Shown: positions 1-64,000, counted from the first letter of the stretch. The stretch: 64,000 bases of DNA from Alphaproteobacteria bacterium (GCA_038102935.1 JAYNYG010000006.1:38748-102747), one strand, 5' to 3'. Translations and numbers: made by a program. Notes: a model not told the origin generated them from the sequence alone.

Positions 1-73
1 TCGTGTTTGGCAAGTAGGTCTTTGTTTAGGACACTGAGAGAAAAGTGATGCGGACTTCTGAGGGAATTTCGAA

Positions 74-331
74 TTATGAATAGTGGTACCGACAGGATAG
101 AACGACCAATGCATCAGCCTCTATCCGATAGACCAAACGGTGTTCATGATCGATCCGTCGTGACCAGCAGCCTGAGAGGGCGTGTTTGAGGGCTTCTGGT
201 TTCCCGACGCCTGCAAAAGGTTCGCGCAGCGCCGCATCAATGAGGTCAAGAATCCTGCGCGCCTTACGGGCGTCAGCCTTTATCCAATATTGCAAGTCTT
301 CAAGCGCTTGAGGATCAATCTCCAAGCGCAT
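74..331 (-). CDS. yoeB: Txe/YoeB family toxin (type II TA, ribosome-dependent mRNase)
   Basis: 85 aa; EDLQYW...ILDLI...PFAGVGKPEALKHALSGCWSRRIDHEHRLVY...SCRYHY is the characteristic YoeB pattern; overlaps the upstream antitoxin by 17 bp. Confidence 0.95.
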   Translation of the reverse strand: MRLEIDPQALEDLQYWIKADARKARRILDLIDAALREPFAGVGKPEALKHALSGCWSRRIDHEHRLVYRIEADALVVLSCRYHYS

Positions 332-602
332 GTTTTAGGTCGTCAATACTGGAGAATTGGCGACGATCTTCTGGACTGCGTGTGATAGCTTGATCCAGTT
401 TTGCTGCATTAGCTGGCGACCGCAGCAGATAGGCAGTCTGATCTAATGATTCGTAATCACTAAGCGGCAGCACCACCATATCCTCACCATTACGGCGCGT
501 AATTCGCAATGGTTGACGTGTACTCGCCAGTTCATCAAGCACTGATTTAATATGTTGGCGCAGTTGGCTGACAGAAATAGCGTCGCGCAAGGTCATCAGC
601 AT
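315..602 (-). CDS. yefM: Phd/YefM family antitoxin
   Basis: 95 aa; SVSQLRQHIKSVLDEL...PLRITRRNGEDMVVLPLSDYESLDQTAYLLRSPANAAKL matches YefM; start may be the second Met (596). Confidence 0.93.
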   Translation of the reverse strand: MLMTLRDAISVSQLRQHIKSVLDELASTRQPLRITRRNGEDMVVLPLSDYESLDQTAYLLRSPANAAKLDQAITRSPEDRRQFSSIDDLKHALGD

Positions 603-624
603 AAACTTTCAGACATGTATAAAA

Positions 625-664
625 CGTACAGTAGTACTGTACGACATTGCGCCATGCATTGCAA
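625..664 (-). promoter_or_regulatory. sigma70 promoter of yefM-yoeB with overlapping palindromic operator
   Basis: Minus strand TTGCAA (664-659), 17 nt, TACAGT (641-636); perfect 9-1-9 inverted repeat CGTACAGTA-G-TACTGTACG at 625-643 covers the -10 box. Confidence 0.75.
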
Positions 665-692
665 ATTTCCTGATGCTGTGAACGACCTCGAA

Positions 693-1577
693 CTACTCCG
701 CCGCCTCTGTCCGCACACCCAGTCCAATATCATCCGTCTCAATCGTCAGGCGGTGCATGATGCGGGTGTCGGGCCAGTAGTCGGCGACGGCGTAGTGTAG
801 GCTGCAGCGGTTGTCCCAGAAGGCGATGGTGCCGGGGCGCCAGTTTAGGCGGTATTGGAATTCGGGCTTGGCGCAATGGCGCGTCAGCATGGCGTGCAGG
901 CCTTCGCTTTCATATTTCGTCACGCCTAGGATCGCCGCCGTGAAGCTTTCTGAGAAATAGAGCGCCTGTTCGCCGGTCACTGGATGCACCGGAACCAATG
1001 GGTGCTGGACGGGCGGGTTTTCGTCCCGGGTTTTCAGCATACCGGCGCGGGCTTCGCCCTCCCAGTTGCGGGCTTTTTCGGGCGAGGAATGCAAACGCAT
1101 GAAATCATAGAGGCCCATTTTGTCGGCCAACAGGCTGCGCATCGCGTCTGACAATCCACGCCATGCCGCCGTTAGCGATACAAAGATCGTGTCGCCGCCG
1201 ATTTCTGGCGGCGCTTCGGCCTTCAGCAGAGAGGCGAATTCAGGCTTGGCGCGGAACATGCCGTCTGCGTGGAAGTGGTCGATATAAGGCGGGCGCTCCC
1301 GATCATTGACGATGACGGAAACTTCGGGCGCATCATCTGTGGTGTCGAAGGCGGCGCGCCGGGCTTTTCGGAGGCGGCCAAAGCGTTTGGCAAATGCGGC
1401 TTGCTCTTGCGGGCTTACATCTTGGTCCCGAAAGAACACTACTTGATGCGCCATGAGTGCGGCATGGATTTCGGCGTTGGCGGCGTCGCTCAGCGGTTGC
1501 TTTAGATCAACGCCGGTAATGAAGGCCCCGCAATTGCGGGAGGCAGGCGTGACAGTGATTTGGGCATAGTCCGACAT
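693..1577 (-). CDS. TauD/TfdA family Fe(II)/2-oxoglutarate dioxygenase
   Basis: 294 aa; GAFITGVDL, HQVVFFRDQ, H-x-D (FHAD), GGDT, WDNRCSLHYA. Confidence 0.92.
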   Translation of the reverse strand: MSDYAQITVTPASRNCGAFITGVDLKQPLSDAANAEIHAALMAHQVVFFRDQDVSPQEQAAFAKRFGRLRKARRAAFDTTDDAPEVSVIVNDRERPPYIDHFHADGMFRAKPEFASLLKAEAPPEIGGDTIFVSLTAAWRGLSDAMRSLLADKMGLYDFMRLHSSPEKARNWEGEARAGMLKTRDENPPVQHPLVPVHPVTGEQALYFSESFTAAILGVTKYESEGLHAMLTRHCAKPEFQYRLNWRPGTIAFWDNRCSLHYAVADYWPDTRIMHRLTIETDDIGLGVRTEAAE

Positions 1578-1693
1578 GGCTTGGCTCCGGGCGTCGATTG
1601 TCTCGCTTGAATCAATCGCGCATCGGGCCTCTGGTCAATGGCGACTATTTCAGTCCATCCTTACCGAAAGTGCTTTGAGAAGGAGCAAGAGAT

Positions 1694-2479
1694 ATGCGTT
1701 GGGTACGGTATGAAGTTAGCGGCAAGGAAACCTTCGGCATCGTTGAAGGCGACCAGATTATTGATGTCACAGGCGATCCGTTTGACGGCTATGAGCGCAA
1801 ATCTTCCTCCCGCCCGCTGAACGACACGAAGCTGCTGGCGCCGGTCATGCCGCGCACGTTTTACGCGGCGGGGCTGAACTATGCGGATCATGTCACTGCC
1901 GCCGCCAACGCCCGCGGTGATATTCCGAACTTGCCCGAAGCGGCGGATATCGGCTACCGGGCCGTCAACTCGATCACCGGCCATGAAGACCCGATCATTG
2001 TGCCCGCCGACGCAACGGACCTGCTGCAATATGAAGGCGAGATTGTCGTCGTTATCGGCAAGGAAGCCAAGCATCTGACGGAAGAAACCGTGTGGGACTG
2101 CATCCTCGGCTACACCATTGGCAATGACGTTTCCGAACGAACCTGGCAACGTGGCGACCGCACCATGTGGCGCGGCAAGAATACGGATACCTTCGCCCCC
2201 ATGGGCCCCTGGATCGAAACCGATCTGGACCTTGAAGCGGCCATGACGACGGTGCGCGTCAATGGCGAAGAGAAGATCACGTTCAAAACCACATCCATGA
2301 TTTTCGGCATTGCAGAATTCCTGATCCGCATGTCGCAATACTGCACGCTCTACCCGCGCGACGTGGTGTGGATGGGCACAGAAGGCGTCACGGACAATAT
2401 GGTGAACGGCGACATTTGTGAGATTGAGATCACGGGCATTGGACTGCTGCGAAACACGGTAAAATGGCAAGGAAAATAG
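1694..2479 (+). CDS. Fumarylacetoacetate hydrolase family protein
   Basis: 261 aa; AGLNYADH, YEGEIVVVIGK, GYTIGNDVSER, GKNTDTFAPMGPWI, GT motif; RBS AAGGAG. Confidence 0.92.
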   Translation: MRWVRYEVSGKETFGIVEGDQIIDVTGDPFDGYERKSSSRPLNDTKLLAPVMPRTFYAAGLNYADHVTAAANARGDIPNLPEAADIGYRAVNSITGHEDPIIVPADATDLLQYEGEIVVVIGKEAKHLTEETVWDCILGYTIGNDVSERTWQRGDRTMWRGKNTDTFAPMGPWIETDLDLEAAMTTVRVNGEEKITFKTTSMIFGIAEFLIRMSQYCTLYPRDVVWMGTEGVTDNMVNGDICEIEITGIGLLRNTVKWQGK

Positions 2480-2613
2480 CTATTTAGTCGCATATTGGGC
2501 CATTTCCTTGATTGCTGGTTCACGCTAATTTCGTTAACACTCTTGCTGGGCGGCTGGATGTTTTTTCAGTAGCTTGGCGTCGGCCAGGCTTCACCATGTA
2601 TGGGGAGCGGGCG

Positions 2614-3849
2614 ATGACCGCGACGATTACTTCGAATTTTGCGCATGGCCTTCTGGGATTCCGCATCACGGCTGGCGCAGGCGAGAATTTAGGCAGCGGC
2701 ATTAAGCTCGTCGATGATTTCAATGGCGACGGCCTGGCGGATATCATCATGTCCGGCCCCTTGCAGGCGACGACGGACACTGTTGTTCTATACGGCGACG
2801 CGGCCTTGGGCGCCGGCGGCCAGGTTGATCTTTCCAGTCTCGCCGCCGCTGACGGATTCCGCATCGACCTGAACGGCAATGGCAACGTCAACAGCGGCCT
2901 TGGCGGCGGAGATGTCAATGGCGATGGCTTGACGGACCTGCTTCTGGTCAACGATTCCAACAACGATGGATTTGTGCTGTTCGGCACGCAGGACATGATC
3001 TACGGATCGCTGGCCATGTCTGCTTTGGACGGTTCGAACAGCTTTGAGATCGTCGATAACGCCAATGCTAAAAGTTTCCAAGTCGGCGAAGCGAACGGCG
3101 ACTTTAACGGCGACGGATTCGACGATGTCATCGTCAATGATGCGGCGAACCCGCATCTTCGATCCGTTATATTCGGAGGCGCGGCCTTTGCGGCGGACTT
3201 TGATGTTGCGCAGCTCGATGGTGCGGACGGTTTTCAAGTCGACAGCACGGACATAGCCCCCGCTTTTGGCGATTTTGTCGGCGATTTCAACGGCGATGGC
3301 TTTGACGACATGCTGTTCTGGGCGCAGGGCATCGGCAACGGCGATGGAACAACAGGCGCCGGGGCGGTGGTGTTCGGCGGGCAGGCGATAGCTGCCTCAA
3401 GTTCGATTGACGATCTGGATGACGAAGGCGTTGGCCTTAGGCTCAAGAGCGCGAACAATCTGCAGGACCGAACGGCGGTCGGCATCGGCGACATTAACGG
3501 CGACGGCCTGACCGATATCTTTGTCGCCGACTCGTCTGCGCTGGCCGACGGCGGCGGCGTTGTTGTCTTCGGCAGGGCGGATAGCGGCATCGTCGTTGAC
3601 TTCGGCGCACTTGACGGCACGGATGGATTCCGTGTCGTTCCGCCCGCTGGCCAGAACCTTAATGTGGCCGATTTCAACAACGTAGCAGCCGCTGGAGACT
3701 TCAACGGCGATGGCATCGATGATTTTGTCATCGGCGCGCGCGGTTTCCAACCCCAACAACACGGGCCGAGTATACGTCATCTTCGGGCGTACGACCGGTT
3801 TCGCCGCCAATCTCGATGTCGAAGACTTGGACTTCGACGAGGGCTTTAA
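2614..3849 (+). CDS. FG-GAP/integrin-alpha repeat RTX protein, N-terminal part (frame broken near 3744-3746)
   Basis: Six GD(F/V/I)NGDG-x-x-D repeats; after IGARGF the frame turns into non-repeat sequence; start moved to ATG 2614 (RBS GGGGAG at 2602-2607). Confidence 0.8.
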   Translation: MTATITSNFAHGLLGFRITAGAGENLGSGIKLVDDFNGDGLADIIMSGPLQATTDTVVLYGDAALGAGGQVDLSSLAAADGFRIDLNGNGNVNSGLGGGDVNGDGLTDLLLVNDSNNDGFVLFGTQDMIYGSLAMSALDGSNSFEIVDNANAKSFQVGEANGDFNGDGFDDVIVNDAANPHLRSVIFGGAAFAADFDVAQLDGADGFQVDSTDIAPAFGDFVGDFNGDGFDDMLFWAQGIGNGDGTTGAGAVVFGGQAIAASSSIDDLDDEGVGLRLKSANNLQDRTAVGIGDINGDGLTDIFVADSSALADGGGVVVFGRADSGIVVDFGALDGTDGFRVVPPAGQNLNVADFNNVAAAGDFNGDGIDDFVIGARGFQPQQHGPSIRHLRAYDRFRRQSRCRRLGLRRGL

Positions 3850-5935
3850 GGTCGTCAATGACGAAGGCGGAACCTTCGGGGTCACGGTTTCCGGCGGCGC
3901 GGACTTCAACGGCGACGGTTTCGAAGATATCGCCATCGGCGGCGGCGTGAACTCTGCAGGCCTCGAAGAACAAACAATCCTGCTAGGGCGCGATTTCGCC
4001 GGCGGCGCCCAAGTCGGCGGCGATGGGGCGGATACATTCACCGGTGATGCCCACACCATTGACCGGTTTTTCGGCGGCCTAGGCGATGATACTCTGAATG
4101 GCGCCGGAGATGCTGACGTGCTTTCCGGTGGCGCTGGGGACGACATCATTATTATTGGCAGCGGTAATTTCGCCCGCGTCGATGGCGGCAGCGGGAACGA
4201 CATTCTGCGGATTCCAGGTAGCGCCGGGGTCATGCTTGACTTCACACAGGCAGGCCTTGAAGGCGTGCATTCCATTGAAACGATTGACCTTTGCGGCGGT
4301 TCTGGCAATTTTCTGAAGATCCGGCCCGTTGATGTGGCCGGCCTTTCCGAAACCACAAACAAGCTGTTCGTCACCGGCGGCCCATCGGACGGCGTGACGC
4401 TCGTTGGCGATTCCTTGTTTGGCGATGCCGGGGACGCCCAGACTTTCGCGTTTGACGGTGTTGAAACCGTAGGCGCCGTGACCTTTGACCGGTTCGTCTC
4501 AGGCGCGCGGACGATCTCAATCCAACAGGGCATCGTCGTTAACCGTGAAGTATCAATCGCTGACTTGGCGGATGAATCTATCCGCTTCTTGGAAGTCGAT
4601 GGCGACTTTGGCGGCAACCCGGCGGCATTTGGCATCGGCACGGCTGGGACGCTTGGCGCGGACTTGAACGGCGACGGTCTGAGCGATGTATTGGTCGGCG
4701 GACCGAGGCCGGTGAACGGTAATGGCGTCATATTTGATATTCGGGCGGATGAGTTGCCAGGTTCTGGCGATTTTGATCTCGAAGGCGAAGACAACTTCAA
4801 TTTCAACGATGGCCAAGGCAACGTTGTGGCATCTGTCGGGGATATCAACGGCGATGGATTCGATGATTATGTCCAGCCACAGCCGAATAATAATTCGAAC
4901 GAAGGATATGCGGCGATCGAGTTTGGGAATGCTGGAGCGAGTCGGACGAACAATTATGACCCTGCCAATGCGCAGGCCGGGTCGACAGGGCAGTTTGGTT
5001 TTGATGTCAGCGGCGGTGGGGATTTCAACGGCGATGGCATTGCTGACTTCATCGGCGGCGCGCCCCGCTTTGATGGCGCGCCAGGCGCAGAGAGTGGCCG
5101 TGCCTATGTAATCTTCGGTCAAGATGTTGCTGCTGGCAGCTTTAACATTGACCTTAATACGCTAGACGGAACGGACGGCGTCTTGCTTGATGGCGTGACC
5201 GCTGGCACGCGCTTTGGCCAAGGCGTCGAAAGCCTTGGGGACGTCAATGGCGACGGCCTGAATGATTTTGCAATCGCTGCGCCGTTCCTGGACAACTTCG
5301 GCAATAACACCGGTTCCGTCTTTGTCGTGTTTGGCCAAGTTGGCGGTTTTGGGCCGACCTTCGATGTGACGTCATTGAATGGGCAAAATGGCTTCCGTAT
5401 CGATGGCGATACGAACATCCTGCAACATCGCCTGCTTGATGTTCGTGATGCTGGCGACGTAAATAACGACGGCTTTGACGACATCCTGATTTCCGGCGTT
5501 GCGACGCAATCGCGGCATATCGTGTTCGGCTCAAATTTCCCCCTCACGATAGTAGGCCTGGAGACGTTAGACGGGGGGAATGGCTTTGAGATCACAGGTT
5601 TCGACAGCGCCGCCGGCGCAAATGATTCCGCCTCGGCTGGTGACTTCAACGGAGACGGGATCAGCGATATCGCCTTTGACGACAACGGCTCCAACGGCGG
5701 TGCAGGCCGCGCGGTAATTATGTTTGGCCGAACTGATGGTTTCGCGGCCAATGAAGACGTAGAAGCATTCAGCGATGATCAAGGTCTAATTATCAACGGC
5801 GATACAGCGAACGAGAACTTCGGCAAGATCGGCCGACAGCCAGGCGACGTAAACGGCGACGGCTTCTCCGATATCCTGATAGGCGCGCCGGGCGCCACTG
5901 GCGGCAACGGCGAATCACACTTGGTCTTTGGCGCA
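2710..5935 (+). repeat. 14 coding FG-GAP repeats (two blocks of 7), DNA core about GGCGA(T/C)TTCAACGGCGA(T/C)GG
   Basis: 7 repeats in about 2710-3940 and 7 in about 4655-5935, counted in the two translations; block boundaries approximate. Confidence 0.85.
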
Positions 5936-6790
5936 GGCCAAGTCGATGAGCTAGGCACGGGCGCTGCCGAAAGCTTGAATGGCAGCGGCAATGATGATGT
6001 CATTTTCGGCCTTGGCGACAATGACACACTGCGCGGCGGTAACGGCGAAGACACGCTGAAAGGCGGCGAGGGCAACGACATTCTGGTCGGCCAAGAGGGC
6101 GATGACATCCTCATCGGCGGCGCTGGCCTGGACCGTTTGAACGGCGGAACGGGCGAATACGTTATGCGCGGCGGCGACGGCAACGACATCTACACCGTCG
6201 ATAATTTGGATGACGTCGTGGTGGAACGCTTTGACGAAGGTATAGACCGCATCAATACGTCGGTTAGCTACACTAATCCGGGCCATGTGGAATTGCTTGT
6301 GGTTGACCCTGGCAGCCAAGGCCTGTTCCTGAATGGCAGTGTGTTCCGAGATCAGATTACCGGCGCCAACAAGATCAGCATCGGTGATACGATTTCCGGC
6401 AATGACGGAAACGATCTGCTCGTCGGGCGTGTCGGCAATGACACATTGAACGGCGATGATGGCAATGATCGTCTATTTGGCAACTCAGGCAACGACACTT
6501 TCAATGGCGGTCACGGTAATGATGTGATGACCGGCCAGTCAGGCATAGACACATATCTGTTCGACATGGCGCCCGGCCGCGATTCGATCACGGACTTCGC
6601 CACGGGCACGGATATCTTGGACGTTAGCGGCTTCTTTACTGACTTGGCCGAAGTGCAAGCGGCAACGGTTGATGTTGGCGGCAACGCCCAGATCACATTT
6701 GGTCCAGGCGGCAACTTCTTGACTTTGATTGGCGTTACCGAAGCGGAGCTTTCCAGCGGCGATTTCGTGTTCGGTCCGGGAACAATGTAA
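3710..6790 (+). CDS. FG-GAP + RTX (hemolysin-type Ca-binding) protein, C-terminal part; probable T1SS substrate
   Basis: Continues the repeat from NPNNTGRVYVIFG; 8 further FG-GAP repeats; GGxGxDxLx nonapeptides in two blocks; C-terminal RDSITDF...DILDVSGF...LTLIGVTEAELSSGDFVF tail typical of RTX proteins. Confidence 0.88.
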   Translation: MASMILSSARAVSNPNNTGRVYVIFGRTTGFAANLDVEDLDFDEGFKVVNDEGGTFGVTVSGGADFNGDGFEDIAIGGGVNSAGLEEQTILLGRDFAGGAQVGGDGADTFTGDAHTIDRFFGGLGDDTLNGAGDADVLSGGAGDDIIIIGSGNFARVDGGSGNDILRIPGSAGVMLDFTQAGLEGVHSIETIDLCGGSGNFLKIRPVDVAGLSETTNKLFVTGGPSDGVTLVGDSLFGDAGDAQTFAFDGVETVGAVTFDRFVSGARTISIQQGIVVNREVSIADLADESIRFLEVDGDFGGNPAAFGIGTAGTLGADLNGDGLSDVLVGGPRPVNGNGVIFDIRADELPGSGDFDLEGEDNFNFNDGQGNVVASVGDINGDGFDDYVQPQPNNNSNEGYAAIEFGNAGASRTNNYDPANAQAGSTGQFGFDVSGGGDFNGDGIADFIGGAPRFDGAPGAESGRAYVIFGQDVAAGSFNIDLNTLDGTDGVLLDGVTAGTRFGQGVESLGDVNGDGLNDFAIAAPFLDNFGNNTGSVFVVFGQVGGFGPTFDVTSLNGQNGFRIDGDTNILQHRLLDVRDAGDVNNDGFDDILISGVATQSRHIVFGSNFPLTIVGLETLDGGNGFEITGFDSAAGANDSASAGDFNGDGISDIAFDDNGSNGGAGRAVIMFGRTDGFAANEDVEAFSDDQGLIINGDTANENFGKIGRQPGDVNGDGFSDILIGAPGATGGNGESHLVFGAGQVDELGTGAAESLNGSGNDDVIFGLGDNDTLRGGNGEDTLKGGEGNDILVGQEGDDILIGGAGLDRLNGGTGEYVMRGGDGNDIYTVDNLDDVVVERFDEGIDRINTSVSYTNPGHVELLVVDPGSQGLFLNGSVFRDQITGANKISIGDTISGNDGNDLLVGRVGNDTLNGDDGNDRLFGNSGNDTFNGGHGNDVMTGQSGIDTYLFDMAPGRDSITDFATGTDILDVSGFFTDLAEVQAATVDVGGNAQITFGPGGNFLTLIGVTEAELSSGDFVFGPGTM

Positions 6791-6812
6791 GGCGGGTTTG
6801 CTGGAAAGGCGC

Positions 6813-7961
6813 CTACTCCAAAGTCTCCAACAGCCGGATAATTAACTGCGTGCGCGGTTTGATAGAAGCGACCAGGAGACGTTCTTCCTCAGTGTGGGCG
6901 CCGTCGCCGTCTACGCCGAGGCCGTCTAGCGTCGGGATGCCGAGGGCAGCGGTGAAGTTGCCGTCGCTGAACCCGCCGGTGGCGGTGTCGTCCAGGCTTT
7001 CCATGCCGATATCGAGCGCCAGCGCTTCTGCGCGTTCATGCAATGCGGCTATGGCGTCCGTCTTCGGATAGGGCGGACGGTTCAGCCCGCCTTCGATCTC
7101 TAGGCGCACTTCTGGATCGACGGGGGAAAGGCTGTCCATGACGGCGCAGGTGGCTTCAGCGGAGGCATCGTCCGGCAAACGGATATCCACCTCGATCTCT
7201 GCTAAGGCTGGGCGCACATTAGCGCCGCTGCCGCCCGTCCATAGGCCGACATTGGCCGTGACGCCGGTCTCGTAATCCGTCAGCGCTTCGATCTTGGCGA
7301 TCTGGCGGGCGGTTTCTAGCACGGCGCTGACGCCATCCTGGTGGCGCATCCCGGCGTGGCTTGGGCGGCCATGGGCGCGGATAACGTAGCGGGCGCAGCC
7401 TTTGCGCGCGGTCACGACTTTGTTGCCGTCACGGCCCGGTTCCAGCACCAGCACATATTTATTGGCTTGCCCCAGCGCCTCAATCAGATCGCGGCTGGTT
7501 GGGCTGCCGACCTCTTCATCGGGCGTGAATAGGAATGTGACGGGCAGGGGCGTTTCCCGGCCTGCGCGCACGAACTGGCGCAATGCGGCGACGCCCAAGC
7601 ACGCGCCGCCTTTCATGTCGTATACGCCAGGGCCGTAGAGATAGCCGTCGCGCTCTTCCAGTTTCAGCGCTTCATCAATCGTGCCGTGCGGATGCACCGT
7701 ATCCAGATGCGCCATGATCAGGATGCCCGGCCCATCGCCGCCCCAAGGCGAGCGCGCTATTACGCAATCGCCGAACCCGTCTCTGCCAGGGCTGCGGGTG
7801 ATGCTCATGCCGAGCGCCTCCATGGCGTTCTCAGCCACATCAACGACTTTGTTCACTGCGACGCCATCCTTAGACGGCGATTCAATCCCGGCCCATTGCT
7901 TGATGTCGGCCAGGATTTCGGCTTCGTCGACTTCTGGGATATTGGCGTTGGGCGCGCTCAT
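6813..7961 (-). CDS. M20 family metallopeptidase (glutamate carboxypeptidase G2-like)
   Basis: 382 aa; HLDTV, GPGVYDMKGG, DEEVGS, EP, GRPSHAG, DGLG...GAHTEEE. Confidence 0.92.
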   Translation of the reverse strand: MSAPNANIPEVDEAEILADIKQWAGIESPSKDGVAVNKVVDVAENAMEALGMSITRSPGRDGFGDCVIARSPWGGDGPGILIMAHLDTVHPHGTIDEALKLEERDGYLYGPGVYDMKGGACLGVAALRQFVRAGRETPLPVTFLFTPDEEVGSPTSRDLIEALGQANKYVLVLEPGRDGNKVVTARKGCARYVIRAHGRPSHAGMRHQDGVSAVLETARQIAKIEALTDYETGVTANVGLWTGGSGANVRPALAEIEVDIRLPDDASAEATCAVMDSLSPVDPEVRLEIEGGLNRPPYPKTDAIAALHERAEALALDIGMESLDDTATGGFSDGNFTAALGIPTLDGLGVDGDGAHTEEERLLVASIKPRTQLIIRLLETLE

Positions 7962-9151
7962 GATGCGTCCTCCGATTTGGCGGCATCTAAAGCTTGAACA
8001 GTTTCCGGCGTAATCGTCTCAAGCAAGCTGGCGAGCAGGGCGCAGCGAGGCGCAATGGAAGAGACGAGCAGATGTTCATCCAACGTGTGGGCGCCAGCGC
8101 CATCAACTCCGAGGCCATCCAGCGTTGGAATGCCCATAGCGGCAGTAAAGTTTCCGTCGCTGCCGCCGCCTGTTTGCGGCACGGTTTCGAGGTCAATGCC
8201 GATATCGCTCGCCAGCCCATGCGCGTGGTCGAAAAGCGCGGAGACGCCGGCAGTTCGCTCCATTGGCGGGCGGTTCAGGCCGCCAGTGACTTCCAAAGTG
8301 ACGCCGGGGATTTCAGCTTCCAGCGCGTTCATGCGTTCGTCAATTTCAGCAGCAAGGCCAGGCGTCGGAATGCGAATATCAATCTCTGCCGTTGCGCGCG
8401 AAGGAATGACGTTCACGGCGGTGCCAGCTTCGATCACACCAACATTCACGGTGACGCCTTTGCCATAGTCCGTCATGGCTTCAAGGCCCACAGTCTTGGC
8501 CGCGATTTCGCGGATCGCGCTGGCGCCGTCTTGATGGCGGGAGCCGGAATGGGCCGGTTTGCCTGTCGCAGTTAGATAGTAGCGGGCGGCGCCCTTGCGG
8601 GCCGTCACGATCTTGCCGCCTTCACGGGCTGGCTCGACGACCAATGTCACAGCGGCGCGCTTGGCCTCTGCCTCGATAGAGTCTTTGCTGGTGGGGCTGC
8701 CAGCCTCTTCATCGGGCATGACCATGATCGTGACCGGCATTGCTGGCCCGCTGCCAAGTTCCTTCAGCTTCCTGATTGCATGCAGCGCCAAGTAGGCGCC
8801 GCCTTTCATGTCATAAATACCGGGGCCGTAAAGCTTATCGCCATCCTGCTTGAACGGCAGCGTCTCCAGCGTTCCAACGGCATGAACGGTATCGGCGTGG
8901 GTCAGGACGAGCAGGCGGGGACTATTGGACTCAGCCTGGGTCTCTAGCTTCAGGATGTCACCGTAGCCGTCGCGGCCCGAAGTGCGGCTGACGGTGAGCC
9001 CGACGCTCTCCGCCTCTTTGGCTACGATATCCATCATACCGTTGACGGCGTCTGCATCTGGGCTTGGGCTTTCATGTTCAACCCAGGTGCGCAGCGTTTC
9101 GACGATGGCGTCTGTATCCATTGCAGCGAGTAGGCGGGCAGGGTCCGTCAC
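7958..9151 (-). CDS. M20 family metallopeptidase, tandem paralog
   Basis: 397 aa, GTG start; HADTV, GPGIYDMKGG, DEEAGS, GKPAHSG, DGLG...GAHTLDE; ATGA overlap with the downstream paralog. Confidence 0.92.
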   Translation of the reverse strand: MTDPARLLAAMDTDAIVETLRTWVEHESPSPDADAVNGMMDIVAKEAESVGLTVSRTSGRDGYGDILKLETQAESNSPRLLVLTHADTVHAVGTLETLPFKQDGDKLYGPGIYDMKGGAYLALHAIRKLKELGSGPAMPVTIMVMPDEEAGSPTSKDSIEAEAKRAAVTLVVEPAREGGKIVTARKGAARYYLTATGKPAHSGSRHQDGASAIREIAAKTVGLEAMTDYGKGVTVNVGVIEAGTAVNVIPSRATAEIDIRIPTPGLAAEIDERMNALEAEIPGVTLEVTGGLNRPPMERTAGVSALFDHAHGLASDIGIDLETVPQTGGGSDGNFTAAMGIPTLDGLGVDGAGAHTLDEHLLVSSIAPRCALLASLLETITPETVQALDAAKSEDAS

Positions 9152-9243
9152 GGCGGTCCTCCAGAAAGCGTGTGTTGCTGGAAAAGTACACTGGCGTGAT
9201 CATTGATGGCTATACCTCGCCGGGCCACGCTGTGTTGGAAGGG

Positions 9244-9272
9244 CTTGAAACACGGGTATCCTGTTCCCACAT
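9244..9272 (+). promoter_or_regulatory. RpoH (sigma32)-type heat-shock promoter
   Basis: CTTGAA-N16-CCCACAT about 100 nt upstream of the hsp20 start; fits the alphaproteobacterial RpoH pattern CTTGAA-N16-CCTATAT. Confidence 0.7.
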
Positions 9273-9277
9273 GTATT

Positions 9278-9370
9278 AGGCCGGGCCGCGAGGCCGGTAG
9301 GAGCGCGTTCGCCGCAGTGCGGGATTGCGCCTCATGTTTGAATTCCGCGTTCGCTTGATGGAGGTGCGCG
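9278..9370 (+). ncRNA. Putative ROSE-like RNA thermometer in the hsp20 5' UTR
   Basis: UCGCU (9351-9355, ROSE U(U/C)GCU motif) just 5' of SD GGAGG (9360-9364); can pair over the SD with a bulged G, closed by CGCG/UGCG. Confidence 0.55.
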
Positions 9371-9784
9371 ATGCCGCGAATGGCAGCATTTAATAGCCCG
9401 CTGATGCTGGGTTTTGATCGGTTGGAGCGCCTCGTAGAAAGCGTCTCTAAAGCCTCGTCCGAAGGTTATCCGCCTTACAATATTGAACAAACCGGCCCTG
9501 AAGGCCTGCGGATTACGCTTGCGGTCGCAGGATTTCGCCGTGAGGACATGGATGTTCAGATTGAGGACAACCAGTTGATCGTACGTGGCGTCCAGCCAGA
9601 AGATGATGATGGCAAGGTGTATCTGCATCGCGGCATAGCCGGGCGCCAATTCCAACGCCGATTTGTATTGGCGGAGGGGATTGAAGTGGCGTCTGCTGGC
9701 TTAGAGAACGGGCTCCTCCACATTGATCTTCAAAGTCCGAAGCCCGAAAGCCGGGTTCGCACGATTGATATTCAGGGCGGCTAA
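9371..9784 (+). CDS. ibpA: Hsp20 family small heat-shock protein (IbpA-like)
   Basis: 137 aa; LGFDRL, YPPYNIE, LAVAGF, YLHRGIAGRQFQRRF, LENGLLHIDL. Confidence 0.95.
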   Translation: MPRMAAFNSPLMLGFDRLERLVESVSKASSEGYPPYNIEQTGPEGLRITLAVAGFRREDMDVQIEDNQLIVRGVQPEDDDGKVYLHRGIAGRQFQRRFVLAEGIEVASAGLENGLLHIDLQSPKPESRVRTIDIQGG

Positions 9785-9815
9785 CGCGCCCATCCGAAGC
9801 TCGGAAAGCGAGACT

Positions 9816-10046
9816 ATGACGAAGCACCAGACTGAGACACAGACTGTCGAAATGGCCGCAAACCAGGTTGAACTTGAGTCGCTCGGCCTCTCCGAAGTCG
9901 CTTATCTTAAGGCTGCGGTCGTCGATGAGATGCCAGGCTTCGCGATTTATGCGGCAAATGGCGTCGCCATCGGCTTTGCGCCCGAGCGGGATCAAGCAAT
10001 CGCAGCGATCATGTCCAATGATATGGCGCTTGCGGCGCTGAACTAA
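9816..10046 (+). CDS. DUF1150-like small protein
   Basis: 76 aa from ATG 9816; LGLSEVAYLK...FAIYAANGVAIGFA..RDQA; usual position downstream of alphaproteobacterial hsp20. Confidence 0.75.
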   Translation: MTKHQTETQTVEMAANQVELESLGLSEVAYLKAAVVDEMPGFAIYAANGVAIGFAPERDQAIAAIMSNDMALAALN

Positions 10047-10114
10047 CGGCGCATTCGCCAAACCGTCATGGATTCACCGCAGACGGGCGCTGTTGCATCC
10101 GTTAGCATTGGCGC

Positions 10115-11401
10115 ATGCAGCAATCATCCGATTCCTTTCTTGATAGCTTGTTCCAGGCAGCCGTAGACCGCGCTGACCCGCGAAGGACGCTCGCTGAATT
10201 TTTGCCGCCGGCGCCAGAGACGGGAAGGGTGATCGTGCTTGGAGCCGGTAAGGCTGCGGCGTCTATGGCTGCCGCATTGGAAGCAGCATGGAAACGGCCG
10301 TTGGAAGGGCTGGTTGTCACGCGGTATGGTCATGCATTGCCGCTTGAGCAGATCGAGCTGATCGAAGCCAGTCACCCAGTGCCTGATGCTGCGGGCGCTG
10401 AGGCCTCTGAACGTATATTGGCGCTTGCTGAGAGTGCGGGGCAGGACGACACTGTGGTGTTCCTGGCCTCTGGCGGCGCTTCGGCGTTGTTGTCCGCACC
10501 GGCGCCTGGAATATCACTGGGTGAGAAGCGGGCGTTGACTAGCAGCTTGTTGAAATCAGGCGCCACAATCCATGAAATGAACGCTGTCCGGAAGCATCTG
10601 TCGGCTATCAAGGGCGGGCGTTTGGCTGTCGCGGCGGCGCCTGCGCGCCTCCTAACATTCGCGATATCGGATGTGCCGGGGGATGATCCTGATGTGATTG
10701 GTTCTGGGCCAACAGTGCCTGACTCTTCCACTTTGGCCGACGCAAAGTCAGTACTGGCGCATTATGACATCGAACCTGCGGCCAGCATTCAAGCCCGCCT
10801 GGATAACTCAAGCGCCGAGACGCCAAAGCCGGGCGATACAGCATTTGAGCGAGCAGAATTCCACATGATTGCGACGCCACACGCTTCGCTTGGAGCGGCG
10901 CAGGCGCTTGCTGTTAAAGGCGGGATGTCAGCGCCGATACTCTCTGACAGGATCGAAGGCGAAGCGCAGGATGTAGGCAAAGTGTTGGCTGCGTTAGCGC
11001 TTGCGTCTGAAGAGCATGATGCGCCGTTCAAATCGCCAACCGTTCTCCTGTCTGGCGGCGAGACGACGGTTACGGTGCGCGGCAATGGCCGCGGTGGTAG
11101 AAACGTCGAGTTCTTGCTGTCGCTGGCGATAACGTTGGATGGCGCAGCAGGCATCTCCGCCATTGCATGTGACACAGATGGAATAGACGGCAGTGAGGAT
11201 AATGCGGGGGCAATCATTAGCCCGACGACGCTGGAACGAGCCCGTGCGCTTGGAATCGATTTACACGCGCGCCTTGCGGATAACGATGCCTATAGCGTAT
11301 TCGCGGCACTGGGTGATTTGGTTATGACCGGCCCGACGCTGACGAACGTCAATGATTTTCGCGCCATTTTGATTGGCGGCGATTTTGGGGGACAAGACTG
11401 A
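10115..11401 (+). CDS. ttuD: Glycerate 2-kinase (TtuD/MOFRL family)
   Basis: 428 aa; GAGKAAASMA, ASHPVPD, SGGASAL, RKHLSAIKGGRL, SDVPGD, GGETTV, GRGGRN, DTDGIDG, TNVNDFR. Confidence 0.93.
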   Translation: MQQSSDSFLDSLFQAAVDRADPRRTLAEFLPPAPETGRVIVLGAGKAAASMAAALEAAWKRPLEGLVVTRYGHALPLEQIELIEASHPVPDAAGAEASERILALAESAGQDDTVVFLASGGASALLSAPAPGISLGEKRALTSSLLKSGATIHEMNAVRKHLSAIKGGRLAVAAAPARLLTFAISDVPGDDPDVIGSGPTVPDSSTLADAKSVLAHYDIEPAASIQARLDNSSAETPKPGDTAFERAEFHMIATPHASLGAAQALAVKGGMSAPILSDRIEGEAQDVGKVLAALALASEEHDAPFKSPTVLLSGGETTVTVRGNGRGGRNVEFLLSLAITLDGAAGISAIACDTDGIDGSEDNAGAIISPTTLERARALGIDLHARLADNDAYSVFAALGDLVMTGPTLTNVNDFRAILIGGDFGGQD

Positions 11402-11402
11402 C

Positions 11403-12848
11403 ATGAGCTTGCTGCATATCCGTCGGCGCCGGAACGTCAAAATTGTCGCCACGCTTGGCCCGTCCACAACGAGCTATGAAGAAATTCGCGCGATTTTTGA
11501 AGCGGGCGCCGATGTTTTCCGCCTGAACTTCAGCCATGGCGACCATGCTGATCATGCAGCCCGCATGAAGATCATCCGCCAGATTGAAGATGAAGCACGG
11601 CGCCCAATTGGCGTGATGGCGGATATGCAGGGGCCTAAGCTCCGTGTTGGGCGCTTAAAGGGCGGCAAAGCTGAACTTAAAGCTGGGCAGTCGTTCCGAC
11701 TGGACCTAGATGCGGATATTGATGGCGATCAGACACGGGCGCCGCTGCCGCATAAAGAGATATTTGCGGCTTTGGAGCCTGGGGCCGAGGTGCTGTTCGA
11801 TGACGGGCGTATCCGCATGGAAGTCGTTTCACTCACATCTGAAAGCGCGGAGATGAAGGTGACGGCTGGCGGCATGTTGTCTGACCGCAAGGGCGTCAAC
11901 CTGCCAGGCGTGCTCCTGCCAGTTTCGCCGCTGACGCCTAAAGACCGGATTGATCTGGAATATGCGATCAGCATTGGCGCGGATTGGATTGCGCTTTCGT
12001 TCGTGCAGCGCCCGGATGATCTGGCCGAAGCCCGTGCGCTTATCAAAGGCCGCGCAGGACTGCTGACAAAATTTGAAAAACCTACTGCAATCAAACAGAT
12101 GGATCAGCTTGTTGAGCTTTCAGATGCGGTGATGGTCGCGCGCGGCGATCTTGGCGTTGAGACGCCGCCGGAAGATGTGCCGCTTGCGCAGAAGCAACTG
12201 ATCCGCGCCTGCCGCTTGCAGGGCAAGCCGGTTATTGTCGCGACGCAGATGCTGGAGAGTATGGTCAGCGCCCCGGCGCCGACACGCGCAGAAGCCTCGG
12301 ATGTCGCGACCGCGGTGTTTGACGGTGCGGATGCTGTCATGCTTTCGGCTGAGACTGCTGCCGGGCAATATCCCGTCGAGGCGGTTTCTATGATGGACCG
12401 GATCGCGGTTCGAACGGAAAGCGATTCCGGCTACCGCGACGCCCTCAACGCAACCCGCCATGATCCAGACCCGACGGCTGCAGACGCAATTTCACGCGCC
12501 GCCCGCCAGGTGGCGGAGACCATATCCGCCGCCGCAATCGTTACTTACACGACCTCCGGCTCGACAACGCTGCGCGCAAGTCGCGAGCGGGCGGAAGCGC
12601 CTGTGTTGGGGCTGACATCCAAGGTGGAGACAGCCCGTCAGCTAGCGCTCGCATGGGGCGTTAGGCCGGAGCACACAGCGGATGTGACAGATTTTTCAGA
12701 GATGGTGCGTAAGGCCTGCGCCATTGCTTATGACCGTGATTTGGCCAAACTTGGCGACAGGATTGTAGTCACAGCAGGTGTTCCATTCGGCACGCCAGGC
12801 GCGACCAATGTGCTGCGAATCGCTTGGATCACGGGCGACGAGGCTTGA
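11403..12848 (+). CDS. pyk: Pyruvate kinase
   Basis: KIVATLGP, RLNFSHG, DMQGPKLR, LSFVQ, KFEK, MVARGDLGVE, ATQMLESM, PTRAEASDVA; start taken as ATG 11403, 1 bp after the ttuD stop. Confidence 0.97.
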   Translation: MSLLHIRRRRNVKIVATLGPSTTSYEEIRAIFEAGADVFRLNFSHGDHADHAARMKIIRQIEDEARRPIGVMADMQGPKLRVGRLKGGKAELKAGQSFRLDLDADIDGDQTRAPLPHKEIFAALEPGAEVLFDDGRIRMEVVSLTSESAEMKVTAGGMLSDRKGVNLPGVLLPVSPLTPKDRIDLEYAISIGADWIALSFVQRPDDLAEARALIKGRAGLLTKFEKPTAIKQMDQLVELSDAVMVARGDLGVETPPEDVPLAQKQLIRACRLQGKPVIVATQMLESMVSAPAPTRAEASDVATAVFDGADAVMLSAETAAGQYPVEAVSMMDRIAVRTESDSGYRDALNATRHDPDPTAADAISRAARQVAETISAAAIVTYTTSGSTTLRASRERAEAPVLGLTSKVETARQLALAWGVRPEHTADVTDFSEMVRKACAIAYDRDLAKLGDRIVVTAGVPFGTPGATNVLRIAWITGDEA

Positions 12849-12866
12849 TGCTTATAAGGAATACAG

Positions 12867-13733
12867 ATGCCTGATGCTGTTAACGTGCGGCTTGCCGCCA
12901 CTGTGATTCTGGCGCGTGACGCTGGTGATTCCATGGAGCTCTTCATGGTCGTTCGCCATCATCAGATCGACTTTGCCTCTGGCGCGCTGGTTTTCCCGGG
13001 CGGGTCGGCGACAACGAGTGACCGGGACCCGCGTATTCGCGGTCTATCGGACGGCGCTGAGGGGCTTAACGAGGATACGTTGGCGGCGAATGTGGCGGCG
13101 ATCCGGGAATCCTTCGAAGAATGCGGCGTGCTGTATGCGCGGCCCAATGGCTCAGATGATCTGGTAGATGGCGCACGGGCTGAAGCGCTCGGCGCGAAGT
13201 ACCGTGCGGACTTGGAAGCCGATAAGATTGGGATGGCGGATATTGCTGAGGCGGAAGGCCTGCGCATAGCCGTAGATCGCATGGTGCATTTCGCGCATTG
13301 GATCACACCGCCGCATATGCCCAAGCGTTTCGATACGCATTTTTTCATCGCGGAAGCGCCGATGGACCATGTGTTGGCCCATGACGGCCATGAGAACGTT
13401 GATTCCGTATGGATCACGCCTGTTCAAGCTTGTGAGGATGCAGACGCTGGAACCCGCACCGTCATCTTCCCGACGCGGCTAAACATCGAGAAAGTGGGCC
13501 AAAGCAACAATGTCGGCGCTGCAATCGCCCGTGCCCGCAAGTCTCCAGTGGTTACCGTTCTGCCAGAATCTGAGAAGGTAGAAGGCGGGAGGATCATGCG
13601 CATTCCGGAAGCGGCGGGATACGGAGCCGCAGAGCTGTTCGTCGAAGGTGGATCAGGCAAGGCCGCCCGCATTCGCTACCCCGATGGCACAGAACGCAGC
13701 ACATCCATCGCGATGAAGCCTATCGACGATTAA
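12867..13733 (+). CDS. NUDIX hydrolase
   Basis: 288 aa; AATVILAR, VFPGG...AAIRESFEECG Nudix box, HWITP...RFDTHFF. Confidence 0.88.
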   Translation: MPDAVNVRLAATVILARDAGDSMELFMVVRHHQIDFASGALVFPGGSATTSDRDPRIRGLSDGAEGLNEDTLAANVAAIRESFEECGVLYARPNGSDDLVDGARAEALGAKYRADLEADKIGMADIAEAEGLRIAVDRMVHFAHWITPPHMPKRFDTHFFIAEAPMDHVLAHDGHENVDSVWITPVQACEDADAGTRTVIFPTRLNIEKVGQSNNVGAAIARARKSPVVTVLPESEKVEGGRIMRIPEAAGYGAAELFVEGGSGKAARIRYPDGTERSTSIAMKPIDD

Positions 13734-13736
13734 TTC

Positions 13737-14873
13737 CTAGCCGACATCGAAGTCGAGCAAGGCCGCTAGCCCTTCGCCACCGCCACCCGGTTGGGTGATA
13801 GGTGATTGGCCAATCGAGCCTGCTCTAAGCGTCCCAACAACCGTTAGCTTCGTCATGAACTTTCGCAAAAGCGGGACGGTAAATGTCGCGAGACGGATCG
13901 GCGGCGCCAGCAAGAATATACTGAAAATGCCGAGGACCTGAGCAGCTTCCTCAAGGAAATCAGCGCCCGCTGCGCCAAATGCTGTCGCGAGCAAATAGAT
14001 GCCAAGGGCGAATACGGCCCAGGCAATCGCGATCGCAATTGCGAAGACCACGAGATAGAGGAAGACCATGAATGTCGGCAGGTCTGATTTAAACTCAAGT
14101 CCTGCAATCTGGAGATGCGCAACGGTGCGCCGCACTTCAATCGTCCGGTAAGCGATATAGGAAATGCCGAAAGTGAATGGCAGCAGCAGGTAACAGCCAA
14201 TCCAAAGCCAGGTCAGGTGCTTTCCAGCAAGATTGCAGCGTAGCCTTTGATCACCCATCCAGACGTTGTCGTTGAGATACCTTAGCTGCCGCGCCCGCAG
14301 GAACCCGTAGCCAAACCCTGCCGTCAGCACCACAAGGATATATCCTGAGACAGTGAGCCAGAGATACCGCATGGCTGAACCGCCCTGCGCGCCTCGAACT
14401 CCGCGCCAGAGTGTGCGGGAGAGCCGGTAGCGTCGCGCCTGGAAGGTGCCGAGCGGCATCAAGATCGCCCAAACGATGATGAAAAGGCCAATTTCCCAAA
14501 TAGATGCGTCGCCATCAGAGAAAACGAAGGGCGCGATGCTGGCGATCAGAAACAGCGGGCTGAGGATTGTCACGACGATCATGAAGCTGCGGAACAGCTC
14601 CAACCCATTGCCGGTGTATTCCAGCGGCTCCTTATTGATCTCAATATGGCCCCAGAGGAACTGGCGTACTGCCGCCTTCGCCCAGAACCGATAGACGCCG
14701 CCAGTCGCCATAATGATCAGTGTGAGCTTGCTAAACAGGCGGAGCGCATCACCCTCTGTCCCCGTGAACGCTAGGCCGACGCCGGGCGCCTCAGCGACAG
14801 CGTCATCTGCCGCAACATGCGGTTTCGGGTCCCAGGGACGCCGGCGGGGTTTGGAAACTTCGATATCCGGCAT
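13737..14873 (-). CDS. YjgN (DUF898) family membrane protein
   Basis: 378 aa; LTLIIMATGGVYRFWAK, PLEYTGNGLELF, RRYRLSRTLWRGVR; multiple TM segments. Confidence 0.85.
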   Translation of the reverse strand: MPDIEVSKPRRRPWDPKPHVAADDAVAEAPGVGLAFTGTEGDALRLFSKLTLIIMATGGVYRFWAKAAVRQFLWGHIEINKEPLEYTGNGLELFRSFMIVVTILSPLFLIASIAPFVFSDGDASIWEIGLFIIVWAILMPLGTFQARRYRLSRTLWRGVRGAQGGSAMRYLWLTVSGYILVVLTAGFGYGFLRARQLRYLNDNVWMGDQRLRCNLAGKHLTWLWIGCYLLLPFTFGISYIAYRTIEVRRTVAHLQIAGLEFKSDLPTFMVFLYLVVFAIAIAIAWAVFALGIYLLATAFGAAGADFLEEAAQVLGIFSIFLLAPPIRLATFTVPLLRKFMTKLTVVGTLRAGSIGQSPITQPGGGGEGLAALLDFDVG

Positions 14874-14916
14874 AGAACGCTCTTAGGACAAAGGGTTTTC
14901 AGTAGGATAGCTGCAA

Positions 14917-15780
14917 ATGCTGCGACGCGCTTTCATTTTCGGTATGGGTTTCACGGGTAGCCGGTTCGCGGCGGCGCTTGCGGCGAAAGGCTTTAGCGTT
15001 TCTGGCACGAGCCGGTCTGGCGCGTCCGTCGATGGCGTAGACTGTTATGCCTATGGGCCAGAGGCGCCGCTTCCAGCCATCCTGCCGCCGCTTGATGAAG
15101 CGACGCACGTGCTGCTGTCAATTCCTCCAAGCGGTGAAGGCGATCCTGTGTTGCAGGATTTCGGCGCGCGGTTGGCTGCAAATACATTGCTGCAATGGGT
15201 TGGGTATCTTGGCACAACCGGGGTCTATGGCGACAGGGATGGCGGGCAGGTTGATGAGACTTCCGCGCTTGAGCCGACAGGAGAGCGCGGCGCCCGTCGT
15301 GTCGCTGCTGAGGCCGGGTGGTTGGATCTCTGGAGTGGAAATGGGCTTCCGGTTCACATATTCCGGCTTGCCGGCATCTATGGCCCCGGACGGAACGCTT
15401 TAGAACAAGCCAAGGCGGGGACTGCGCGGCGGCTGATCAAGCCCGGCCACAAATTCAGCCGTATCCACGTAGACGACATCGTCAGCGGTTTGCTTGCGTC
15501 GATGGAGCGGCCAAATCCTGGCGCCGCCTACAACGTTTGCGATGACATGCCGTCCGAATCAGCGGAGGTCGCGCTATATGCGGCGGAGCTGCTTGGGCTG
15601 GAGCCGCCGCCCGCAATCGCGTTCGAAGATGCTGACCTATCCCCGATGGCGCTGAGTTTCTACCGGGACAACAAAACCGTCAGCAACGCACGCATCAAGC
15701 AAGAGCTTGGCGTTAAGCTCCGCTATCCTACATACCGCGAGGGCCTACAGGCGTTGCTGGCGAACTATTCCGCCGGCTGA
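14917..15780 (+). CDS. NAD-dependent epimerase/dehydratase (atypical SDR)
   Basis: 287 aa; IFGMGFTG, YLGTTGVYGD, FRLAGIYGPGRN, FSRIHVDDI. Confidence 0.9.
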   Translation: MLRRAFIFGMGFTGSRFAAALAAKGFSVSGTSRSGASVDGVDCYAYGPEAPLPAILPPLDEATHVLLSIPPSGEGDPVLQDFGARLAANTLLQWVGYLGTTGVYGDRDGGQVDETSALEPTGERGARRVAAEAGWLDLWSGNGLPVHIFRLAGIYGPGRNALEQAKAGTARRLIKPGHKFSRIHVDDIVSGLLASMERPNPGAAYNVCDDMPSESAEVALYAAELLGLEPPPAIAFEDADLSPMALSFYRDNKTVSNARIKQELGVKLRYPTYREGLQALLANYSAG

Positions 15781-16982
15781 GGCTCAGGGACCATATTCTG
15801 CTCGCCTGCCGCCTGCTTTGGTAAGATGAGCGCGGCTGACACAATCAGACAGGCTGCGGCCGCCAAAATCAGCAAAATGGTCTCAAAGCCATCCGCATCA
15901 GTCGGCGAGCGGTCGAGGACATATGATGCGAATGGCAGCACGCCAGCGCCAATCGTCAGGTTCAGCATGAACTTGATCGATAGGACCTTCGCTCGCCATT
16001 TATCGGGCACATAGCGGGAGAGCACCGCGTCTGTGATCGGGATCTGGCCGAAAACGGCGGCCATTGCCAGAAATGCGACCAGGAACAGCGCCCAATCCAC
16101 CTGGAAAGCCATGGCGAAGATGATGACGGGTTGCAGCGCTGCAATCGTCACCAGGATTGGCTTGATTGGCCGGTTATCAATCACTTTGCCAACCGCAACC
16201 TGGGCAAACGCGGCTGTGGCATACACGGCGCCAGCCAGATAGCCAGTCATTGCGACATCTGTTGTGATGCCGTTCAGCTTCACTTCGAACAAGCGGGGTA
16301 GCAGGAAGATTAAAGCGCCGAACACGAAGCCGCCGCCCATCGTAACCAATCCCAAACTGATGAGCGCGCGCTTCCATCCTGGCGTCATGCCGACCATCGC
16401 CTTTTCCCGCGCGCTGGCGGGCGGGGCAGCTGCTTTGCCAGCGCGCACGAAACGCCAGAAGGCGAGGCCGATCAGGATGGAGACCACGCCCGGCACAAGG
16501 AATCCAAGCCGCCAATCGTAATGAGCCAGGAAAAAGCCTGTCAGAAACGGCGCCGCTGCAACGCCCATATTGCCCCAAACCCCGTTCACGCCGAGCCGCC
16601 AACCCACGTTGCCGCCGCCTTGGATCACCATCGTGATGCCGACTGGATGATAGATGGAGGCGAAAATTCCAATCAGCGCTAGGCCAATGCCAAGCAACAG
16701 TGGCGTGGTTGCAAAGCTCGCCAGGATGGAGGCGACGCCGATGCCGATGAAAAAGATGATGATCATCGGGTTCCGGCCATACTTGTCTGCCAATTGCGCG
16801 GATACCGGCGCCGCCGCGCCAAACAGAACGGCAGCGGGCGTGCCGTAGACGATCATGTCGTCATAGCTGAGACCCCAGGCTTTCCCCGCTTCATAGGCCG
16901 CCTTTGCAAAGATCAGCATGAACAAGTGATCGACAAAATGGCCAAGGTTCAGGAAGAGCAAACGAAGGCGGCTGGCGCTCAT
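15765..16982 (-). CDS. MFS transporter
   Basis: 405 aa; about 12 hydrophobic helices, LADKYGR loop motif, IYHPVG. Confidence 0.9.
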   Translation of the reverse strand: MSASRLRLLFLNLGHFVDHLFMLIFAKAAYEAGKAWGLSYDDMIVYGTPAAVLFGAAAPVSAQLADKYGRNPMIIIFFIGIGVASILASFATTPLLLGIGLALIGIFASIYHPVGITMVIQGGGNVGWRLGVNGVWGNMGVAAAPFLTGFFLAHYDWRLGFLVPGVVSILIGLAFWRFVRAGKAAAPPASAREKAMVGMTPGWKRALISLGLVTMGGGFVFGALIFLLPRLFEVKLNGITTDVAMTGYLAGAVYATAAFAQVAVGKVIDNRPIKPILVTIAALQPVIIFAMAFQVDWALFLVAFLAMAAVFGQIPITDAVLSRYVPDKWRAKVLSIKFMLNLTIGAGVLPFASYVLDRSPTDADGFETILLILAAAACLIVSAALILPKQAAGEQNMVPEPQPAE

Positions 16983-17064
16983 AGGAGAATTCCCGGTTTC
17001 ATCGCTTGCGGTTATGGCGCGAAGCGGTCAATTTCGCCGGGAAACCTATTGCAGGAAAAGACAC

Positions 17065-18201
17065 ATGTCGACGGACTGGTCCCCGGATACCTTAATCGCT
17101 CAGGCTATGGGCGAGATTGAGCCAGTCTATAAGGGCGTCGTGCCGCCCATCCATCCGGCGACAACCTATATCCGCGACCCGGACAACACCTATCCGACCG
17201 GCGTCGCCTATAGCCGTGATGATAATCCAACCACGCGCGCGCCAGAACGCCTGCTGGCGGCGCTTGAGCAGGGCGAAGAGGCGCTTCTGTTCGCCTCTGG
17301 TATGGCGTCCGCCGTCGCCGTTTTCGAAACGCTGCCTATTGGCGCTCATGTCGTCGCCCAGAACGTGATGTATTGGGGCTTGCGCGAGTGGCTGCGCAGT
17401 AAAGATGAGGAGGGCCGCTTTTCGGTCACCTTCGCGTCTCTTGAGGCGCCTGGAGCCGCTCAAGAAGCTATCCGGCCCGGGGAGACCAAGCTTGTATGGG
17501 CGGAATCGCCAGCCAATCCGCTTTGGGGCGTTGTTGATATCGCGACAGTCGCCGGAGTGGCGCATGAGGCTGGCGCTGTGTTCGCGGTCGATTCCACTGC
17601 CGCAACGCCAATCCTCACACGGCCTTTAACGCTCGGCGCCGATATCGTCATGCACTCCGCCACCAAATACTTGAATGGCCATTCGGATGTGATTGCGGGC
17701 GCGCTTGCGTTTAGGGAAAAGGGCGATGTGTGGCAGGCGTTAAAGGCCTATCGCCACGATACAGGCGCAGTGTTGGCGCCATTTGAAGCTTGGTTGCTGC
17801 TGCGAGGTATGCGCACGTTACATATCCGTGTACGCGCCGCTTCTGCTGGCGCTTTGACACTGGCGCGCCGTTTGCAGAGCCATCCGCGCATTGAACAGGT
17901 ACGCTACCCCGGCTTGCAGGATTCCCCCGATCATAGCTTGGCGACCCGTCAGATGGATGGCGGGTTCGGTGGAATGCTGTCGATCCAGATCAAAGGCGGC
18001 GAGCAGGCGGCGATTGATACAGCGGCCCGAATCAAAATCTGGAAGCGCGCCACGTCCCTTGGCGGCGTGGAAAGCCTGATCGAACATCGCGCCTCAATCG
18101 AAGGCCCTGGGACGCCCGTTCCGGCAAACTTGCTGCGCCTCTCGGTCGGCATCGAAGACCCGGATGATCTTTACGACGATTTGGATCAGGCGCTGCGCTA
18201 G
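17065..18201 (+). CDS. Cys/Met metabolism PLP-dependent enzyme (cystathionine gamma-synthase/lyase family)
   Basis: YSRDDNPT, FASGMA, ESPANP, VDST, SATKYLNGHSD (PLP Lys), TSLGGVESL, RLSVGIED; start taken as ATG 17065. Confidence 0.92.
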   Translation: MSTDWSPDTLIAQAMGEIEPVYKGVVPPIHPATTYIRDPDNTYPTGVAYSRDDNPTTRAPERLLAALEQGEEALLFASGMASAVAVFETLPIGAHVVAQNVMYWGLREWLRSKDEEGRFSVTFASLEAPGAAQEAIRPGETKLVWAESPANPLWGVVDIATVAGVAHEAGAVFAVDSTAATPILTRPLTLGADIVMHSATKYLNGHSDVIAGALAFREKGDVWQALKAYRHDTGAVLAPFEAWLLLRGMRTLHIRVRAASAGALTLARRLQSHPRIEQVRYPGLQDSPDHSLATRQMDGGFGGMLSIQIKGGEQAAIDTAARIKIWKRATSLGGVESLIEHRASIEGPGTPVPANLLRLSVGIEDPDDLYDDLDQALR

Positions 18202-18272
18202 GCCCGGCTTGCGGGTGACAACGGAATCGCCCAAGCTTTCGGTTCAATCTGTTGAGCCAGGGAAGCTGATTC

Positions 18273-19757
18273 ATGCCGGACTATGATGTCATTGTTGTTG
18301 GTGCGGGCAACGCCGCCCATGCCGCCGCCTTTTCTGCATATGAGAACGGCGCCAAACGCGTTTTGATCCTGGAAAAAGCCCCAGAGGAAGATCGCGGTGG
18401 CAACACACATTATTCTGGCGGTCTGCTGCGGATCGCCTTCGAAGAAACGGAAGATTTACGGCCATTGGTGCCGGATGCGGAAGCGGAAATCTCCGGGTTC
18501 TTTGAAGATGTCGAACCGTACAAGAAGACGGACTTCATGGCTGATCTGATGCGCGTCACGGATGGCAAAACGGACCAGACGCTCGCCAACATCCTGATCA
18601 ACAACTCCTACGAGACGATCAAGTGGATGAAGGAAAAAGTCGGCATTCCAATGGAGCCTGCAACCTCGCTCGCTGCGATTAAGGTTGGCAACCGGATCAA
18701 ATGGCAAAAGGGCGCCATCATCCGCGCAGAGCATGAAGGCGTTGGCCTTTCCAAGCACTGGTTTGCGAATGCTGAGAAGGTCGGCATCGAAGTGCGTTAT
18801 GGCGCTGGCGTCGTGGGATTTGTTGAGGATGTAGGCGGCGGCGTCGGCGGGGTGAAAGTGCGCGGGCCGGAAGGGTTCTATGACGTGACGGCCAAAGCCG
18901 TAGTGCTTGGCTGTGGCGGATTCGAAGCTAACCCAATGATGCGCGGCCAATATCTCGGCGCGCCCTGGGACCACGCGAAAGTGCGCGGCACGGCCTATAA
19001 CCAAGGCGATGGTTTGCGGTTGGCGCTCGAATTCGGCGCGCAGCCCTGGGGGCAATGGACCGGGCGGCATTCAACGCCAATATCGAACGAATGGCCGGAC
19101 TTTGCAGACCGTGAGCGCACGGACAAATCAAACCGTCTTTCATATCCTTACGGCGTTATGCTGAACCGAAAAGGCAAGCGCTTCCTAGATGAGGGCGAGG
19201 ATCTTGGCCTGTATACCTACGCGAAAACCGGCGCCTCCATTCTGGAGGAACCCGGCGCGATGGCTTGGCAAATCTTTGATCAGCGGACGGTTGAACATCT
19301 TGAGGGCCGCTATGTAACCAGCGATCCAATTGAAGCTGATACGCTGGACGAACTCATCGATATTTTGGATTTCGATGATCGGGCGGCGGCGAAGCAATCG
19401 CTCAGGGATTATAATACGGCGGCGGCGGACCCTGCAGGTTTTGATCCATCAAAGAAGGATGGATTGCGGACGACTGGCCTGAATCCAGAAAAGACAAACT
19501 GGGCGCTGCCACTTGATAAGCCGCCCTTCGTTGCTTACTCAGCCACAGGCGGCATCACGTTCACTTTTGGCGGTGTAAAAGTTTCTGAGAAAGCCGAAGT
19601 CATCGGCGTCGATTGGCGGCCCATACCCGGCTTATTCGCGTGTGGCGAGATGGTCGGCGGATTATTTCATGGCAATTATCCAGGCGGATCCGGCCTAGTC
19701 TCTGGCGCTGTATTTGGGAAGATTGCGGGCGCGAGCGCCGCTGCGGCGAGCGCCTAA
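18273..19757 (+). CDS. FAD-dependent oxidoreductase, tricarballylate dehydrogenase TcuA-like
   Basis: 494 aa; VVGAGNAA, RGGNTHY, GCGGFEAN, VRGTAYNQGDG, GITFTFGG, GEMVGGLF..NYPGGSGL. Confidence 0.82.
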   Translation: MPDYDVIVVGAGNAAHAAAFSAYENGAKRVLILEKAPEEDRGGNTHYSGGLLRIAFEETEDLRPLVPDAEAEISGFFEDVEPYKKTDFMADLMRVTDGKTDQTLANILINNSYETIKWMKEKVGIPMEPATSLAAIKVGNRIKWQKGAIIRAEHEGVGLSKHWFANAEKVGIEVRYGAGVVGFVEDVGGGVGGVKVRGPEGFYDVTAKAVVLGCGGFEANPMMRGQYLGAPWDHAKVRGTAYNQGDGLRLALEFGAQPWGQWTGRHSTPISNEWPDFADRERTDKSNRLSYPYGVMLNRKGKRFLDEGEDLGLYTYAKTGASILEEPGAMAWQIFDQRTVEHLEGRYVTSDPIEADTLDELIDILDFDDRAAAKQSLRDYNTAAADPAGFDPSKKDGLRTTGLNPEKTNWALPLDKPPFVAYSATGGITFTFGGVKVSEKAEVIGVDWRPIPGLFACGEMVGGLFHGNYPGGSGLVSGAVFGKIAGASAAAASA

Positions 19758-19825
19758 ATCGCATTCTGACACTGGGATAAAGCGACGAGGCTTGACCCGC
19801 GCTGCATAGGCCGCACATTGAGGCT

Positions 19826-21760
19826 ATGGATAATTCGAGTCCCAAAGCAAAGGCAAAGCGTTCTGCCCCTTCATTGGGATCAGCAGACGCTGCCGCTGCT
19901 GACAATGCATCTGAAGGGTCCAGCCGGATTGAAGACGGCATTCAGGTTCTAAAGACCGCCATCAAGACATTGCCGAACGGGCCTGGCGTATACCGCATGC
20001 TCGATGCGCGTGGGACAGCGCTTTACGTTGGTAAGGCGCGCTCGCTGAAAAAGCGTGTACCGTCATACACCCGCATCAATCAATTGCCGAACCGCCTGAA
20101 GCGGATGGTGTCTGAAACGGCGAATCTTGAGATCGTGACGACCCATACTGAGGTCGAGGCTTTGCTGCTTGAGATCAATATGATCAAGCAGCTCCGGCCT
20201 CGCTACAATGTGCTGCTGCGGGACGACAAAAGCTTTCCGCATATTCTGATCGCGCGGGATCATACATATCCGCAGATCGTGAAACATCGCGGCGCGCAAA
20301 AGCGGGAAGGGGACTATTTCGGCCCGTTCGCCTCTGCCGGCGCTGTTAACCGAACGCTAACAGCGCTGCAGAAGGCGTTTTTGCTGCGATCTTGCAATGA
20401 CGCCGTGTTCCGCGCGCGCACCCGCCCGTGCCTGCTCTACCAAATTAAACGCTGTGCGGCGCCCTGTGTGGAATATGTGTCAGGCGACGAATATGAGTTG
20501 CTTGTGGCTGAGGCAAAGCGCTTTCTGACCGGCGATAGCCGCAAAGTACAAGATACATTCGCCAAGCGTATGAATGAAGCGGCGGAGGCGCTCGATTTCG
20601 AAACTGCCGCCGCATATCGGGATCGTATCCGCGCGCTCGCCCATGTTTCCAGCCGTCAGGACATCAACGTCGAGGGCGTCGGCGATGCGGACGTGTTCGC
20701 CTTGGCTGAGCAGGGCGGGCAAACCTGCGTTCAGGCGATCTTCTTCCGAGGCGGCCAGAATTTTGGCGGCCGCGCGTATTTCCCAAGCCAGACGCGCGAT
20801 CTCTCACCCAGAGAAGCGCTTGCCGCCTTCCTCGGCCAATTCTATGGCGACCGTCCGCCACCGCCGCTGATCTTGGTATCCGAACTGCCGGAAGAGCTTG
20901 ATCTGCTTGAGGAAGCGCTGGCGCTGAAGGCAGAGCGCCGAGTTTATGTTCGCGCGCCGCAGCGAGGCGGCAAACGGCGTCTTCTCGACAACACGCTCGC
21001 TAACGCTAAGGACGCGCTAGGCCGCCGTATGGCCGAAAGCGCGACGCTTCTGAAGCTCATGACCGGTGTTGCCGAAGCCTTTGGATTGGAGGCCCGCCCG
21101 GCGCGGATTGAGGTTTATGACAACTCGCATCTTGGCGGAACGAAGCCTGTCGGCGGGATGGTCGTCGCCGGACCCGAAGGGTTTCAGAAGAATCAGTACC
21201 GCAAGTTCAACATTCGCACCGTCGACGATGGCGATGATTACGCGATGATGCGCGAGGTCATGACCCGCCGCTTTAAGCGCGCCCAAGAAGCGGAAGCGGA
21301 TGGGGAGGACGTCATATGGCCCGATCTGCTGCTAATTGATGGCGGCAAAGGCCAGCTCTCAGCAGTGAGTGAGGCGCTAACCGAACTCGGCGTTGAAGAC
21401 TTGGCCGTTGTGGGCGTCGCTAAAGGGCCGGACCGGGACGCTGGGCGCGAGCGCTTCTTCATGGCAGGTCGGGATGCGTTTCTGCTGCCAGAGAACGATC
21501 CCGTCCTGCATTACCTGCAACGCCTTAGGGACGAGGCGCATCGCTACGTGATCGGCGCGCAACGCCAACGGCGCGCGAAGGCGATCAGCGAGAACCCGTT
21601 GGATGATGTTGCAGGCGTCGGCGCTGCCAGAAAACGTGCGCTCCTCGCGAGATTTGGGTCAGCGAAAGCGGTAGGCCGGGCCGGGTTGGAAGATCTTGAG
21701 ACGACGCCGGGGATCAGCAAAGCCGTTGCACAGCGTGTCTATGATCACTTCAACGGATAA
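19826..21760 (+). CDS. uvrC: Excinuclease ABC subunit C
   Basis: 644 aa; GIY-YIG (PGVYRM...LYVGKA), Cys-rich CLLYQIKRCAAPC, IEVYDNSH, LIDGGKGQ, RDEAHR, C-terminal HhH. Confidence 0.97.
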   Translation: MDNSSPKAKAKRSAPSLGSADAAAADNASEGSSRIEDGIQVLKTAIKTLPNGPGVYRMLDARGTALYVGKARSLKKRVPSYTRINQLPNRLKRMVSETANLEIVTTHTEVEALLLEINMIKQLRPRYNVLLRDDKSFPHILIARDHTYPQIVKHRGAQKREGDYFGPFASAGAVNRTLTALQKAFLLRSCNDAVFRARTRPCLLYQIKRCAAPCVEYVSGDEYELLVAEAKRFLTGDSRKVQDTFAKRMNEAAEALDFETAAAYRDRIRALAHVSSRQDINVEGVGDADVFALAEQGGQTCVQAIFFRGGQNFGGRAYFPSQTRDLSPREALAAFLGQFYGDRPPPPLILVSELPEELDLLEEALALKAERRVYVRAPQRGGKRRLLDNTLANAKDALGRRMAESATLLKLMTGVAEAFGLEARPARIEVYDNSHLGGTKPVGGMVVAGPEGFQKNQYRKFNIRTVDDGDDYAMMREVMTRRFKRAQEAEADGEDVIWPDLLLIDGGKGQLSAVSEALTELGVEDLAVVGVAKGPDRDAGRERFFMAGRDAFLLPENDPVLHYLQRLRDEAHRYVIGAQRQRRAKAISENPLDDVAGVGAARKRALLARFGSAKAVGRAGLEDLETTPGISKAVAQRVYDHFNG

Positions 21761-21766
21761 TTTGCT

Positions 21767-23320
21767 CTAACTGGGTGCCCCGTACCCGCCGCCGCCCGGC
21801 AGCCGCAACGTAATCGTCTGGCCGGGTTGTAGCACATGATCGGCGCGGGCGTTTGCTGGCTCGCCATCGATTAGGACAGCCCCGCATGCGCCATCTTCGC
21901 CGCCGAGTAGGCCATGGGCCGGATGGCGGAGGCGCTCGGCCATGAAGATGATGCCGATTTCATCGTCGCCCACATGCTCTAGCTGGATTTCCTGGCCGAG
22001 CCCGCCAGTTTGCGCGCCTTTGCCGCCAGATCCATCGCGTAATTGCTTGCACGTGACGAAGAACGGCGTGTTTCGTTCCGTCAGCTCTACCGGCACGTTC
22101 GAGATGTTGGAAGGCCAGGAATAGCAGCTTTGCCCATCTGTTTCCGCCGTAGCGCCGGAGCCGCCGTTGAAGAACAGCGTGTTGGCATAGGGCTTACCGT
22201 CCTTGCCCACACCCGTTTGAATGATCGACCAAAGCGGCGATCCTGACGCCGCCATCACTTTGTCTGGCAACGCTTGCGCCAAAGCGCCAAAGATGGCAAC
22301 CGGGAGATAGTGGCCGGTCGCCATCCGCCCACCGACAGCGACGGGTCGGGTTGGGTTCACGATGGTGCCTGCTTCAGCAGTAACTTCAATGCAGCGGAAT
22401 ACGCCTTCATTGTTTGGCAAATTCGGCAGGAAAGCGCATTTCAATGCGTAGGATGTCATCGCGAAAGTGTAGACGAGAGGGCAGTTGATCGCCCGCCCGA
22501 CCTGCTTGCTTGTGCCAGTCCAATCGACATGCACGCGGTCGCCAGTGATCGTCACAGCGACTTGGTAGCGGAATGGTTGATCCATGCCGTCCGTCTCAAA
22601 GCCGAACTCATAGCGGCCGTCTGGCGCCGCCTTGAAGGCCGCGCGCATGGCGGTTTCACAACGGCCATGGATTTCGGCGGCGAAGTCCTCAAGCGAGGTC
22701 AGCGCGTATTCGTCCATCAGCGCGTTCAGGCGCTGCTCCATCAGATCAAGCGCCGTGACTTGCGCCCATATATCTCCTTCGGTTTGATCGGGCGTGCGGA
22801 CGGCCGCGCGCATTAACTTAAAGAACGTGGCGTCCGGCTCGCCATCACGAATGAGATGCATTGCCGGTATTGCAAATCCTTCCTCGAACACCTCGCGCGC
22901 AACGACCGAGCGCACTTTGCCGCCAATATCTGGCGCATGGGCGGTGGAGGCGCAGAAGGCGACCAGCTGGCCATCCCGAAACACAGGCTTTGCGATGGTG
23001 ATGTCGTTCAAGTGCCCAGTGCCGACCCATGGGTCGTTGCAGACCAGGAAATCGCCGGGGCGCATATCATCGACGCCGATGACATCGAGGAAGTGTTTCA
23101 CAGTAACTGGCAGGCAGCCGTTGAAGGACGGAATACTCTCAGTGTTCTGCACCAATGATGCGCCGGTCGCGTCTGTCAGAACACAGGCGAAATCGTTGCT
23201 TTCGTTCACTAGCGTTGAGAAGGAGACGCGTTGCAGCGTCTTGGCGGCCTCATCAGCAGCGGAGATCATGCGCCGCCAGAGAATTTCGAGCGTCACGGCG
23301 TCAAATGCGGATTTGGTCAT
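21767..23320 (-). CDS. Hydantoinase B / oxoprolinase family protein
   Basis: STLVNESNDF, NDPWVGTGHLND, HAPDIGG, EEGF, GGSGA, PGGGGYG; start taken as ATG 23320 (RBS GAGGA). Confidence 0.92.
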   Translation of the reverse strand: MTKSAFDAVTLEILWRRMISAADEAAKTLQRVSFSTLVNESNDFACVLTDATGASLVQNTESIPSFNGCLPVTVKHFLDVIGVDDMRPGDFLVCNDPWVGTGHLNDITIAKPVFRDGQLVAFCASTAHAPDIGGKVRSVVAREVFEEGFAIPAMHLIRDGEPDATFFKLMRAAVRTPDQTEGDIWAQVTALDLMEQRLNALMDEYALTSLEDFAAEIHGRCETAMRAAFKAAPDGRYEFGFETDGMDQPFRYQVAVTITGDRVHVDWTGTSKQVGRAINCPLVYTFAMTSYALKCAFLPNLPNNEGVFRCIEVTAEAGTIVNPTRPVAVGGRMATGHYLPVAIFGALAQALPDKVMAASGSPLWSIIQTGVGKDGKPYANTLFFNGGSGATAETDGQSCYSWPSNISNVPVELTERNTPFFVTCKQLRDGSGGKGAQTGGLGQEIQLEHVGDDEIGIIFMAERLRHPAHGLLGGEDGACGAVLIDGEPANARADHVLQPGQTITLRLPGGGGYGAPS

Positions 23321-23333
23321 TGGTTTGGCTTCC

Positions 23334-25412
23334 TCAATCCAGATCGACGACGATTTCGCCGCCTGCCGCAACGGTGAATGTGGCGCGTTCCGGGACGGCG
23401 AGCGTGGATTCGCGTTCTTCGACTAAAGCTGGTCCCGCATAGGCGTCTCCGGGACGGAGTGCATAGCGGTCATAGACAGGGGCTGCTTGAAAGACCTTTC
23501 GATCCGGCGACCAAACCTGCCGCTCGCCTTTCTGCTTTGGCGCATCTGTCGCTGTATTGGCGGCACTGGTAGAGGCGACGCCGGCTTCGGCAGAGGCGGC
23601 AATGCGGATGTTTATTATTTCAACTGGCCCGGCAGGCGGCGTACGCGTGAATTGGGCCAAATAGGCTCGCTCAAACGCATCTTGCAGGAGTGTCGCAGAA
23701 CCGGCGTCATACGGCCCAGGCGGTAAGTCCACCACGATTTCGAAGGCTTGGCCGACATAGCGGACATCAGCGCGTCGATCTACTGTCGCGCTGGCAGCGT
23801 CAAGGCCGGTGGCGGCGATGACGGACCGAGCATCAGCCTCCATCTTGGCGAAGGCGGCTTCGAATGTTGGCCAATCCAACGCGTCCATGCGTTTGGCCAC
23901 AGTGGCGACGCGGTCTACACGAGCCGGCGCAATCAGCAGGCCGATGGCAGAGGCAACGCCCGCAGATGCCGGAGATATCATGCGCTTCAGGCCAAGCTTG
24001 CGGGCGACATCAGCGCCATGCAGAGGCCCGCCGCCGCCTGTGGCCAAAAGCGCATAGCGGCGCGGGTCCTTGCCGCGTTCCGCGATATGAACGCGTGCGG
24101 CGGATGCCATCGTCTCGTTCACAACGTCGCGAATGCCTTGCGCGATTTCTGCGCGACTGAGGTTCGCTGCATTCGCTAAGCCATCGAGCGAGGCGTCTGC
24201 TGCGGGCATGTCGATCAGCATTATGCCGCCGGCAAAGCTCTCAGCATCCAGCAAGCCGAGTGCGAAATTTGCATCTGTAACTGTCGGCGCCGTACCGCCG
24301 AGTCCATAACAAGCTGGGCCAGGATCGGATCCGGCGCTGTCCGGCCCCACCTTCAGCAAGCCGATCTCATCCAGCCGTGCAATTGATCCGCCGCCAGCGC
24401 CGATCTCAATAAGCTCGATCGTGGATGTGCGGATCGGCAGGCCGCTGCCCTCAGCAAAGCGTTTTTCGCGCGCTGCTTCAAAATGGTAGGCGACTTCAGG
24501 CTTGCCATCATCGACGACGGCGAGCTTCGCCGTGGTTCCGCCCATATCGAACGCCAATACATCTCCGCCAGCAGATTCGCGGCCAAACCAGGCTGCTGCA
24601 AGCGCGCCGGCTGCAGGGCCTGATTCCAGCAACGCGACCGGCGCGCGTTTGGCTTCGGTAAGGTCTGAAAGCCCGCCGTTTGATAGCATCAACAGCAGCG
24701 GCGCTTCGACGCCCGCTTGCCGCAACCCGGCTTGAATGCCGTCCAGGTAATCCCGCGCCAGCGGCTTGATATAGGCGTTGGCTAGCGCTGTGGACGTCCG
24801 TTCATATTCCCGGATCTCTGGCGCTACATCAGATGACACACTGACGGCGATATCTGGATAGGCCTCTACGACAATCGCCGCCGCCGCTTGCTCATGGGTC
24901 GGGTTCGCATAGGCATGCAGAAATGAAATGGCGATGGAGGTGACGCCGTCCTCGGCCAGAGCGTCTGCCGCGCGCCGCACACTTTCAGCATCTAGCGGTG
25001 TTTTGACGGCGCCCTCGAACGTCATGCGTTCCGTTGCTTCTAGCCGCCTATCGCGAGTCGCCAGTGGGCGCGGTTTTTGGATGTGGATATCGTAGAGTTC
25101 ATATTTCCGCTCGCGCCCAATATCAACGACATCGCGGAAACCTTCCGTCGCGATCAAACCTGTCTCAGCGCCTTTGCGCTCAATGAGCGCGTTTGTGAAA
25201 AGCGTTGTTGCGTGGACAACGCGGCCAATCTCTTCTGCGGGCACGCCATCCTCGCTGATGACTTCCTGCACGCCTGTCAGCACGGCGCGGGCAGGGTCGT
25301 CGTGCGTCGTCAGCAATTTGCGGGAGAATTGGCGGCCTTCCGTGTGATCTTGCACAACAACATCTGTGAATGTACCGCCGATATCGATGCCAAGGGAGTA
25401 ACGCGTCGCCAT
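23334..25412 (-). CDS. Hydantoinase A / oxoprolinase family protein
   Basis: GIDIGGTFTD, HATTLFTNA, FLHAYANP, EYERTST, ESGPAAG, DMGGTT, GAGGGSI, GPDSAGSDPGPACY, PTVTDA; start taken as ATG 25412. Confidence 0.93.
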   Translation of the reverse strand: MATRYSLGIDIGGTFTDVVVQDHTEGRQFSRKLLTTHDDPARAVLTGVQEVISEDGVPAEEIGRVVHATTLFTNALIERKGAETGLIATEGFRDVVDIGRERKYELYDIHIQKPRPLATRDRRLEATERMTFEGAVKTPLDAESVRRAADALAEDGVTSIAISFLHAYANPTHEQAAAAIVVEAYPDIAVSVSSDVAPEIREYERTSTALANAYIKPLARDYLDGIQAGLRQAGVEAPLLLMLSNGGLSDLTEAKRAPVALLESGPAAGALAAAWFGRESAGGDVLAFDMGGTTAKLAVVDDGKPEVAYHFEAAREKRFAEGSGLPIRTSTIELIEIGAGGGSIARLDEIGLLKVGPDSAGSDPGPACYGLGGTAPTVTDANFALGLLDAESFAGGIMLIDMPAADASLDGLANAANLSRAEIAQGIRDVVNETMASAARVHIAERGKDPRRYALLATGGGGPLHGADVARKLGLKRMISPASAGVASAIGLLIAPARVDRVATVAKRMDALDWPTFEAAFAKMEADARSVIAATGLDAASATVDRRADVRYVGQAFEIVVDLPPGPYDAGSATLLQDAFERAYLAQFTRTPPAGPVEIINIRIAASAEAGVASTSAANTATDAPKQKGERQVWSPDRKVFQAAPVYDRYALRPGDAYAGPALVEERESTLAVPERATFTVAAGGEIVVDLD

Positions 25413-25570
25413 GCTTAGAAAACCTGATTTCCGGGTTGGAAGGATCAGGCTAACCGCGCAAAGCGCATGCGCCAAGCAGCCTGTTCATAGGAGCCTGCTA
25501 TGGACAAAGCGCCCACCGCCGCTTCACGATACGATTATCATAGCTTCAAGCATTCGCAGGACTGAGAAAT

Positions 25571-26356
25571 ATGCAGATTGATCTTTCGGGGCGTACCGCG
25601 CTGATCACGGGCGGCTCCATGGGCCTTGGCCGGGCCATGGGCATAAAAATGGCGGCGGCAGGGGCGAATATCGTGCCGGTGGCGCGGCGCCAGGAACCGC
25701 TGGACGAGACAGTGAAGCTAATCACGGGCGCGGGCGGTAAAGCGCATGCAATCGCCTGCGATGTGACCGACCCGACCGCCATTGAGGCCGCCTATGCGGA
25801 AGCCGTGAGCGCCTATGGGCAGGTCGATATTCTTGTGAACAACGCCGGCTCAAGCCTGCGTGGGCCTTTCTTGCAGATGACGGATGAAGACTGGAAGAAC
25901 GATCTTGAGCTCAAGCTCTTCGCGCAAATCCGTTTCTCCCGTTTGGCGTTCGCCGATATGAAGGAGCGGAAATGGGGCCGGATCATCAATATCCTGAACA
26001 CGGGCGCGAAGGCGCCCGCGGCTGAGGGCGCCCCAACCGCTGTGACCCGCGCCGCCGGGTTGGCGCTTTCAAAGATTCTCTCCAATGAAGGCGCACCGCA
26101 TAATATTTTGGTCAACGCGATGATGACGGGCCTGATCGATAGCGATCAGCATGTCCGCAAGCACGCAGCTGATAATCGCGGCATCACCTATGATGATTTT
26201 AAGTTGGAGATGGCCGAAAAGGCGCGCATCCCGCTTGGCCGGATCGGCACGTCTGAGGAATTTGCAAACGTCGCCTGTTTCTTGGCGTCAGATGAGGCTT
26301 CATACGTGACGGGCGTAGACATCAACGTGGATGGCGGCCGCTCTCCGGTCACCTGA
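25571..26356 (+). CDS. Short-chain dehydrogenase/reductase (SDR)
   Basis: 261 aa; TGGSMGLG, NNAG, YVTGVDINVDGG; catalytic YxxxK replaced by TAVTR, so an atypical active site. Confidence 0.9.
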   Translation: MQIDLSGRTALITGGSMGLGRAMGIKMAAAGANIVPVARRQEPLDETVKLITGAGGKAHAIACDVTDPTAIEAAYAEAVSAYGQVDILVNNAGSSLRGPFLQMTDEDWKNDLELKLFAQIRFSRLAFADMKERKWGRIINILNTGAKAPAAEGAPTAVTRAAGLALSKILSNEGAPHNILVNAMMTGLIDSDQHVRKHAADNRGITYDDFKLEMAEKARIPLGRIGTSEEFANVACFLASDEASYVTGVDINVDGGRSPVT

Positions 26357-26385
26357 TCAAAGCAATTAATTTTGGGAGAATGGCG

Positions 26386-27669
26386 ATGGCTGAAGCAGCA
26401 GTTGCGCAAGACATGACAGAAGCAGAATTGGTTGAGCTGGCGAAGCAGGTTCTGCCTGCAGGCGGGTTCGGCAATGTAAGCTATCCATTGGTGGTGGCGC
26501 GCGGCGAAGGCAGCCATGTTTGGGATGTGAGCGGGAACGAGTATATCGATTATCTGCTCGGTTCCGGACCGATGATTGTCGGCCATGGCCAGCCAGAAGT
26601 GCTTGAAGTGACGCAGAATTGCTTGGGGCAAGGCACGACGTTCTTCGCGAACAACGCCCACGGCATTCTGCTAGCGAACGATATTGTCGAAGCCGTTCCA
26701 TCCGTCGAGCAAGTGCGGTTTGTATCGTCAGGTTCAGAAGCGGATATGTACGCGATGCGGTTGGTCCGCGCGCATACGGGCCGGGACAAAATTCTGAAGT
26801 TCGAAGGTGGTTATCATGGGATGAGCGATTTCGGGCTGATCAGCTTGGCGCCGAAGCGTTCCAGCAACTTCCCAGTTGGCATTCCGGATAGCGCGGGTAT
26901 CCCAAAAAGCGTGCAGCAGGAAATGCTGGTGGCGCCGTATAACGATCTCAAAATGGTCGAAAGCCTCGTCAAAGAGCATAAGGGCGAAATCGCGGCGATT
27001 CTGGCGGAACCGTTCCAGCGGTTGATCCCGCCACAACCGGGTTTCCTGGAGGGCCTTCGCCGAATCACGGAAGAAAACGACATCCTGCTGATCTTCGATG
27101 AAGTGGTGACTGGTTTCCGTTTTGGCTATGGCGGCGCGCAGCAATATTACGGCGTCATGCCGGATATTTGCACAATGGGCAAAGCCATCGGCGGCGGATT
27201 TCCGCTGGCGGCGATTGGCGGCAAAGCTGAGATTATGGCGAACTTCGACAAAGCTGCCGTTGGCGAAGACAAATTCATGGCGCAGATCGGCACGCTTTCT
27301 GGCAACCCGGTCGCAGCTGCAGCTGGCCGCAAGACGCTTGAAATACTGAAGCGCCCTGGCTCATTCGAAACGCTGTTCGCGCGTGGTGAAGCGCTCATGC
27401 AGGGCTACCGTGATGTCCTGAAGCGCCGCAATATCGAAGCGCAGGTCGTTGGCGACGCGCCGATGTTTGACGTGATTTTCACATCGCAGCCCGTCGTCGA
27501 CTACCGCTCATCCATTGGCGATGCGGAGCAAGCGGCGAAGTACAACGCCGGTATGCGCAAACGCGGCATCCTGAAGAGCGAGAGCAAGCACTATATTGGC
27601 GTCTGCCATACAGAGGCGGATATCGAAGCAACCATTCGCGCATTTGACGAAAGCATGGCCGAGCTTTGA
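26386..27669 (+). CDS. Class III aminotransferase (GSA-aminomutase-like)
   Basis: YIDYLLGSGPMIVGH, SSGSEA, KFEGGYHG, IFDEVVTGFR, GKAIGGG (PLP Lys), GTLSGNP; start taken as ATG 26386 (RBS GGGAG). Confidence 0.9.
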   Translation: MAEAAVAQDMTEAELVELAKQVLPAGGFGNVSYPLVVARGEGSHVWDVSGNEYIDYLLGSGPMIVGHGQPEVLEVTQNCLGQGTTFFANNAHGILLANDIVEAVPSVEQVRFVSSGSEADMYAMRLVRAHTGRDKILKFEGGYHGMSDFGLISLAPKRSSNFPVGIPDSAGIPKSVQQEMLVAPYNDLKMVESLVKEHKGEIAAILAEPFQRLIPPQPGFLEGLRRITEENDILLIFDEVVTGFRFGYGGAQQYYGVMPDICTMGKAIGGGFPLAAIGGKAEIMANFDKAAVGEDKFMAQIGTLSGNPVAAAAGRKTLEILKRPGSFETLFARGEALMQGYRDVLKRRNIEAQVVGDAPMFDVIFTSQPVVDYRSSIGDAEQAAKYNAGMRKRGILKSESKHYIGVCHTEADIEATIRAFDESMAEL

Positions 27670-27703
27670 TTTCTGCCGATTGGGACTGGCAAAGGGCTAG
27701 TAT

Positions 27704-28921
27704 GTGACCCAGCCTAAAGGGCTAAGCGAGCGGCGCATCTTGTTTTGGATGTGCGTTCTCATCGCGATCAATCAACTTGGCTTCGGCGCTATCGTTCCCA
27801 CGATTTCGCTCTACGCAAAATCGTTTGGCGTTTCGACCTTTCTGATCGGCATGGCTGTTGCGATTTACGGTTTTGCGAGGCTCTTCGGCGCGCCTTGCGC
27901 AGGCATCTTGTCGGATAAGCTAGGGCGACGGCCTAGCCTGGCGTTGGGCGGTTTGGTTACAGCCCTTGGCAACATTATCTGTGCCGTGGCGGACGGATAC
28001 CCTGAGTTTATGGTCGGCAGATTCGTCGCCGGCGCAGGCGCAGGTTTGGTGCTGACGACTGGCCAGATCATTCTGGCTGATATTACGACGCCCGCGCGCC
28101 GAGGCCGTGTTATCTCGATCTATCAAGGCACGTTCATATTCGCCGTCGGAATCGGCCCGCTGCCGGGCGGATTGATCGCGGATCATTTTGGCTTAGCCGC
28201 GCCGTTTGCAGCATATGGCATCGCGGGCGTTGTTTGCGCGATCTGCGCTTGGTTTGCCATTGGTGAAACGCGAGACTTTGCATCCAACCGGGATGGCAAG
28301 CCTGCAGTCCAACCGGAACCGTTCTTTCAGCAATTGAAGCTTTTGGCGGCTAAGCGCGGCTACGTGCTGATCTGCATTGTGTCATTGATGAATGCAGTCG
28401 TCAGAACTGGCGGGCTGTTCAGCCTCATTCCATTGATCGGCGCAGTAAAACTTGAGCTCTCATTGAGCGAGATTGGGTTTGGATTAGCGCTTGGCAGCGG
28501 CCTTGGGCTTCTGGCCGCCTATCCCGCAGGCGCTTTGGCGGACCGTTTTGGCCGGAAACCCGTGATTGTGCCCGTGACCATCGTAACAGGCCTGTCGATG
28601 TGTCTGTTCGCCTTTGCTGGGGGCTACGAACTGTTCCTGGCCGGATGCGTTGTTTGGGGCATCGCGAGCGCTGTCGGCGGCGCAGCGCCTGCAGCCTATG
28701 CTGCGGATAGCGCGCCGCCGGGCATGAACGCCGCCACTATGAGCACCTTTCGGATGGTCGGCGATGTCGGCTACGTGGTTGGCCCGCTTTCGCTTGGCTT
28801 GATCGCAGATTTTGCTGGGACGGACATCGCATTGCTGGTCGCGGCCGCATGTATCATGCTTGCTGGGGTACTGTTCGCGTTTGCGGCGCCGGAGACTTGG
28901 CGCGGGCCAAGCAATGATTAG
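27704..28921 (+). CDS. MFS transporter
   Basis: 405 aa, GTG start; LSDKLGRR and LADRFGRK motifs; about 12 TM segments. Confidence 0.92.
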   Translation: MTQPKGLSERRILFWMCVLIAINQLGFGAIVPTISLYAKSFGVSTFLIGMAVAIYGFARLFGAPCAGILSDKLGRRPSLALGGLVTALGNIICAVADGYPEFMVGRFVAGAGAGLVLTTGQIILADITTPARRGRVISIYQGTFIFAVGIGPLPGGLIADHFGLAAPFAAYGIAGVVCAICAWFAIGETRDFASNRDGKPAVQPEPFFQQLKLLAAKRGYVLICIVSLMNAVVRTGGLFSLIPLIGAVKLELSLSEIGFGLALGSGLGLLAAYPAGALADRFGRKPVIVPVTIVTGLSMCLFAFAGGYELFLAGCVVWGIASAVGGAAPAAYAADSAPPGMNAATMSTFRMVGDVGYVVGPLSLGLIADFAGTDIALLVAAACIMLAGVLFAFAAPETWRGPSND

Positions 28922-28948
28922 GCGAAAGCTGAATAAGGAGGCGACGCC

Positions 28949-29251
28949 ATGCGCCTGATGGATTTAGCACGGGTCGTTCGCAGCAAGAATGCAGGGCCGC
29001 TTCATCTGACCTTCGATATCATGCTCGAAACAATGGCGGATTATGAACGCTGCCTCGCGGCGCCTAGTCTCAAGGCAGGGCCGGTTTCTGAAATTTACAG
29101 TGTCTCCGCAAACGCCGTCGTGATCACGCCCTATCCAACGGCGCTTGCGATCAAGATCACCGTGCCAAGGCGTGAAGCTGCGGGCGCGCCGGGGGATCGG
29201 GATGTTTATGGCGCACAACAACATGCGCCTTTGTTGGAGATTGAGGTATGA
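28949..29251 (+). CDS. DUF4387 family protein
   Basis: 100 aa; LARVVRSKNAGP...TFDI...AIKITVPR...GDRDVYGAQQHAPL. Confidence 0.85.
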   Translation: MRLMDLARVVRSKNAGPLHLTFDIMLETMADYERCLAAPSLKAGPVSEIYSVSANAVVITPYPTALAIKITVPRREAAGAPGDRDVYGAQQHAPLLEIEV

Positions 29252-30651
29252 GCGCGATCGCCCGGCTGCGAAAACGGTTTCGCGCCAATCCAGATCAACC
29301 GTTGAAGCTCGTCGGCGCCACCGGGCAATTGGGTTACGGCGTCCCAGAACCCGCTTTCACGGAAGCGTTGGCGCGCATGCCGGATATGATCGGCGCGGAT
29401 ATGGGGTCAACCGATATCGGTCCCACATTCCTCGGCTCGGGCATGATGGCGACGGCAGGCGAACAAACCCGTAAGGACGTAGAAAAATTGCTGCTTGGCG
29501 CTCGTGGGAACGATATTCCACTAATCATCGGCAGCGCTGGGTCTGCAGGGGCTGGGGCGCATCTTGAAGCAACCCTTACAATGATCCGCGACATCGCCGC
29601 CGAGCATGGGCTGACATTCAAATTGGCGGTCATTCGCTCGGACATGGATAGGGGGGCGGTAACGGCGGCAGTCGAGCAGGGCCAGGTTCAGAACATGGGC
29701 GTATTGCCTGATCTGACCGTCGAGGAAGTTCGAGAATGCGCCAATTTGGTCGGGCAGGCCGGAACTGAAGCATTCATACGTGCGCTTGAAACAGAACCAG
29801 ATGTCATCGTCGCAGGGCGGGCCTGCGACACCGGCATCTACGCCTGTATTCCGGAATGGCTTGGATTTCCAACGGGCCTGACAGTGCATATGGCGAAAAT
29901 AGTCGAATGCGCCTCGCTCTGCTGTCTGCCGGGTGGGCGGGATCCGATCATGGCGACGCTTGATCGTGAAGGCTTCGTGCTGGAAAGCATGAACCCGGCG
30001 CGCGCCGCTACGCCAATGTCTGTCGCCGCACACAGCCTCTATGAACAAGCGGATCCGCGCCGGATTACAGAACCAGAAGGCGCTGCGCTGGTTGATACCG
30101 CGACCTACACTGCTGTTGATGATCGCCGAACACGGGTCGAGGGCGCGCGTTGGGAGCCGGCAGAGCAGCTGACGATTAAGCTGGAAGGGGCCCGGTATCT
30201 GGGTGAACGCGCCGTGCTATTAGCTGGATCAGCAGACCCGCGTTTCAACCAGAATGTCAAAACGTTGCTAGAAGAAGTGAAGGATGTGGTGCAGCGCCTG
30301 GTCTGCGAGGATGGGGCAGCGCCAGATTATGACCTGACGTTCCGCACCTACGGCCTGGACGCTGTATTTCCTTGGCCTGATCCGCCTAAAGAGCCGCCCC
30401 GTGAAATCTTCATATTGGGCGAGGTGATTGCGCCGACGATGGATCGTGCGCTCGCAGTCACGAAATCAACGAAGCAATACCTCTTGCATCATGGCTTTCC
30501 AGGCCGTCTTTCGACGAGCGGAAACATCGCGTTTCCGTTTACGCCGCCAGAATTGGCCGCAGGGCCAGCATATCGGTTCAATGCCTATCACTTGATGCAG
30601 GTTGATGATCTGGCGGGGCATTTCCCGGTTGAGGTGGAGCAGGTCGGCTAA
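29248..30651 (+). CDS. Acyclic terpene utilization AtuA-like (DUF1446) protein
   Basis: 467 aa; [50 protein letters not shown]; ATGA overlap with DUF4387. Confidence 0.82.
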
Positions 30652-31742
30652 CGTTGTTGCTCAAAGCCCTCGAGGCTAGCCCAATTGAAGTTGACGCCTG
30701 TGCCGGGTTCGTCTGGCGCCACGCCAAGGCAATTCTCGACCACTAGAGGGCGCGTCGTGTAGCGGTCAATAGGGAAGCTGTGCACTTCGAGCCATCCGGC
30801 ATGCGATTGCGCCGCCAGCAGGCTGACTTGCAGCTCCTGCATCCCATGACTGCAAACAGGAATGCTGTGCTGCTTTGCCAGATCAGCCACCTGAAGCCAG
30901 CCAGTAATCCCGCCGCAATTGGAAGCGTCTGGCTGGATGAAGGACAAGTTGGACTGGGCGAAGGCGTACTCAAACTCGTGGATCGTGTGCAGATTTTCGC
31001 CCATGGCGAGCGGGCATCCTGTGACAGCGGCGATCTCAGCATATCCGCCGTAATTGTCGGGAATAATCGGCTCTTCGAACCAAAGAATATCCTGCTCCAT
31101 GAAGGCGCGGGCGGCAGGGATAGCCTGCTCGACAGAGAGCGCGTAATTCGCATCCACCATGAACGCGACATCTGGCCCAATGAGTTTCCGAACAGCGGTA
31201 GCGCGGGCCGCGTCCTCCTCAAGCTCGGGCTTGCCGACTTTGATTTTGACGGCATTAAAGCCCTGGTCCAGATAGCCTTGGATATTCTGCAATAAGCGTT
31301 CTTGCGTGAAATTGAGATCGATCCCGCCGCAATAGGCTTTCGTGGTGCGGCCCGCGCCGCCCGCCATCTGCCAAAGCGGCTGACCCTTGGCGTGGCCGCG
31401 TAAGTCCCAAAGCGCAATATCGACCGCAGAAATAGCGAATGAGGCGATGCCGCCACGCGCCACATAATGCACATGCCATTGCATAGCGTCATACAGCGCC
31501 TCGACATCATCCGGCGCTTGGCCCTGGAGGAATGGCGCCAAATCATGCTCAATCATAGCCGCAACGGCATACCCGCCGCGCCCGCCGGTATAGCTGTAGC
31601 CTGTTCCAGACCGACCATCATCCAAACGGACGGTCGCCGTAATCAGCTCAAAATGCGTATGAACGCCATGCTTTGCATCCGCCAACGGCTCATCCAGCGG
31701 CACATGGAATAGGCGGGTTTCGATATGGTCGATCTTTGACAT
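30648..31742 (-). CDS. Enolase-superfamily (mandelate racemase subgroup) enzyme, 3,6-anhydrogalactonate cycloisomerase-like
   Basis: 364 aa; KIK, DAN, WFEEP, GENLH, H-GMQEL; [35 protein letters not shown] and [10 protein letters not shown] match Vibrio ACI as I recall it. Confidence 0.8.
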
Positions 31743-31762
31743 GGGTGATCCCTAAGTCGATG

Positions 31763-32569
31763 CTATGCGGCGCGTTTGCGTGATCCGGGGGCAGGCGGGT
31801 CGTTGGGCGGGCCAGCGAAGCATTGCGCCTGCGCCATCCAGGCCGTGGCGTTAGGGCCGGTCACGCTTAACCTAACGTCCTGGATATTCCGAGTTTGCGC
31901 GACGACCTGACAGAAATCTGTAGCAGGACCCTCGATGCGTTCTCCAGGGGGCGCGGTCTCAGCATTCCATTCCCAAATGTCGCCCGAAGGCGCAGTTAGG
32001 CGAATATGCGGGGCGGGGCCTGGCTGTTCCTCCCCGCGATTGTTAAAGGTCCAGCCGTATGTGATGGTGCCCAGATGCGCAATCGCTCGGATGCCGTCAT
32101 GATCCTTGCGCTCAACACCGAGCAGATCGTATATCGCCTGGGAATGGGACCATGTTTCCATTAACCGGGCCGTAATGCTGGACCGGGCGCTCATATCCGG
32201 GCCAACCCATTTTACCCGAAGCCTTGGATCAGCATCTGCATAAGCGGCAGCCGTTTTGCTTGAGGATTCACGCCATGCAGCGGCGAGGGCCGTGCCATTC
32301 AGGCCGTTGACCCAGCGCCGTTGGAATTCAAGCATTGTCTCACCGCCATCTTGCGCTTTCCGCCGCGCGGCGCGGGCCTCGGCATAGACGTCGGGCTCCA
32401 TCAGAGTCTGCCGGGCGGAGGTATCGCCCATATAGAGGTGGGACAGGATGTCGTTGAGCGTCCAGGCCTTGAAAGCCGTTGCGCGCTCGAAATCCGCATC
32501 GCTGAGCGGCGCCAGCAGGTCCGCCAATCCGGCGCACTCTGTATCAAAGTCCTGTGCTTCAGCGATCAT
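31763..32569 (-). CDS. TIGR03084-type MDMPI/DinB-superfamily metal-binding protein
   Basis: 268 aa; WTLNDILSHL, WVGPDMSARSSITARLMETWSH, FCQVVAQTRN, AQCFAGPP. Confidence 0.8.
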   Translation of the reverse strand: MIAEAQDFDTECAGLADLLAPLSDADFERATAFKAWTLNDILSHLYMGDTSARQTLMEPDVYAEARAARRKAQDGGETMLEFQRRWVNGLNGTALAAAWRESSSKTAAAYADADPRLRVKWVGPDMSARSSITARLMETWSHSQAIYDLLGVERKDHDGIRAIAHLGTITYGWTFNNRGEEQPGPAPHIRLTAPSGDIWEWNAETAPPGERIEGPATDFCQVVAQTRNIQDVRLSVTGPNATAWMAQAQCFAGPPNDPPAPGSRKRAA

Positions 32570-32699
32570 CTGAATCTCCTTGGGGTCAAATTACTTTCAA
32601 GAGAAAGTTTCGCCGAAGTCGGTTCATGGACGCAAGCTGGCGTTTCAGGCGCTTGCGGGGCAAACTGACATATCGCTTGCAGCAAGGGGGAGGGCCGAA

Positions 32700-33377
32700 A
32701 TGCCCATCGGTTTTCGGATTTCAAAGAACACGGACAAGGTCTCGGCGGATTTGGTCGCGCAATATGTGCATATGCCGGTCGCGAATGTGTCGGACAGCAT
32801 GTCCCGGATGACGGCTGGCGGCTCCAGGCTTCGACCAATGCATGCGTCTGGCCAGCTTTCTGGCCCGGCGCTCACGGTCAAGACGCGGCCCGGCGACAAC
32901 CTCATGCTGCATAAAGCGATTGATATGGCGGACCCTGGCGATGTAATCGTGTGCGATGGCGGCGGAGATCTCACGAATTCGCTGATGGGCGAAATCATGC
33001 TTGCCCACGCCATGTCACGCGGTGTCGCCGGGTTTGTGCTGGACGGCGCGATCCGGGATTTGGATGCATTCCAGAAGCGCAATCTGCCGGTCTTCGCGGC
33101 AGGCGTGAGCCATCGCGGCCCCTATAAGGATGGCCCCGGTGAGATCGGCTACGCCATCGCCATCGACGGCATGGTCATTCAGCCGGGTGATCTGATGATC
33201 GGCGATTGGGATGGTTGCTTATGCGTGCCGAAGGCCGATGCCGCGTCCGTGCTGAAAGCCACAGAAGCCAAGAACGCGGCAGAGGTTCAGCAATTTGCCG
33301 ATATTGATGCGAACAAGGCCGATCGCGCCTGGGTCGATGAAAGCTTGAAGCGCCTCGGCTGCAGCTTCGAGAACTAG
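32700..33377 (+). CDS. RraA family protein (HMG-aldolase-like)
   Basis: VANVSDSM, GPALTV..RPGDNLMLH, PGDVIV.DGGG, GEIM, DGAIRD, VIQPGDLMIGDWDG; start taken as ATG 32700 (RBS GGGAG). Confidence 0.88.
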   Translation: MPIGFRISKNTDKVSADLVAQYVHMPVANVSDSMSRMTAGGSRLRPMHASGQLSGPALTVKTRPGDNLMLHKAIDMADPGDVIVCDGGGDLTNSLMGEIMLAHAMSRGVAGFVLDGAIRDLDAFQKRNLPVFAAGVSHRGPYKDGPGEIGYAIAIDGMVIQPGDLMIGDWDGCLCVPKADAASVLKATEAKNAAEVQQFADIDANKADRAWVDESLKRLGCSFEN

Positions 33378-34312
33378 GTGTTTAGATAATTCAGCGGCAG
33401 ACCCGCCGTCGGCCATTCGCAGGAAACGAGGGTTCCGCCGCGCGATAGAGTGATGAAAGCCGTTTTTAGGCCGGCGCCGCCGAAGCAGATGTTGGTGGTA
33501 TACGGGTCTGGCATCGGTACGTGATCAACGCCGGAGCCGTCTGGCGCGATCACGGTGATGCCGCCATCCATAAGCGTCGCCACGCAGATATTACCCTCAG
33601 CATCCACGGCTAGACTGTCGAAGTTGCGGAACCCTGTCGTACCGCCGACAAGCCTGCCGCCATGGGGCGAGGGCCAAGGCTGACGTTTAATCTTGCCAGG
33701 GCTCTCGATATCGAAGGCCCATAAGCGGCCCGTTTGCGTTTCTGCCGCATAGACTGTGCTTTCGTCTGGGGAAAGGCCAATGCCATTGGCGGTAATCAGC
33801 GGGAAGGCGACTTCTTCGATATGGCTCCCGTCAATTGACGCGTAGTAGAGGCCAGAGCGGTCCCAATCCCGGTCCCGCGTTTTGCCAAGATCCGTGAAAT
33901 ACATGCCGCCTTGGCGGTCGAACACAATGTCATTCGGCCCGCAGAGCTTATTCTCACCGCATGCCGTGTAAAGCGTCGTCACGGCGGCGGATTGCAGGTC
34001 AACGCGATCAATCGAACCGTTTGTATAGCTGTAGGCCTGTCGGACCGGGCGAATGCCGCTATCGTCCTTATGGAATTCGAACCCACCATTGTTGCAGATA
34101 TAGATCGCGCCATCTGGCCCGAGCGCCGCGCCGTTGGGGCCGCCTGGGACTTCGGCAATCACTTCGACCTTGCCGTCCGGCATAACGCGGGACAGCGTTT
34201 GGCGTTCGATTTCCACAAGAATCACGGAGCCATCCGGCATCGCAATCGGGCCTTCTGGGAAGCGAAGGCCAGTCGCGATAGTCGTCAAAGTCGGGGTTGA
34301 TAGCGTCGCCAT
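33374..34312 (-). CDS. SMP-30/gluconolactonase/LRE family protein
   Basis: FPEGP, GPNG, GPNDIVFD, ANGIGLSPD, FDSLAVD, TTNICFGG; start taken as ATG 34312. Confidence 0.9.
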   Translation of the reverse strand: MATLSTPTLTTIATGLRFPEGPIAMPDGSVILVEIERQTLSRVMPDGKVEVIAEVPGGPNGAALGPDGAIYICNNGGFEFHKDDSGIRPVRQAYSYTNGSIDRVDLQSAAVTTLYTACGENKLCGPNDIVFDRQGGMYFTDLGKTRDRDWDRSGLYYASIDGSHIEEVAFPLITANGIGLSPDESTVYAAETQTGRLWAFDIESPGKIKRQPWPSPHGGRLVGGTTGFRNFDSLAVDAEGNICVATLMDGGITVIAPDGSGVDHVPMPDPYTTNICFGGAGLKTAFITLSRGGTLVSCEWPTAGLPLNYLNT

Positions 34313-34324
34313 GTCGTTCAATCC

Positions 34325-35488
34325 TTATCGTAAGCCAAGACCGCGGGCGATAATGCCGCGGAGCACCTCGCGCGTGCCGCCTTGAATGGTGAGTTTGGGC
34401 GCGATGTGCGTCGTATAGCGCATTACATCTTCATAGGCCGTATCATTTGGGGAGGGTGCGCGCACGCCGTCTGGCGCTATGAGGCGCATCCGGTTAGGCA
34501 ACGCCTGCTCCCAGTTGGTGCCAAGGTCCTTAACAACCGCAGCTTCCGTCATGGGCGTCTCGCCCGCCTGCAGCATCCCAGCGACAGAGGCTGACATGCG
34601 CCGGAGCGTCATCAGATGCGCCACATCCCGGCCAAGTGTTTCGGCAGTGCGATCATCTGGGATTGGTCCAGAGATGCGGATGCCAGCATTGAGCGCAAAA
34701 ATGGTTTCAAGCCAGCGATCCGGGCCGGAGCGTTCATAGGCCAACTCGTCGGTCGCTTGCTTCCAGGCCTCATCGGGCCTGCCGATGACATGCGCCTCCG
34801 GCACGAAGGCGTCATCGAAATGCACCTCGTTGAAATCATGATGGCCGGCGAGGTTGATGATCGGGCGCACGGTAATGCCTGGCGTATCCATCTTGATCAG
34901 AAACTGCGTCAGGCCATGACGCCGGTTCTCTGCGGTCGGCTGCGATGTTCTGATTAGCCCGATCATGTAATGCGTGCGATGGGCGTTGGATGTCCAGATT
35001 TTCGTCCCGGCGACCTTGTAGCCGCCATCGACTTTCGTTGCTTTGGTCGATGCAGCGAACAGGTCAGAGCCGGAGTTTGGTTCTGACAAACCAATGCAGA
35101 AATATGTCTCGCCGCGCACAATCTCTGGGATCAGCTTTCGCTTGATCTGTTCCTGGCCAAATTTCAGCAATACCGGGCCGGATTGCCTGTCCGCCACCCA
35201 ATGTGCACGAACCGGGGCGCCATGGGCCAAGAATTCTTCCGTCAGCACGTAGCGTTCGATCTGCGTCCTACCGTGGCCGCCGTATTCCTTAGGCCAAGTC
35301 AGGCCGATCCAGCCTTTAGCGCCAATCTTACGGCTGAATTCCGGGCTGAAGTTAGACGCCATATCACCAGAGCCGGGGGTGAATGTTCCAGCATCAATTT
35401 CTGCCCGAAGGAACGCGCGCACTTCTTGCCGGAGCGCTTCAGCTTCCGGTGGGAATTGCATAGGATCAAAGCGGAATGTGTAGGACAT
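34325..35488 (-). CDS. Acyl-CoA dehydrogenase family protein
   Basis: WPKEYGG, FCIGLSEPNSGSDL, GTKIWTS, FNEVHFDD, ELAYERSG, TIQGGTREVLR; start taken as ATG 35488. Confidence 0.92.
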   Translation of the reverse strand: MSYTFRFDPMQFPPEAEALRQEVRAFLRAEIDAGTFTPGSGDMASNFSPEFSRKIGAKGWIGLTWPKEYGGHGRTQIERYVLTEEFLAHGAPVRAHWVADRQSGPVLLKFGQEQIKRKLIPEIVRGETYFCIGLSEPNSGSDLFAASTKATKVDGGYKVAGTKIWTSNAHRTHYMIGLIRTSQPTAENRRHGLTQFLIKMDTPGITVRPIINLAGHHDFNEVHFDDAFVPEAHVIGRPDEAWKQATDELAYERSGPDRWLETIFALNAGIRISGPIPDDRTAETLGRDVAHLMTLRRMSASVAGMLQAGETPMTEAAVVKDLGTNWEQALPNRMRLIAPDGVRAPSPNDTAYEDVMRYTTHIAPKLTIQGGTREVLRGIIARGLGLR

Positions 35489-35499
35489 GATCGAATGCC

Positions 35500-36531
35500 T
35501 TAGCCTTTCCGACCCGCGTCGAACCCAGCGAAGAATGAAGTTAGATTGGGGCCAAGACCGTCGCAATCGTAGCCGCCCTCTTGAACAAGCAGCGTTGGCA
35601 AGCCAAGCGCGGCTATGCGTTTCGCCACTTCGCCAAACCCGCTCGTGGTGACTCTCAGATAGCCAATCGGGTCATTCTCAAATGCGTCGAAGCCAAGGCT
35701 GATCAGCAATGCGCCCGGATTATGCGCCCGGATTGCTTCAAACGCCTTGTCGAGCGACCCCATGAACACATCGTCACCGCTGTTCTGCGCCATTGGGAAA
35801 TTGGCCGTTTTACCTGCTCCAGCGCCTTCGCCTGTTTCGTCGATATAGCCTGCGAAGAACGGGAAATAGTCCGAAGGATCGCCATGGAGCGATGCGAACA
35901 GCACATCGCCACGATCATAGAAAATGCCCTGGGTGCCATTCCCGTGATGCACATCGACATCAAGGATCGCCAGTTTATCCCACTTGCTCCGCATATGCTG
36001 TGCGGCGATGGCGATGTTGTTCAGATAGCAGAACCCGCCTGCCAAATCCTGAAAGGCATGATGCCCCGGCGGCCGGCAGAGCGCATAGGCTTCATTGGCG
36101 CCCGCCATTACAGCGCCTGCCGCCGTTAACGCGATGTCAGCGGATGTCTTGGCCGCACTCCAAGTCCCCTCAGCGATTGGCGCTGAGTTCGTCGCCATGT
36201 AGTACCCGGCCTGTCCCATGATGCTAGTCGGCTTGCCTGTCATGCGGCGGTTGGGCTGAGCGTAGGGGTGAACATAGGGCGTTGGATCAGGCAGGGCCTG
36301 CCAGCGCGGCCAAGCGGATTCAAGGAAAGCCAAATAATCAGTGTCATGGATCGCATCAATCGGCGCCATGCCGTGGGCCGTTGGCGATTGCAGATCATGC
36401 CCGCCAGCCTTCGCCGCCTTCAGCAATTCCTCTGCCCTGCGCGCGATCTCGACATGAGGGACATGGCGGCCGCGGCTGATGATTTCAGCCGGTTGATGTT
36501 GCAGATGGGCGTCGTCATGTACGACCAGCAT
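35500..36531 (-). CDS. Histone deacetylase family protein (acetylpolyamine amidohydrolase-like)
   Basis: RPPGHHA, GFCYLNN, LDVDVHHGNGTQ, SLHG, SLGFD, QEGGY; start taken as ATG 36531. Confidence 0.92.
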   Translation of the reverse strand: MLVVHDDAHLQHQPAEIISRGRHVPHVEIARRAEELLKAAKAGGHDLQSPTAHGMAPIDAIHDTDYLAFLESAWPRWQALPDPTPYVHPYAQPNRRMTGKPTSIMGQAGYYMATNSAPIAEGTWSAAKTSADIALTAAGAVMAGANEAYALCRPPGHHAFQDLAGGFCYLNNIAIAAQHMRSKWDKLAILDVDVHHGNGTQGIFYDRGDVLFASLHGDPSDYFPFFAGYIDETGEGAGAGKTANFPMAQNSGDDVFMGSLDKAFEAIRAHNPGALLISLGFDAFENDPIGYLRVTTSGFGEVAKRIAALGLPTLLVQEGGYDCDGLGPNLTSFFAGFDAGRKG

Positions 36532-36621
36532 GGGGCATATCCTATATTCGTGTTCCAGAGGCATCGTAGGCGCCGACTCAAGGGCTGGCAACGGCGGGCA
36601 GGGGCGGCTATATCGTGACGT

Positions 36622-37293
36622 ATGCCGATAAAAACAACCGAAATTGATGTTTGGGTTTTTGACCTGGACAACACGCTCTACAACCCCCGCCGGTCAGACC
36701 TGATGCCGCAAATGCATGTCCGCATGCAGAAGTTCATCATGGCCGAATTTGGCGTGGATTTGACTGAGGCCGACCGCCGCCGCCAGTTCTATTTCGAAGA
36801 ATATGGCACCACGCTGCGCGGTTTGATGGAACATCATGGCATGGACCCTGAAAAGTTCCTGCCCTACTGCCACGAGCTTGATCTCTCAGAGATGTTAAAT
36901 GATCACGCCTTGGATAATGCGCTGTCGGCGCTTCCGGGCCGCAAGGTGATCTACACGAACGCGACCCGTCGTCACGCGGCGAACGTGTTGGGGCGCTTGG
37001 GCATCGAGCGGCATTTTGAGGCGATGTTTGATATCGCCGACGCTGATTACATGCCGAAGCCGCATATTTCCTCCTACGAAACATTCTTGGCCGCGCATAA
37101 TGTCGATCCGAACCGCGCCGTGATGTTCGAAGATACCGCGAAGAACCTAAAACCTGCCGCTGATCTTGGGATGCGCACGGTATGGCTCAGGAATGACCGG
37201 CCTGGCGCACAGCCTAATGGCGAAGACGACAGCCATATCCATCATGAAGCAGATGAACTCTCGGACTTCTTGAAAGACGTTCTGGCGGCATAG
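36622..37293 (+). CDS. Pyrimidine 5'-nucleotidase (HAD superfamily)
   Basis: 223 aa; FDLDNTLY, YGTTLRGL, IYTN, PKP, MFED. Confidence 0.9.
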   Translation: MPIKTTEIDVWVFDLDNTLYNPRRSDLMPQMHVRMQKFIMAEFGVDLTEADRRRQFYFEEYGTTLRGLMEHHGMDPEKFLPYCHELDLSEMLNDHALDNALSALPGRKVIYTNATRRHAANVLGRLGIERHFEAMFDIADADYMPKPHISSYETFLAAHNVDPNRAVMFEDTAKNLKPAADLGMRTVWLRNDRPGAQPNGEDDSHIHHEADELSDFLKDVLAA

Positions 37294-37349
37294 CGCGCTC
37301 ACCGCAGCCTGTGTTGTAATCCTCGCCGGAATTTCAATGGGAGGGTTAG

Positions 37350-38120
37350 ATGGACGTTTCAGGCAAAGTGTGTGTGGTGACAGGCGCTAGCGGCGGTATT
37401 GGGTCCGCCGTTTCGAAAGCATTGATGGCGGCAGGGGCCAAAGGTGTGGCCATGGCGGACCTGAACGCCGAAAAGCTCCAGGCATCGGCGGATGAGATTG
37501 GCGGCTTGGCGGTTCCGACGGATGTATCGGACGAAGCTGCGATCCAGGCGCTTGTCGCTAAGGCGGAAGAATCGCTTGGGCCTGTTGATCTCTTCGTCTC
37601 TAACGCAGGCATCAGCCCAAAGCCAATCCGCGATGATAATGACCATTGGGATCAGCAATGGCGCGTCCATGTGATGGCGCATCTCTTCGCCGCACGCGCC
37701 GTAGCGCCAGGCATGGCGGCACGGGGCGGCGGCAAGCTCGTGAATGTGGCGTCCGCCGCCGGTATCCTAATGCAGATGAATTCCGCCGTTTATACCGCCA
37801 CCAAACACGGCGCGGTTGGCTTGGCGGAATGGCTCGCGGTGGAGTGGGCGCCGAAGGGCGTTAGCGTATCCGTCGTCTGCCCGCTGCGCGTTGCGACGCC
37901 GATGACGGAAGGCATGCCGGATAGCGGCACCGTGCGGGATGGCGTCATGACGGCAGATGATGCCGCTGGGGCGATCCTTGAGGGCATCGCTGATGATCGC
38001 TTCATGATCTATACGCACCCGCCAGCGGGCATGTACTGGGCCAAGAAAGCATCCGATCCAGAACGTTGGATCAAAGGCATGACGTCACTTAAGCAGAAGA
38101 TCGCGCCCGGCGAGGAGTAA
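37350..38120 (+). CDS. Short-chain dehydrogenase/reductase (SDR)
   Basis: 256 aa; TGASGGIG, SNAG, ASAAG, YTATKHG (YxxxK). Confidence 0.92.
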   Translation: MDVSGKVCVVTGASGGIGSAVSKALMAAGAKGVAMADLNAEKLQASADEIGGLAVPTDVSDEAAIQALVAKAEESLGPVDLFVSNAGISPKPIRDDNDHWDQQWRVHVMAHLFAARAVAPGMAARGGGKLVNVASAAGILMQMNSAVYTATKHGAVGLAEWLAVEWAPKGVSVSVVCPLRVATPMTEGMPDSGTVRDGVMTADDAAGAILEGIADDRFMIYTHPPAGMYWAKKASDPERWIKGMTSLKQKIAPGEE

Positions 38121-38125
38121 AGCCT

Positions 38126-41050
38126 CTAAGCCGCCCGAACCCGGCAGAGCAGCGATTTCAAGTTCGTTTGCTCAGAGATCGGGCAGCGTTGATGTTTATC
38201 CGTCAGGTCATTGACGGGCCGCCAAGGATTGAATGGCTGCCGTTCGCCCCAGCCAATGGGCATGAAGATCGCGCGTTCGCGGATACCGTTCGTGATCCAG
38301 GCGCGAGCGTCCGCTTCGCCGTGGGCGGTCTCGACGGTTACGCGAGCGCCATCGGTGATGCCAAGGCGTTTGGCGGTTGAAGGATGCATCTGGGCATAGA
38401 GGTCCGGCCACATTTCCTGGGCCTGCCAGGAGTAATGCGTCCAGGAATGGAAATGAGGAGCGGGCGCGCGGCCTGTCACCAATTCCATGTCAAAGCCTTG
38501 GGCGCGGAGGTCTGCCGCGGGTTGTGCGTCTTCCGGCGGAATGATCCGCGCGCGGGAGGCATAGGCGGCGCCGTTCAGGAATGGGCTTTTAATGCCTTCC
38601 GTCCAATCGGGGTCCAGCATTTCCAGATGCGCCATGTCGAACAGGCTTTCCCTCTCGCTGTAGAATTCCGGCAGCGCTGACAGGCCGTAGCCCTTGAACT
38701 TGGCGTCCATTTCTTCAGTGAAGAATTCTAGCTTGCCGCTCTGGGAAGGGAAACGGTGGCCTTCCGGCTTGCCGGGGGCGGTGGAGCCTTCCAGGTAAAG
38801 CGTGTTCAGCTCTTCCGCTTCCTCTGACGCGACCGGGAAGCGAACCCAACGATAGGGCCTGGAATGCAGGCGCTTTTGAGTGACGCCGCGCATCTGGACA
38901 TGGTCGATCATCGCTTCATCCCAGAAGCGCGATGAGTCTTTCCATTGCTCTTTCATCACATCGCCGTAGCCGAACCGCTTGCCAAGTTCGATCCAAATCC
39001 AACCGTCCGGTTTAGCGACGCCTGGCGGATCGATCATTTTGTCGATCCACACAACGCGTCGGTCTTCACAGGCGCGTCCAACTTCGCCTTTCTCGATGCC
39101 TGTAGCGGCGGGCAGTACGTAATCAGCGTAAGCGCTGGTTTCATTCGGGAAGATGTCGATATGGACCAGCAGGTCGAGCGCATTGATGCCGTCGCGGGTT
39201 TCGGCTTGGTCCGGCCAGAGCGACATCGGGTTGTTACAGGCGATCAAGGCCTTGAGCGCATATGGTTGGGCAGTGCGCATCGCGTCGACCCACCCGGTTG
39301 GACTTGTGCGGACGCGGGGTTTGTTCAGCGGTGCGATCCTGTCCGCTGGTGCGTTGGCTTCGGCGGGAACGGATGCTGACATGTTGAAGTAGGCCCCGCC
39401 GCGCCGACCCCAATTCCCTGTGATCGCCGCCACAAACATAATGGCACGGTTGGACTGCACCGAGTTCACATGCTGGTTGATGCCACGGCTGCCGAAGATA
39501 ACGCAGCCATCGGCTTGCGCGATTTCTTCCGCCAGGCCCTTGATCGCTTCAACGGAAAGGTCGGTGATGGGGGCGGCCCACTCCGGCGTGTAGCCCATGA
39601 CGCTGATGAAATCGCGCCATTCTTTCCAGCCTGTCACCCAGTTTTCGCAGAAATCAGAATCATGTAAATTTTCGGCAAATATGTGCTGGGCGATGGCCAG
39701 CGACAGCGCCATGTCGCCGCCTGGGCGGATGGGCAAATGCAGATCCGATTTAGACGCCGTGACCGTCATCCTCGGATCAATCGTTATCATCCGCGCGCGG
39801 TTTTTGAGCCGCCAATCGTTGATCATGCCGAAATGGACAGGCCGCGTTTCCGCCTGATTGTCGCCCAAGTAGATGTAGAGTTCGGCTGAACCCAGGTCTT
39901 CCTCAGTATAGCTATTGCCGCTGCCACCAGCGCCCTGGATCATGTTGTATGCGACGTTTTTACCGAAGGAGCAGTACGGCTCCGTCGTTTCAAAGTTCGG
40001 CGTGCCCCAAAGCTGGCGGAACAGGCGGATATAGCCCTTGTTCGTCAGCGTGCCGGTGCGTGTTCCAGAGAAAATGGCCAGTGCTTCCGGCCCAAAATCT
40101 TCGCGGATGGCGCTCAGCTTCTCGGCGATCTCGTCCAGCGCCTGATCCCAGGAGATCGGCTCAAACACATTCTCGCCGCGCTTACCGACGCGTTTTAGCG
40201 GTTGGGTCAGGCGTTCCTTGGAATTGTAGAGCTGCAACGAGAATTGCGACTTCGGGCAAACCCGACCTTCCAGCATCGGGTCCGCTTCGTTGCCCGTTAC
40301 TCTTACGAGCTTATCGCCCTTGAAATGGAAGTTCGTAGTGCAGCAATTGAAGCAAATATTGCAACCGCCTGGCTCGACCCTGTCCGCCAAGCGTTCTTCG
40401 CGGGGCAGGCCAAAGGGGAAGGCCGTCGCGGTCTCTGGATCAGGTCTGCCATCGTCCGAAACGGCTGGCGTGGACTGCTCGAATACATCAAAGGCAGAAG
40501 CGTCGCGGATGATCCGGTCGAGGTAGATCGTTGCAGGCGCCAAAAGGTAGGGATCATTGTCGACGGCTTTCCGTCCTTCGGCTTCTGCCCCCGCCAGCAT
40601 CTCATCACGTTCACCGAACGTAATCGCCTTGCCAGGGCATACACTGGCGCAAGCGGTTGTGGCCGCACCGTCAGCCCTCCGATCCTGGCAGAGATCGCAT
40701 TTCACGGCATGATGGCCGCCAGCGTCATAGCCCATGGCGCCATAAGGGCAGGCGGCGACGCACTCGCCGCAACCAACGCAGCTTTCCTCCATTACGGAGA
40801 CGATGCCGGTTTCAAGGTCTTTGCGGATGGCTTTGGGCTCAACCGGGCAGGCGCGGAGACAGGCCGGGCGTTCGCAGTGTTGGCAGGCGAGCTTTAGGAA
40901 ATCGAGCGTCGGGCCATTGTCGCCACCGAGCCATACGACGCGGTTACGGCGTTCGCCAGGGCCAAGGCCGTGCTCTGCCTTGCATGCCGCCTCGCAGCTC
41001 TTGCAGCCAATGCAGCGTTCCAAATCGATCATCAATGCGAGACGGGACAT
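38126..41050 (-). CDS. Fused 4x[4Fe-4S] ferredoxin (DmsB/PsrB-like) + bis-PGD molybdopterin oxidoreductase
   Basis: 974 aa; N-terminal 16-Cys ferredoxin (CIGCKSCEAAC, CQHC..C..CP, CVGCGECVAACP, KCDLC..C..CP); FS0 C230-x2-C233-x3-C237-x27-C265 with K267; GTPNFETTEPYC(360)SFGK; C-terminal Molydop_binding region; no Tat signal. Confidence 0.92.
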   Translation of the reverse strand: MSRLALMIDLERCIGCKSCEAACKAEHGLGPGERRNRVVWLGGDNGPTLDFLKLACQHCERPACLRACPVEPKAIRKDLETGIVSVMEESCVGCGECVAACPYGAMGYDAGGHHAVKCDLCQDRRADGAATTACASVCPGKAITFGERDEMLAGAEAEGRKAVDNDPYLLAPATIYLDRIIRDASAFDVFEQSTPAVSDDGRPDPETATAFPFGLPREERLADRVEPGGCNICFNCCTTNFHFKGDKLVRVTGNEADPMLEGRVCPKSQFSLQLYNSKERLTQPLKRVGKRGENVFEPISWDQALDEIAEKLSAIREDFGPEALAIFSGTRTGTLTNKGYIRLFRQLWGTPNFETTEPYCSFGKNVAYNMIQGAGGSGNSYTEEDLGSAELYIYLGDNQAETRPVHFGMINDWRLKNRARMITIDPRMTVTASKSDLHLPIRPGGDMALSLAIAQHIFAENLHDSDFCENWVTGWKEWRDFISVMGYTPEWAAPITDLSVEAIKGLAEEIAQADGCVIFGSRGINQHVNSVQSNRAIMFVAAITGNWGRRGGAYFNMSASVPAEANAPADRIAPLNKPRVRTSPTGWVDAMRTAQPYALKALIACNNPMSLWPDQAETRDGINALDLLVHIDIFPNETSAYADYVLPAATGIEKGEVGRACEDRRVVWIDKMIDPPGVAKPDGWIWIELGKRFGYGDVMKEQWKDSSRFWDEAMIDHVQMRGVTQKRLHSRPYRWVRFPVASEEAEELNTLYLEGSTAPGKPEGHRFPSQSGKLEFFTEEMDAKFKGYGLSALPEFYSERESLFDMAHLEMLDPDWTEGIKSPFLNGAAYASRARIIPPEDAQPAADLRAQGFDMELVTGRAPAPHFHSWTHYSWQAQEMWPDLYAQMHPSTAKRLGITDGARVTVETAHGEADARAWITNGIRERAIFMPIGWGERQPFNPWRPVNDLTDKHQRCPISEQTNLKSLLCRVRAA

Positions 41051-41056
41051 GACGCT

Positions 41057-41854
41057 CTAAAAATCCCAAGCTGCGAAATGGAGCCAGTAAATATCGCCGC
41101 CGTCAGAGGCATATCCAGCAAACACCATGACGATAACGATATGCGCGAACAGGCCCCCGACGAACGCCAATGCCGCCAGCCGGTGCAGCAAGCGCCAGCG
41201 GGCTTGGATGGGAGGAAGCGCCGCTGCAGCGCCAACGATATGGCTCTCTTCTGCGGCAAGGCGCACATACTGCAACGTTAGCATCGGCGTTCGCAGCCAA
41301 TGGCGGAATTGCGGCGAGAACAGCGCCTCGCTCGCATCCGGGGCAAGCCGTTCGAGTAGGGCATGTTTTTGCGAGATCAGTTCCGCCAGCTTCGCCCGTG
41401 TCGCGGGGTCTGGCTTTGCGAACCCAGCCCGCTTCTGGCCAAATGTTTGGGCCATCATCCTCGCGCCCTGAATGCGGGACCAGACGCCGAGACCGATAAG
41501 CAGAAGCAGCAGCGCGAACAGCAGCGCAGGCGGTTTCATAATTCCACTTGCGCCATGGGCGAACACCAGTCCCGTGCCAATGCTCGCCAGCCAGACATGT
41601 GACTTGAACCCAGCTTTGCCAGGCTTGCCCCGCCGCTTTGCAAGCACGGCCACAAATGATCCCAACAGCAAGACAGCGCCTATAGCGGCGGCGGCCTGCA
41701 GCAATGGTCCGCCTGCCAGACCCCATATACCGTTCAAACTGGTCACCAGAATGAGCGTGAATACGCTGGCCGAAAGTATGCAGGCGAGAATTGTAATAAG
41801 GGCGCGATTTGAGAGATCAGCCGGAGTGTTGGTATTGGTCGATTTGGCTCTCAC
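41057..41854 (-). CDS. 5-TM membrane protein, putative di-heme cytochrome b (ferric reductase/MsrQ-like)
   Basis: 265 aa, GTG start overlapping the tauD stop (GTGA); H86-x13-H100 in TM3 and H224-x13-H238 in TM5. Confidence 0.7.
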   Translation of the reverse strand: MRAKSTNTNTPADLSNRALITILACILSASVFTLILVTSLNGIWGLAGGPLLQAAAAIGAVLLLGSFVAVLAKRRGKPGKAGFKSHVWLASIGTGLVFAHGASGIMKPPALLFALLLLLIGLGVWSRIQGARMMAQTFGQKRAGFAKPDPATRAKLAELISQKHALLERLAPDASEALFSPQFRHWLRTPMLTLQYVRLAAEESHIVGAAAALPPIQARWRLLHRLAALAFVGGLFAHIVIVMVFAGYASDGGDIYWLHFAAWDF

Positions 41855-42684
41855 CGGGGCGTATCGCCCTTTAGCGTCACGCGGTGCATGCGCCGGCGCT
41901 TGCCTGGATAGTCATTCACCGCGAAATGCTGTGTGGTACGGTTATCCCATACGGCGACAGCGCCAGCGCTCCAGCGGAACCGGCAGGTAAATTCTGGCCG
42001 CGTGATGTGATCACAAAGAAAATCGATCAGTGGCTTGCTCTCAGCATCCGTCCAACCTTCGAACCGCGCTGTATGGGACCGGTTCAGGTAAAGCGATTTT
42101 CCGCCGGTTTCAGGGTGGGTGCGAACGATGGGATGGCTGTTGATATGCGTTTTGGCGGCCTCATCCGTTTCCTTCATGCCATCCAGCTTCGCCATGGCCG
42201 CAGCCCTGCCGCCTGCATAGCCATGGTCTGAACTGTTGACGCCACGAACGCCCGCGAGCATCGCCTTCATTCCATCTGATAGCGCTTCATAGGCAGCGCC
42301 CGCATTGGCGAACAGCGTGTCGCCGCCTGCTTGTGGCGTTTCCAACGCATAGAGGATGGTGCCAAGTGCAGGTTGCGCCATGTAGCTGGTGTCGGAATGC
42401 CAGCTTCCGCCAAAGTTTTTGGCGTCGCTTTCCTCTTTCAGAATCTCAATAACTTCCGGCGTACCCGGCAAGCCTGCGATGAAGGGGTAGATATCCGGTT
42501 CACCGAACATTCCCGCCAGCCGGACTTGATCTTTTGGCGCCAGGTTCTGGTCGCGGAAAAAGATAACCTTGTGCTCAAGGAAGGCGTCATGCACAGCCAT
42601 CGCATCGCTGTTGGTGAGTTCCTGGCTTAGATCGATGCCAGAAATCTCTGCACCCAATGCGCCCGCTATCGGCTCTATATGCAT
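41851..42684 (-). CDS. TauD/TfdA family dioxygenase
   Basis: 277 aa; LGAEISGIDL, HKVIFFRDQ, WHSD, GGDT, HPIVRTHPETG, WDNRTTQHFA. Confidence 0.94.
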   Translation of the reverse strand: MHIEPIAGALGAEISGIDLSQELTNSDAMAVHDAFLEHKVIFFRDQNLAPKDQVRLAGMFGEPDIYPFIAGLPGTPEVIEILKEESDAKNFGGSWHSDTSYMAQPALGTILYALETPQAGGDTLFANAGAAYEALSDGMKAMLAGVRGVNSSDHGYAGGRAAAMAKLDGMKETDEAAKTHINSHPIVRTHPETGGKSLYLNRSHTARFEGWTDAESKPLIDFLCDHITRPEFTCRFRWSAGAVAVWDNRTTQHFAVNDYPGKRRRMHRVTLKGDTPR

Positions 42685-42702
42685 GACATTCGGCTCCGAC
42701 TT

Positions 42703-43254
42703 TTAGCGGCGATTCGCTTCTTCGAAGAGCGCCAAATTCTTGTCCACGTCATACGTCTGCTCGGTTAGGTTTTCTGGGTCCCATTCAGAGCGGTGCTCGG
42801 CAAAGAAATCACCGCCATACACGTGAATGGCTCCGGTCAGCCGGTTCAATGGATTGGTGACGGAATGAATGATGTCTGCGCCGAGCGGCGTGACATCGCC
42901 AGCGCCCATGGATTTGGCGCCCGCCGCTTCCAACCCGCAATCCCCGTCTTCAATGCGCCGCCAGAAAATATTGTCTTCGCGGCCCGTATAGATACCGATC
43001 ACCGCCCACATATTATGATTATGCGGCATCAACGTCATGCGCTTGCCCCAAATCAGGTTCAGAATTGTCAGGTCCGGGCGGTGGCAAAGTTTGTTGACCC
43101 CAGCCGCGACGGGCTCACCGATCGTGTTGATCAGCGCCGTCGGGTCAGAAACTGCCCGCTCGACGATAGGGCGGACGGTCTTGTGGGTTGGGTCAGCTTT
43201 GACGGCGGCGGCGCAATCGTCAATGAAGCGGTCCAGATCAAACATTCGGGACAT
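42703..43254 (-). CDS. Cysteine/thiol dioxygenase-like cupin
   Basis: 183 aa; P-H78-N-H80...I-H130-SV.N (3-His triad) and AI-H144-V-Y146-GG outer-sphere motif as in CDO/MDO; true start may be 43245. Confidence 0.78.
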   Translation of the reverse strand: MSRMFDLDRFIDDCAAAVKADPTHKTVRPIVERAVSDPTALINTIGEPVAAGVNKLCHRPDLTILNLIWGKRMTLMPHNHNMWAVIGIYTGREDNIFWRRIEDGDCGLEAAGAKSMGAGDVTPLGADIIHSVTNPLNRLTGAIHVYGGDFFAEHRSEWDPENLTEQTYDVDKNLALFEEANRR

Positions 43255-43297
43255 CCTTTCAGGCGGAGCGGGATTATGTGGAATAAAAGTCTCACAG

Positions 43298-43315
43298 TTG
43301 ACTGATATCCGTCAA
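43298..43315. promoter_or_regulatory. Inverted repeat TTGAC-N8-GTCAA upstream of the cupin-tauD-cytb-Mo operon (candidate operator or -35)
   Basis: TTGACTGATATCCGTCAA in the 86-bp alkA-cupin gap; on the minus strand it also reads TTGACG. Confidence 0.35.
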
Positions 43316-43340
43316 TTCGTCCGCGCCTGAAACTAATTCA

Positions 43341-43991
43341 TCATTGCGGCATGGTGCGATAATAGTTCCAGAGCAGTATCGCTGCTGCACCCCGCCACGG
43401 TCGCCATTCATCTGCGATCAAAGAGGCTTCCTTGAAGCTCGGCTTCTCGGCCAAACCACGGATGCGCCCCGCCGCCGCGACGAGCGCGATATCGGCTGCT
43501 GGCCAAACATCGGGCCGACCGAGGGCAAAGATCAAATAGACTTCCGCCGTCCAGCGCCCAATGCCACGCAGGGCCGTCAGTGTTTCGATCGCATCTTCAT
43601 CCGGCATCCGCGCGATGGCGTCAAAATTTAGGGCGCCCGAGACTTCGGCTTCCGCGAGGCCTATCGCGTATTCGGTCTTTCGGCCTGAGAATCCGATTGA
43701 CCGGGCGCCATCATAGCCAAGCTCCAAGAATGCGGGCGCGGTTACGGGCGCGCCCGTCTTGGCTTCTATCCGCCCCCATACTGTACGCGCTGCAGCGGCT
43801 GAAATTTGCTGCGCGCACACGGCCCGCAGCAATGTCGGAAACCCAGGGTCCCGCAGTGCAATTGGCGGCACGCCTGCTTCATTGATGATTGCCGCCATGC
43901 CAGGGTCCCGTGCGGCTAGTTCCCGCACGCCTTTGCGGAAGCGACGAACGGCGCCTTCAGGCGAAATGGCTCTAACGGTCTTTTGCGGCAT
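43341..43991 (-). CDS. alkA: DNA-3-methyladenine glycosylase II family (AlkA-like)
   Basis: 216 aa; QQIS, HhH LRGIGRWTAE, GRPDVWPAAD, WRPWRG. Confidence 0.88.
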   Translation of the reverse strand: MPQKTVRAISPEGAVRRFRKGVRELAARDPGMAAIINEAGVPPIALRDPGFPTLLRAVCAQQISAAAARTVWGRIEAKTGAPVTAPAFLELGYDGARSIGFSGRKTEYAIGLAEAEVSGALNFDAIARMPDEDAIETLTALRGIGRWTAEVYLIFALGRPDVWPAADIALVAAAGRIRGLAEKPSFKEASLIADEWRPWRGAAAILLWNYYRTMPQ

Positions 43992-45042
43992 GGGCCTGAG
44001 TTTGACCCCGAAATACCCAAACCGTCCACACCGCGCTCAGAAAAAGCAGGAGTGCTACGGCCTGATGCAGCGCTGCAAGCGGTATCCAGACCACTGTCAG
44101 AAGCGTCGCAATGCCAAGCATGACCTGAATAATCACCAACAAAGCCATGACGCTGGGTGCGCTGCGCTGCCCACTATCGGCAGGGAGGCTTCGGGCGCGC
44201 AGCCAGAGTGCGATGATAAGCAGACTCGTCAGAATGGCGGCCCAACGGTGATGAAACTGAATCGCGCCAATGCTCTCCAGCCCATTCCGCCACCATGGAC
44301 TGAGCGCAGAATAGTCCGGCGGTAATAAGCGCCCATCCATGAGCGGAAATGTATTGTAGATCATCCCAGCATTGGTCCCGGCGACAAATGCGCCAAGAAT
44401 GATGACGACGAAGAGGACGACCAGAACGCCCCATCCCAGTTTTCGCATCCCGATGGGTGCTGCGATTTGCGGGCGAGGGAGCAAGAAGTCGAGAGCCGTC
44501 CAAACCAGCGCGCCCGCGATCACAAAGGCCATGCCAAGATGGATTGCCAGACGGAAATGACTAACGTCTGGCCTGTCTACCAACCCCGACTTGACCATCC
44601 ACCAACCAATAACGCCTTGGCTGCCCCCGAGCGCCAAAAGCATAAGCATTCGGCCTCTCAGTGCGCGCGGAATCCATCCCTTTATCCAGAAGAACGCTAG
44701 AGGCGCTGCATATGCGAGGCCGATAATCCGGCCCCAGAATCGGTGGACATACTCCCACCAAAAGATCGCCTTGAACTCAGCTAGGGACATCCCGCTGTTG
44801 ATTTTTTGGTATTCGGGCGATGTTTGGTACAGGGCGAAAACGCGCGCCCATTCCTGATCGCTGAAGGGCGGGAGCGTACCAATCAATGGCCGCCACTCGA
44901 CCATCGACAGACCGGATTCGGTGAGCCGCGTGACGCCGCCGATCACTGTCATCGCGCCGACCATCGCCGCCACGATGAGCAGCCATATCCCGATCGTGCG
45001 TGCATGTGGCGTTAGATGCAGTTGGAGCGTTTGCTTGTTCAT
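43972..45042 (-). CDS. ctaA: Heme A synthase (Cox15/CtaA)
   Basis: 356 aa; GGVTRLTESGLS, WWEYVHRFWGR, HFRLAIH, QFHHR, LHQ. Confidence 0.95.
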   Translation of the reverse strand: MNKQTLQLHLTPHARTIGIWLLIVAAMVGAMTVIGGVTRLTESGLSMVEWRPLIGTLPPFSDQEWARVFALYQTSPEYQKINSGMSLAEFKAIFWWEYVHRFWGRIIGLAYAAPLAFFWIKGWIPRALRGRMLMLLALGGSQGVIGWWMVKSGLVDRPDVSHFRLAIHLGMAFVIAGALVWTALDFLLPRPQIAAPIGMRKLGWGVLVVLFVVIILGAFVAGTNAGMIYNTFPLMDGRLLPPDYSALSPWWRNGLESIGAIQFHHRWAAILTSLLIIALWLRARSLPADSGQRSAPSVMALLVIIQVMLGIATLLTVVWIPLAALHQAVALLLFLSAVWTVWVFRGQTQAHAAKDR

Positions 45043-45154
45043 ATTGCTGAGATAGCGCTAACACGCCGCCCCGCCGACGCGTCCCGTCGCCGCAAGCAAT
45101 GGAGGCTGCTATGATATTCGGAGTGTGGCGGCGAAGATCAGGTAAACGAACGGC

Positions 45155-45814
45155 ATGGCGGGTTTTGAGGACATAAAACGGCGCATAAAGCGACCATTTT
45201 CGTTGGCGCTAGGTCGATGGCGGCCCGCTGCGCTTCGCCTTCAGGGCAATCGTGTCAGTCTTGGACGAGGTGGGCAGCGGCTCAAGTTCCTATCTCGCGT
45301 GTTCTTTCACCGGAATGCTCATGGCAACACCGTCCTTTGCGGCCAGGGCGTAATGCTGAAACGGATGCGCATCCATATTCATGGGAAAGGCAATCGCTTG
45401 GAGATTGGCGATAACGTCAAGCTTTCAGGCGTGATTTCCATCTTCGGCCATGGCGTCACCGTGCGAATTGGCGATAATTTTGACGCCAAGGACTGCAAAT
45501 TGGTCGCTTGGGACGCGAATGTGACGATTGGGCGGGATTGTTTGTTCGCCTCTGATATCGAGATCCGCTCTGGCGACATTCATAGAATCGAGGACCAGGC
45601 GACAGGCGAACATCTGAACCAGGCGCAGCCGATTGTGCTGAGCGACAGGGTATGGGTCGGTAGCCATGTTTCGATTTTGAAGGGCGCCAAAATCCCACCG
45701 GATAGCGTCATCGCCACCCGGTCCGTGGTGACGCGAAAATTCCATCAACCGGGGCTGCTGTTAGGCGGCGCCCCAGCAAATGTCCTCCGCGAGGGGATAC
45801 GTTGGCGGCGGTAA
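45155..45814 (+). CDS. Hexapeptide-repeat acyltransferase (left-handed beta-helix)
   Basis: 219 aa; VTIGRDCLFA, RSGDIH, PIVLSDRVWVG, ILKGAKI, GGAPA. Confidence 0.85.
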   Translation: MAGFEDIKRRIKRPFSLALGRWRPAALRLQGNRVSLGRGGQRLKFLSRVFFHRNAHGNTVLCGQGVMLKRMRIHIHGKGNRLEIGDNVKLSGVISIFGHGVTVRIGDNFDAKDCKLVAWDANVTIGRDCLFASDIEIRSGDIHRIEDQATGEHLNQAQPIVLSDRVWVGSHVSILKGAKIPPDSVIATRSVVTRKFHQPGLLLGGAPANVLREGIRWRR

Positions 45815-45820
45815 AAGATT

Positions 45821-46375
45821 TTATATCTTTTTTGCCTGCTTCAATGGGTTATCAATCAATCCTTCAGGCTCTATATCAACTTGCATGTTTTCTAAGAACC
45901 CGGCGATCATGTTGTAAAAGCCAATCACAAGCAGCAGTTCAGATATTTCCCGATGGCTGAATGCCGCTTCCATCTGGGCAAAGGTATCATCGGAAACCCG
46001 AACATTTGCGATCACTTCATCCGTTACACGGATCGCCAGTTTCTCTCGCTCCGTGAAGACATCAGACGCATCGCCCTCTGGCACGGCTTCTATTTGGGCG
46101 TCGGTCATCCCGCAGTCCCGGCCAACGATCTTGTGTTGATGCACTTCATAGCTGGAACCGGTGACATGGCCGACGCGGAGGATCACGATCTCCCGCAGCA
46201 CGGGGTCTAGCATGCCCTTAAACAGAAGCGCATTGCCAAGCCGCATGAAGGGTCGCACGGCAGATTCTGCATGCGCCATCATATGGAATACGTTCACCAT
46301 CGGATCGATGCGTCGCATGAAGGCGCCGATCTCAGGATCAATGGCGTCGAGGTCAGGGTAGGGGATGCGGGCCAT
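45821..46375 (-). CDS. Carboxymuconolactone decarboxylase (CMD) family protein
   Basis: 184 aa; MARIPY, LREIVILRVG, YEVHQH, ELLLVIGFYNM. Confidence 0.85.
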   Translation of the reverse strand: MARIPYPDLDAIDPEIGAFMRRIDPMVNVFHMMAHAESAVRPFMRLGNALLFKGMLDPVLREIVILRVGHVTGSSYEVHQHKIVGRDCGMTDAQIEAVPEGDASDVFTEREKLAIRVTDEVIANVRVSDDTFAQMEAAFSHREISELLLVIGFYNMIAGFLENMQVDIEPEGLIDNPLKQAKKI

Positions 46376-46514
46376 ATTGGCGTCCTTCAGCTTTGCGTTT
46401 TGCGCACAGGATGAAGTCTGAATTGTCTATTCTAACGTTAAGCGATGCAATCTATCTTTCATTCATCGGCTTCAGGAGAGCGTTTCCCAGCCAACTGAAC
46501 AAGGAATTCATACC

Positions 46515-46631
46515 ATGCGTCGCGACATCAGCATCACTGGTCTTTCTATGATGGCGGCAGTGTATTTCGGCCTGATCGCCGGTTACATGGCCTTCGGGAT
46601 CGAAGAAACCAGCCGTCTCCTTGTTGGCTAA
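46515..46631 (+). CDS. Small single-TM protein, 38 aa (below the ORF-track cutoff)
   Basis: MRRDISITGLSMMAAVYFGLIAGYMAFGIEETSRLLVG; RBS AAGGA at 46501-46505; fills an otherwise empty gap; stop overlaps the amidase stop. Confidence 0.6.
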   Translation: MRRDISITGLSMMAAVYFGLIAGYMAFGIEETSRLLVG

Positions 46632-48103
46632 ACCTCAATGATGGACCTGAGCGACGGCGTCGGACCGCTTGCCAGCTTGGCGATATCCGGCGTCGGCCGC
46701 CCAAGGTCCGCGGTTCGTGCAAACGCTTGCTCCAACGCATGAGTCGCGCCCAATACGAAGGCGTCATCTTTGGCGGCGCCTATAATCTGCAGACCAAAGG
46801 GCATGCCTTTCTCGTCCAATCCGCAGGGAATGCTTGCCGCAGGGCAAGTGGTCAACGTGATGCCGTAGGTTGGCGCCAGCCAGGTGTAATAAGTCTCCAA
46901 AGGCTCGCCGTTCATCTCGTCCATGTACCATTTTGACCATGGGAAAGGTGAGATAGGCACGGTCGGGCCAATCAACAGATCGAACTCTTGGAAGAAATCT
47001 TCCGTCCGTCGATAAAGATTAGTGTGCTCAACATCAGCCCAAGCGACATCAGTAAGGCCCATGGCGGCGCCCTGTTCGTAGTTCGCTAGAACGTTAGGGC
47101 CGAGTAGGCTTTTGTCTCGCTCATAGGTTTCCTTATGGCTTGCGACGAAGCTGAGCGCGCGAAGAACGCCGAAAATACCATCCGCATCGCCAAGGTCAGG
47201 CGTCGCTTCGCTGCATTCGTTGAAATAGCCTTTGATCGCGGCAACCTTCTTCTTGAACGTCGCGGCATAGGCGTTATCGACTTTCGCAAAGCCGAAATCT
47301 GTCGTCCAAGCAACCCGGAGGCCGCCAAGATCAACCGGTTGCGGCGACTGCAACATCATTGGATCTACTGCTGTCGCCAACGGGTCGCGCGGGTCGTCAG
47401 CGGCTTGTTCGGCGAGCAACATGCAGATGTCTTCGATATTTCGGCCCATTGGCCCTGATACGCTCAGGGGCGACCAGCCGAAGTTCCGTTTTTTCGTTGG
47501 GACCATCCCAGGCGTCGGGCGAAAACCGGATACGCCGCAATAGGCTGCAGGAATGCGCAGGCTGCCGCCCATGTCGGACCCGGTCGCCAATGGCGCCATG
47601 CCGCATGCGAGCGCCGCAGCCGATCCGCCGGATGACCCGCCCGCGTTGAGTTCCGGATTGAACGGATTGCCAGTAGCGCCCCATACGGCATTCCGGGTGT
47701 TCGCCCCGGCCCCAAATTCTGGCGTGTTGGACTTACAGAAGACAATACCGCCCGCATTCTTGACCCGCTCAACCATCAACGAGTCGTGATCTGGGACGTG
47801 GTCCTTAAATTGGACAGAGCCATATGTCGTGCGCAGGCCGTCCGTCTCGTCAAGATCTTTCACAGCGACTGGGAGCCCATGCAGCGTCGGCAAATCGTCG
47901 CCGCGCAATACCGTGCGTTCAGCTTCAACGGCATGCACCCGCGCACGGTCAAAATCCCGCTCACAGATGGCGTTGACCGCTGGATCGACGGCTTCGATCC
48001 GCTCGACGCAGGCTTCAAGCAACTCAACTGGCGAGATTTCTTTCGTGCCGATGCGTTGGCGCGCTTCTTTAGCGGTGAGGTCAGTTAGGCTAGCGTCGGA
48101 CAT
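46628..48103 (-). CDS. Amidase signature family protein
   Basis: 491 aa; LHGLPVAVKD, KSNTPEFG, GGSSGGS, GSDMGGSLRIPA. Confidence 0.95.
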   Translation of the reverse strand: MSDASLTDLTAKEARQRIGTKEISPVELLEACVERIEAVDPAVNAICERDFDRARVHAVEAERTVLRGDDLPTLHGLPVAVKDLDETDGLRTTYGSVQFKDHVPDHDSLMVERVKNAGGIVFCKSNTPEFGAGANTRNAVWGATGNPFNPELNAGGSSGGSAAALACGMAPLATGSDMGGSLRIPAAYCGVSGFRPTPGMVPTKKRNFGWSPLSVSGPMGRNIEDICMLLAEQAADDPRDPLATAVDPMMLQSPQPVDLGGLRVAWTTDFGFAKVDNAYAATFKKKVAAIKGYFNECSEATPDLGDADGIFGVLRALSFVASHKETYERDKSLLGPNVLANYEQGAAMGLTDVAWADVEHTNLYRRTEDFFQEFDLLIGPTVPISPFPWSKWYMDEMNGEPLETYYTWLAPTYGITLTTCPAASIPCGLDEKGMPFGLQIIGAAKDDAFVLGATHALEQAFARTADLGRPTPDIAKLASGPTPSLRSIIEV

Positions 48104-48121
48104 CGAACATAGTCTCCAAAC

Positions 48122-50401
48122 TTAGATAAGGCGGCTGCGCGCTTGCGCTTCAACGGCAGCGACAGCGGTCATATTGAGAACGGTGCGGGCCGTAGCAGCT
48201 GGCGTCAACACGTGTGCAGGTTCGGCTACGCCTAACAAAATCGGGCCGACATGTAGACCCTCGCCAGCGGCTTTCACCAAATTGAACGCGATATTCGCCG
48301 CGTCCAAAGTTGGCATGATTAGTAAATTGGCTGAGCCGCTCAGCGTCGAATCCGGAAACACACGGCGACGGATCACTTCATCAAGCGCTGCATCAGCATG
48401 CATCTCGCCATCAATTTCGAACTCGGGCTCCATATCCTTAATCTTGGCGAGCGCTTCACGCATCTTCAGCGCTGAGGGCGAATCGCGACCGCCGAAGTTT
48501 GAGTGAGAGACCAGAGCGACCTTTGGCGTCATTCCAAAACGCCCGATTTCGCCCGCCGCCAGCATCGTCATGCGAACGATATCGTCGGCGGATGGATTCG
48601 ATTGAACATAGGTGTCGCAGATGAAATAGGCGCCCGTTGGCAATATTAGTCCGCTCAGCGCCGCGAGCTGCCGGACGCCGGGCGCATGGCCGATCACCGA
48701 TTCGACCTCATGCAAATTGGCCGCATAGTCGCCAAATAAGCCACAGATCATAGCGTCCGCGTCGCCGCGCTTAACGGCAGTCGCCGCGATGGCGGTTGAG
48801 TTGGTGCGAATGATGGTCCGCGCGGCATCCGGCGTAACGCCGCGGCGGCCCATCAGGCCATGATACGTTTCCCAGTAATCCCGATAGCGGTCGTCCTGTT
48901 CAGGGTTGACGAGTTCATAGTCGTCATTAACGACCAGGCGTAGACCGAGCCGCGCAATCCTGGTTTCAACAACGCGCGGGCGGCCGATCAGGATTGGGCG
49001 CGCAATGCCTTCATCAACGGCGGCCTGGGCCGCGCGCAACACCCGCTCATCCTCGCCATCCGCAAAAATCACGCGCTTTATGTCTTCGCGCGCGCGCTCA
49101 AACACCGGCTTCATCATCAAGCCTGAGCGGAATACGAATGTGTCCAGCCGCTCCCGATAGGCCTTGAAGTCTGTGATCGGTCGGGTCGCGACACCGCTCT
49201 CAACAGCAGCTTTCGCGACAGCAGGCGCGATTTCAAGAATGAGCCTGGGATCAAAGGGGCGGGGGATGATGTAATTCTGGCCGAACGACAATGCTTCGCC
49301 GCCATAGGCGCGCTGCGCGTCTTCAGATTGTTCTTGCATCGCCAGATCAGCGATGGCGCGGACGGCGGCGAGCTTCATGCTCTCATTGATTTCTGTGGCC
49401 CGCACATCCAGCGCGCCGCGGAAAATGAACGGGAAGCAGAGAACGTTATTCACCTGGTTCGGATAATCAGATCGCCCCGTGGCGATCACAGCATCTGGCC
49501 TGACAGCGCGCGCGGCTTCTGGATCAATCTCTGGATTCGGGTTCGCAAGTGCAAGGATGAGCGGGCTTGGCGCCATATCGGCGACCATTTCGGGCTTGAG
49601 TACGCCTGCTGCCGAAAGGCCCATAAAAACGTCTGCGCCCGGCATGACTTCAGCCAGGGTTCGCTTGTCTGTCGGTTGGGCGTATGCGGCCTTCCATTCG
49701 TCCATTTCCTGCTGGCGGCCTTCAAACACGACGCCAGCAATATCCGTCACCCAGATGTTTTCGCGGCGAAGGCCAAGCGCGCAGAGCAGGTTCAGGCATG
49801 CGATCGAAGCGGCGCCGGCGCCAGACGCCACGAGCTTCGCATCCGCCGGATCCTTGTTGACGAGGCGGAGGCCATTGAGGATCGCCGCTGTCACAATAAT
49901 CGCCGTGCCATGCTGGTCATCATGGAACACCGGAATGTTCATGCGACTGCGGAGTTCTTTCTCGATTACAAAGCATTCTGGCGCTTTGATATCTTCCAGG
50001 TTGATGCCGCCGAATGTCGGCTCTAGTGCGGCGACGACATCGCAGAACCTGTCTGGGTCCAGCGCATCGACCTCGATATCAAATACATCAATGCCAGCGA
50101 ATTTCTTGAAGAGCACCGCTTTACCCTCCATCACTGGCTTGGACGCCAGGGGCCCAATGGCGCCGAGACCCAGCACAGCCGTTCCGTTGGTGATGACGCC
50201 GACCAGGTTGCCGCGCGCCGTCAACGCCGCTGCTTCAGCCGGATCATCGACAATGGCCTCACACGCAGCTGCGACGCCAGGGGAATAGGCTAGGGCTAGA
50301 TCGCGTTGGGTGCCAAGCGGCTTCGTCGCCTGGATCGCCAGCTTTCCGGCTGGTTCACGGCGATGATAGGCAAGGGCGGCGTCGCGGATATTTTCGGGCA
50401 A
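48122..50401 (-). CDS. maeB: NADP-dependent malic enzyme with PTA-like domain
   Basis: 759 aa; LALAYSPGV, NGTAVLGLG, KPVMEGK, FHDDQHGTA, GAGAA, GRSDYPNQVNNV, C-terminal DGEMHAD domain. Confidence 0.96.
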   Translation of the reverse strand: MPENIRDAALAYHRREPAGKLAIQATKPLGTQRDLALAYSPGVAAACEAIVDDPAEAAALTARGNLVGVITNGTAVLGLGAIGPLASKPVMEGKAVLFKKFAGIDVFDIEVDALDPDRFCDVVAALEPTFGGINLEDIKAPECFVIEKELRSRMNIPVFHDDQHGTAIIVTAAILNGLRLVNKDPADAKLVASGAGAASIACLNLLCALGLRRENIWVTDIAGVVFEGRQQEMDEWKAAYAQPTDKRTLAEVMPGADVFMGLSAAGVLKPEMVADMAPSPLILALANPNPEIDPEAARAVRPDAVIATGRSDYPNQVNNVLCFPFIFRGALDVRATEINESMKLAAVRAIADLAMQEQSEDAQRAYGGEALSFGQNYIIPRPFDPRLILEIAPAVAKAAVESGVATRPITDFKAYRERLDTFVFRSGLMMKPVFERAREDIKRVIFADGEDERVLRAAQAAVDEGIARPILIGRPRVVETRIARLGLRLVVNDDYELVNPEQDDRYRDYWETYHGLMGRRGVTPDAARTIIRTNSTAIAATAVKRGDADAMICGLFGDYAANLHEVESVIGHAPGVRQLAALSGLILPTGAYFICDTYVQSNPSADDIVRMTMLAAGEIGRFGMTPKVALVSHSNFGGRDSPSALKMREALAKIKDMEPEFEIDGEMHADAALDEVIRRRVFPDSTLSGSANLLIMPTLDAANIAFNLVKAAGEGLHVGPILLGVAEPAHVLTPAATARTVLNMTAVAAVEAQARSRLI

Positions 50402-50525
50402 GGGCGGGGCGCTCCGGCGGGGTCAACTGCGCCCGACCATATGCCCCTATCTCAGCCTTCGAAAGCAAATGTTTCACTAGGCGGAGCCTCTCGGTATGCT
50501 GCACTGGCCTTATAGGAGTGAGATG

Positions 50526-50825
50526 ATGCCCCGACTGCCTTCAGACTATGGCGGACAGCCCGCTGGCGCCGTTGACCAAAGCGAGTACATCCCGACGGAT
50601 TTCGATAAGCGCGTTGACGCAATGCGCGTGTTGATGGGGCAGATTGATCCCGCAATGTCGTCTGACGTATCCCGCCGCACGCAAGAAGAATTGCCGCAGG
50701 ATATGTACGACAATAGCCCTTACTACGGGCGTTGGTTGCTTGGCCTCCACAAGACTTTGATCGAACGCGGCCATATCTCCGCGGATGAGGTGAAAGACCG
50801 GATGGCGACGCTTAAAGGCGGCTGA
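50526..50825 (+). CDS. Nitrile hydratase beta N-terminal / thiocyanate hydrolase beta-like small protein
   Basis: 99 aa; DYGG.P.G, FDKRVDAM, SRRTQEEL, YDNSPYYGRWL, LIERGHISADE; RBS AGGAG. Confidence 0.72.
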   Translation: MPRLPSDYGGQPAGAVDQSEYIPTDFDKRVDAMRVLMGQIDPAMSSDVSRRTQEELPQDMYDNSPYYGRWLLGLHKTLIERGHISADEVKDRMATLKGG

Positions 50826-50892
50826 CACGGGAACCTAACAGGCTTGATCCGTCTTCTTCTAGGAATCAAACCCGCCAAAAGGCCGCTACGCG

Positions 50893-51642
50893 ATGCTTGA
50901 ATTGTTGTCGAACCCCGATGTCTGGCTGAGTTTTGCGACGCTGGCAGCGCTTGAAGTCGTACTTGGCATCGACAATCTGGTATTTATTTCCATCGTCGCG
51001 GACAAGCTGCCAAAGGAACAGCAGGCGCGCGCTCGGCAGATCGGTTTGATGGCGGCGCTTGGAATGCGAGTTTTGATGCTGCTTGGCATCACCTGGATTG
51101 TCGGCCTGACGGCGCCTGTTTTCACGATCTCCGGGTTTGAAGCCTCCTGGCGGGACATCATCTTGCTCGGTGGCGGCATTTTTCTCTTAGTGAAGGGCAC
51201 GCTAGAAATTCACCACACGGTCGAGGGCGATCATGACGCGACGGGTAAGAAGAAAGCATCCGCTACATTCCTGATGGCGGTTGGCCAAATCATGGTGTTG
51301 GATTTGGTGTTCTCGCTTGATTCAATCATCACCGCTGTCGGCATGACGGACCAGATCGAAGTGATGATTGCAGCCGTTGTGTTCGCGATTCTCGTGATGC
51401 TGTTCGCCGCGACTCCCGTCAGCGCCTTCATCAACAAGCACCCAACGACAAAGATGCTGGCGCTATCGTTCCTTCTGCTGATCGGAATGTCCCTAGTCGC
51501 AGACGGCCTGCACTTCCATATTCCGCGCGAATACCTCTACTTCGCCATCGCCTTCTCAATCATCGTTGAGGGGTTGAACCTGCTTGCTAAAGCGGCACAG
51601 AAGAGGAAGGCAAACGCGCGGAATAATAGCGAGGGTGATTAG
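50893..51642 (+). CDS. TerC family membrane protein
   Basis: 249 aa; LEVVLGIDNLVF, DLVFSLDSIITAVG, HIPREYLYFA. Confidence 0.93.
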   Translation: MLELLSNPDVWLSFATLAALEVVLGIDNLVFISIVADKLPKEQQARARQIGLMAALGMRVLMLLGITWIVGLTAPVFTISGFEASWRDIILLGGGIFLLVKGTLEIHHTVEGDHDATGKKKASATFLMAVGQIMVLDLVFSLDSIITAVGMTDQIEVMIAAVVFAILVMLFAATPVSAFINKHPTTKMLALSFLLLIGMSLVADGLHFHIPREYLYFAIAFSIIVEGLNLLAKAAQKRKANARNNSEGD

Positions 51643-53291
51643 CCTTTCACAGCATAGGGCGGCGGCTGGAAGTAGCGCGGGATTTTGCCGATTTTAGTCA
51701 TATCGACTTCGAGCAATGTCGGCCCGTCATGATCAATCGCAGCTTTGAGCCGCGGGCCCATTTCTGCCTCTGATTCAACGCGGAAATAGGGAAGGTCCGC
51801 CAAGGCCGCTAAGCCTTTTAGGTCCGGGCCAATCGGGTCGGCGAAGTAATGGCGGCCGCCATAGAGCGTGTCCTGGATGTCTTTGATCACGCCATAGCCA
51901 GCATCGTTAAAGATTACGATGGCGACATCGGGCTTCTCCTGTGTCGCCGTCCAGAGTTCCGTCATGTTCAGATAGAAGCCGCCGTCGCCTGTGATTGCGA
52001 CAGTTTTCGCCCCGCCCGCGCCAAACGCCGCGCCGATGCCGAATTGAAAGCCGGGACCAATGGCGGCGCCGACGGGGTAAATGTTCTGCTCCGGCTTATC
52101 CAGCTTCAACAGACGATTGCCCCAGGTCGTGTTGCTCATGGTGACGTCGCGGACCCAATAACAATCGTCTGGCATCGCCTCACGGAAGATTTCCGGGAAG
52201 TTCAGATATGGCCCTAAATGCTTGCGATAGTTCGCCTCCGTCTCTTCACGGCAAGCCGCGAGGTCGCTGGCCCAATCGTCAGAAACCGCCATTTTGCCTT
52301 CCAGACGGTCAGCCAGCGCGTTCAACGCCGCTTCAACCTCGCCAACATGGAAATGCTCAACCGAATAAGTCCGCCCGCATGCGCCAGGATCAATATCGAT
52401 TTGTGCGCGGCGGGCCGGGAGCTTCAGGCCGAGGTCCTTGGTCTCATGGCCGCGCACGCGCCCGCCTGCAATGAGCATGAAATCAACAGTGCCATAGAAA
52501 GCCTCGACCTCCGGCGTCGCTTGGAACGCGCCCAATGTCATCGGGTGCGTCTCGGGAATGACTGCGCGGCCATTGACGGATGTGACAACGCCAAAACCCA
52601 TGTCCACGAGCCGCTGCACGGCCGCTCCGGCATAGCGGGCGCCAGCGCCACACCACAGCATTGGGCGTTTTGAGGACGCCGCCATGTCCGCCAAGGCATC
52701 CAAGCTGCTGGCGGCGCCAGGATCCCCTGCAGGCGGCGCGATCACCAGATTGTCCAACATCGTGGGCCGTTCAATTTTGGCGCGCTGCACGTCAATCGGA
52801 ATTTCGACCGAGACCGGGCCCATCGGTGCGCTCAGCGCATCCGTCGCGGCTTTCATCAGCACGCCCAAAGCCATTTCCGGCGCGCGGATGCGGTAGGCGG
52901 ACTTGCTGGTGCTTTTCAGCATGCCAAGCTGATCCATCACGTCATGAACCGCACCTTGCTCTTTATCGAGATTGGCTGTCGCCGTCTGGCCCGTCAGGTG
53001 AAGGACTGGGGAGGCGGCGAACCGCGCCTCAACCAAGGCGCCGGGCGCATTGGCCGCACCTGGGCCAGTGGAGGTGATGAAACAACCCAGGCTCTTGCGG
53101 GCGCGGGCATAAGCATCCGCCATGTGGCCAGCGCCCATCTCACCGCGTGAGCCGACGACACGGATGGCGTTCCGGCGGCCAAGCCCGTCCATCATCGGGA
53201 TGTTGTGAACGGACACAACGCCAAACACCGTATCGACGCCCGCGGCTTGCAAGAATTCAGCGACAAGATCGCCGACGTTATAATCGCTCAT
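51639..53291 (-). CDS. Thiamine pyrophosphate-binding protein (acetolactate synthase-like family)
   Basis: FGVVSVHN, RGEMGAGHMAD, TSTGPG, GDGG...N TPP motif (GDGGFYLN...FND); start taken as ATG 53291. Confidence 0.88.
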   Translation of the reverse strand: MSDYNVGDLVAEFLQAAGVDTVFGVVSVHNIPMMDGLGRRNAIRVVGSRGEMGAGHMADAYARARKSLGCFITSTGPGAANAPGALVEARFAASPVLHLTGQTATANLDKEQGAVHDVMDQLGMLKSTSKSAYRIRAPEMALGVLMKAATDALSAPMGPVSVEIPIDVQRAKIERPTMLDNLVIAPPAGDPGAASSLDALADMAASSKRPMLWCGAGARYAGAAVQRLVDMGFGVVTSVNGRAVIPETHPMTLGAFQATPEVEAFYGTVDFMLIAGGRVRGHETKDLGLKLPARRAQIDIDPGACGRTYSVEHFHVGEVEAALNALADRLEGKMAVSDDWASDLAACREETEANYRKHLGPYLNFPEIFREAMPDDCYWVRDVTMSNTTWGNRLLKLDKPEQNIYPVGAAIGPGFQFGIGAAFGAGGAKTVAITGDGGFYLNMTELWTATQEKPDVAIVIFNDAGYGVIKDIQDTLYGGRHYFADPIGPDLKGLAALADLPYFRVESEAEMGPRLKAAIDHDGPTLLEVDMTKIGKIPRYFQPPPYAVKG

Positions 53292-53340
53292 GAAAGTAGT
53301 CCCTAGCTGCATTCCGGCGGATCGCCGTTGGTCATGGAAG

Positions 53341-53359
53341 AATGCTAGCATGAAGCATT
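53341..53359. promoter_or_regulatory. Palindromic candidate operator between the divergent TPP and uxaA-like genes
   Basis: ATGCTAGCAT perfect 10-bp palindrome (53342-53351) within AATGCT-N7-AGCATT. Confidence 0.35.
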
Positions 53360-53379
53360 AGCGGAATGGGAAGAGTGCA

Positions 53380-53703
53380 ATGTCTGGCGAAACAGACCAA
53401 AGACTGATCCTCCTGGATGAGGCCGATAACGTGCTTGTTGTGGGGACGACTTTGAAAGCTGGTGAGAACGTTCTGATTGACGGCGAATCTATGAAGCTGG
53501 AACGCCGAATTGGCGTTGGCCACAAGCTTGCACGACGGGATATCGGCATTGGCGACACGGTGCTCAAATATGGCGCGCCGATTGGCAGCATGACGGCGGC
53601 TGTCGGCCCAGGCGATCATGTCCATGTCCACAATATGAAAAGCGACTACATCCCCACATTTACCCACGACAATCAGGCGGACTTCACGGGAGCATCTTCA
53701 TGA
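53380..53703 (+). CDS. UxaA/GarD-family SAF-domain small subunit
   Basis: 107 aa; DNVLV, GHKLA, VLKYGAPIG, GDHVHVHN. Confidence 0.88.
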   Translation: MSGETDQRLILLDEADNVLVVGTTLKAGENVLIDGESMKLERRIGVGHKLARRDIGIGDTVLKYGAPIGSMTAAVGPGDHVHVHNMKSDYIPTFTHDNQADFTGASS

Positions 53704-54923
53704 CAGCGCGTTGGCAGGGCTGGGCGCGGCGAGACGGGCGCAAGGGCATCCGCAATCTAGTCGCGGTGGTGTATCTGGTAGAATGCGCCCGCCATGTCGC
53801 AGAGGCCGTGGCAGCGCCTTGGCGAGACCCGCTTTCTGGCGGGGAGGGGGATGTGCAAGCGATGGGCTTCCCCGGCTGCTATCCAAGCGCCTACGGCCAT
53901 TTGATGCTGGAGCGATTGCTGACACACCCAAATGTAGGCGCAGTATTGTTGGTGTCGCTTGGTTGCGAGGGTTTTGATAAACGCAGGTTGGCAGGCGCGG
54001 TCGCGGCGTCCGGCCGCCCCGTTGAAACGTTGACGATCCAAGATGCAGGCGGGACACGGGCTGCGGTAGAATCTGGCCGCGCGTATGTGGAGCGCGTGCG
54101 CACGGAGATCGCCGAAGGGCCTCGCGTAGAGATGACGCCGGCGGACTTAATCGTCGGCACGATCTGCGGCGGGTCCGACGGCACCAGCGGCATCACGGGC
54201 AACCCAGCGGCGGGTCGGGCGTTTGATCAGCTGATCAAAGCCGGCGCGGCGTGTATTTTCGAGGAAACCGGCGAACTCATTGGCTGCGAGCAACACATGG
54301 CCGCACGTGCGGCGACGCCCGCGCTCGGCCAGGAGATCGAAGGCGCCGTCCACAAAGCCGCGCGGTATTATGAGACGCTCGGCCATGCCAGCTTCGCATC
54401 CGGCAATGCGGATGGCGGGCTCACCACTATCGAAGAAAAAAGCATGGGCGCTTATGCCAAAAGCGGGCGCTCTGAGATCGTTGGTCTATTGAAGCCGGGC
54501 GATATCCCGTCATGCGGGGGCCTGTACCTACTGGATGTCGTGCCAGATGGCGAAGTCCGCTTTGGCTTTCCGAATATCAACGATAATGCTGAGATTGCAG
54601 AACTCATCGCCTGCGGCGCGCATATGGTGCTGTTCGTCACTGGACGTGGGTCCGTTGTTGGCTCAGCCTGCGCGCCGGTCATAAAAATCTGCGCCAATCC
54701 CGAAACCTACGCCCGTATGGCCGATGACATGGACATCGATGCTGGCCGCATCCTGCACGGCGCTACCAGCTTGGACGACGTCGGTGACGAAATCCTGGAC
54801 GTAATCTTCGCGACAGCGTCCGGAACGCCCACTCGCTCAGAAGCCCTCGGCCACCAAGAATTTATCTTGACCTACAAAAGCTTTGAGCCGATTGGTCCGG
54901 CTTGCTTGCCGACCATACGCTAG
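53700..54923 (+). CDS. UxaA/GarD-family dehydratase large subunit
   Basis: 407 aa; RRDGRKGIRN, HPNVGAVLLVSLGCE, ICGGSDGTSG, GN..GGLTTIEEKSMG, FVTGRG; ATGA overlap with the small subunit. Confidence 0.9.
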   Translation: MTARWQGWARRDGRKGIRNLVAVVYLVECARHVAEAVAAPWRDPLSGGEGDVQAMGFPGCYPSAYGHLMLERLLTHPNVGAVLLVSLGCEGFDKRRLAGAVAASGRPVETLTIQDAGGTRAAVESGRAYVERVRTEIAEGPRVEMTPADLIVGTICGGSDGTSGITGNPAAGRAFDQLIKAGAACIFEETGELIGCEQHMAARAATPALGQEIEGAVHKAARYYETLGHASFASGNADGGLTTIEEKSMGAYAKSGRSEIVGLLKPGDIPSCGGLYLLDVVPDGEVRFGFPNINDNAEIAELIACGAHMVLFVTGRGSVVGSACAPVIKICANPETYARMADDMDIDAGRILHGATSLDDVGDEILDVIFATASGTPTRSEALGHQEFILTYKSFEPIGPACLPTIR

Positions 54924-54932
54924 TCGCGCCGT

Positions 54933-57900
54933 CTATTCGGCCGCCTGCGCCAAGCTCGCCGCCTTCGGATCAGCGAACGCTGCCAGCAAACGTTTTTCTT
55001 CAGCCTTCGCTTTCTCGATGTGCTCAAGCTTCACGTGACCATAGCCGCGAATGTGTTCGGGCACGCTGAGGAGGGCGATGGCAAAAGCGTGATTCTCTGG
55101 CGTTAGCTGGCTGACCACCTGATCTATCGTCTCCCGGTATTCGCCGATCAGCGCGCGCTCCTGTTTCCGCTCGTCCGTGCGGCCAAACACGTCGAAGAAA
55201 GTGCCGCGCAGGAACTTCAACTTGGCGAGGCGGTGGAACCATTTTTCCATGCCGGGGCCGTATTCTTTCTTGATCGGCTCGCCGGTGACAGGGTCGGTCT
55301 TGGTCGTGGTTGGCGGCGCCAGATTGAACCTGAGTTCAAAATCGCCTTCGAATTGCGCCTCGAGCCGCTGACGGAATTCCGGCTCGGCATAGAGACGCGC
55401 TACCTCATACTCGTCTTTGAATGCCATAAGCTTGTAGGCGTATTTGGCCGCAGCCATCGCCAGGCCAGTCTTGCCTGGTGTTTTGGCGGCCTCAGCCTCC
55501 CGCACTTTCGCGACGAGCGCTTCGTAGCGTTTGGCGTAGCGGCGGTTTTGGTACTTCGTCAATTCTTTAACGCGATGAGCGATGGTTTCGTCCAAATCCA
55601 TCGGCTTGGCGCGCTCGACTTTGGGACCAGCCGCAGCCTCGACCTTCGCCAGATCATAGGCAGCCGTCCGGCCCCACTGGAATGCGCGTTTGTTCATCTC
55701 CAGCGCCACACCATTTAGTTCAATCGCGCGCAGGATCGCTTCTGATGTGAGCGGGATCAGGCCCTTTTGCCAGGCGAATCCCATCATGAAGAGGTTGGTC
55801 GCGATGCTATCGCCCATCAGTTTAGTGGCGATATCCGTGCCATCAATGAAATGTGTGCCGTCTGGACCGGTAGCGCCTTCAATCCGCTGCATCAACTCAT
55901 CTGTCGGGAACTGGAAATCCGGGTCACGGGTGAAATCGCCGGTGAATTGGCGATAGGTGTTGATGACCGCCTTGCTGACGCCATGCTGCAGCTTGGCGAT
56001 GCTATCCGGCTGTGCAGATGTCACCATATCGCAGCCAAGCAACAGATTGGCGCCGCCCATGGCGATGCGTGTTGCGTGGAGTTCTTCCGGCGAATTAGCG
56101 ATCCGGAGGTGAGACCATACAGCCCCGCCCTTCTGCGCAAGTCCTGCCATATCCATAACCGTGGCGGCCTTGTGTTCAAGATGCGCCGCCATGGACAGCA
56201 CAGCGTTCACTGTAACAACGCCTGTACCGCCAATGCCCGTCAGGAGAATGCCGTAAGGCTTATCCAGGTTCGGCAAATCAGGCGCCGGCAGAACGCTTTG
56301 TGGGTCATCAGCCACAGGGGCTGCTTTACGCGGTTCGCCGTTTAGCACCGTCACGAAGGACGGGCAAAAGCCTTCCATGCAGGAATAGTCTTTATTGCAG
56401 GCGGATTGATCGATCCGGCGCTTGCGGCCAAATTCTGTTTCGACGGGCGCGACTGATACGCAGTTGGATTTAACGCCGCAATCTCCGCAGCCTTCACACA
56501 CGCGCTCATTGATGAAAGCGCGTTTAGCGGGGTTCGGGAACGTGCCGCGCTTGCGGCGACGGCGTTTCTCTGCCGCACATGTCTGGTCATAGATCATGAC
56601 CGTCAGGCCCGGCGTTTCACGAAGTTCCTTCTGTACCGCCATAAGCGCACGGCGATGGTGGATCGTCGTGCCGGCGGGGAAGCGCGTGGCTTCCGTATAT
56701 TTATCCGGCTCGTCCGTTACGACGACAATGCGCTTGGCGCCCTCGGCGTGAACCTGGCGCGCGACCTCATCGACTGTCATGCCGCCGTCATGCGGCTGGC
56801 CGCCTGTCATAGCGACGGCGTCGTTGTAGAGGATCTTGTAGGTGATGTTCACGCCGGAGGATGCGGCTTGGCGGATCGCCAAGATACCGGAATGGTTATA
56901 TGTGCCGTCGCCGATGTTCTGGAAAATATGGTTGGTTTCCACAAATGGCGCCTGGCCGACCCAGTTGACGCCCTCAGCGCCCATATGTGTGAAGCCGGAG
57001 GTTTCGCGGTCCATCCACATCGCCATGTAATGGCAGCCGATTCCAGCGCCAGCGCGGCTGCCTTCTGGCACTTTGGTGGAGGTATTATGCGGGCAGCCGG
57101 AGCAGAAATATGGCGTGCGCGACATGCTTGGCGGCTGGTTGCCAGAGGCATGCACAGCCATCCGGTCATAGCGAGATAGGGCGTCCTCGATGCGTTGTTT
57201 GCCGTCCTCATCTACGCCAGAGATTTTGAGGCGTTCCGCCAACGCGTTGGCGATCATGGCAGGCGTTAGCTCGGCATAAGGCTGGAACAGCGTTTGGCCG
57301 TTCTCGTCCTGCTTGCCGATGATGCGTGGGCGCTTGTCGGCATCAATGCCGTACATGGCTTCTTTCAGCTGCGCTTCAATCAAACTGCGCTTTTCTTCAA
57401 CGACCATAACCAGATCAAGGCCTTCACAGAAGGCGCGCGCGCCGTCTGTCTCAAGCGGCCAAGGCATCGCTACTTTGTAGAGCGATATACCGAGGCGCCC
57501 GGCCTCTTTTTCATCCAGCCCTAGCTCATCAAGCGCTTGGCGGACATCCAGATAGGCTTTGCCGGTTGTGACAATCCCAATACGGCGCTCCGGCCCGCTG
57601 AAGATCACACGATCCAGGCGGTTGGCTTTCGCATAGGCCAGAACTGCAGGCAGCTTATAGCGATGCAGCATCTCCTCCAGCATCAACATTTCAATTATGA
57701 TCTGGCGGTTATTCAATCCTTCAGGCGGCATATCGACTTCAGGCAGAATTGGCTGAACGCGTTCCGGAGAAAAATCAACAACCGCAGAAGAATCAACAGT
57801 TTCACCGATAGCCTTAAAGCCAACCCACATGCCGGAGAAGCGGGACATGGCGAAGCCGTGGAGGCCAAAGTCCAGGAATTCTTGGACGCCAGCAGGCGAA

Positions 57901-58412
57901 ATGACCGGCATCATGGCGTCGACGAAGGCGAATTCGCTTTGGTGGGCGACCGTGGAGGATTTCGCCATGTGATCGTCACCGGCGAGCGCGATAACCCCGC
58001 CGTGTTTCGCGGAACCAGCCTGATTGGCATGCTTAAAAACATCACCCGAGCGATCAACGCCTGGGCCCTTGCCGTACCAGATACCGAAGACGCCGTCATA
58101 CTTGGCATCGCCGGAATGTTCGATCTGTTGCGAGCCCCAAATCGCCGTCGCCGCCAAGTCTTCATTCAAGCCAGGGCGGAACGTAATGTGGTGTTCTTCC
58201 AAGTGCTTGCGCGCTTGCCAGAGCTGCTGGTCATAGGCGCCAAGTGGAGAGCCGCGATATCCGGAAATGTACCCAGCAGTGTTCAGTCCTGCAGCGATAT
58301 CCCGTTGGCGCTGCATGAGCGGAATGCGCACCAATGCCTGCGTACCGGTAATGAACGCACGACCGCGCTCTAGCGTGTATTTGTCGTCTAGCGAAACGTC
58401 ACGCAATTGCAT
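54933..58412 (-). CDS. Indolepyruvate:ferredoxin oxidoreductase family protein (fused alpha-beta)
   Basis: 1159 aa; SGYRGSPLG, GLNEDLAAT, WYGKGPGVDR, FCSGCPHN, GIGCH, GDGTY.HSG, CEGCGDC, GIGGTGV, YKDEYEVARL. Confidence 0.94.
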   Translation of the reverse strand: MQLRDVSLDDKYTLERGRAFITGTQALVRIPLMQRQRDIAAGLNTAGYISGYRGSPLGAYDQQLWQARKHLEEHHITFRPGLNEDLAATAIWGSQQIEHSGDAKYDGVFGIWYGKGPGVDRSGDVFKHANQAGSAKHGGVIALAGDDHMAKSSTVAHQSEFAFVDAMMPVISPAGVQEFLDFGLHGFAMSRFSGMWVGFKAIGETVDSSAVVDFSPERVQPILPEVDMPPEGLNNRQIIIEMLMLEEMLHRYKLPAVLAYAKANRLDRVIFSGPERRIGIVTTGKAYLDVRQALDELGLDEKEAGRLGISLYKVAMPWPLETDGARAFCEGLDLVMVVEEKRSLIEAQLKEAMYGIDADKRPRIIGKQDENGQTLFQPYAELTPAMIANALAERLKISGVDEDGKQRIEDALSRYDRMAVHASGNQPPSMSRTPYFCSGCPHNTSTKVPEGSRAGAGIGCHYMAMWMDRETSGFTHMGAEGVNWVGQAPFVETNHIFQNIGDGTYNHSGILAIRQAASSGVNITYKILYNDAVAMTGGQPHDGGMTVDEVARQVHAEGAKRIVVVTDEPDKYTEATRFPAGTTIHHRRALMAVQKELRETPGLTVMIYDQTCAAEKRRRRKRGTFPNPAKRAFINERVCEGCGDCGVKSNCVSVAPVETEFGRKRRIDQSACNKDYSCMEGFCPSFVTVLNGEPRKAAPVADDPQSVLPAPDLPNLDKPYGILLTGIGGTGVVTVNAVLSMAAHLEHKAATVMDMAGLAQKGGAVWSHLRIANSPEELHATRIAMGGANLLLGCDMVTSAQPDSIAKLQHGVSKAVINTYRQFTGDFTRDPDFQFPTDELMQRIEGATGPDGTHFIDGTDIATKLMGDSIATNLFMMGFAWQKGLIPLTSEAILRAIELNGVALEMNKRAFQWGRTAAYDLAKVEAAAGPKVERAKPMDLDETIAHRVKELTKYQNRRYAKRYEALVAKVREAEAAKTPGKTGLAMAAAKYAYKLMAFKDEYEVARLYAEPEFRQRLEAQFEGDFELRFNLAPPTTTKTDPVTGEPIKKEYGPGMEKWFHRLAKLKFLRGTFFDVFGRTDERKQERALIGEYRETIDQVVSQLTPENHAFAIALLSVPEHIRGYGHVKLEHIEKAKAEEKRLLAAFADPKAASLAQAAE

Positions 58413-58489
58413 TGGATTGCTCCAGCGAGGGAAAGAATCTGTCGCTAGAGACTATAGCGGAAATGCGGCGATCTTGTAGGGGCCGCTGG

Positions 58490-59017
58490 TTACTTCCCTT
58501 GGAGAAGACCCAAACGCTTGGCGACCCGATGTGGATCACTGATCCGCTCAAGCCCTGCACGGTCACGGGCGCACATGATGACGGCGGCTTTTGCGTCCAA
58601 GCCGTCCGCCCCGCTATTACCGGTGAAATCCAGCCCGCCAAGCGCAAATGCGCAGAGATCGCCGAGGCCATCGACCTTGGCGACAAAGCCGCTCGCTAGG
58701 TTGCCGGTTTGCGGCAACGGCACCGGTCGGGTATGCGCTGAAGGGTCGCCGTCGTCATCCGTAAACGTCCGGCCAAGCTCTTTGGAGAACGCAACGGGAG
58801 ACAGGGTCGGCTTTGCCGCGCTCTCGTTCAGGCGGCCACGCTTGGCGCGCGTCAGCACGATGATGCTGTTTTTATTGGAAAGCTTTGGCAAGCTTGCTGG
58901 CGCTGCCTCCGTCGGATCACTGCCGATCCGGGCATTGGCGCCGCCTACAGCCGCTGCTGCAACGCCTGCTGCGATTACGACAGCGATCGCCGCCTTCGAA
59001 ACCATCCCCGCCATCAC
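58490..59017 (-). CDS. Hypothetical secreted protein (paralog of the upstream gene)
   Basis: 175 aa; signal-peptide-like N-terminus (KAAIAVVIAAGVAAAAVGGANA); C-terminal SGFVAKV..CAFALGG..VIMC; ATGA overlap. Confidence 0.65.
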   Translation of the reverse strand: MMAGMVSKAAIAVVIAAGVAAAAVGGANARIGSDPTEAAPASLPKLSNKNSIIVLTRAKRGRLNESAAKPTLSPVAFSKELGRTFTDDDGDPSAHTRPVPLPQTGNLASGFVAKVDGLGDLCAFALGGLDFTGNSGADGLDAKAAVIMCARDRAGLERISDPHRVAKRLGLLQGK

Positions 59018-59601
59018 TGCGACGCCTCGGCGCCATTTAGGAGCGCACTCACCCGAATTTCCGGGGGCGTTAAAGTACTGACAGGGTCACACAGGATAAG
59101 CCGGGCCATTGCGACGATGGCATCGGAGTCAGCCGTTTCCATGTAGCCCGCGATTGCGAAATCACAGGATTTCCCGCCTGCTTCAACGCGCGCAACGAAG
59201 CCCGTTGCACGGCGACCTTCCGGCTGAAGCGCCATGGGGGCTGCATAAGCGATGATGCTCTCGTCGCCCATGTGGAAGCGACGGCGGACTTCACGTTCGA
59301 AGGCTGAAACATCACGTGCTGCAATGGTGCGGGTGGCTTTCAGCGGCGCCTTTGGGTCACGCAATACGCCGACGGCGCCTTTGCGGTCCGCCAATTTTGC
59401 GGCTTCCTCAACCAGGCCATCACGGCGGCGTTGAATGGTGAGCTCCTGGATTGGCAGAGACATCTGCTCAATCCACATGACATCCTGCATTGGCGCAAGT
59501 GTAGGAGCCAGCTCGGCGCTATTTGCGATACGCGCGGAATAGGCTGCGACAACCGCCAGAGAGGCGACCGCAGCCATAGCGATAACGTTGTAGCGATGCA
59601 T
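59014..59601 (-). CDS. Hypothetical secreted protein
   Basis: 195 aa; signal-peptide-like N-terminus; C-terminal TGFVARV..CDFAIAG..LILC; RBS AGGAGG. Confidence 0.65.
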   Translation of the reverse strand: MHRYNVIAMAAVASLAVVAAYSARIANSAELAPTLAPMQDVMWIEQMSLPIQELTIQRRRDGLVEEAAKLADRKGAVGVLRDPKAPLKATRTIAARDVSAFEREVRRRFHMGDESIIAYAAPMALQPEGRRATGFVARVEAGGKSCDFAIAGYMETADSDAIVAMARLILCDPVSTLTPPEIRVSALLNGAEASQ

Positions 59602-59629
59602 CTTGCGTAAGGCCTCCTGCCTGATTTGC

Positions 59630-59645
59630 TTAACATCGGATTAAC
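59630..59645. promoter_or_regulatory. CtrA-binding site
   Basis: TTAA-CATCGGA-TTAAC, an exact TTAA-N7-TTAAC consensus, 29 bp upstream of the 59601 start. Confidence 0.65.
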
Positions 59646-59807
59646 GCCATGCTCTGCTTTTTATGGCCTCTCTGCAATGGATAATCAGCGTTGCGCCATG
59701 GGGATTAATCCCTTCGCGCGACGTTAATCATGTTGCATGCGGTTGACCCGTCAGCGGCGCAGAACTACCAACCGCAGGTTCATTCCCATTTGGAGCCTTG
59801 AGCCGCC

Positions 59808-61391
59808 ATGACGAACCCTGCCGCTGAAGCTGCCCGCGCCTGGCCGTTTGAAGAAGCGCGCAAGTTGGTCAAACGGTTAGAGAAGCGCAAAAACCCAAAA
59901 GGTTACGCCCTGTTTGAAACAGGCTACGGGCCTTCCGGCTTGCCGCATATTGGCACCTTCGGCGAGGTCGCGCGGACATCTATGGTGCGGCGCGCATTCC
60001 AAGAACTCTCCGATATCCCATCTAAGCTCATCGCATTTTCGGACGATATGGACGGCCTGCGCCGGGTTCCGGATAATGTTCCGAACAAAGAGATGCTGGA
60101 GCAGCATCTCAACAAGCCGCTGACAGAAGTGCCTGACCCGTTCGGCACCCATTCCAGCTTTGGCGCGCATAACAACGCCCGGCTTCAGGCATTCCTAGAC
60201 ACGTTCGGCTTCGACTACGAGTTCAAGTCCTCGACGGAGGCTTATCGGTCGGGCGAGTTTGATGAAGCGCTGATGGCGATGTTGCATCGCTTTGACGCCG
60301 TTATGAAAGTTATCTTGCCGACGCTCGGCCCGGACCGGCGCGCCACATACTGCCCATTCCTGCCTGTTTCCGAGACGACAGGCGAAGTGCTTCAGGTTCC
60401 TGCTGAAGAGATCCGCGTTGAGCAGGGCACGATGGTTTACCGCGACCCGGCGACGGATAAGCTCGTGGAGACGCCCGTCACTGGCGGTCATTGCAAGCTG
60501 CAATGGAAGGCCGATTGGGCGATGCGATGGCGGGCGCTAGATGTCGATTATGAGATGTCTGGCAAGGACTTGATCGACAGCGTTAAGCTCTCTTCCCGCA
60601 TCTGCCGCATCCTGGATGGCGAGCCGCCTGAAGGCTTCACCTATGAGCTTTTCCTCGATAACGAGGGCGGCAAGATTTCAAAATCAAAAGGCAATGGGCT
60701 TTCCGTTGAGGAATGGCTGGAATACGCGCCGCCAGAAAGCCTCTCGCTGTTCATGTTCCAGAAGCCGAAGGCGGCAAAGCGTCTCTATTTCGATGTGATT
60801 CCACGTGCTGTTGATGAATACCGCCAGCACCTCGCCAAAGTGGCTGAGACGGAAGCGGAAAAGCTGCTGGAAAACCCTACTTGGCATATCCATGCAGGCG
60901 CACCGCCAAAGCCGGAGGGCGATTTCTCCTATTCACTGCTGTTGAACCTGGCTGCTGTCTGCAATGCCGAAGAGAAGGCGACGCTCTGGGGCTTCATCGC
61001 CCGGTATGAGCCGGAATTGACGCCCGAAACGGCGCCAATGCTCGACAATCTGGTCGGTTACGCACTCGCGTATTATAGGGATTTTGTGAAACCGGAGAAA
61101 ACTTACCGTGCGCCCGCGGACGCCGAGCGTGCGGCCATGCAGGACATGCGGGATCGTCTTGCAGGCGCCGAGGAACGGGACGCCAGCGCGCTACAGAATA
61201 TTGTTTATGAGGTTGGCAAGGCGCATGGCTTCGAAAATCTGCGTTCCTGGTTTCAGGCATTGTATGAAGTGCTGCTTGGCCAATCGTCCGGGCCACGTAT
61301 GGGGTCGTTCATAGCGCTTTACGGCGTTAAGGAGACGATTGCGCTAATGGATCAGGCATTGAGCGCTGAGGGCTTAGCCGGCGCTGCGTGA
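59808..61391 (+). CDS. lysS: Lysine--tRNA ligase, class I
   Basis: 527 aa; [17 protein letters not shown] (HIGH), [16 protein letters not shown] (KMSKS), GPRMGSF. Confidence 0.97.
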
Positions 61392-61450
61392 CAAGCGGCG
61401 CCAGATCGGCATTATTGCTGCATCAGCGCATGATTTGAGGGAGAATAGCG

Positions 61451-62350
61451 ATGCCCGTCACCCTGACGCCCGCACAGGTCGAAGAGTATCACGAGAAAGG
61501 CTACATTGTAGTCGAGGGCGTGCTTTCGCCCGAGAAACTGGCGACGTTGCGCGAGGAAACGGACAAAATCATCGCGGCTGCATCCTCAGTCACTGAAAAT
61601 GATGCGCTCTATGATCTCGAAGACAGCCATACCGCATCGAACCCGCGCGTGCGCCGGATCAAAGAACCTTACCATCATGTCCCGTATTTCTGGAACCTGA
61701 CTGTAGATACCGACGTTACGAACATCGTGGCGCAGCTTCTCGGCCCCAATCTTCGGGTCTATGGCGGCAAGATGAATATGAAGGCGGCAGGCTATGGCGC
61801 GCCGGTGGAATGGCACCAGGATTGGGCATTCTATCCCCACACCAACGATGATGTGCTCGCAACCGGTATGCTGCTGGATGACTGCGACGAAGCGAACGGT
61901 CCGTTGATGGTCGTGCCTGGGAGCCATAAGGGGCCAGTCCATGACCATCACCACGATGGCGCATTCTGCGGCGCATTTGATCCAGAAGCGGAGAAGGTCG
62001 ATCTCTCAAGCGCCGAAAAACTGATGGGGCCTGCGGGGTCCATGACGATCCATCATGTGCGCGCTGTCCATGGCTCTGCGATGAATACGTCCAACCGCCA
62101 GCGGCGCCTTTTGCTGACTGAATACGCGGCGGCGGACGCTTGGCCGCTAGCCAATATGAAGGGCGATTTCGACGCTTTTGAATCCCGAATGGTGCGCGGC
62201 GTCAGCACCAGCCAGCCGCGCATGGCGCCGGTGCCGGTGCGGATGCCATTCCCAGCGGCAAAGAAACAGGGCTCGATCTACGAAAATCAGAAGGGCACAG
62301 GCCGCCGCTACTTCGATACGTTCGAAAGCAAGACAGAGGCGGCTGAATGA
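61451..62350 (+). CDS. Phytanoyl-CoA dioxygenase (PhyH) family protein
   Basis: 299 aa; YHEKGYIVVEGVL, WHQD, NGPLMVVPGSH, HHVRAVHGS. Confidence 0.9.
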   Translation: MPVTLTPAQVEEYHEKGYIVVEGVLSPEKLATLREETDKIIAAASSVTENDALYDLEDSHTASNPRVRRIKEPYHHVPYFWNLTVDTDVTNIVAQLLGPNLRVYGGKMNMKAAGYGAPVEWHQDWAFYPHTNDDVLATGMLLDDCDEANGPLMVVPGSHKGPVHDHHHDGAFCGAFDPEAEKVDLSSAEKLMGPAGSMTIHHVRAVHGSAMNTSNRQRRLLLTEYAAADAWPLANMKGDFDAFESRMVRGVSTSQPRMAPVPVRMPFPAAKKQGSIYENQKGTGRRYFDTFESKTEAAE

Positions 62351-62832
62351 GCATCACATACGGCTCTGTCCCACTGGATGAAGCCATGGCCATGTCTGGC
62401 CTGGATTTTCTCTCTGCGATCCGGGATGGCCGCTTGCCGCATCCGCCAATTGCAGAGCATTCCGGTATGCGCTTGGTCACAGTCGAGCCAGGACTTGTGG
62501 TTTGGGAAGCCGAGGCGAAGCCGGACTACGCCAATCCACTTGGCGGCATTCATGGCGGATGGATCGCGACGTTGCTGGATAGCTGTATGGGCTGCGCTGG
62601 CCACACGACATTGCCTGCCGGCGTGCCCTACACCACCGTCGATCTCAAAGTAAACTACGTCCGCGCTGTCACCCCAAAAGTCGGAACTATCCGGGCGGAA
62701 GGCAAAGTGCTGCATGCCGGGCGGAAATTGCTATCAACTGAAGGCAAGTTGGTGGACCAGAACGGCAAGCTTTATGCACACGGCGTTTCTGCCTGCATAA
62801 CGTTGGATGCGCCTGCTCAAACAATGCGGTAG
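62347..62832 (+). CDS. PaaI family thioesterase
   Basis: 161 aa; NPLGGIHGG..TLLDSCMGCA, TVDLKVNYVR; ATGA overlap with the phyH-like gene. Confidence 0.92.
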   Translation: MSITYGSVPLDEAMAMSGLDFLSAIRDGRLPHPPIAEHSGMRLVTVEPGLVVWEAEAKPDYANPLGGIHGGWIATLLDSCMGCAGHTTLPAGVPYTTVDLKVNYVRAVTPKVGTIRAEGKVLHAGRKLLSTEGKLVDQNGKLYAHGVSACITLDAPAQTMR

Positions 62833-62833
62833 C

Positions 62834-64000
62834 CTACTTTAATACCACCTTGTCGACGGCTGATCGTTCAATTTCCGCCCAGTCATATTCCATGCCGAGC
62901 CCTGGGCCTTCTGGCACGGCAACGTCGCCGTTGCTGTCAACGCAATCGAGCTGGTCGGAATATCCGCCTTCATAGATGGGCAGCGACCATGCATTCGGGC
63001 ATTTCGGATGAACGAGGTTGACCTCGTAATAGTTCGCGTTCCGGCAGGCCGCCATTAGGTGCCGCATGGCAGGGCCGCAGGAATGGACTTCGACATCCAT
63101 GCCGAGGCCTTCAGCGGCATAGGCAAGCTTATGGCAACCGGTGATGCCGCCGTCATAGTCCGGGTCGGCGCGGGCGAAATCTGTAGCGCCGGCGACCATC
63201 ATATCCGTCGCTGTTTCCAGATTCCGCACATGCTCGCTAATCATGATCGGCGTGCGGACGGATTTTTTCAGCATCTGGTGACCGTGGATTGAAAGACCGC
63301 CATCGGCATAGGGGTCCTCGTACCAATAGAGACCATTGTCGTCGCAAACGCGGCCAACTTCGATAGCATCGGTCAGTGTCGCGAGGTGACAGGAGGCGTC
63401 ATACATAATCCGCATCCGCCCGCCGACGCGCTTAGCGACAGCCTCAATCATGGCGGATTCTTCCGCCACATCGCCTTCATTCCAGCCGTGCATTTTAAAG
63501 CCGGTATAGCCCATTTCCAAGCATTGCTCGGCGAAGTCTGCATAGGCTTCAGGGCTGGAGAGGCCATCCGCGGTTCGGTCGCCGTGAATGGTGCTGGCAT
63601 AAGCGGGCAGAGTGGTGCGATGGCCGCCGAGGAGTTCATACACGGGCGCGCCATAATGCTTGCCGGCCAGGTCCCAAAGCGCGATATCCAGCCCGCCGAT
63701 GCCGACTTCACCGACATGCTTGGTCAACCGACGCAACGACGTATAATTTTTCTCCCGCTGCAACGCCGGTTTGCCGATCAGCATTTGGCCAAGTGCCGCA
63801 GATGCGGATTGGATCACCCGCGCGCGCCCACGCCCCGGCACATATTCGCCGACAACGCCCGTATCGCCATACACTCGTATCGCGAGCCGCGTCTGGATGC
63901 TGCTATGGCAGGGCGTGTAGGCGATGCCGAACCCAGATGGATCGGCGCTCATGTTCTCAACTTTGATGTCGAACAACGTAAGTTCAATGCGGTCTATCTT
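62834..64000 (-). CDS. Mandelate racemase/muconate lactonizing enzyme family protein (5' end beyond the window edge)
   Basis: DIALWDLAGK, FKMH, YDA, WYEDP, ISEH, EVH; the frame stays open to base 64000 (KIDRIELTLFDIK...), so the TTG at 63976 is probably not the start. Confidence 0.88.
   Translation of the reverse strand, partial: KIDRIELTLFDIKVENMSADPSGFGIAYTPCHSSIQTRLAIRVYGDTGVVGEYVPGRGRARVIQSASAALGQMLIGKPALQREKNYTSLRRLTKHVGEVGIGGLDIALWDLAGKHYGAPVYELLGGHRTTLPAYASTIHGDRTADGLSSPEAYADFAEQCLEMGYTGFKMHGWNEGDVAEESAMIEAVAKRVGGRMRIMYDASCHLATLTDAIEVGRVCDDNGLYWYEDPYADGGLSIHGHQMLKKSVRTPIMISEHVRNLETATDMMVAGATDFARADPDYDGGITGCHKLAYAAEGLGMDVEVHSCGPAMRHLMAACRNANYYEVNLVHPKCPNAWSLPIYEGGYSDQLDCVDSNGDVAVPEGPGLGMEYDWAEIERSAVDKVVLK

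What the first reader, a model, noticed from the sequence alone, without database searches (positions are those of the whole stretch)
38126..43254. Top candidate: four-gene thiol dioxygenase / TauD / cytochrome b / Fe-S-molybdoenzyme operon, a possible thiol -> sulfinate -> sulfonate -> sulfite pathway
Seen: four minus-strand genes with gaps of 18, -4 and 6 bp, bounded by an 86-bp upstream gap and a convergent SDR. They encode a CDO/MDO-like cupin, TauD, a His-x13-His membrane protein and a Tat-less Fe-S/Mo fusion. Known: thiol dioxygenases make sulfinates; TauD cleaves sulfonates to sulfite; Cys-ligated Psr/Phs/Soe-clade Mo enzymes do sulfur oxo-transfer. Inference A: the Mo enzyme supplies the missing sulfinate -> sulfonate oxidation (e.g. 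hypotaurine -> taurine; as I recall, EC 1.8.1.3 was historically described as a molybdohemoprotein) and passes electrons via the cytochrome b to quinone. Inference B: it oxidises the sulfite released by TauD, as a SoeABC analog. I know of no described operon with this composition.
Basis: partly seen in the sequence, partly recalled or inferred. Interest (0 to 1): 0.85.

Follow-up and report, generated by a model that had tools for sequence, protein, structure and literature searches.

The report
Organosulfur oxygenases joined to orphan molybdoenzyme
Four tightly packed genes join two oxygen-dependent enzymes that probably act on sulfur compounds to a widespread, unstudied membrane-bound molybdenum enzyme; that enzyme most likely oxidises the sulfite (or a sulfinate) they produce, but no experiment has tested this.

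Summary
Four minus-strand genes (gaps 18, -4 and 6 bp) encode:
- a divergent thiol-dioxygenase-like cupin;
- a TauD-family dioxygenase;
- a five-helix membrane protein with four invariant histidines;
- a Tat-less fusion of a four-cluster ferredoxin to a Cys-ligated Mo-bisPGD subunit.

The operon is a lineage-specific join of two separable modules.
- **Membrane protein + fusion.** They are adjacent in all 77 related loci with room to see it. An unfused three-gene relative also exists. The clade matches no named family.
- **TauD.** It sits directly upstream in 24 of 80 loci. Two different TauD subfamilies were recruited separately, in two separate clades of the fusion tree.
- **Cupin.** It is linked only in the window's own order. 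There, cupin-TauD also occurs with the Mo enzyme elsewhere in the genome or absent.
- **TauD pocket.** It lacks the taurine amine-binding residues, so hypotaurine -> taurine is disfavoured.
- **SoeABC.** Canonical SoeABC is present in this genome and in 38 of 50 genomes with the fusion, so the Mo enzyme does not replace it.

Best reading (about 0.35): a second, cytoplasm-facing sulfite dehydrogenase with a dihaem anchor. Rivals are a sulfinate dehydrogenase, a Nar-like reductase, or no metabolic link.

The parts
43255..43340 (-). Intergenic region upstream of the cupin gene; presumed promoter and ribosome-binding site
   Evidence: The gap is 86 bp (95 bp if translation starts at Met4). AGGA lies 8 nt before the second ATG. 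The consensus scan found no sigma-70-like site on this strand. The promoter is inferred, not shown.
42703..43254 (-). Cupin of the thiol-dioxygenase (CDO/MDO) superfamily, 183 aa as an ORF, probably 180 aa from Met4 (43245)
   Evidence: There is no Pfam hit. Sequence and profile searches of solved structures hit almost only 3-mercaptopropionate, mercaptosuccinate and cysteine dioxygenases (best E about 1e-6). Invariant in 10 orthologs: H78, H80, H130 (3-His iron site), H144, Y146 and R155; the Ser of the Ser-His-Tyr triad is Ala142. R155 aligns with P. aeruginosa MDO R168 (own count on the alignment). The family is very large (at least 8000 hits) and unnamed.
41851..42684 (-). TauD/TfdA-family Fe(II)/2-oxoglutarate dioxygenase, 277 aa, of a distinct subfamily (here 'TauD1')
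   Evidence: PF02668, E = 2.5e-64. The NCBIfam taurine dioxygenase score is 249 bits, below the 313 cut-off. The iron ligands (H96, D98, H253), the 2-oxoglutarate ligands (T123, R264) and the anion-binding Arg (R268 = E. coli R270) are kept. The taurine pocket is replaced (Y66, I69, F91, G92, G155, Y156, H204), and this is invariant in 19 linked orthologs.
41057..41854 (-). Membrane anchor ('MEMB'), 265 aa, five transmembrane helices, probable dihaem cytochrome b
   Evidence: The GTG start overlaps the TauD stop (GTGA). H86/H100 in helix 3 and H224/H238 in helix 5 are 100% conserved. Members match DUF4405 weakly (26 of 30, best E = 8e-8) and Ni_hydr_CYTB (7 of 30). The AlphaFold2 model has mean pLDDT 83.5, with five long helices and a helical loop at residues 128-215. 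No significant match was found in the PDB by sequence or fold. It is adjacent to the fusion in every related locus with room to see it.
38126..41050 (-). Fusion ('MoFS'), 974 aa: four-cluster ferredoxin (B subunit) joined to a Mo-bisPGD catalytic (A) subunit, with no Tat signal
   Evidence: Pfam finds Fer4_11, Molybdop_Fe4S4, Molybdopterin and Molydop_binding. The best solved relative is T. thermophilus PsrA 2vpw (E = 7e-61), then FdhF-type enzymes. No NCBIfam cut-off is reached. More than 1100 homologs were found, the best 120 being 63-94% identical.
40571..41050 (-). Ferredoxin module of the fusion (residues 1-160) with 16 Cys for four [4Fe-4S] clusters
   Evidence: C13, 16, 19, 23, 56, 59, 64, 68, 91, 94, 97, 101, 118, 121, 134 and 138 are all invariant in alignment A1 and were re-read from the DNA. 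The module matches PsrB/NrfC 2vpw_B at E = 8e-22.
40256..40363 (-). FS0 cluster motif of the catalytic domain (C230-x2-C233-x3-C237-x27-C265)
   Evidence: PF04879 hit. The four Cys are invariant and verified.
39971..39973 (-). Codon of Cys360, the predicted molybdenum ligand
   Evidence: It aligns with PsrA Cys173 and with the Cys of the genome's own SoeA. It is invariant in A1.

Best explanation
The four genes form one operon (inferred from packing) that joins two evolutionarily separable modules.

**Module 1: the cupin and the TauD1-type dioxygenase.** These are two O2-dependent enzymes that probably oxidise and then desulfurise an anionic, probably carboxylate-bearing, organosulfur compound that is not taurine. 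The cupin would make a sulfinate from a thiol. The TauD-type enzyme would hydroxylate a carbon next to the sulfur group, releasing an aldehyde and sulfite.

**Module 2: the membrane protein and the fusion.** This is a cytoplasm-facing complex iron-sulfur molybdoenzyme. The proposed electron path runs from Mo-bisPGD (Cys360 ligand) through FS0, four [4Fe-4S] clusters and two b haems in the five-helix anchor to quinone, or possibly to a periplasmic acceptor.

The most likely job of module 2 is to oxidise an S(IV) product of such oxygenases, with sulfite -> sulfate favoured. On that reading it is a second sulfite dehydrogenase working beside SoeABC.

**Shown:** gene content, cofactor-binding residues, the invariant pairing, and the recurrent TauD, TauE and CDO neighbours.
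**Inferred:** haem binding, direction of electron flow, every substrate, and co-transcription.
For: 1. **The pair is a unit.** The membrane protein sits next to the fusion in all 77 loci with upstream room. An unfused relative keeps the same partner in the order Mo - membrane homolog - Fe-S (hhalign probability 99.4%, E = 7e-22).
2. **The sulfur link recurs.**
   - A TauD gene lies directly upstream in 24 of 80 loci and in a Chromatiales MAG.
   - On the fusion tree, TauD1-linked loci form one clade (18 of 20 rows) and TauD2-linked loci another (6 of 6), both with 100% SH-aLRT support. Two TauD subfamilies with different pockets were therefore recruited to the same slot.
   - What the two subfamilies would share is the product, sulfite.
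3. **Exporters.** TauE/SafE-family genes follow the fusion after 3-4 bp in one lineage (L025, L044, L047, L089). Two more appear in the neighbour tally.
4. **Other sulfur neighbours.** A PF05995 CDO-type cupin plus a family III CoA-transferase sit in the TauD2-type operons. CoA-transferase, enoyl-CoA hydratase and TauD lie near the pair in L088.
5. **The Mo enzyme is dispensable for module 1.** Cupin-TauD stands alone in G073, G076 and G077. That fits an end-product step better than a middle step.
6. **The pair often stands alone.** It does so in 56 of 80 loci, so its substrate should be a common metabolite.
7. **Precedent.** Thiol-dioxygenase pathways release sulfite that Mo enzymes remove (PMC5373536, PMC6370202).
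8. **Chemistry and location.** The Mo ligand is Cys, the closest solved relative is PsrA, and there is no Tat signal, so the active site faces the cytoplasm.
Against: - A canonical SoeABC is present in this genome and in 38 of 50 genomes with the fusion, so a second sulfite dehydrogenase looks redundant.
- The fusion is only about 30% identical to the genome's own SoeA over 250 residues. Its whole clade, including unfused and Tat-exported relatives, reaches no named family.
- The genome has about 28 TauD-family paralogs, yet only this one is linked to the pair. That hints at a substrate-specific coupling rather than a generic sulfite link.
- By established bioenergetics, a transmembrane dihaem anchor on a cytoplasm-facing enzyme conserves energy only in the reductase direction, as in NarGHI. 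A donor as strong as sulfite would not need it.
- The TauD-like pocket retains only the anion-binding Arg, which could equally hold a carboxylate. Sulfite release by this subfamily is assumed, not shown.
- There is no expression or biochemical evidence.
Confidence: 0.35

Rival explanations
1. First reader's Inference A. The fusion is a sulfinate dehydrogenase (R-SO2- + H2O -> R-SO3- + 2H+ + 2e-). It would link the cupin's sulfinate product to the sulfonate substrate of the TauD-type enzyme, for example 3-mercaptopropionate -> 3-sulfinopropionate -> 3-sulfopropionate -> malonate semialdehyde + sulfite. SoeABC would then oxidise the sulfite.
For: - A thiol-dioxygenase-like cupin and a TauD-type enzyme in one operon leave a formal S(IV) -> S(VI) gap.
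- SoeABC co-occurs in this genome and in 38 of 50 genomes with the fusion, so sulfite is already covered and the fusion is free for another step.
- Only one of about 28 TauD paralogs is linked, and fusion clades track TauD subfamilies, as expected for substrate-level coupling.
- The cupin keeps R155, which aligns with MDO R168, a residue that, from memory, holds the substrate carboxylate. CoA-transferase, enoyl-CoA hydratase and acyl-CoA synthetase neighbours also suggest a carboxylate-bearing substrate.
- Oxygen-atom transfer to a sulfinate is chemically like transfer to sulfite (inference).
Against: - Cupin-TauD occurs without the fusion in G076 (99% complete) and 676 kb from it in G077.
- TauD-membrane-fusion operons lack any cupin in SAR116, Thalassobaculaceae, Chromatiales and Hyphomicrobiales-type loci.
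- 56 of 80 loci have neither dioxygenase.
- The TauD pocket lacks the amine-binding residues, so hypotaurine/taurine is unlikely.
- No Mo-dependent bacterial sulfinate dehydrogenase was found in the literature searched.
Confidence: 0.18
2. The pair is a NarGHI-like, quinol-oxidising reductase. Quinol would be oxidised near the outer haem, and electrons would cross the membrane to a cytoplasmic Mo site that reduces an oxyanion, S-oxide or N-oxide (for example a sulfoxide, TMAO or another oxidised compound). This would generate proton-motive force. The link to TauD would then be indirect.
For: - The architecture matches NarGHI point for point: cytoplasmic Mo subunit with FS0, four further clusters, and a membrane subunit with two His pairs spanning the membrane.
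- By established bioenergetics this layout conserves energy only in the reductase direction.
- The closest solved and named relatives (PsrA, PhsA, Dms/Ynf, Nas/Nap) are mostly reductases.
- The membrane protein weakly resembles the FdnI/HyaC-type cytochrome b families (PMC12727194).
Against: - No nitrate, nitrite, DMSO or TMAO transport or regulatory genes were seen among the neighbours annotated, nor in the top 25 families of the 135-neighbour tally.
- The recurrent neighbours are O2-dependent dioxygenases and TauE exporters, which do not fit anaerobic respiration.
- Cytoplasm-facing Nar-type complexes can also run as dehydrogenases, as Nitrobacter NXR does (established knowledge), so the architecture does not fix the direction.
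Confidence: 0.17
3. The adjacency reflects shared regulation or genomic chance in a few lineages. The Mo enzyme would have a substrate unrelated to sulfur, and the cupin and TauD-like enzymes would act on non-sulfur substrates.
For: - Most loci (56 of 80) show the pair among housekeeping genes such as ThiG, HemN, MutY and methyltransferases.
- The cupin family is huge and usually solitary in unrelated contexts.
- The TauD pocket could bind a carboxylate, since RdpA-type phenoxypropionate dioxygenases score almost as well as TauD.
- The genome carries about 28 TauD paralogs, which raises the chance of adjacency.
Against: - Two different TauD subfamilies occupy the same slot directly upstream of the membrane-protein gene, often with 4-bp overlaps, and are stably inherited in two well-supported fusion clades.
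- Independent TauE and CDO_I associations exist.
- With at most about 0.7% of genes being TauD-family, 24 of 77 immediate-upstream occurrences cannot be chance.
Confidence: 0.12

Closest known systems
SoeABC sulfite:quinone oxidoreductase (Allochromatium vinosum, Ruegeria pomeroyi)
   Same: Both have a cytoplasm-facing, Tat-less, Cys-ligated Mo-bisPGD enzyme with a four-cluster Fe-S partner and a membrane anchor, and both are associated with organosulfonate and thiol catabolism that releases sulfite.
   Different: - Here the Fe-S and Mo subunits are one polypeptide.
- The anchor is a four-His, five-helix protein, not an NrfD/PsrC-type SoeC.
- Identity to this genome's own SoeA is only about 30% over 250 residues.
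- True SoeABC coexists in this genome and in most genomes with the fusion.
Polysulfide/thiosulfate reductases PsrABC (Thermus thermophilus, PDB 2vpw) and PhsABC (Salmonella)
   Same: These are the best solved-structure and NCBIfam matches for both the Mo domain and the ferredoxin module. The Cys ligand aligns. PhsC is, from memory, also a haem b anchor.
   Different: - Psr and Phs are Tat-exported and periplasmic, with separate subunits.
- The PhsA model scores 292 bits against a 694 cut-off.
- PsrC is NrfD-type and has no haem.
NarGHI respiratory nitrate reductase / Nitrobacter-type NXR
   Same: The topology and wiring are the same: cytoplasmic Mo subunit with FS0, four further clusters, and a dihaem b membrane subunit.
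   Different: - NarG uses an Asp ligand and belongs to a different MopB clade.
- The membrane protein is not detectably homologous to NarI.
- The subunits here are fused.
- No nitrogen-metabolism neighbours were seen.
3-mercaptopropionate, mercaptosuccinate and cysteine dioxygenases (PDB 4tlf, 6xb9, 8vni, 4qma)
   Same: The 3-His iron site and the catalytic His-Tyr pair are shared, as is an Arg aligning with MDO R168. These are almost the only solved proteins the cupin profile matches.
   Different: - Matches are only about E = 1e-6, and the Pfam CDO_I model gives no hit.
- The Ser of the Ser-His-Tyr triad is Ala.
- The protein belongs to a separate, very large, unnamed family.
Taurine dioxygenase TauD (E. 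coli, P. putida) and relatives AtsK and RdpA
   Same: Same fold and Pfam family. The iron and 2-oxoglutarate ligands and the anion-binding Arg270 equivalent are conserved.
   Different: - It scores below the NCBIfam taurine dioxygenase cut-off.
- H70, Y73, D94, N95, S158, F159 and F206 are replaced by Y, I, F, G, G, Y and H, so taurine is unlikely to be the substrate.

Membership tests
MopB / DMSO-reductase superfamily (Mo/W-bisPGD) | Molybdopterin and Molydop_binding domains with an N-terminal FS0 [4Fe-4S] motif | tested here: met
   PF00384 (E = 1e-44), PF01568 (3e-23) and PF04879 (5e-5). C230, C233, C237 and C265 are invariant.
SoeABC | Orthology of the catalytic subunit to SoeA | tested here: not met
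   Identity to the genome's own SoeA (so named by a source) is about 30% over 250 residues, 103 bits. The two coexist in 38 of 50 genomes.
SoeABC | Separate SoeB subunit and an NrfD-type, haem-free SoeC anchor | tested here: not met
   The Fe-S module is fused. The anchor has no NrfD hit, only weak DUF4405 and Ni_hydr_CYTB similarity, and four invariant His.
SoeABC | Cytoplasmic orientation (no Tat signal on the Mo or Fe-S subunit) | tested here: met
   The protein begins MSRLALMIDLERCIGCKSCE, that is, with the first ferredoxin motif.
SoeABC | Sulfite:quinone oxidoreductase activity | not testable with these tools
   This needs an enzyme assay.
Psr/Phs polysulfide/thiosulfate reductases | Cys ligand to Mo | tested here: met
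   C360 aligns with PsrA C173.
Psr/Phs polysulfide/thiosulfate reductases | Curated family score (NCBIfam PhsA NF012032, cut-off 694 bits) | tested here: not met
   292 bits. The nearest unfused relatives are also below the cut-off.
Psr/Phs polysulfide/thiosulfate reductases | Tat export to the periplasm | tested here: not met
   There is no twin-arginine leader. More distant relatives (P0283, P0284, 37-39% identical) do carry one.
Thiol dioxygenases (CDO/MDO, Pfam CDO_I PF05995) | 3-His iron site in a cupin fold | tested here: met
   H78, H80 and H130 align with the metal histidines of MDO and are invariant in 10 orthologs.
Thiol dioxygenases (CDO/MDO, Pfam CDO_I PF05995) | Ser-His-Tyr catalytic triad | tested here: inconclusive
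   His144 and Tyr146 are invariant, but the Ser position is Ala142.
Thiol dioxygenases (CDO/MDO, Pfam CDO_I PF05995) | Match to the curated Pfam model | tested here: not met
   No Pfam family at E <= 0.01. Only phmmer/hmmsearch matches at about E = 1e-6 to solved members.
Thiol dioxygenases (CDO/MDO, Pfam CDO_I PF05995) | O2-dependent oxidation of a thiol to a sulfinate | not testable with these tools
   This needs an enzyme assay.
Taurine dioxygenase TauD (EC 1.14.11.17) | TauD/TfdA fold with the 2-His-1-Asp iron site and 2-oxoglutarate ligands | tested here: met
   PF02668, E = 2.5e-64. H96, D98, H253, T123 and R264 are present.
Taurine dioxygenase TauD (EC 1.14.11.17) | Curated equivalog score (NF007104, cut-off 313 bits) | tested here: not met
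   249 bits.
Taurine dioxygenase TauD (EC 1.14.11.17) | Taurine-binding residues: H70 and R270 for the sulfonate; D94, N95 and S158 for the amine (roles from PMC9304159, PMC12951627) | tested here: not met
   Only the R270 equivalent (R268) is kept. H70 is Y, D94 is F, N95 is G and S158 is G, invariant in 19 orthologs.
Dihaem cytochrome b anchors (FdnI/HyaC/PhsC type, Pfam Ni_hydr_CYTB / DUF4405) | Four conserved His on transmembrane helices, placed to ligate two haems | tested here: met
   H86/H100 and H224/H238 are 100% conserved and lie at opposite ends of helices 3 and 5 of the model.
Dihaem cytochrome b anchors (FdnI/HyaC/PhsC type, Pfam Ni_hydr_CYTB / DUF4405) | Significant match to the curated family models or to a solved member | tested here: not met
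   The window protein scores only E = 0.11 to DUF4405. Some homologs reach 8e-8, below gathering score. There is no PDB match by sequence or fold.
Dihaem cytochrome b anchors (FdnI/HyaC/PhsC type, Pfam Ni_hydr_CYTB / DUF4405) | Haem b binding | not testable with these tools
   This needs spectroscopy.

The most novel reading that the evidence does not exclude
The membrane protein and the fusion form a bacterial sulfinate:quinone dehydrogenase, an enzyme activity with no known gene in bacteria. Together with the cupin and the TauD1-type enzyme it would complete a fully oxidative route: thiol -> sulfinate -> sulfonate -> aldehyde + sulfite. The substrate would probably be 3-mercaptopropionate-like compounds derived from DMSP, in abundant marine Alphaproteobacteria.
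Probability: 0.18. Interest if true: 0.85.

Novelty: new variant of a known kind. Interest (0 to 1): 0.6.

Why it matters
The membrane-protein/fusion pair is a widespread respiratory-type molybdoenzyme with no studied member. More than 1100 homologs were found, in SAR116 and other marine Alphaproteobacteria, freshwater and soil Burkholderiales, Gammaproteobacteria and Nitrospinota. Its anchor belongs to no curated family.

This operon, and its TauD-, TauE- and CDO-linked relatives, give the most concrete substrate hypotheses so far: sulfite or an organic sulfinate. A handful of assays could test them.

If the pair oxidises S(IV), it would add a third type of bacterial S(IV) dehydrogenase beside SorAB/SorT and SoeABC. 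In addition, the cupin and the TauD1 subfamily are themselves large families with unknown substrates.

Tried and rejected
- **AlphaFold2 of the 974-aa fusion.** The 14-row alignment gave mean pLDDT 51. The model was not used and no fold search was run on it.
- **Foldseek of the membrane-protein model against the PDB.** Nothing below E = 0.3. A profile search of PDB sequences also found nothing.
- **Reference phylogeny with named SoeA, PsrA, PhsA, TtrA, ArrA, Nap and Nas.** The control genomes of the genome search return no loci and NCBIfam has no SoeA model. Placement therefore rests on HMM and PDB scores and on the representatives search.
- **Acyl-CoA dehydrogenase at 34325-35566 as a 3-sulfinopropionyl-CoA desulfinase.** Rejected. 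Its best solved relatives are steroid-type acyl-CoA dehydrogenases, and no chain named as a desulfinase is among the 12 hits at E <= 1e-20.
- **The convergent SDR as a conserved pathway member.** Rejected. The SDRs near related loci are only about 31% identical.
- **Fusion as a replacement for SoeABC.** Rejected, because the two co-occur.
- **Hypotaurine -> taurine.** Disfavoured by the TauD pocket.
- **Promoter and terminator scan.** Nothing above shuffled expectation.

Full report
**1. Observation**

The ORF list shows four consecutive minus-strand ORFs at exactly the stated coordinates:
- 42703-43254 (183 aa)
- 41851-42684 (277 aa)
- 41057-41854 (265 aa)
- 38126-41050 (974 aa)

The junction sequences show an 18-bp gap with a GGAG before the second gene. 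The third gene starts with a GTGA overlap, and the fourth follows after a 6-bp gap.

Upstream, after 86 bp, lies an HhH-GPD glycosylase gene on the same strand. Downstream, a convergent SDR gene ends 5 bp from the last stop.

One small correction is needed. Orthologs and the called gene in the public collection (P0159, 180 aa) begin at Met4 (43245), which has an AGGA 8 nt upstream. Base composition is uniform across the region. The consensus scans give nothing above shuffled expectation.

**2. The four proteins**

*Cupin.* It has no Pfam or NCBIfam hit.
- As a single sequence and as a 10-ortholog profile, it matches almost only thiol dioxygenases among solved structures: 3-mercaptopropionate, mercaptosuccinate and cysteine dioxygenases, with E about 1e-6.
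- The three metal histidines (H78, H80, H130) and the catalytic His144 and Tyr146 are invariant. So is Arg155, which aligns with Arg168 of the Pseudomonas enzyme.
- The Ser of the Ser-His-Tyr triad is Ala142.
- The family is very large (at least 8000 hits) and is labelled only 'predicted metal-dependent enzyme'.

*TauD-like protein.* It is a clear PF02668 member but scores below the NCBIfam taurine dioxygenase cut-off (249 against 313 bits).
- I mapped the E. coli residues whose roles are described in PMC9304159 and PMC12951627 onto it.
- The iron ligands, the 2-oxoglutarate ligands and the sulfonate-binding Arg270 equivalent are kept.
- His70, Tyr73, Asp94, Asn95, Ser158, Phe159 and Phe206 are Tyr, Ile, Phe, Gly, Gly, Tyr and His. 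This signature is invariant in all 19 orthologs linked to the Mo enzyme.
- Taurine is therefore an unlikely substrate. An anionic substrate without an amine is likely.

*Membrane protein.* It has no family assignment.
- Its four histidines (H86/H100, H224/H238) are 100% conserved in 40 sequences.
- Homologs show sub-threshold similarity to DUF4405 (26 of 30) and Ni_hydr_CYTB (7 of 30). HyaC- and FdoI-type cytochromes b hit these same two models together (table in PMC12727194).
- The AlphaFold2 model (mean pLDDT 83.5) has five long helices and a helical loop at residues 128-215.
- By the positive-inside rule, applied by eye, the loop and the N-terminus face the cytoplasm. This would put one His pair near each membrane face.
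- No solved structure resembles it by sequence or fold.

*Fusion.* It starts directly with a four-cluster ferredoxin, and all 16 Cys are invariant.
- A roughly 65-residue linker leads into a MopB catalytic domain with an FS0 motif.
- Cys360 aligns with the Mo ligand Cys173 of PsrA.
- The best solved relatives are PsrA (E = 7e-61) and FdhF-type enzymes.
- The best NCBIfam models are Fdh-alpha and PhsA, far below their cut-offs.

**3. What is conserved**

A scan of species-representative genomes gave 80 loci.
- The membrane-protein gene directly precedes the fusion in every locus with upstream room (77 of 77).
- A TauD-family gene directly precedes the membrane-protein gene in 24 of 80 loci.
- The cupin is present in only 9 loci, all close relatives.
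- Loci in Burkholderiales, Nitrospinota and some other lineages (56 of 80) have only the pair. In the Burkholderiales loci it sits among housekeeping genes.

A maximum-likelihood tree of the fusion shows three context-specific clades:
- the TauD1-linked loci form one clade (18 of 20 rows);
- the loci linked to a second TauD subfamily (36-38% identical, with a different pocket) form a separate clade (6 of 6);
- a third clade has a TauE/SafE-family gene 3-4 bp after the fusion.

Other contexts add to the sulfur theme:
- The TauD2-type operons also carry a family III CoA-transferase, an IclR regulator and a true PF05995 CDO-type cupin.
- A Chromatiales MAG has TauD-membrane-fusion.
- An Ectothiorhodospiraceae MAG has CoA-transferase, enoyl-CoA hydratase and TauD a few kb from the pair.
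- The top 25 families in a Pfam tally of 135 further dereplicated neighbours include nothing related to nitrate, DMSO or TMAO, and include two more TauE genes.

**4. Within the window's own order (37 genomes, three genera)**

| Feature | Own genus | Second genus | Third genus |
|---|---|---|---|
| Fusion | 10/10 | 0/17 | 8/10 |
| Cupin ortholog | 10/10 | 0/17 | 9/10 |
| SoeA | 10/10 | 2/17 | 8/10 |

- Cupin and TauD1 are adjacent in all 19 genomes that have the cupin ortholog.
- In G073, G076 and G077 an aldo-keto reductase-cupin-TauD module stands alone. In G077 the pair is 676 kb away. G076 (99% complete) has no fusion at all.
- The four-gene operon is therefore a join of two separable modules.
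- Elsewhere the cupin family is usually solitary, in unrelated contexts.

**5. Relation to SoeABC and to other MopB enzymes**

The genome carries a canonical three-gene SoeABC on another contig. Proteins in the 90%-identity cluster of its catalytic subunit are named 'sulfite dehydrogenase (quinone) subunit SoeA' by a source. SoeA orthologs occur in 38 of 50 genomes with the fusion. The fusion is only about 30% identical to this SoeA over 250 residues.

An exhaustive search of 1.84 billion cluster representatives with the Mo domain shows that the fused family collapses to essentially one cluster. Its nearest relatives are unfused:
- P0280 (52% identical) and P0281 (45%) have no Tat signal.
- P0283, P0284, P0288 and P0289 (33-39%) have Tat signals.
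- None reaches a named NCBIfam family.
- P0280 follows a separate 196-aa ferredoxin gene.
- P0281 sits in a Mo - 277 aa - ferredoxin cluster. The 277-aa protein is a homolog of the membrane protein (hhalign probability 99.4%).

The fusion is thus a derived form of a three-subunit enzyme that already used this anchor.

**6. Mechanism**

Shown: the cofactor-binding residues, the cytoplasmic location of the Fe-S and Mo domains, and the invariant pairing with a four-His membrane protein.

Inferred: an electron path from Mo-bisPGD through FS0, four clusters and two b haems to quinone.

The substrate is not shown. The case for an S(IV) substrate rests on:
- repeated, independent association with TauD-type dioxygenases, TauE exporters and CDO-type cupins;
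- the Cys ligand and the Psr/Phs-like sequence neighbourhood;
- the known logic of thiol-dioxygenase pathways, which end in sulfite that Mo enzymes remove (PMC5373536, PMC6370202).

Sulfite is favoured over an organic sulfinate for three reasons:
- two TauD subfamilies with different pockets share only their presumed product;
- the pair often stands alone;
- cupin-TauD works without it.

Four points count against sulfite:
- it would be redundant with SoeABC;
- only one of about 28 TauD paralogs is linked;
- a dihaem anchor would be energetically pointless for so strong a reductant;
- sulfite release by this TauD subfamily is unproven.

I therefore give the sulfite reading 0.35, the sulfinate reading 0.18, a Nar-like reductase 0.17 and no metabolic link 0.12. 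The rest stays open.

**7. Novelty and limits**

Literature searches found no description of the fused enzyme, of its anchor, or of an operon of this composition.

Earlier notes of this scan on related genomes reached similar views. They are leads, not independent evidence.

The enzyme is a new architectural variant of the complex iron-sulfur molybdoenzymes, not a new kind of system.

Three things could not be done:
- the structure prediction of the fusion failed;
- a phylogeny with named references could not be built.

Noticed in passing
window 43243-43254: The cupin ORF's first ATG is probably not the start. Orthologs and the called gene (180 aa) begin at Met4 (43245), which has an AGGA 8 nt upstream.
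   Followed up: yes
window 732-1553 (-) and the whole genome: The genome carries about 28 TauD/TfdA-family paralogs by tblastn. One lies in this window at about 732-1553, 34% identical to the operon's TauD. This is an unusually large expansion, and the substrates are unknown.
   Followed up: partly
window 43341-43991; L008:2557-3096; L054:7377-7895; Burkholderiales loci such as L063:13414-14490: DNA-repair genes recur beside the molybdoenzyme pair in unrelated lineages. An AlkA-like HhH-GPD glycosylase lies just upstream here and in L001/L002. An Ogt methyltransferase gene sits between the membrane-protein gene and the fusion in L008 (Pfam-confirmed), and an unscanned ORF occupies the same slot in L054. 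MutY lies a few kb downstream in Burkholderiales. No explanation was found.
   Followed up: no
L081 (own genome, contig C100) 3730-8304 and 9603-10523: A canonical SoeABC operon lies on another contig. About 1.3 kb upstream of soeA is a 306-aa membrane ORF whose N-terminus looks like a TauE/SafE-type permease. That was judged by eye and not scanned.
   Followed up: partly
L101:3791-6732; L102:2141-5860; proteins P0280-P0289: The fused enzyme has unfused relatives, both cytoplasmic (separate ferredoxin gene, one with a homolog of the membrane protein between the Mo and Fe-S genes) and Tat-exported. The clade therefore records gene fusion and a change of cellular compartment.
   Followed up: partly
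L013-L017, L035 (SAR116 / Thalassobaculaceae loci), about 11000-16700: In four of these loci (L013-L016) the fusion is followed by a second, different TauD paralog; in all six it is followed by Amidohydro_2 gene(s), and where the contig continues by a Rieske ferredoxin. An acyl-CoA synthetase lies divergently upstream in L013-L015 and L017. This is a larger conserved cluster of unknown pathway.
   Followed up: partly
L086 (G073:C32) 6152-8391: One relative has two tandem cupin copies before TauD. It also has several fusion copies or fragments on other contigs.
   Followed up: no
L084:5140-6102, L085:4798-5760, L086:5155-6150: Where cupin-TauD stands alone, an aldo-keto reductase gene directly precedes it. 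It could reduce the aldehyde product of the TauD-type reaction.
   Followed up: partly

What the first reader, a model, noticed from the sequence alone, without database searches (positions are those of the whole stretch)
41057..41854. Unannotated-looking membrane protein with a ferric-reductase-type heme b signature as the likely anchor of the Mo enzyme
Seen: five hydrophobic helices, H86-x13-H100 in TM3, H224-x13-H238 in TM5, and a ~90-aa soluble loop before TM5. Known: NOX/ferric-reductase and MsrQ domains bind two hemes through His pairs in TM3 and TM5 with x13/x12 spacing, whereas DMSO-reductase-family enzymes normally use NrfD/PsrC, DmsC, NarI or FdnI anchors. Inference: a new anchor-catalyst pairing.
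Basis: partly seen in the sequence, partly recalled or inferred. Interest (0 to 1): 0.7.

Follow-up and report, generated by a model that had tools for sequence, protein, structure and literature searches.

The report
New two-haem anchor for molybdoenzyme
This gene encodes an unstudied five-helix membrane protein that very probably holds two haems, is a distant relative of the ferric-reductase/NADPH-oxidase membrane domain, and is always encoded next to a cytoplasmic iron-sulfur/molybdenum enzyme, which suggests a new way of wiring such an enzyme to the membrane.

Summary
Window 41854..41057 (minus strand) encodes a 265-aa protein with five hydrophobic helices, H86-x13-H100 in TM3, H224-x13-H238 in TM5, and a ~90-aa helical insert before TM5.

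All four His are invariant in 79 of 79 full-length homologues (37-78% identity). The two His outside the motif are not conserved.

The family is rare. It has 164 clusters among 1.84 billion representative proteins and occurs in 137 of 185,579 species genomes. It passes no Pfam or NCBIfam threshold.

Profile-profile comparison links it specifically to short four-His ferric-reductase-domain (FRD) proteins (probability 45-90%, best P 1.9e-6), with all four His in register. bc1 cytochrome b, which has the same His spacing, NarI and FdnI-type cytochromes score at noise level. Foldseek does not confirm the FRD fold.

The gene sits directly upstream of a Tat-less fused ferredoxin/Mo-bisPGD gene in 82 of 83 loci. 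In the reverse test, 5 of 5 genomes with the enzyme also have the membrane gene.

Loop charges place the insert and one haem on the cytoplasmic side. That fits a two-haem wire between the enzyme's Fe-S chain and a quinone or outer-face acceptor.

Substrate and electron direction are unknown. A SoeABC-like enzyme in the same genomes weakens the sulfite idea.

Verdict: a real new variant of a known kind.

The parts
41057..41854 (-). Gene for the 265-aa five-helix membrane protein, a putative two-haem cytochrome b and divergent FRD-like protein. It starts with GTG, which overlaps the TauD stop codon (GTGA).
41546..41608 (-). TM3 (about residues 83-103), carrying H86 (41597-41599) and H100 (41555-41557).
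   Evidence: Both His are 79/79 invariant.
41105..41197 (-). TM5 (about residues 220-250). It carries W220-R221-x2-H224 (H224 codon 41183-41185) and H238 (41141-41143).
41201..41473 (-). Helical insert between TM4 and TM5 (residues 128-218). It is basic and predicted to be cytoplasmic, and it contains invariant K163, E176 and E203. It is the proposed docking platform for the ferredoxin domain (inferred).
41057..41104 (-). Acidic and aromatic C-terminal tail (residues 251-265) with invariant W257 and the nearly invariant H259 and W263. It is predicted to be periplasmic, next to the outer haem, and is a candidate quinone or acceptor site (inferred).
38126..41050 (-). Fused ferredoxin (PsrB/DmsB-like, residues 1-175) and Mo-bisPGD catalytic protein (PsrA/PhsA/FdhF-like), 974 aa. 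It has no Tat leader. Cys360 (39971-39973) aligns with the Mo ligand Cys173 of PsrA. Its ATG lies 6 nt after the stop codon of the membrane gene.
41851..42684 (-). TauD-family 2-oxoglutarate dioxygenase in the same operon. It is linked to the module in only about a third of the loci.
42703..43254 (-). 183-aa protein with no Pfam hit, the first gene of the operon. Another first-reader note calls it a thiol-dioxygenase-like cupin. It is present only in the closest clade.

Best explanation
The protein is the dedicated membrane subunit of the neighbouring cytoplasmic Fe-S/Mo-bisPGD enzyme. It is a divergent five-helix offshoot of the ferric-reductase-domain (FRD) superfamily.

It probably binds two b-type haems stacked across the membrane. 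H86 and H224 would hold the haem near the cytoplasm, and H100 and H238 the haem near the periplasm. The enlarged, basic, helical TM4-TM5 loop lies in the cytoplasm. In NADPH oxidases the equivalent loop contacts the dehydrogenase domain. Here it probably docks the enzyme's N-terminal four-cluster ferredoxin domain, so that electrons pass along Mo, FS0, four [4Fe-4S] clusters, inner haem and outer haem.

My preferred direction (about 50%) is substrate oxidation in the cytoplasm, with electrons delivered to quinone or another acceptor at the outer face. The reverse, Nar-like direction (quinol to cytoplasmic reduction) is about 25%.

Shown here: sequence features, conservation, gene linkage and profile similarity. 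Inferred: haem binding, topology, docking, electron direction and substrate.
For: - The four His are invariant in 79/79 homologues, while the non-motif His vary. They are also kept down to 24% identity.
- A spacing of 14 residues on two helices puts the two ligand pairs about 21 A apart, as in known two-haem bundles (established knowledge).
- Loop charges: loop 2-3 has K+R 3.3 against D+E 0.1, loop 4-5 has 15.1 against 7.6, and the C-terminal tail has 0.5 against 1.8. This gives N-in, C-out.
- The Mo enzyme begins directly with its first Cys cluster and has no Tat leader, here and in homologues.
- Gene linkage: 82 of 83 loci have the fused gene directly downstream, typically 6-60 nt away. In the reverse test, 5 of 5 genomes match.
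- hhalign against short four-His Ferric_reduct proteins gives probability 57-90% with the His in register. The controls score at noise level.
- Sub-threshold Pfam hits fall on DUF4405, Ni_hydr_CYTB, Ferric_reduct and DUF4079. From memory, these belong to one Pfam clan.
- The FRD definition (a four-helix core h2-h5 holding two bis-His haems) comes from PMC12525009 and PMC3591440.
- The catabolic, aerobic gene context favours a dehydrogenase: TauD here, and a TRAP transporter plus a MocR-type regulator in Halomonas pelophila.
Against: - No Pfam or NCBIfam model reaches its threshold.
- No PDB sequence match was found.
- Foldseek with the AF2 model found only generic helical bundles. A genuine short FRD model of lower confidence still ranked NOX5, STEAP1 and NOX2 at the top, although at non-significant E-values.
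- The protein has five TM helices, not six.
- hhalign probability depends on which alignment is used (45-90%).
- Haem binding, contact with the ferredoxin domain and a quinone site are untested.
- Delivering cytoplasmic electrons to a quinone site on the outer face would dissipate membrane potential. The direction is therefore open.
Confidence: 0.65

Rival explanations
1. It is a two-haem cytochrome b anchor that is not homologous to FRD. In this reading it is an independent family, or one closer to DUF4405 or Ni_hydr_CYTB, that converged on H-x13-H in two helices.
For: Pfam's best weak hits are DUF4405 (16 of 24 members, best E 0.0032) and Ni_hydr_CYTB (6 of 24), not Ferric_reduct (best E 0.24). 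Foldseek found no FRD structure. The protein has 5 rather than 6 helices and a 90-aa insert that FRD proteins lack.
Against: hhalign scores with Ni_hydr_CYTB (22.4), NarI (17.1) and bc1 cytochrome b (19.5) equal the reversed-profile noise. FRD scores 35-48, with four His, W-R-x2-H and PP in register. Some Pfam-positive FRD short forms also hit DUF4405, so the DUF4405 signal does not argue against FRD.
Confidence: 0.2
2. It works in the Nar-like direction. Quinol is oxidised at the periplasmic face, electrons run inward through the two haems to the cytoplasmic Mo site, and a substrate is reduced there in a redox loop that generates proton-motive force.
For: A transmembrane two-haem wire joined to a cytoplasmic Mo-bisPGD active site is the NarGHI layout (established knowledge). 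The closest solved relative of the catalytic domain is a reductase, PsrA. A conserved aromatic/His tail lies at the outer face.
Against: The operon partners here are O2-dependent dioxygenases. The hosts are mostly aerobic marine and freshwater heterotrophs. The neighbourhoods look catabolic, with TRAP transporters and LysR, GntR or MocR regulators. This genome has no NarI and no other sign of anaerobic respiration in the searches made.
Confidence: 0.25
3. It is not a redox protein. The conserved His would bind another metal or be structural, and the protein would be a substrate transporter or an assembly or tethering factor for the Mo enzyme.
For: No cofactor has been shown. The protein has no significant match to any characterised family.
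Against: Four invariant His arranged as two i/i+14 pairs in two transmembrane helices is the classic bis-His two-haem pattern. The partner enzyme ends in a four-cluster ferredoxin domain that needs an electron partner. Five helices with a large helical insert is not a known transporter architecture.
Confidence: 0.07

Closest known systems
Short four-His bacterial ferric-reductase-domain proteins (stand-alone 'bFRE' short forms, Pfam PF01794). An example is the 204-aa protein on contig C60 of the same genome (P0183).
   Same: Both have H-x13-H in TM3 and W-R-x2-H-x13-H in TM5, a PP motif after TM3 and a W-x2-P motif before TM2. Both consist of the membrane domain only. hhalign gives probability up to 90%.
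   Different: The window protein lacks TM6. It carries a 90-aa helical insert between TM4 and TM5, fails the Pfam threshold, and is strictly linked to a Mo enzyme. The short bFRE family itself is uncharacterised (PMC3591440).
MsrQ (YedZ) with MsrP
   Same: An FRD-type haem b membrane protein serves as the dedicated electron partner of a molybdoenzyme (PMC12525009).
   Different: MsrQ has three of the four His, one haem and an FMN. MsrP is a periplasmic enzyme of the sulfite-oxidase family. Here all four His are present and the partner is a cytoplasmic enzyme of the DMSO-reductase family with a fused ferredoxin.
NADPH oxidase / FRE transmembrane domain (NOX5, NOX2)
   Same: Both have four His and two stacked haems. 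A cytoplasmic redox module docks on the cytoplasmic loops, and the topology is the same.
   Different: In NOX the donor module is a covalently fused FAD/NADPH domain and the His spacing is x13/x12. Here the donor or acceptor is a separate Fe-S/Mo protein and the spacing is x13/x13. Foldseek found no similarity.
NarGHI (NarI anchor)
   Same: A cytoplasmic Mo-bisPGD and Fe-S module sits on a five-helix two-haem b subunit that spans the membrane.
   Different: There is no sequence relationship (hhalign score 17, noise). NarI has the opposite orientation (N-out) and a different His spacing (from my own knowledge). NarG and NarH are separate polypeptides.
PhsABC / FdnGHI (cytochrome b anchors of the Ni_hydr_CYTB type) and PsrABC, SoeABC (NrfD-type anchors)
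   Same: The catalytic and ferredoxin modules are the closest relatives of the fused enzyme. Like this enzyme, SoeABC faces the cytoplasm and lacks a Tat leader (PMC10100899).
   Different: Those enzymes have separate A and B subunits and anchors from unrelated families. A SoeABC-like cluster exists separately in this genome (C100:3730-8304).

Membership tests
Ferric reductase domain (Pfam PF01794, FRD superfamily) | Scores above the Pfam gathering threshold (28 bits) | tested here: not met
   The query has no hit. The best E among 24 family members is 0.24. It was not found in the own-genome scan at E <= 0.01.
Ferric reductase domain (Pfam PF01794, FRD superfamily) | Two bis-His motifs on TM3 and TM5, spaced 13 and 12-13 residues | tested here: met
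   H86-x13-H100 and H224-x13-H238 are invariant in 79/79 homologues. Pfam-positive short forms in the same genus also have x13/x13, and long forms have x13/x12.
Ferric reductase domain (Pfam PF01794, FRD superfamily) | Profile-level homology to bona fide members, above controls | tested here: met
   hhalign gives probability 43-90% and scores of 35-48, with the four His in register. Reversed profiles, bc1 cytochrome b, NarI and Ni_hydr_CYTB score 15-22.
Ferric reductase domain (Pfam PF01794, FRD superfamily) | Six transmembrane helices (core h2-h5 plus h1 and h6) | tested here: not met
   There are five helices. Only a 15-residue tail follows TM5. [quoted passage not shown]
Ferric reductase domain (Pfam PF01794, FRD superfamily) | Fold superposes on NOX5, NOX2 or STEAP | tested here: inconclusive
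   Foldseek against the PDB gave no FRD hit in the top 50. A control FRD short-form model ranked 5o0t, 8ucd and 7u8g at the top, but only at E 0.13-1.
Ferric reductase domain (Pfam PF01794, FRD superfamily) | N-in topology, with the His helices running from the cytoplasm to the outside | tested here: met
   Positive-inside charge counts over 79 sequences support it. This is a prediction only.
Ferric reductase domain (Pfam PF01794, FRD superfamily) | Binds b-type haem | not testable with these tools
   This needs spectroscopy.
MsrQ/YedZ | Three conserved His (one haem) plus an FMN site, with a periplasmic MsrP partner | tested here: not met
   All four His are present, and the partner is a cytoplasmic bis-PGD enzyme. 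The MsrQ definition comes from PMC12525009 and PMC3591440.
DUF4405 (PF14358) | Scores above the gathering threshold (26.7 bits) | tested here: not met
   The query scores 13.4 bits (E 0.11). Sixteen of 24 members match weakly, with a best E of 0.0032, and only over TM5.
Ni_hydr_CYTB (PF01292: FdnI, HyaC, PhsC, CybB) | Pfam threshold, or profile similarity above noise | tested here: not met
   Six of 24 members match weakly (best E 0.0047). The hhalign score of 22.4 compares with 18.7 for the reversed control.
NarI (PF02665) | Pfam threshold or profile similarity; His in TM2 and TM5; N-out topology | tested here: not met
   There is no hit in the own genome. The hhalign score is 17.1. The predicted topology is N-in.
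Cytochrome b of bc1/b6f (PF00033) | Profile similarity | tested here: not met
   The hhalign score is 19.5 (P 0.06), even though the H-x13-H x2 pattern is identical.

The most novel reading that the evidence does not exclude
The module keeps the ancestral FRD job of exporting electrons. In this reading a cytoplasmic molybdenum dehydrogenase replaces the NADPH/FAD domain of NOX/FRE enzymes. It drives electrons through two haems to an acceptor at the outer face of the membrane (a periplasmic protein, a metal or O2) rather than into the quinone pool. This would be a respiratory or redox-export architecture not described before. In this operon it could serve oxidation of an S(IV) compound, such as a sulfinate or sulfite made by the neighbouring dioxygenases.
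Probability: 0.12. Interest if true: 0.8.

Novelty: new variant of a known kind. Interest (0 to 1): 0.6.

Why it matters
Membrane anchors decide how a molybdoenzyme couples to the respiratory chain and whether it conserves or consumes proton-motive force. The anchors recognised for the DMSO-reductase family are the NrfD type, DmsC, NarI, the FdnI/PhsC type and c-type cytochromes.

An FRD-like two-haem protein paired obligatorily with a Tat-less fused ferredoxin-Mo enzyme would add a new anchor type. It would also give a function to a branch of the largely uncharacterised bacterial FRD superfamily.

The module occurs in uncultured marine Alphaproteobacteria (SAR116-type and Rhodospirillales) and in Burkholderiales. 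It is often next to TauD-type sulfonate dioxygenases, so it may be an unrecognised step of organosulfur turnover.

A cultured carrier, Halomonas pelophila CS7, makes it testable.

Tried and rejected
- **PDB sequence search.** A search with the family profile found nothing relevant.
- **Foldseek.** The AF2 model gave only generic helical bundles. I ran a control with a genuine short FRD protein to judge sensitivity. It ranked NOX5, STEAP1 and NOX2 first, but without significance. The negative result therefore counts only weakly against the FRD reading.
- **The search for related loci.** The closer alignment A1 worked.
- **NarI, FdnI/PhsC-type and bc1 cytochrome b relationships.** All were rejected because their hhalign scores were at noise level.
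- **Formate dehydrogenase identity for the Mo enzyme.** I rejected this because the residue after the Mo-ligand Cys360 is Ser. As I recall, FDHs have His there.
- **The enzyme as the cell's sulfite dehydrogenase, replacing SoeABC.** This is weakened. A Tat-less three-subunit SoeABC-like cluster co-exists with the module in 7 of 9 genomes checked. The genome also has about 27 TauD paralogues, so TauD adjacency is less specific than it looks. NCBIfam has no SoeA model, so the C100 cluster is named from its architecture only.
- **Conserved neighbours beyond the pair.** Clustering of neighbouring ORFs found none apart from TauD homologues in about a third of the loci.
- **A script error, corrected.** My first conservation script picked the Mo enzyme instead of the membrane protein. 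It was corrected.

Full report
**What is there**

The finding's coordinates hold an ORF on the minus strand, 41854..41057. It starts with GTG and encodes 265 aa. His residues lie at 86, 100, 164, 185, 205, 224, 238 and 259.

Hydropathy and an AlphaFold2 model (24-sequence alignment, mean pLDDT 79, pTM 0.66) give five membrane helices at roughly 16-39, 50-74, 79-104, 110-127 and 220-250. Between TM4 and TM5 lies a helical insert. Its helices are extensions of TM4 and TM5 plus 150-170 and 183-207. This insert is the most confident part of the model, with pLDDT above 90.

**Operon**

Four minus-strand genes are tightly packed:
- a 183-aa protein with no Pfam hit (43254..42703);
- a TauD-family dioxygenase (42684..41851; Pfam E 2.5e-64);
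- the membrane protein;
- a 974-aa fusion (41050..38126) of a four-cluster ferredoxin domain of the PsrB/DmsB/NrfC type with a Mo-bisPGD catalytic domain.

The TauD stop codon and the membrane gene's start codon overlap (GTGA). The ATG of the Mo gene follows the membrane gene's stop codon after 6 nt.

The fusion protein begins directly with its first Cys motif (MSRLALMIDLERCIGCKSC), so it has no Tat leader and should stay in the cytoplasm. Its closest solved relatives are polysulfide/thiosulfate reductase PsrA (E 7e-61) and FdhF-type enzymes. The ferredoxin part matches PsrB. Cys360 aligns with PsrA Cys173, which I recall is the Mo ligand.

**Conservation and rarity**

The membrane protein has no Pfam or NCBIfam assignment, and sources call it 'hypothetical'.

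A full HMM search of 1.84 billion representative proteins found 164 clusters, many of them fragments. A scan of one genome per species found relatives in 137 of 185,579 species. Most are uncultured Alphaproteobacteria (Rhodospirillales, SAR116, Hyphomicrobiaceae), plus Burkholderiales and a few Gammaproteobacteria. One carrier is cultured: Halomonas pelophila CS7.

In 79 full-length members taken from those genomes (37-78% identical to the query):
- H86, H100, H224 and H238 are invariant (79/79);
- H164 and H205 are not conserved;
- R127, R221, K73, K163, E176, E203, P109 and W257 are also invariant;
- H185 (78/79) and H259 (75/79) are nearly invariant.

Metagenomic members down to 24% identity keep the four His, apart from one chimeric sequence and one H238Q.

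**Linkage to the Mo enzyme**

tblastn of the window's proteins against 83 loci shows the fused Fe-S/Mo gene directly downstream on the same strand in 82 of them, typically 6-60 nt away. In one of these loci an ogt-like ORF is inserted between the two genes. The remaining locus is an odd short contig.

The pairing holds where nothing else in the neighbourhood is shared, for example LysR-membrane-Mo in L003.

In the reverse test, only 5 of 401 evenly sampled genomes of the class carry the fused enzyme, and all 5 have the membrane gene upstream.

The Mo enzyme is more conserved (54-95% identity) than the membrane protein (37-78%). TauD homologues sit upstream in about a third of the loci. The 183-aa protein is present only in the closest clade.

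**Topology**

Averaged over 79 sequences, charges are distributed as follows:

| Segment | K+R | D+E |
|---|---|---|
| Loop TM2-TM3 | 3.3 | 0.1 |
| TM4-TM5 insert | 15.1 | 7.6 |
| C-terminal tail | 0.5 | 1.8 |

By the positive-inside rule the protein is N-in and C-out. TM3 and TM5 both run from the cytoplasm outward. H86/H224 then lie near the cytoplasmic face and H100/H238 near the periplasmic face. This matches two bis-His haems stacked across the membrane, with the large insert facing the cytoplasmic Mo enzyme. These points are inferences from sequence.

**Which family**

Individual members give only sub-threshold Pfam hits:
- DUF4405: 16 of 24 members, best E 0.0032;
- Ni_hydr_CYTB: 6 members;
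- Ferric_reduct: 6 members, best E 0.24;
- DUF4079: 2 members.

I built comparison profiles from related genomes and from a database search and ran hhalign.

Against short stand-alone Ferric_reduct proteins that pass Pfam and have four His (about 205 aa; one is encoded in this same genome), the family scores 35-48. The probability is 45-90% depending on the query alignment, with a best P of 1.9e-6. H86, H100, H224 and H238 align to H76, H90, H147 and H161. The motifs W-R-x2-H before TM5, PP after TM3 and W-x2-P before TM2 are shared.

Controls score at noise level:

| Comparison | hhalign score |
|---|---|
| Reversed FRD profile | 19.5 |
| Ni_hydr_CYTB | 22.4 |
| NarI | 17.1 |
| bc1 cytochrome b | 19.5 |

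bc1 cytochrome b has the same H-x13-H x2 pattern, so the FRD signal is not produced by the His pattern alone.

The FRD literature defines the domain as six helices, whose h2-h5 core holds two bis-His haems, with h1 and h6 differing between proteins. MsrQ and STEAP have lost one His and one haem, and few short bacterial forms keep all four His (PMC12525009; PMC3591440). The window protein fits the four-His type, lacks h6 and has an expanded cytoplasmic TM4-TM5 loop.

Evidence against the FRD assignment:
- Foldseek with the model found no FRD structure.
- A control model of a genuine short FRD protein ranked NOX5, STEAP1 and NOX2 first, but at non-significant E-values. The fold test is therefore inconclusive and leans slightly negative.

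**Mechanism**

The most economical reading is a two-haem transmembrane wire that serves as the dedicated partner of the Fe-S/Mo enzyme. The insert would act as the docking surface. The conserved aromatic/His C-terminal tail at the outer face would be a candidate quinone or acceptor site.

The direction of electron flow is open. The operon partners are O2-dependent dioxygenases. Elsewhere the neighbourhood looks catabolic: a TRAP transporter and a MocR-type regulator in Halomonas, ComA in one Rhodospirillaceae locus, and LysR or GntR regulators. This favours a dehydrogenase that feeds electrons outward. The NarGHI-like layout keeps a quinol-driven cytoplasmic reductase possible.

Sulfite is an attractive substrate because TauD enzymes release it. 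Two results weaken that idea:
- This genome has about 27 TauD paralogues.
- It also has a separate Tat-less Mo/Fe-S/NrfD-like cluster with SoeABC architecture (C100:3730-8304). That enzyme co-exists with the module in 7 of 9 genomes checked, and the two exceptions are incomplete assemblies.

The module is therefore not simply a replacement for Soe.

**Comparison and novelty**

Two-haem b anchors for Mo-bisPGD enzymes exist (NarI, FdnI, and PhsC from my own knowledge). An FRD protein serving a molybdoenzyme also exists (MsrQ-MsrP). What appears to be new is three things together:
- this protein family;
- its strict pairing with a B-A fused, cytoplasm-facing enzyme of the DMSO-reductase family;
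- the enlarged cytoplasmic loop.

Full-text searches and two surveys of the family did not describe it. I treat that as a lead, not as support.

I rate it a new variant of a known kind. No cofactor, interaction or substrate has been shown.

Noticed in passing
genome contig C100:3730-8304 (outside the window): A Tat-less three-gene cluster with SoeABC-like architecture: a Mo subunit (959 aa), an Fe-S subunit (240 aa) and a 311-aa membrane subunit with a weak NrfD match. It co-exists with the FRD-like/Mo module in 7 of 9 genomes checked.
   Followed up: partly
whole genome; one copy at window 41851-42684: The genome holds about 27 TauD-family dioxygenase paralogues, an unusually large set. TauD adjacency alone therefore says little about the substrate.
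   Followed up: no
genome contig C60:13130-13456 (locus L112:1357-1971): A stand-alone 204-aa Ferric_reduct protein with all four haem His (H76, H90, H147, H161). It belongs to a very large uncharacterised family, with at least 6,929 database hits at E <= 1e-5. It sits beside a 269-aa ORF with no Pfam hit and a cytochrome P450 fragment.
   Followed up: partly
L070:2643-11325 (Halomonas pelophila CS7): A cultured carrier of the module. TRAP transporter genes dctQ, dctP and dctM lie directly upstream, and a MocR-type GntR/aminotransferase regulator lies downstream. This suggests an imported organic anion as substrate and offers a tractable experimental system.
   Followed up: partly
L014:6804-7322 and L012:6778-7317: In two related MAGs a 172-179-aa ORF is inserted between the membrane gene and the Mo gene. 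By its PCHRV motif it looks like an O6-methylguanine-DNA methyltransferase. In L012 no Mo gene was found in the remaining 0.8 kb of the contig.
   Followed up: no
L035:576-1388: A ComA ((2R)-phospho-3-sulfolactate synthase) homologue lies about 5 kb from the module in a Rhodospirillaceae MAG, together with a TauD-like gene and LysR and GntR regulators. This is another hint of sulfonate or sulfite chemistry.
   Followed up: no
window 43972-45042 and 43341-43991: A haem A synthase (COX15/CtaA-like) gene and a HhH-GPD glycosylase gene lie just upstream of the operon. The same synteny occurs in L001, whose membrane protein is 58% identical. This probably reflects shared ancestry rather than function.
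   Followed up: no
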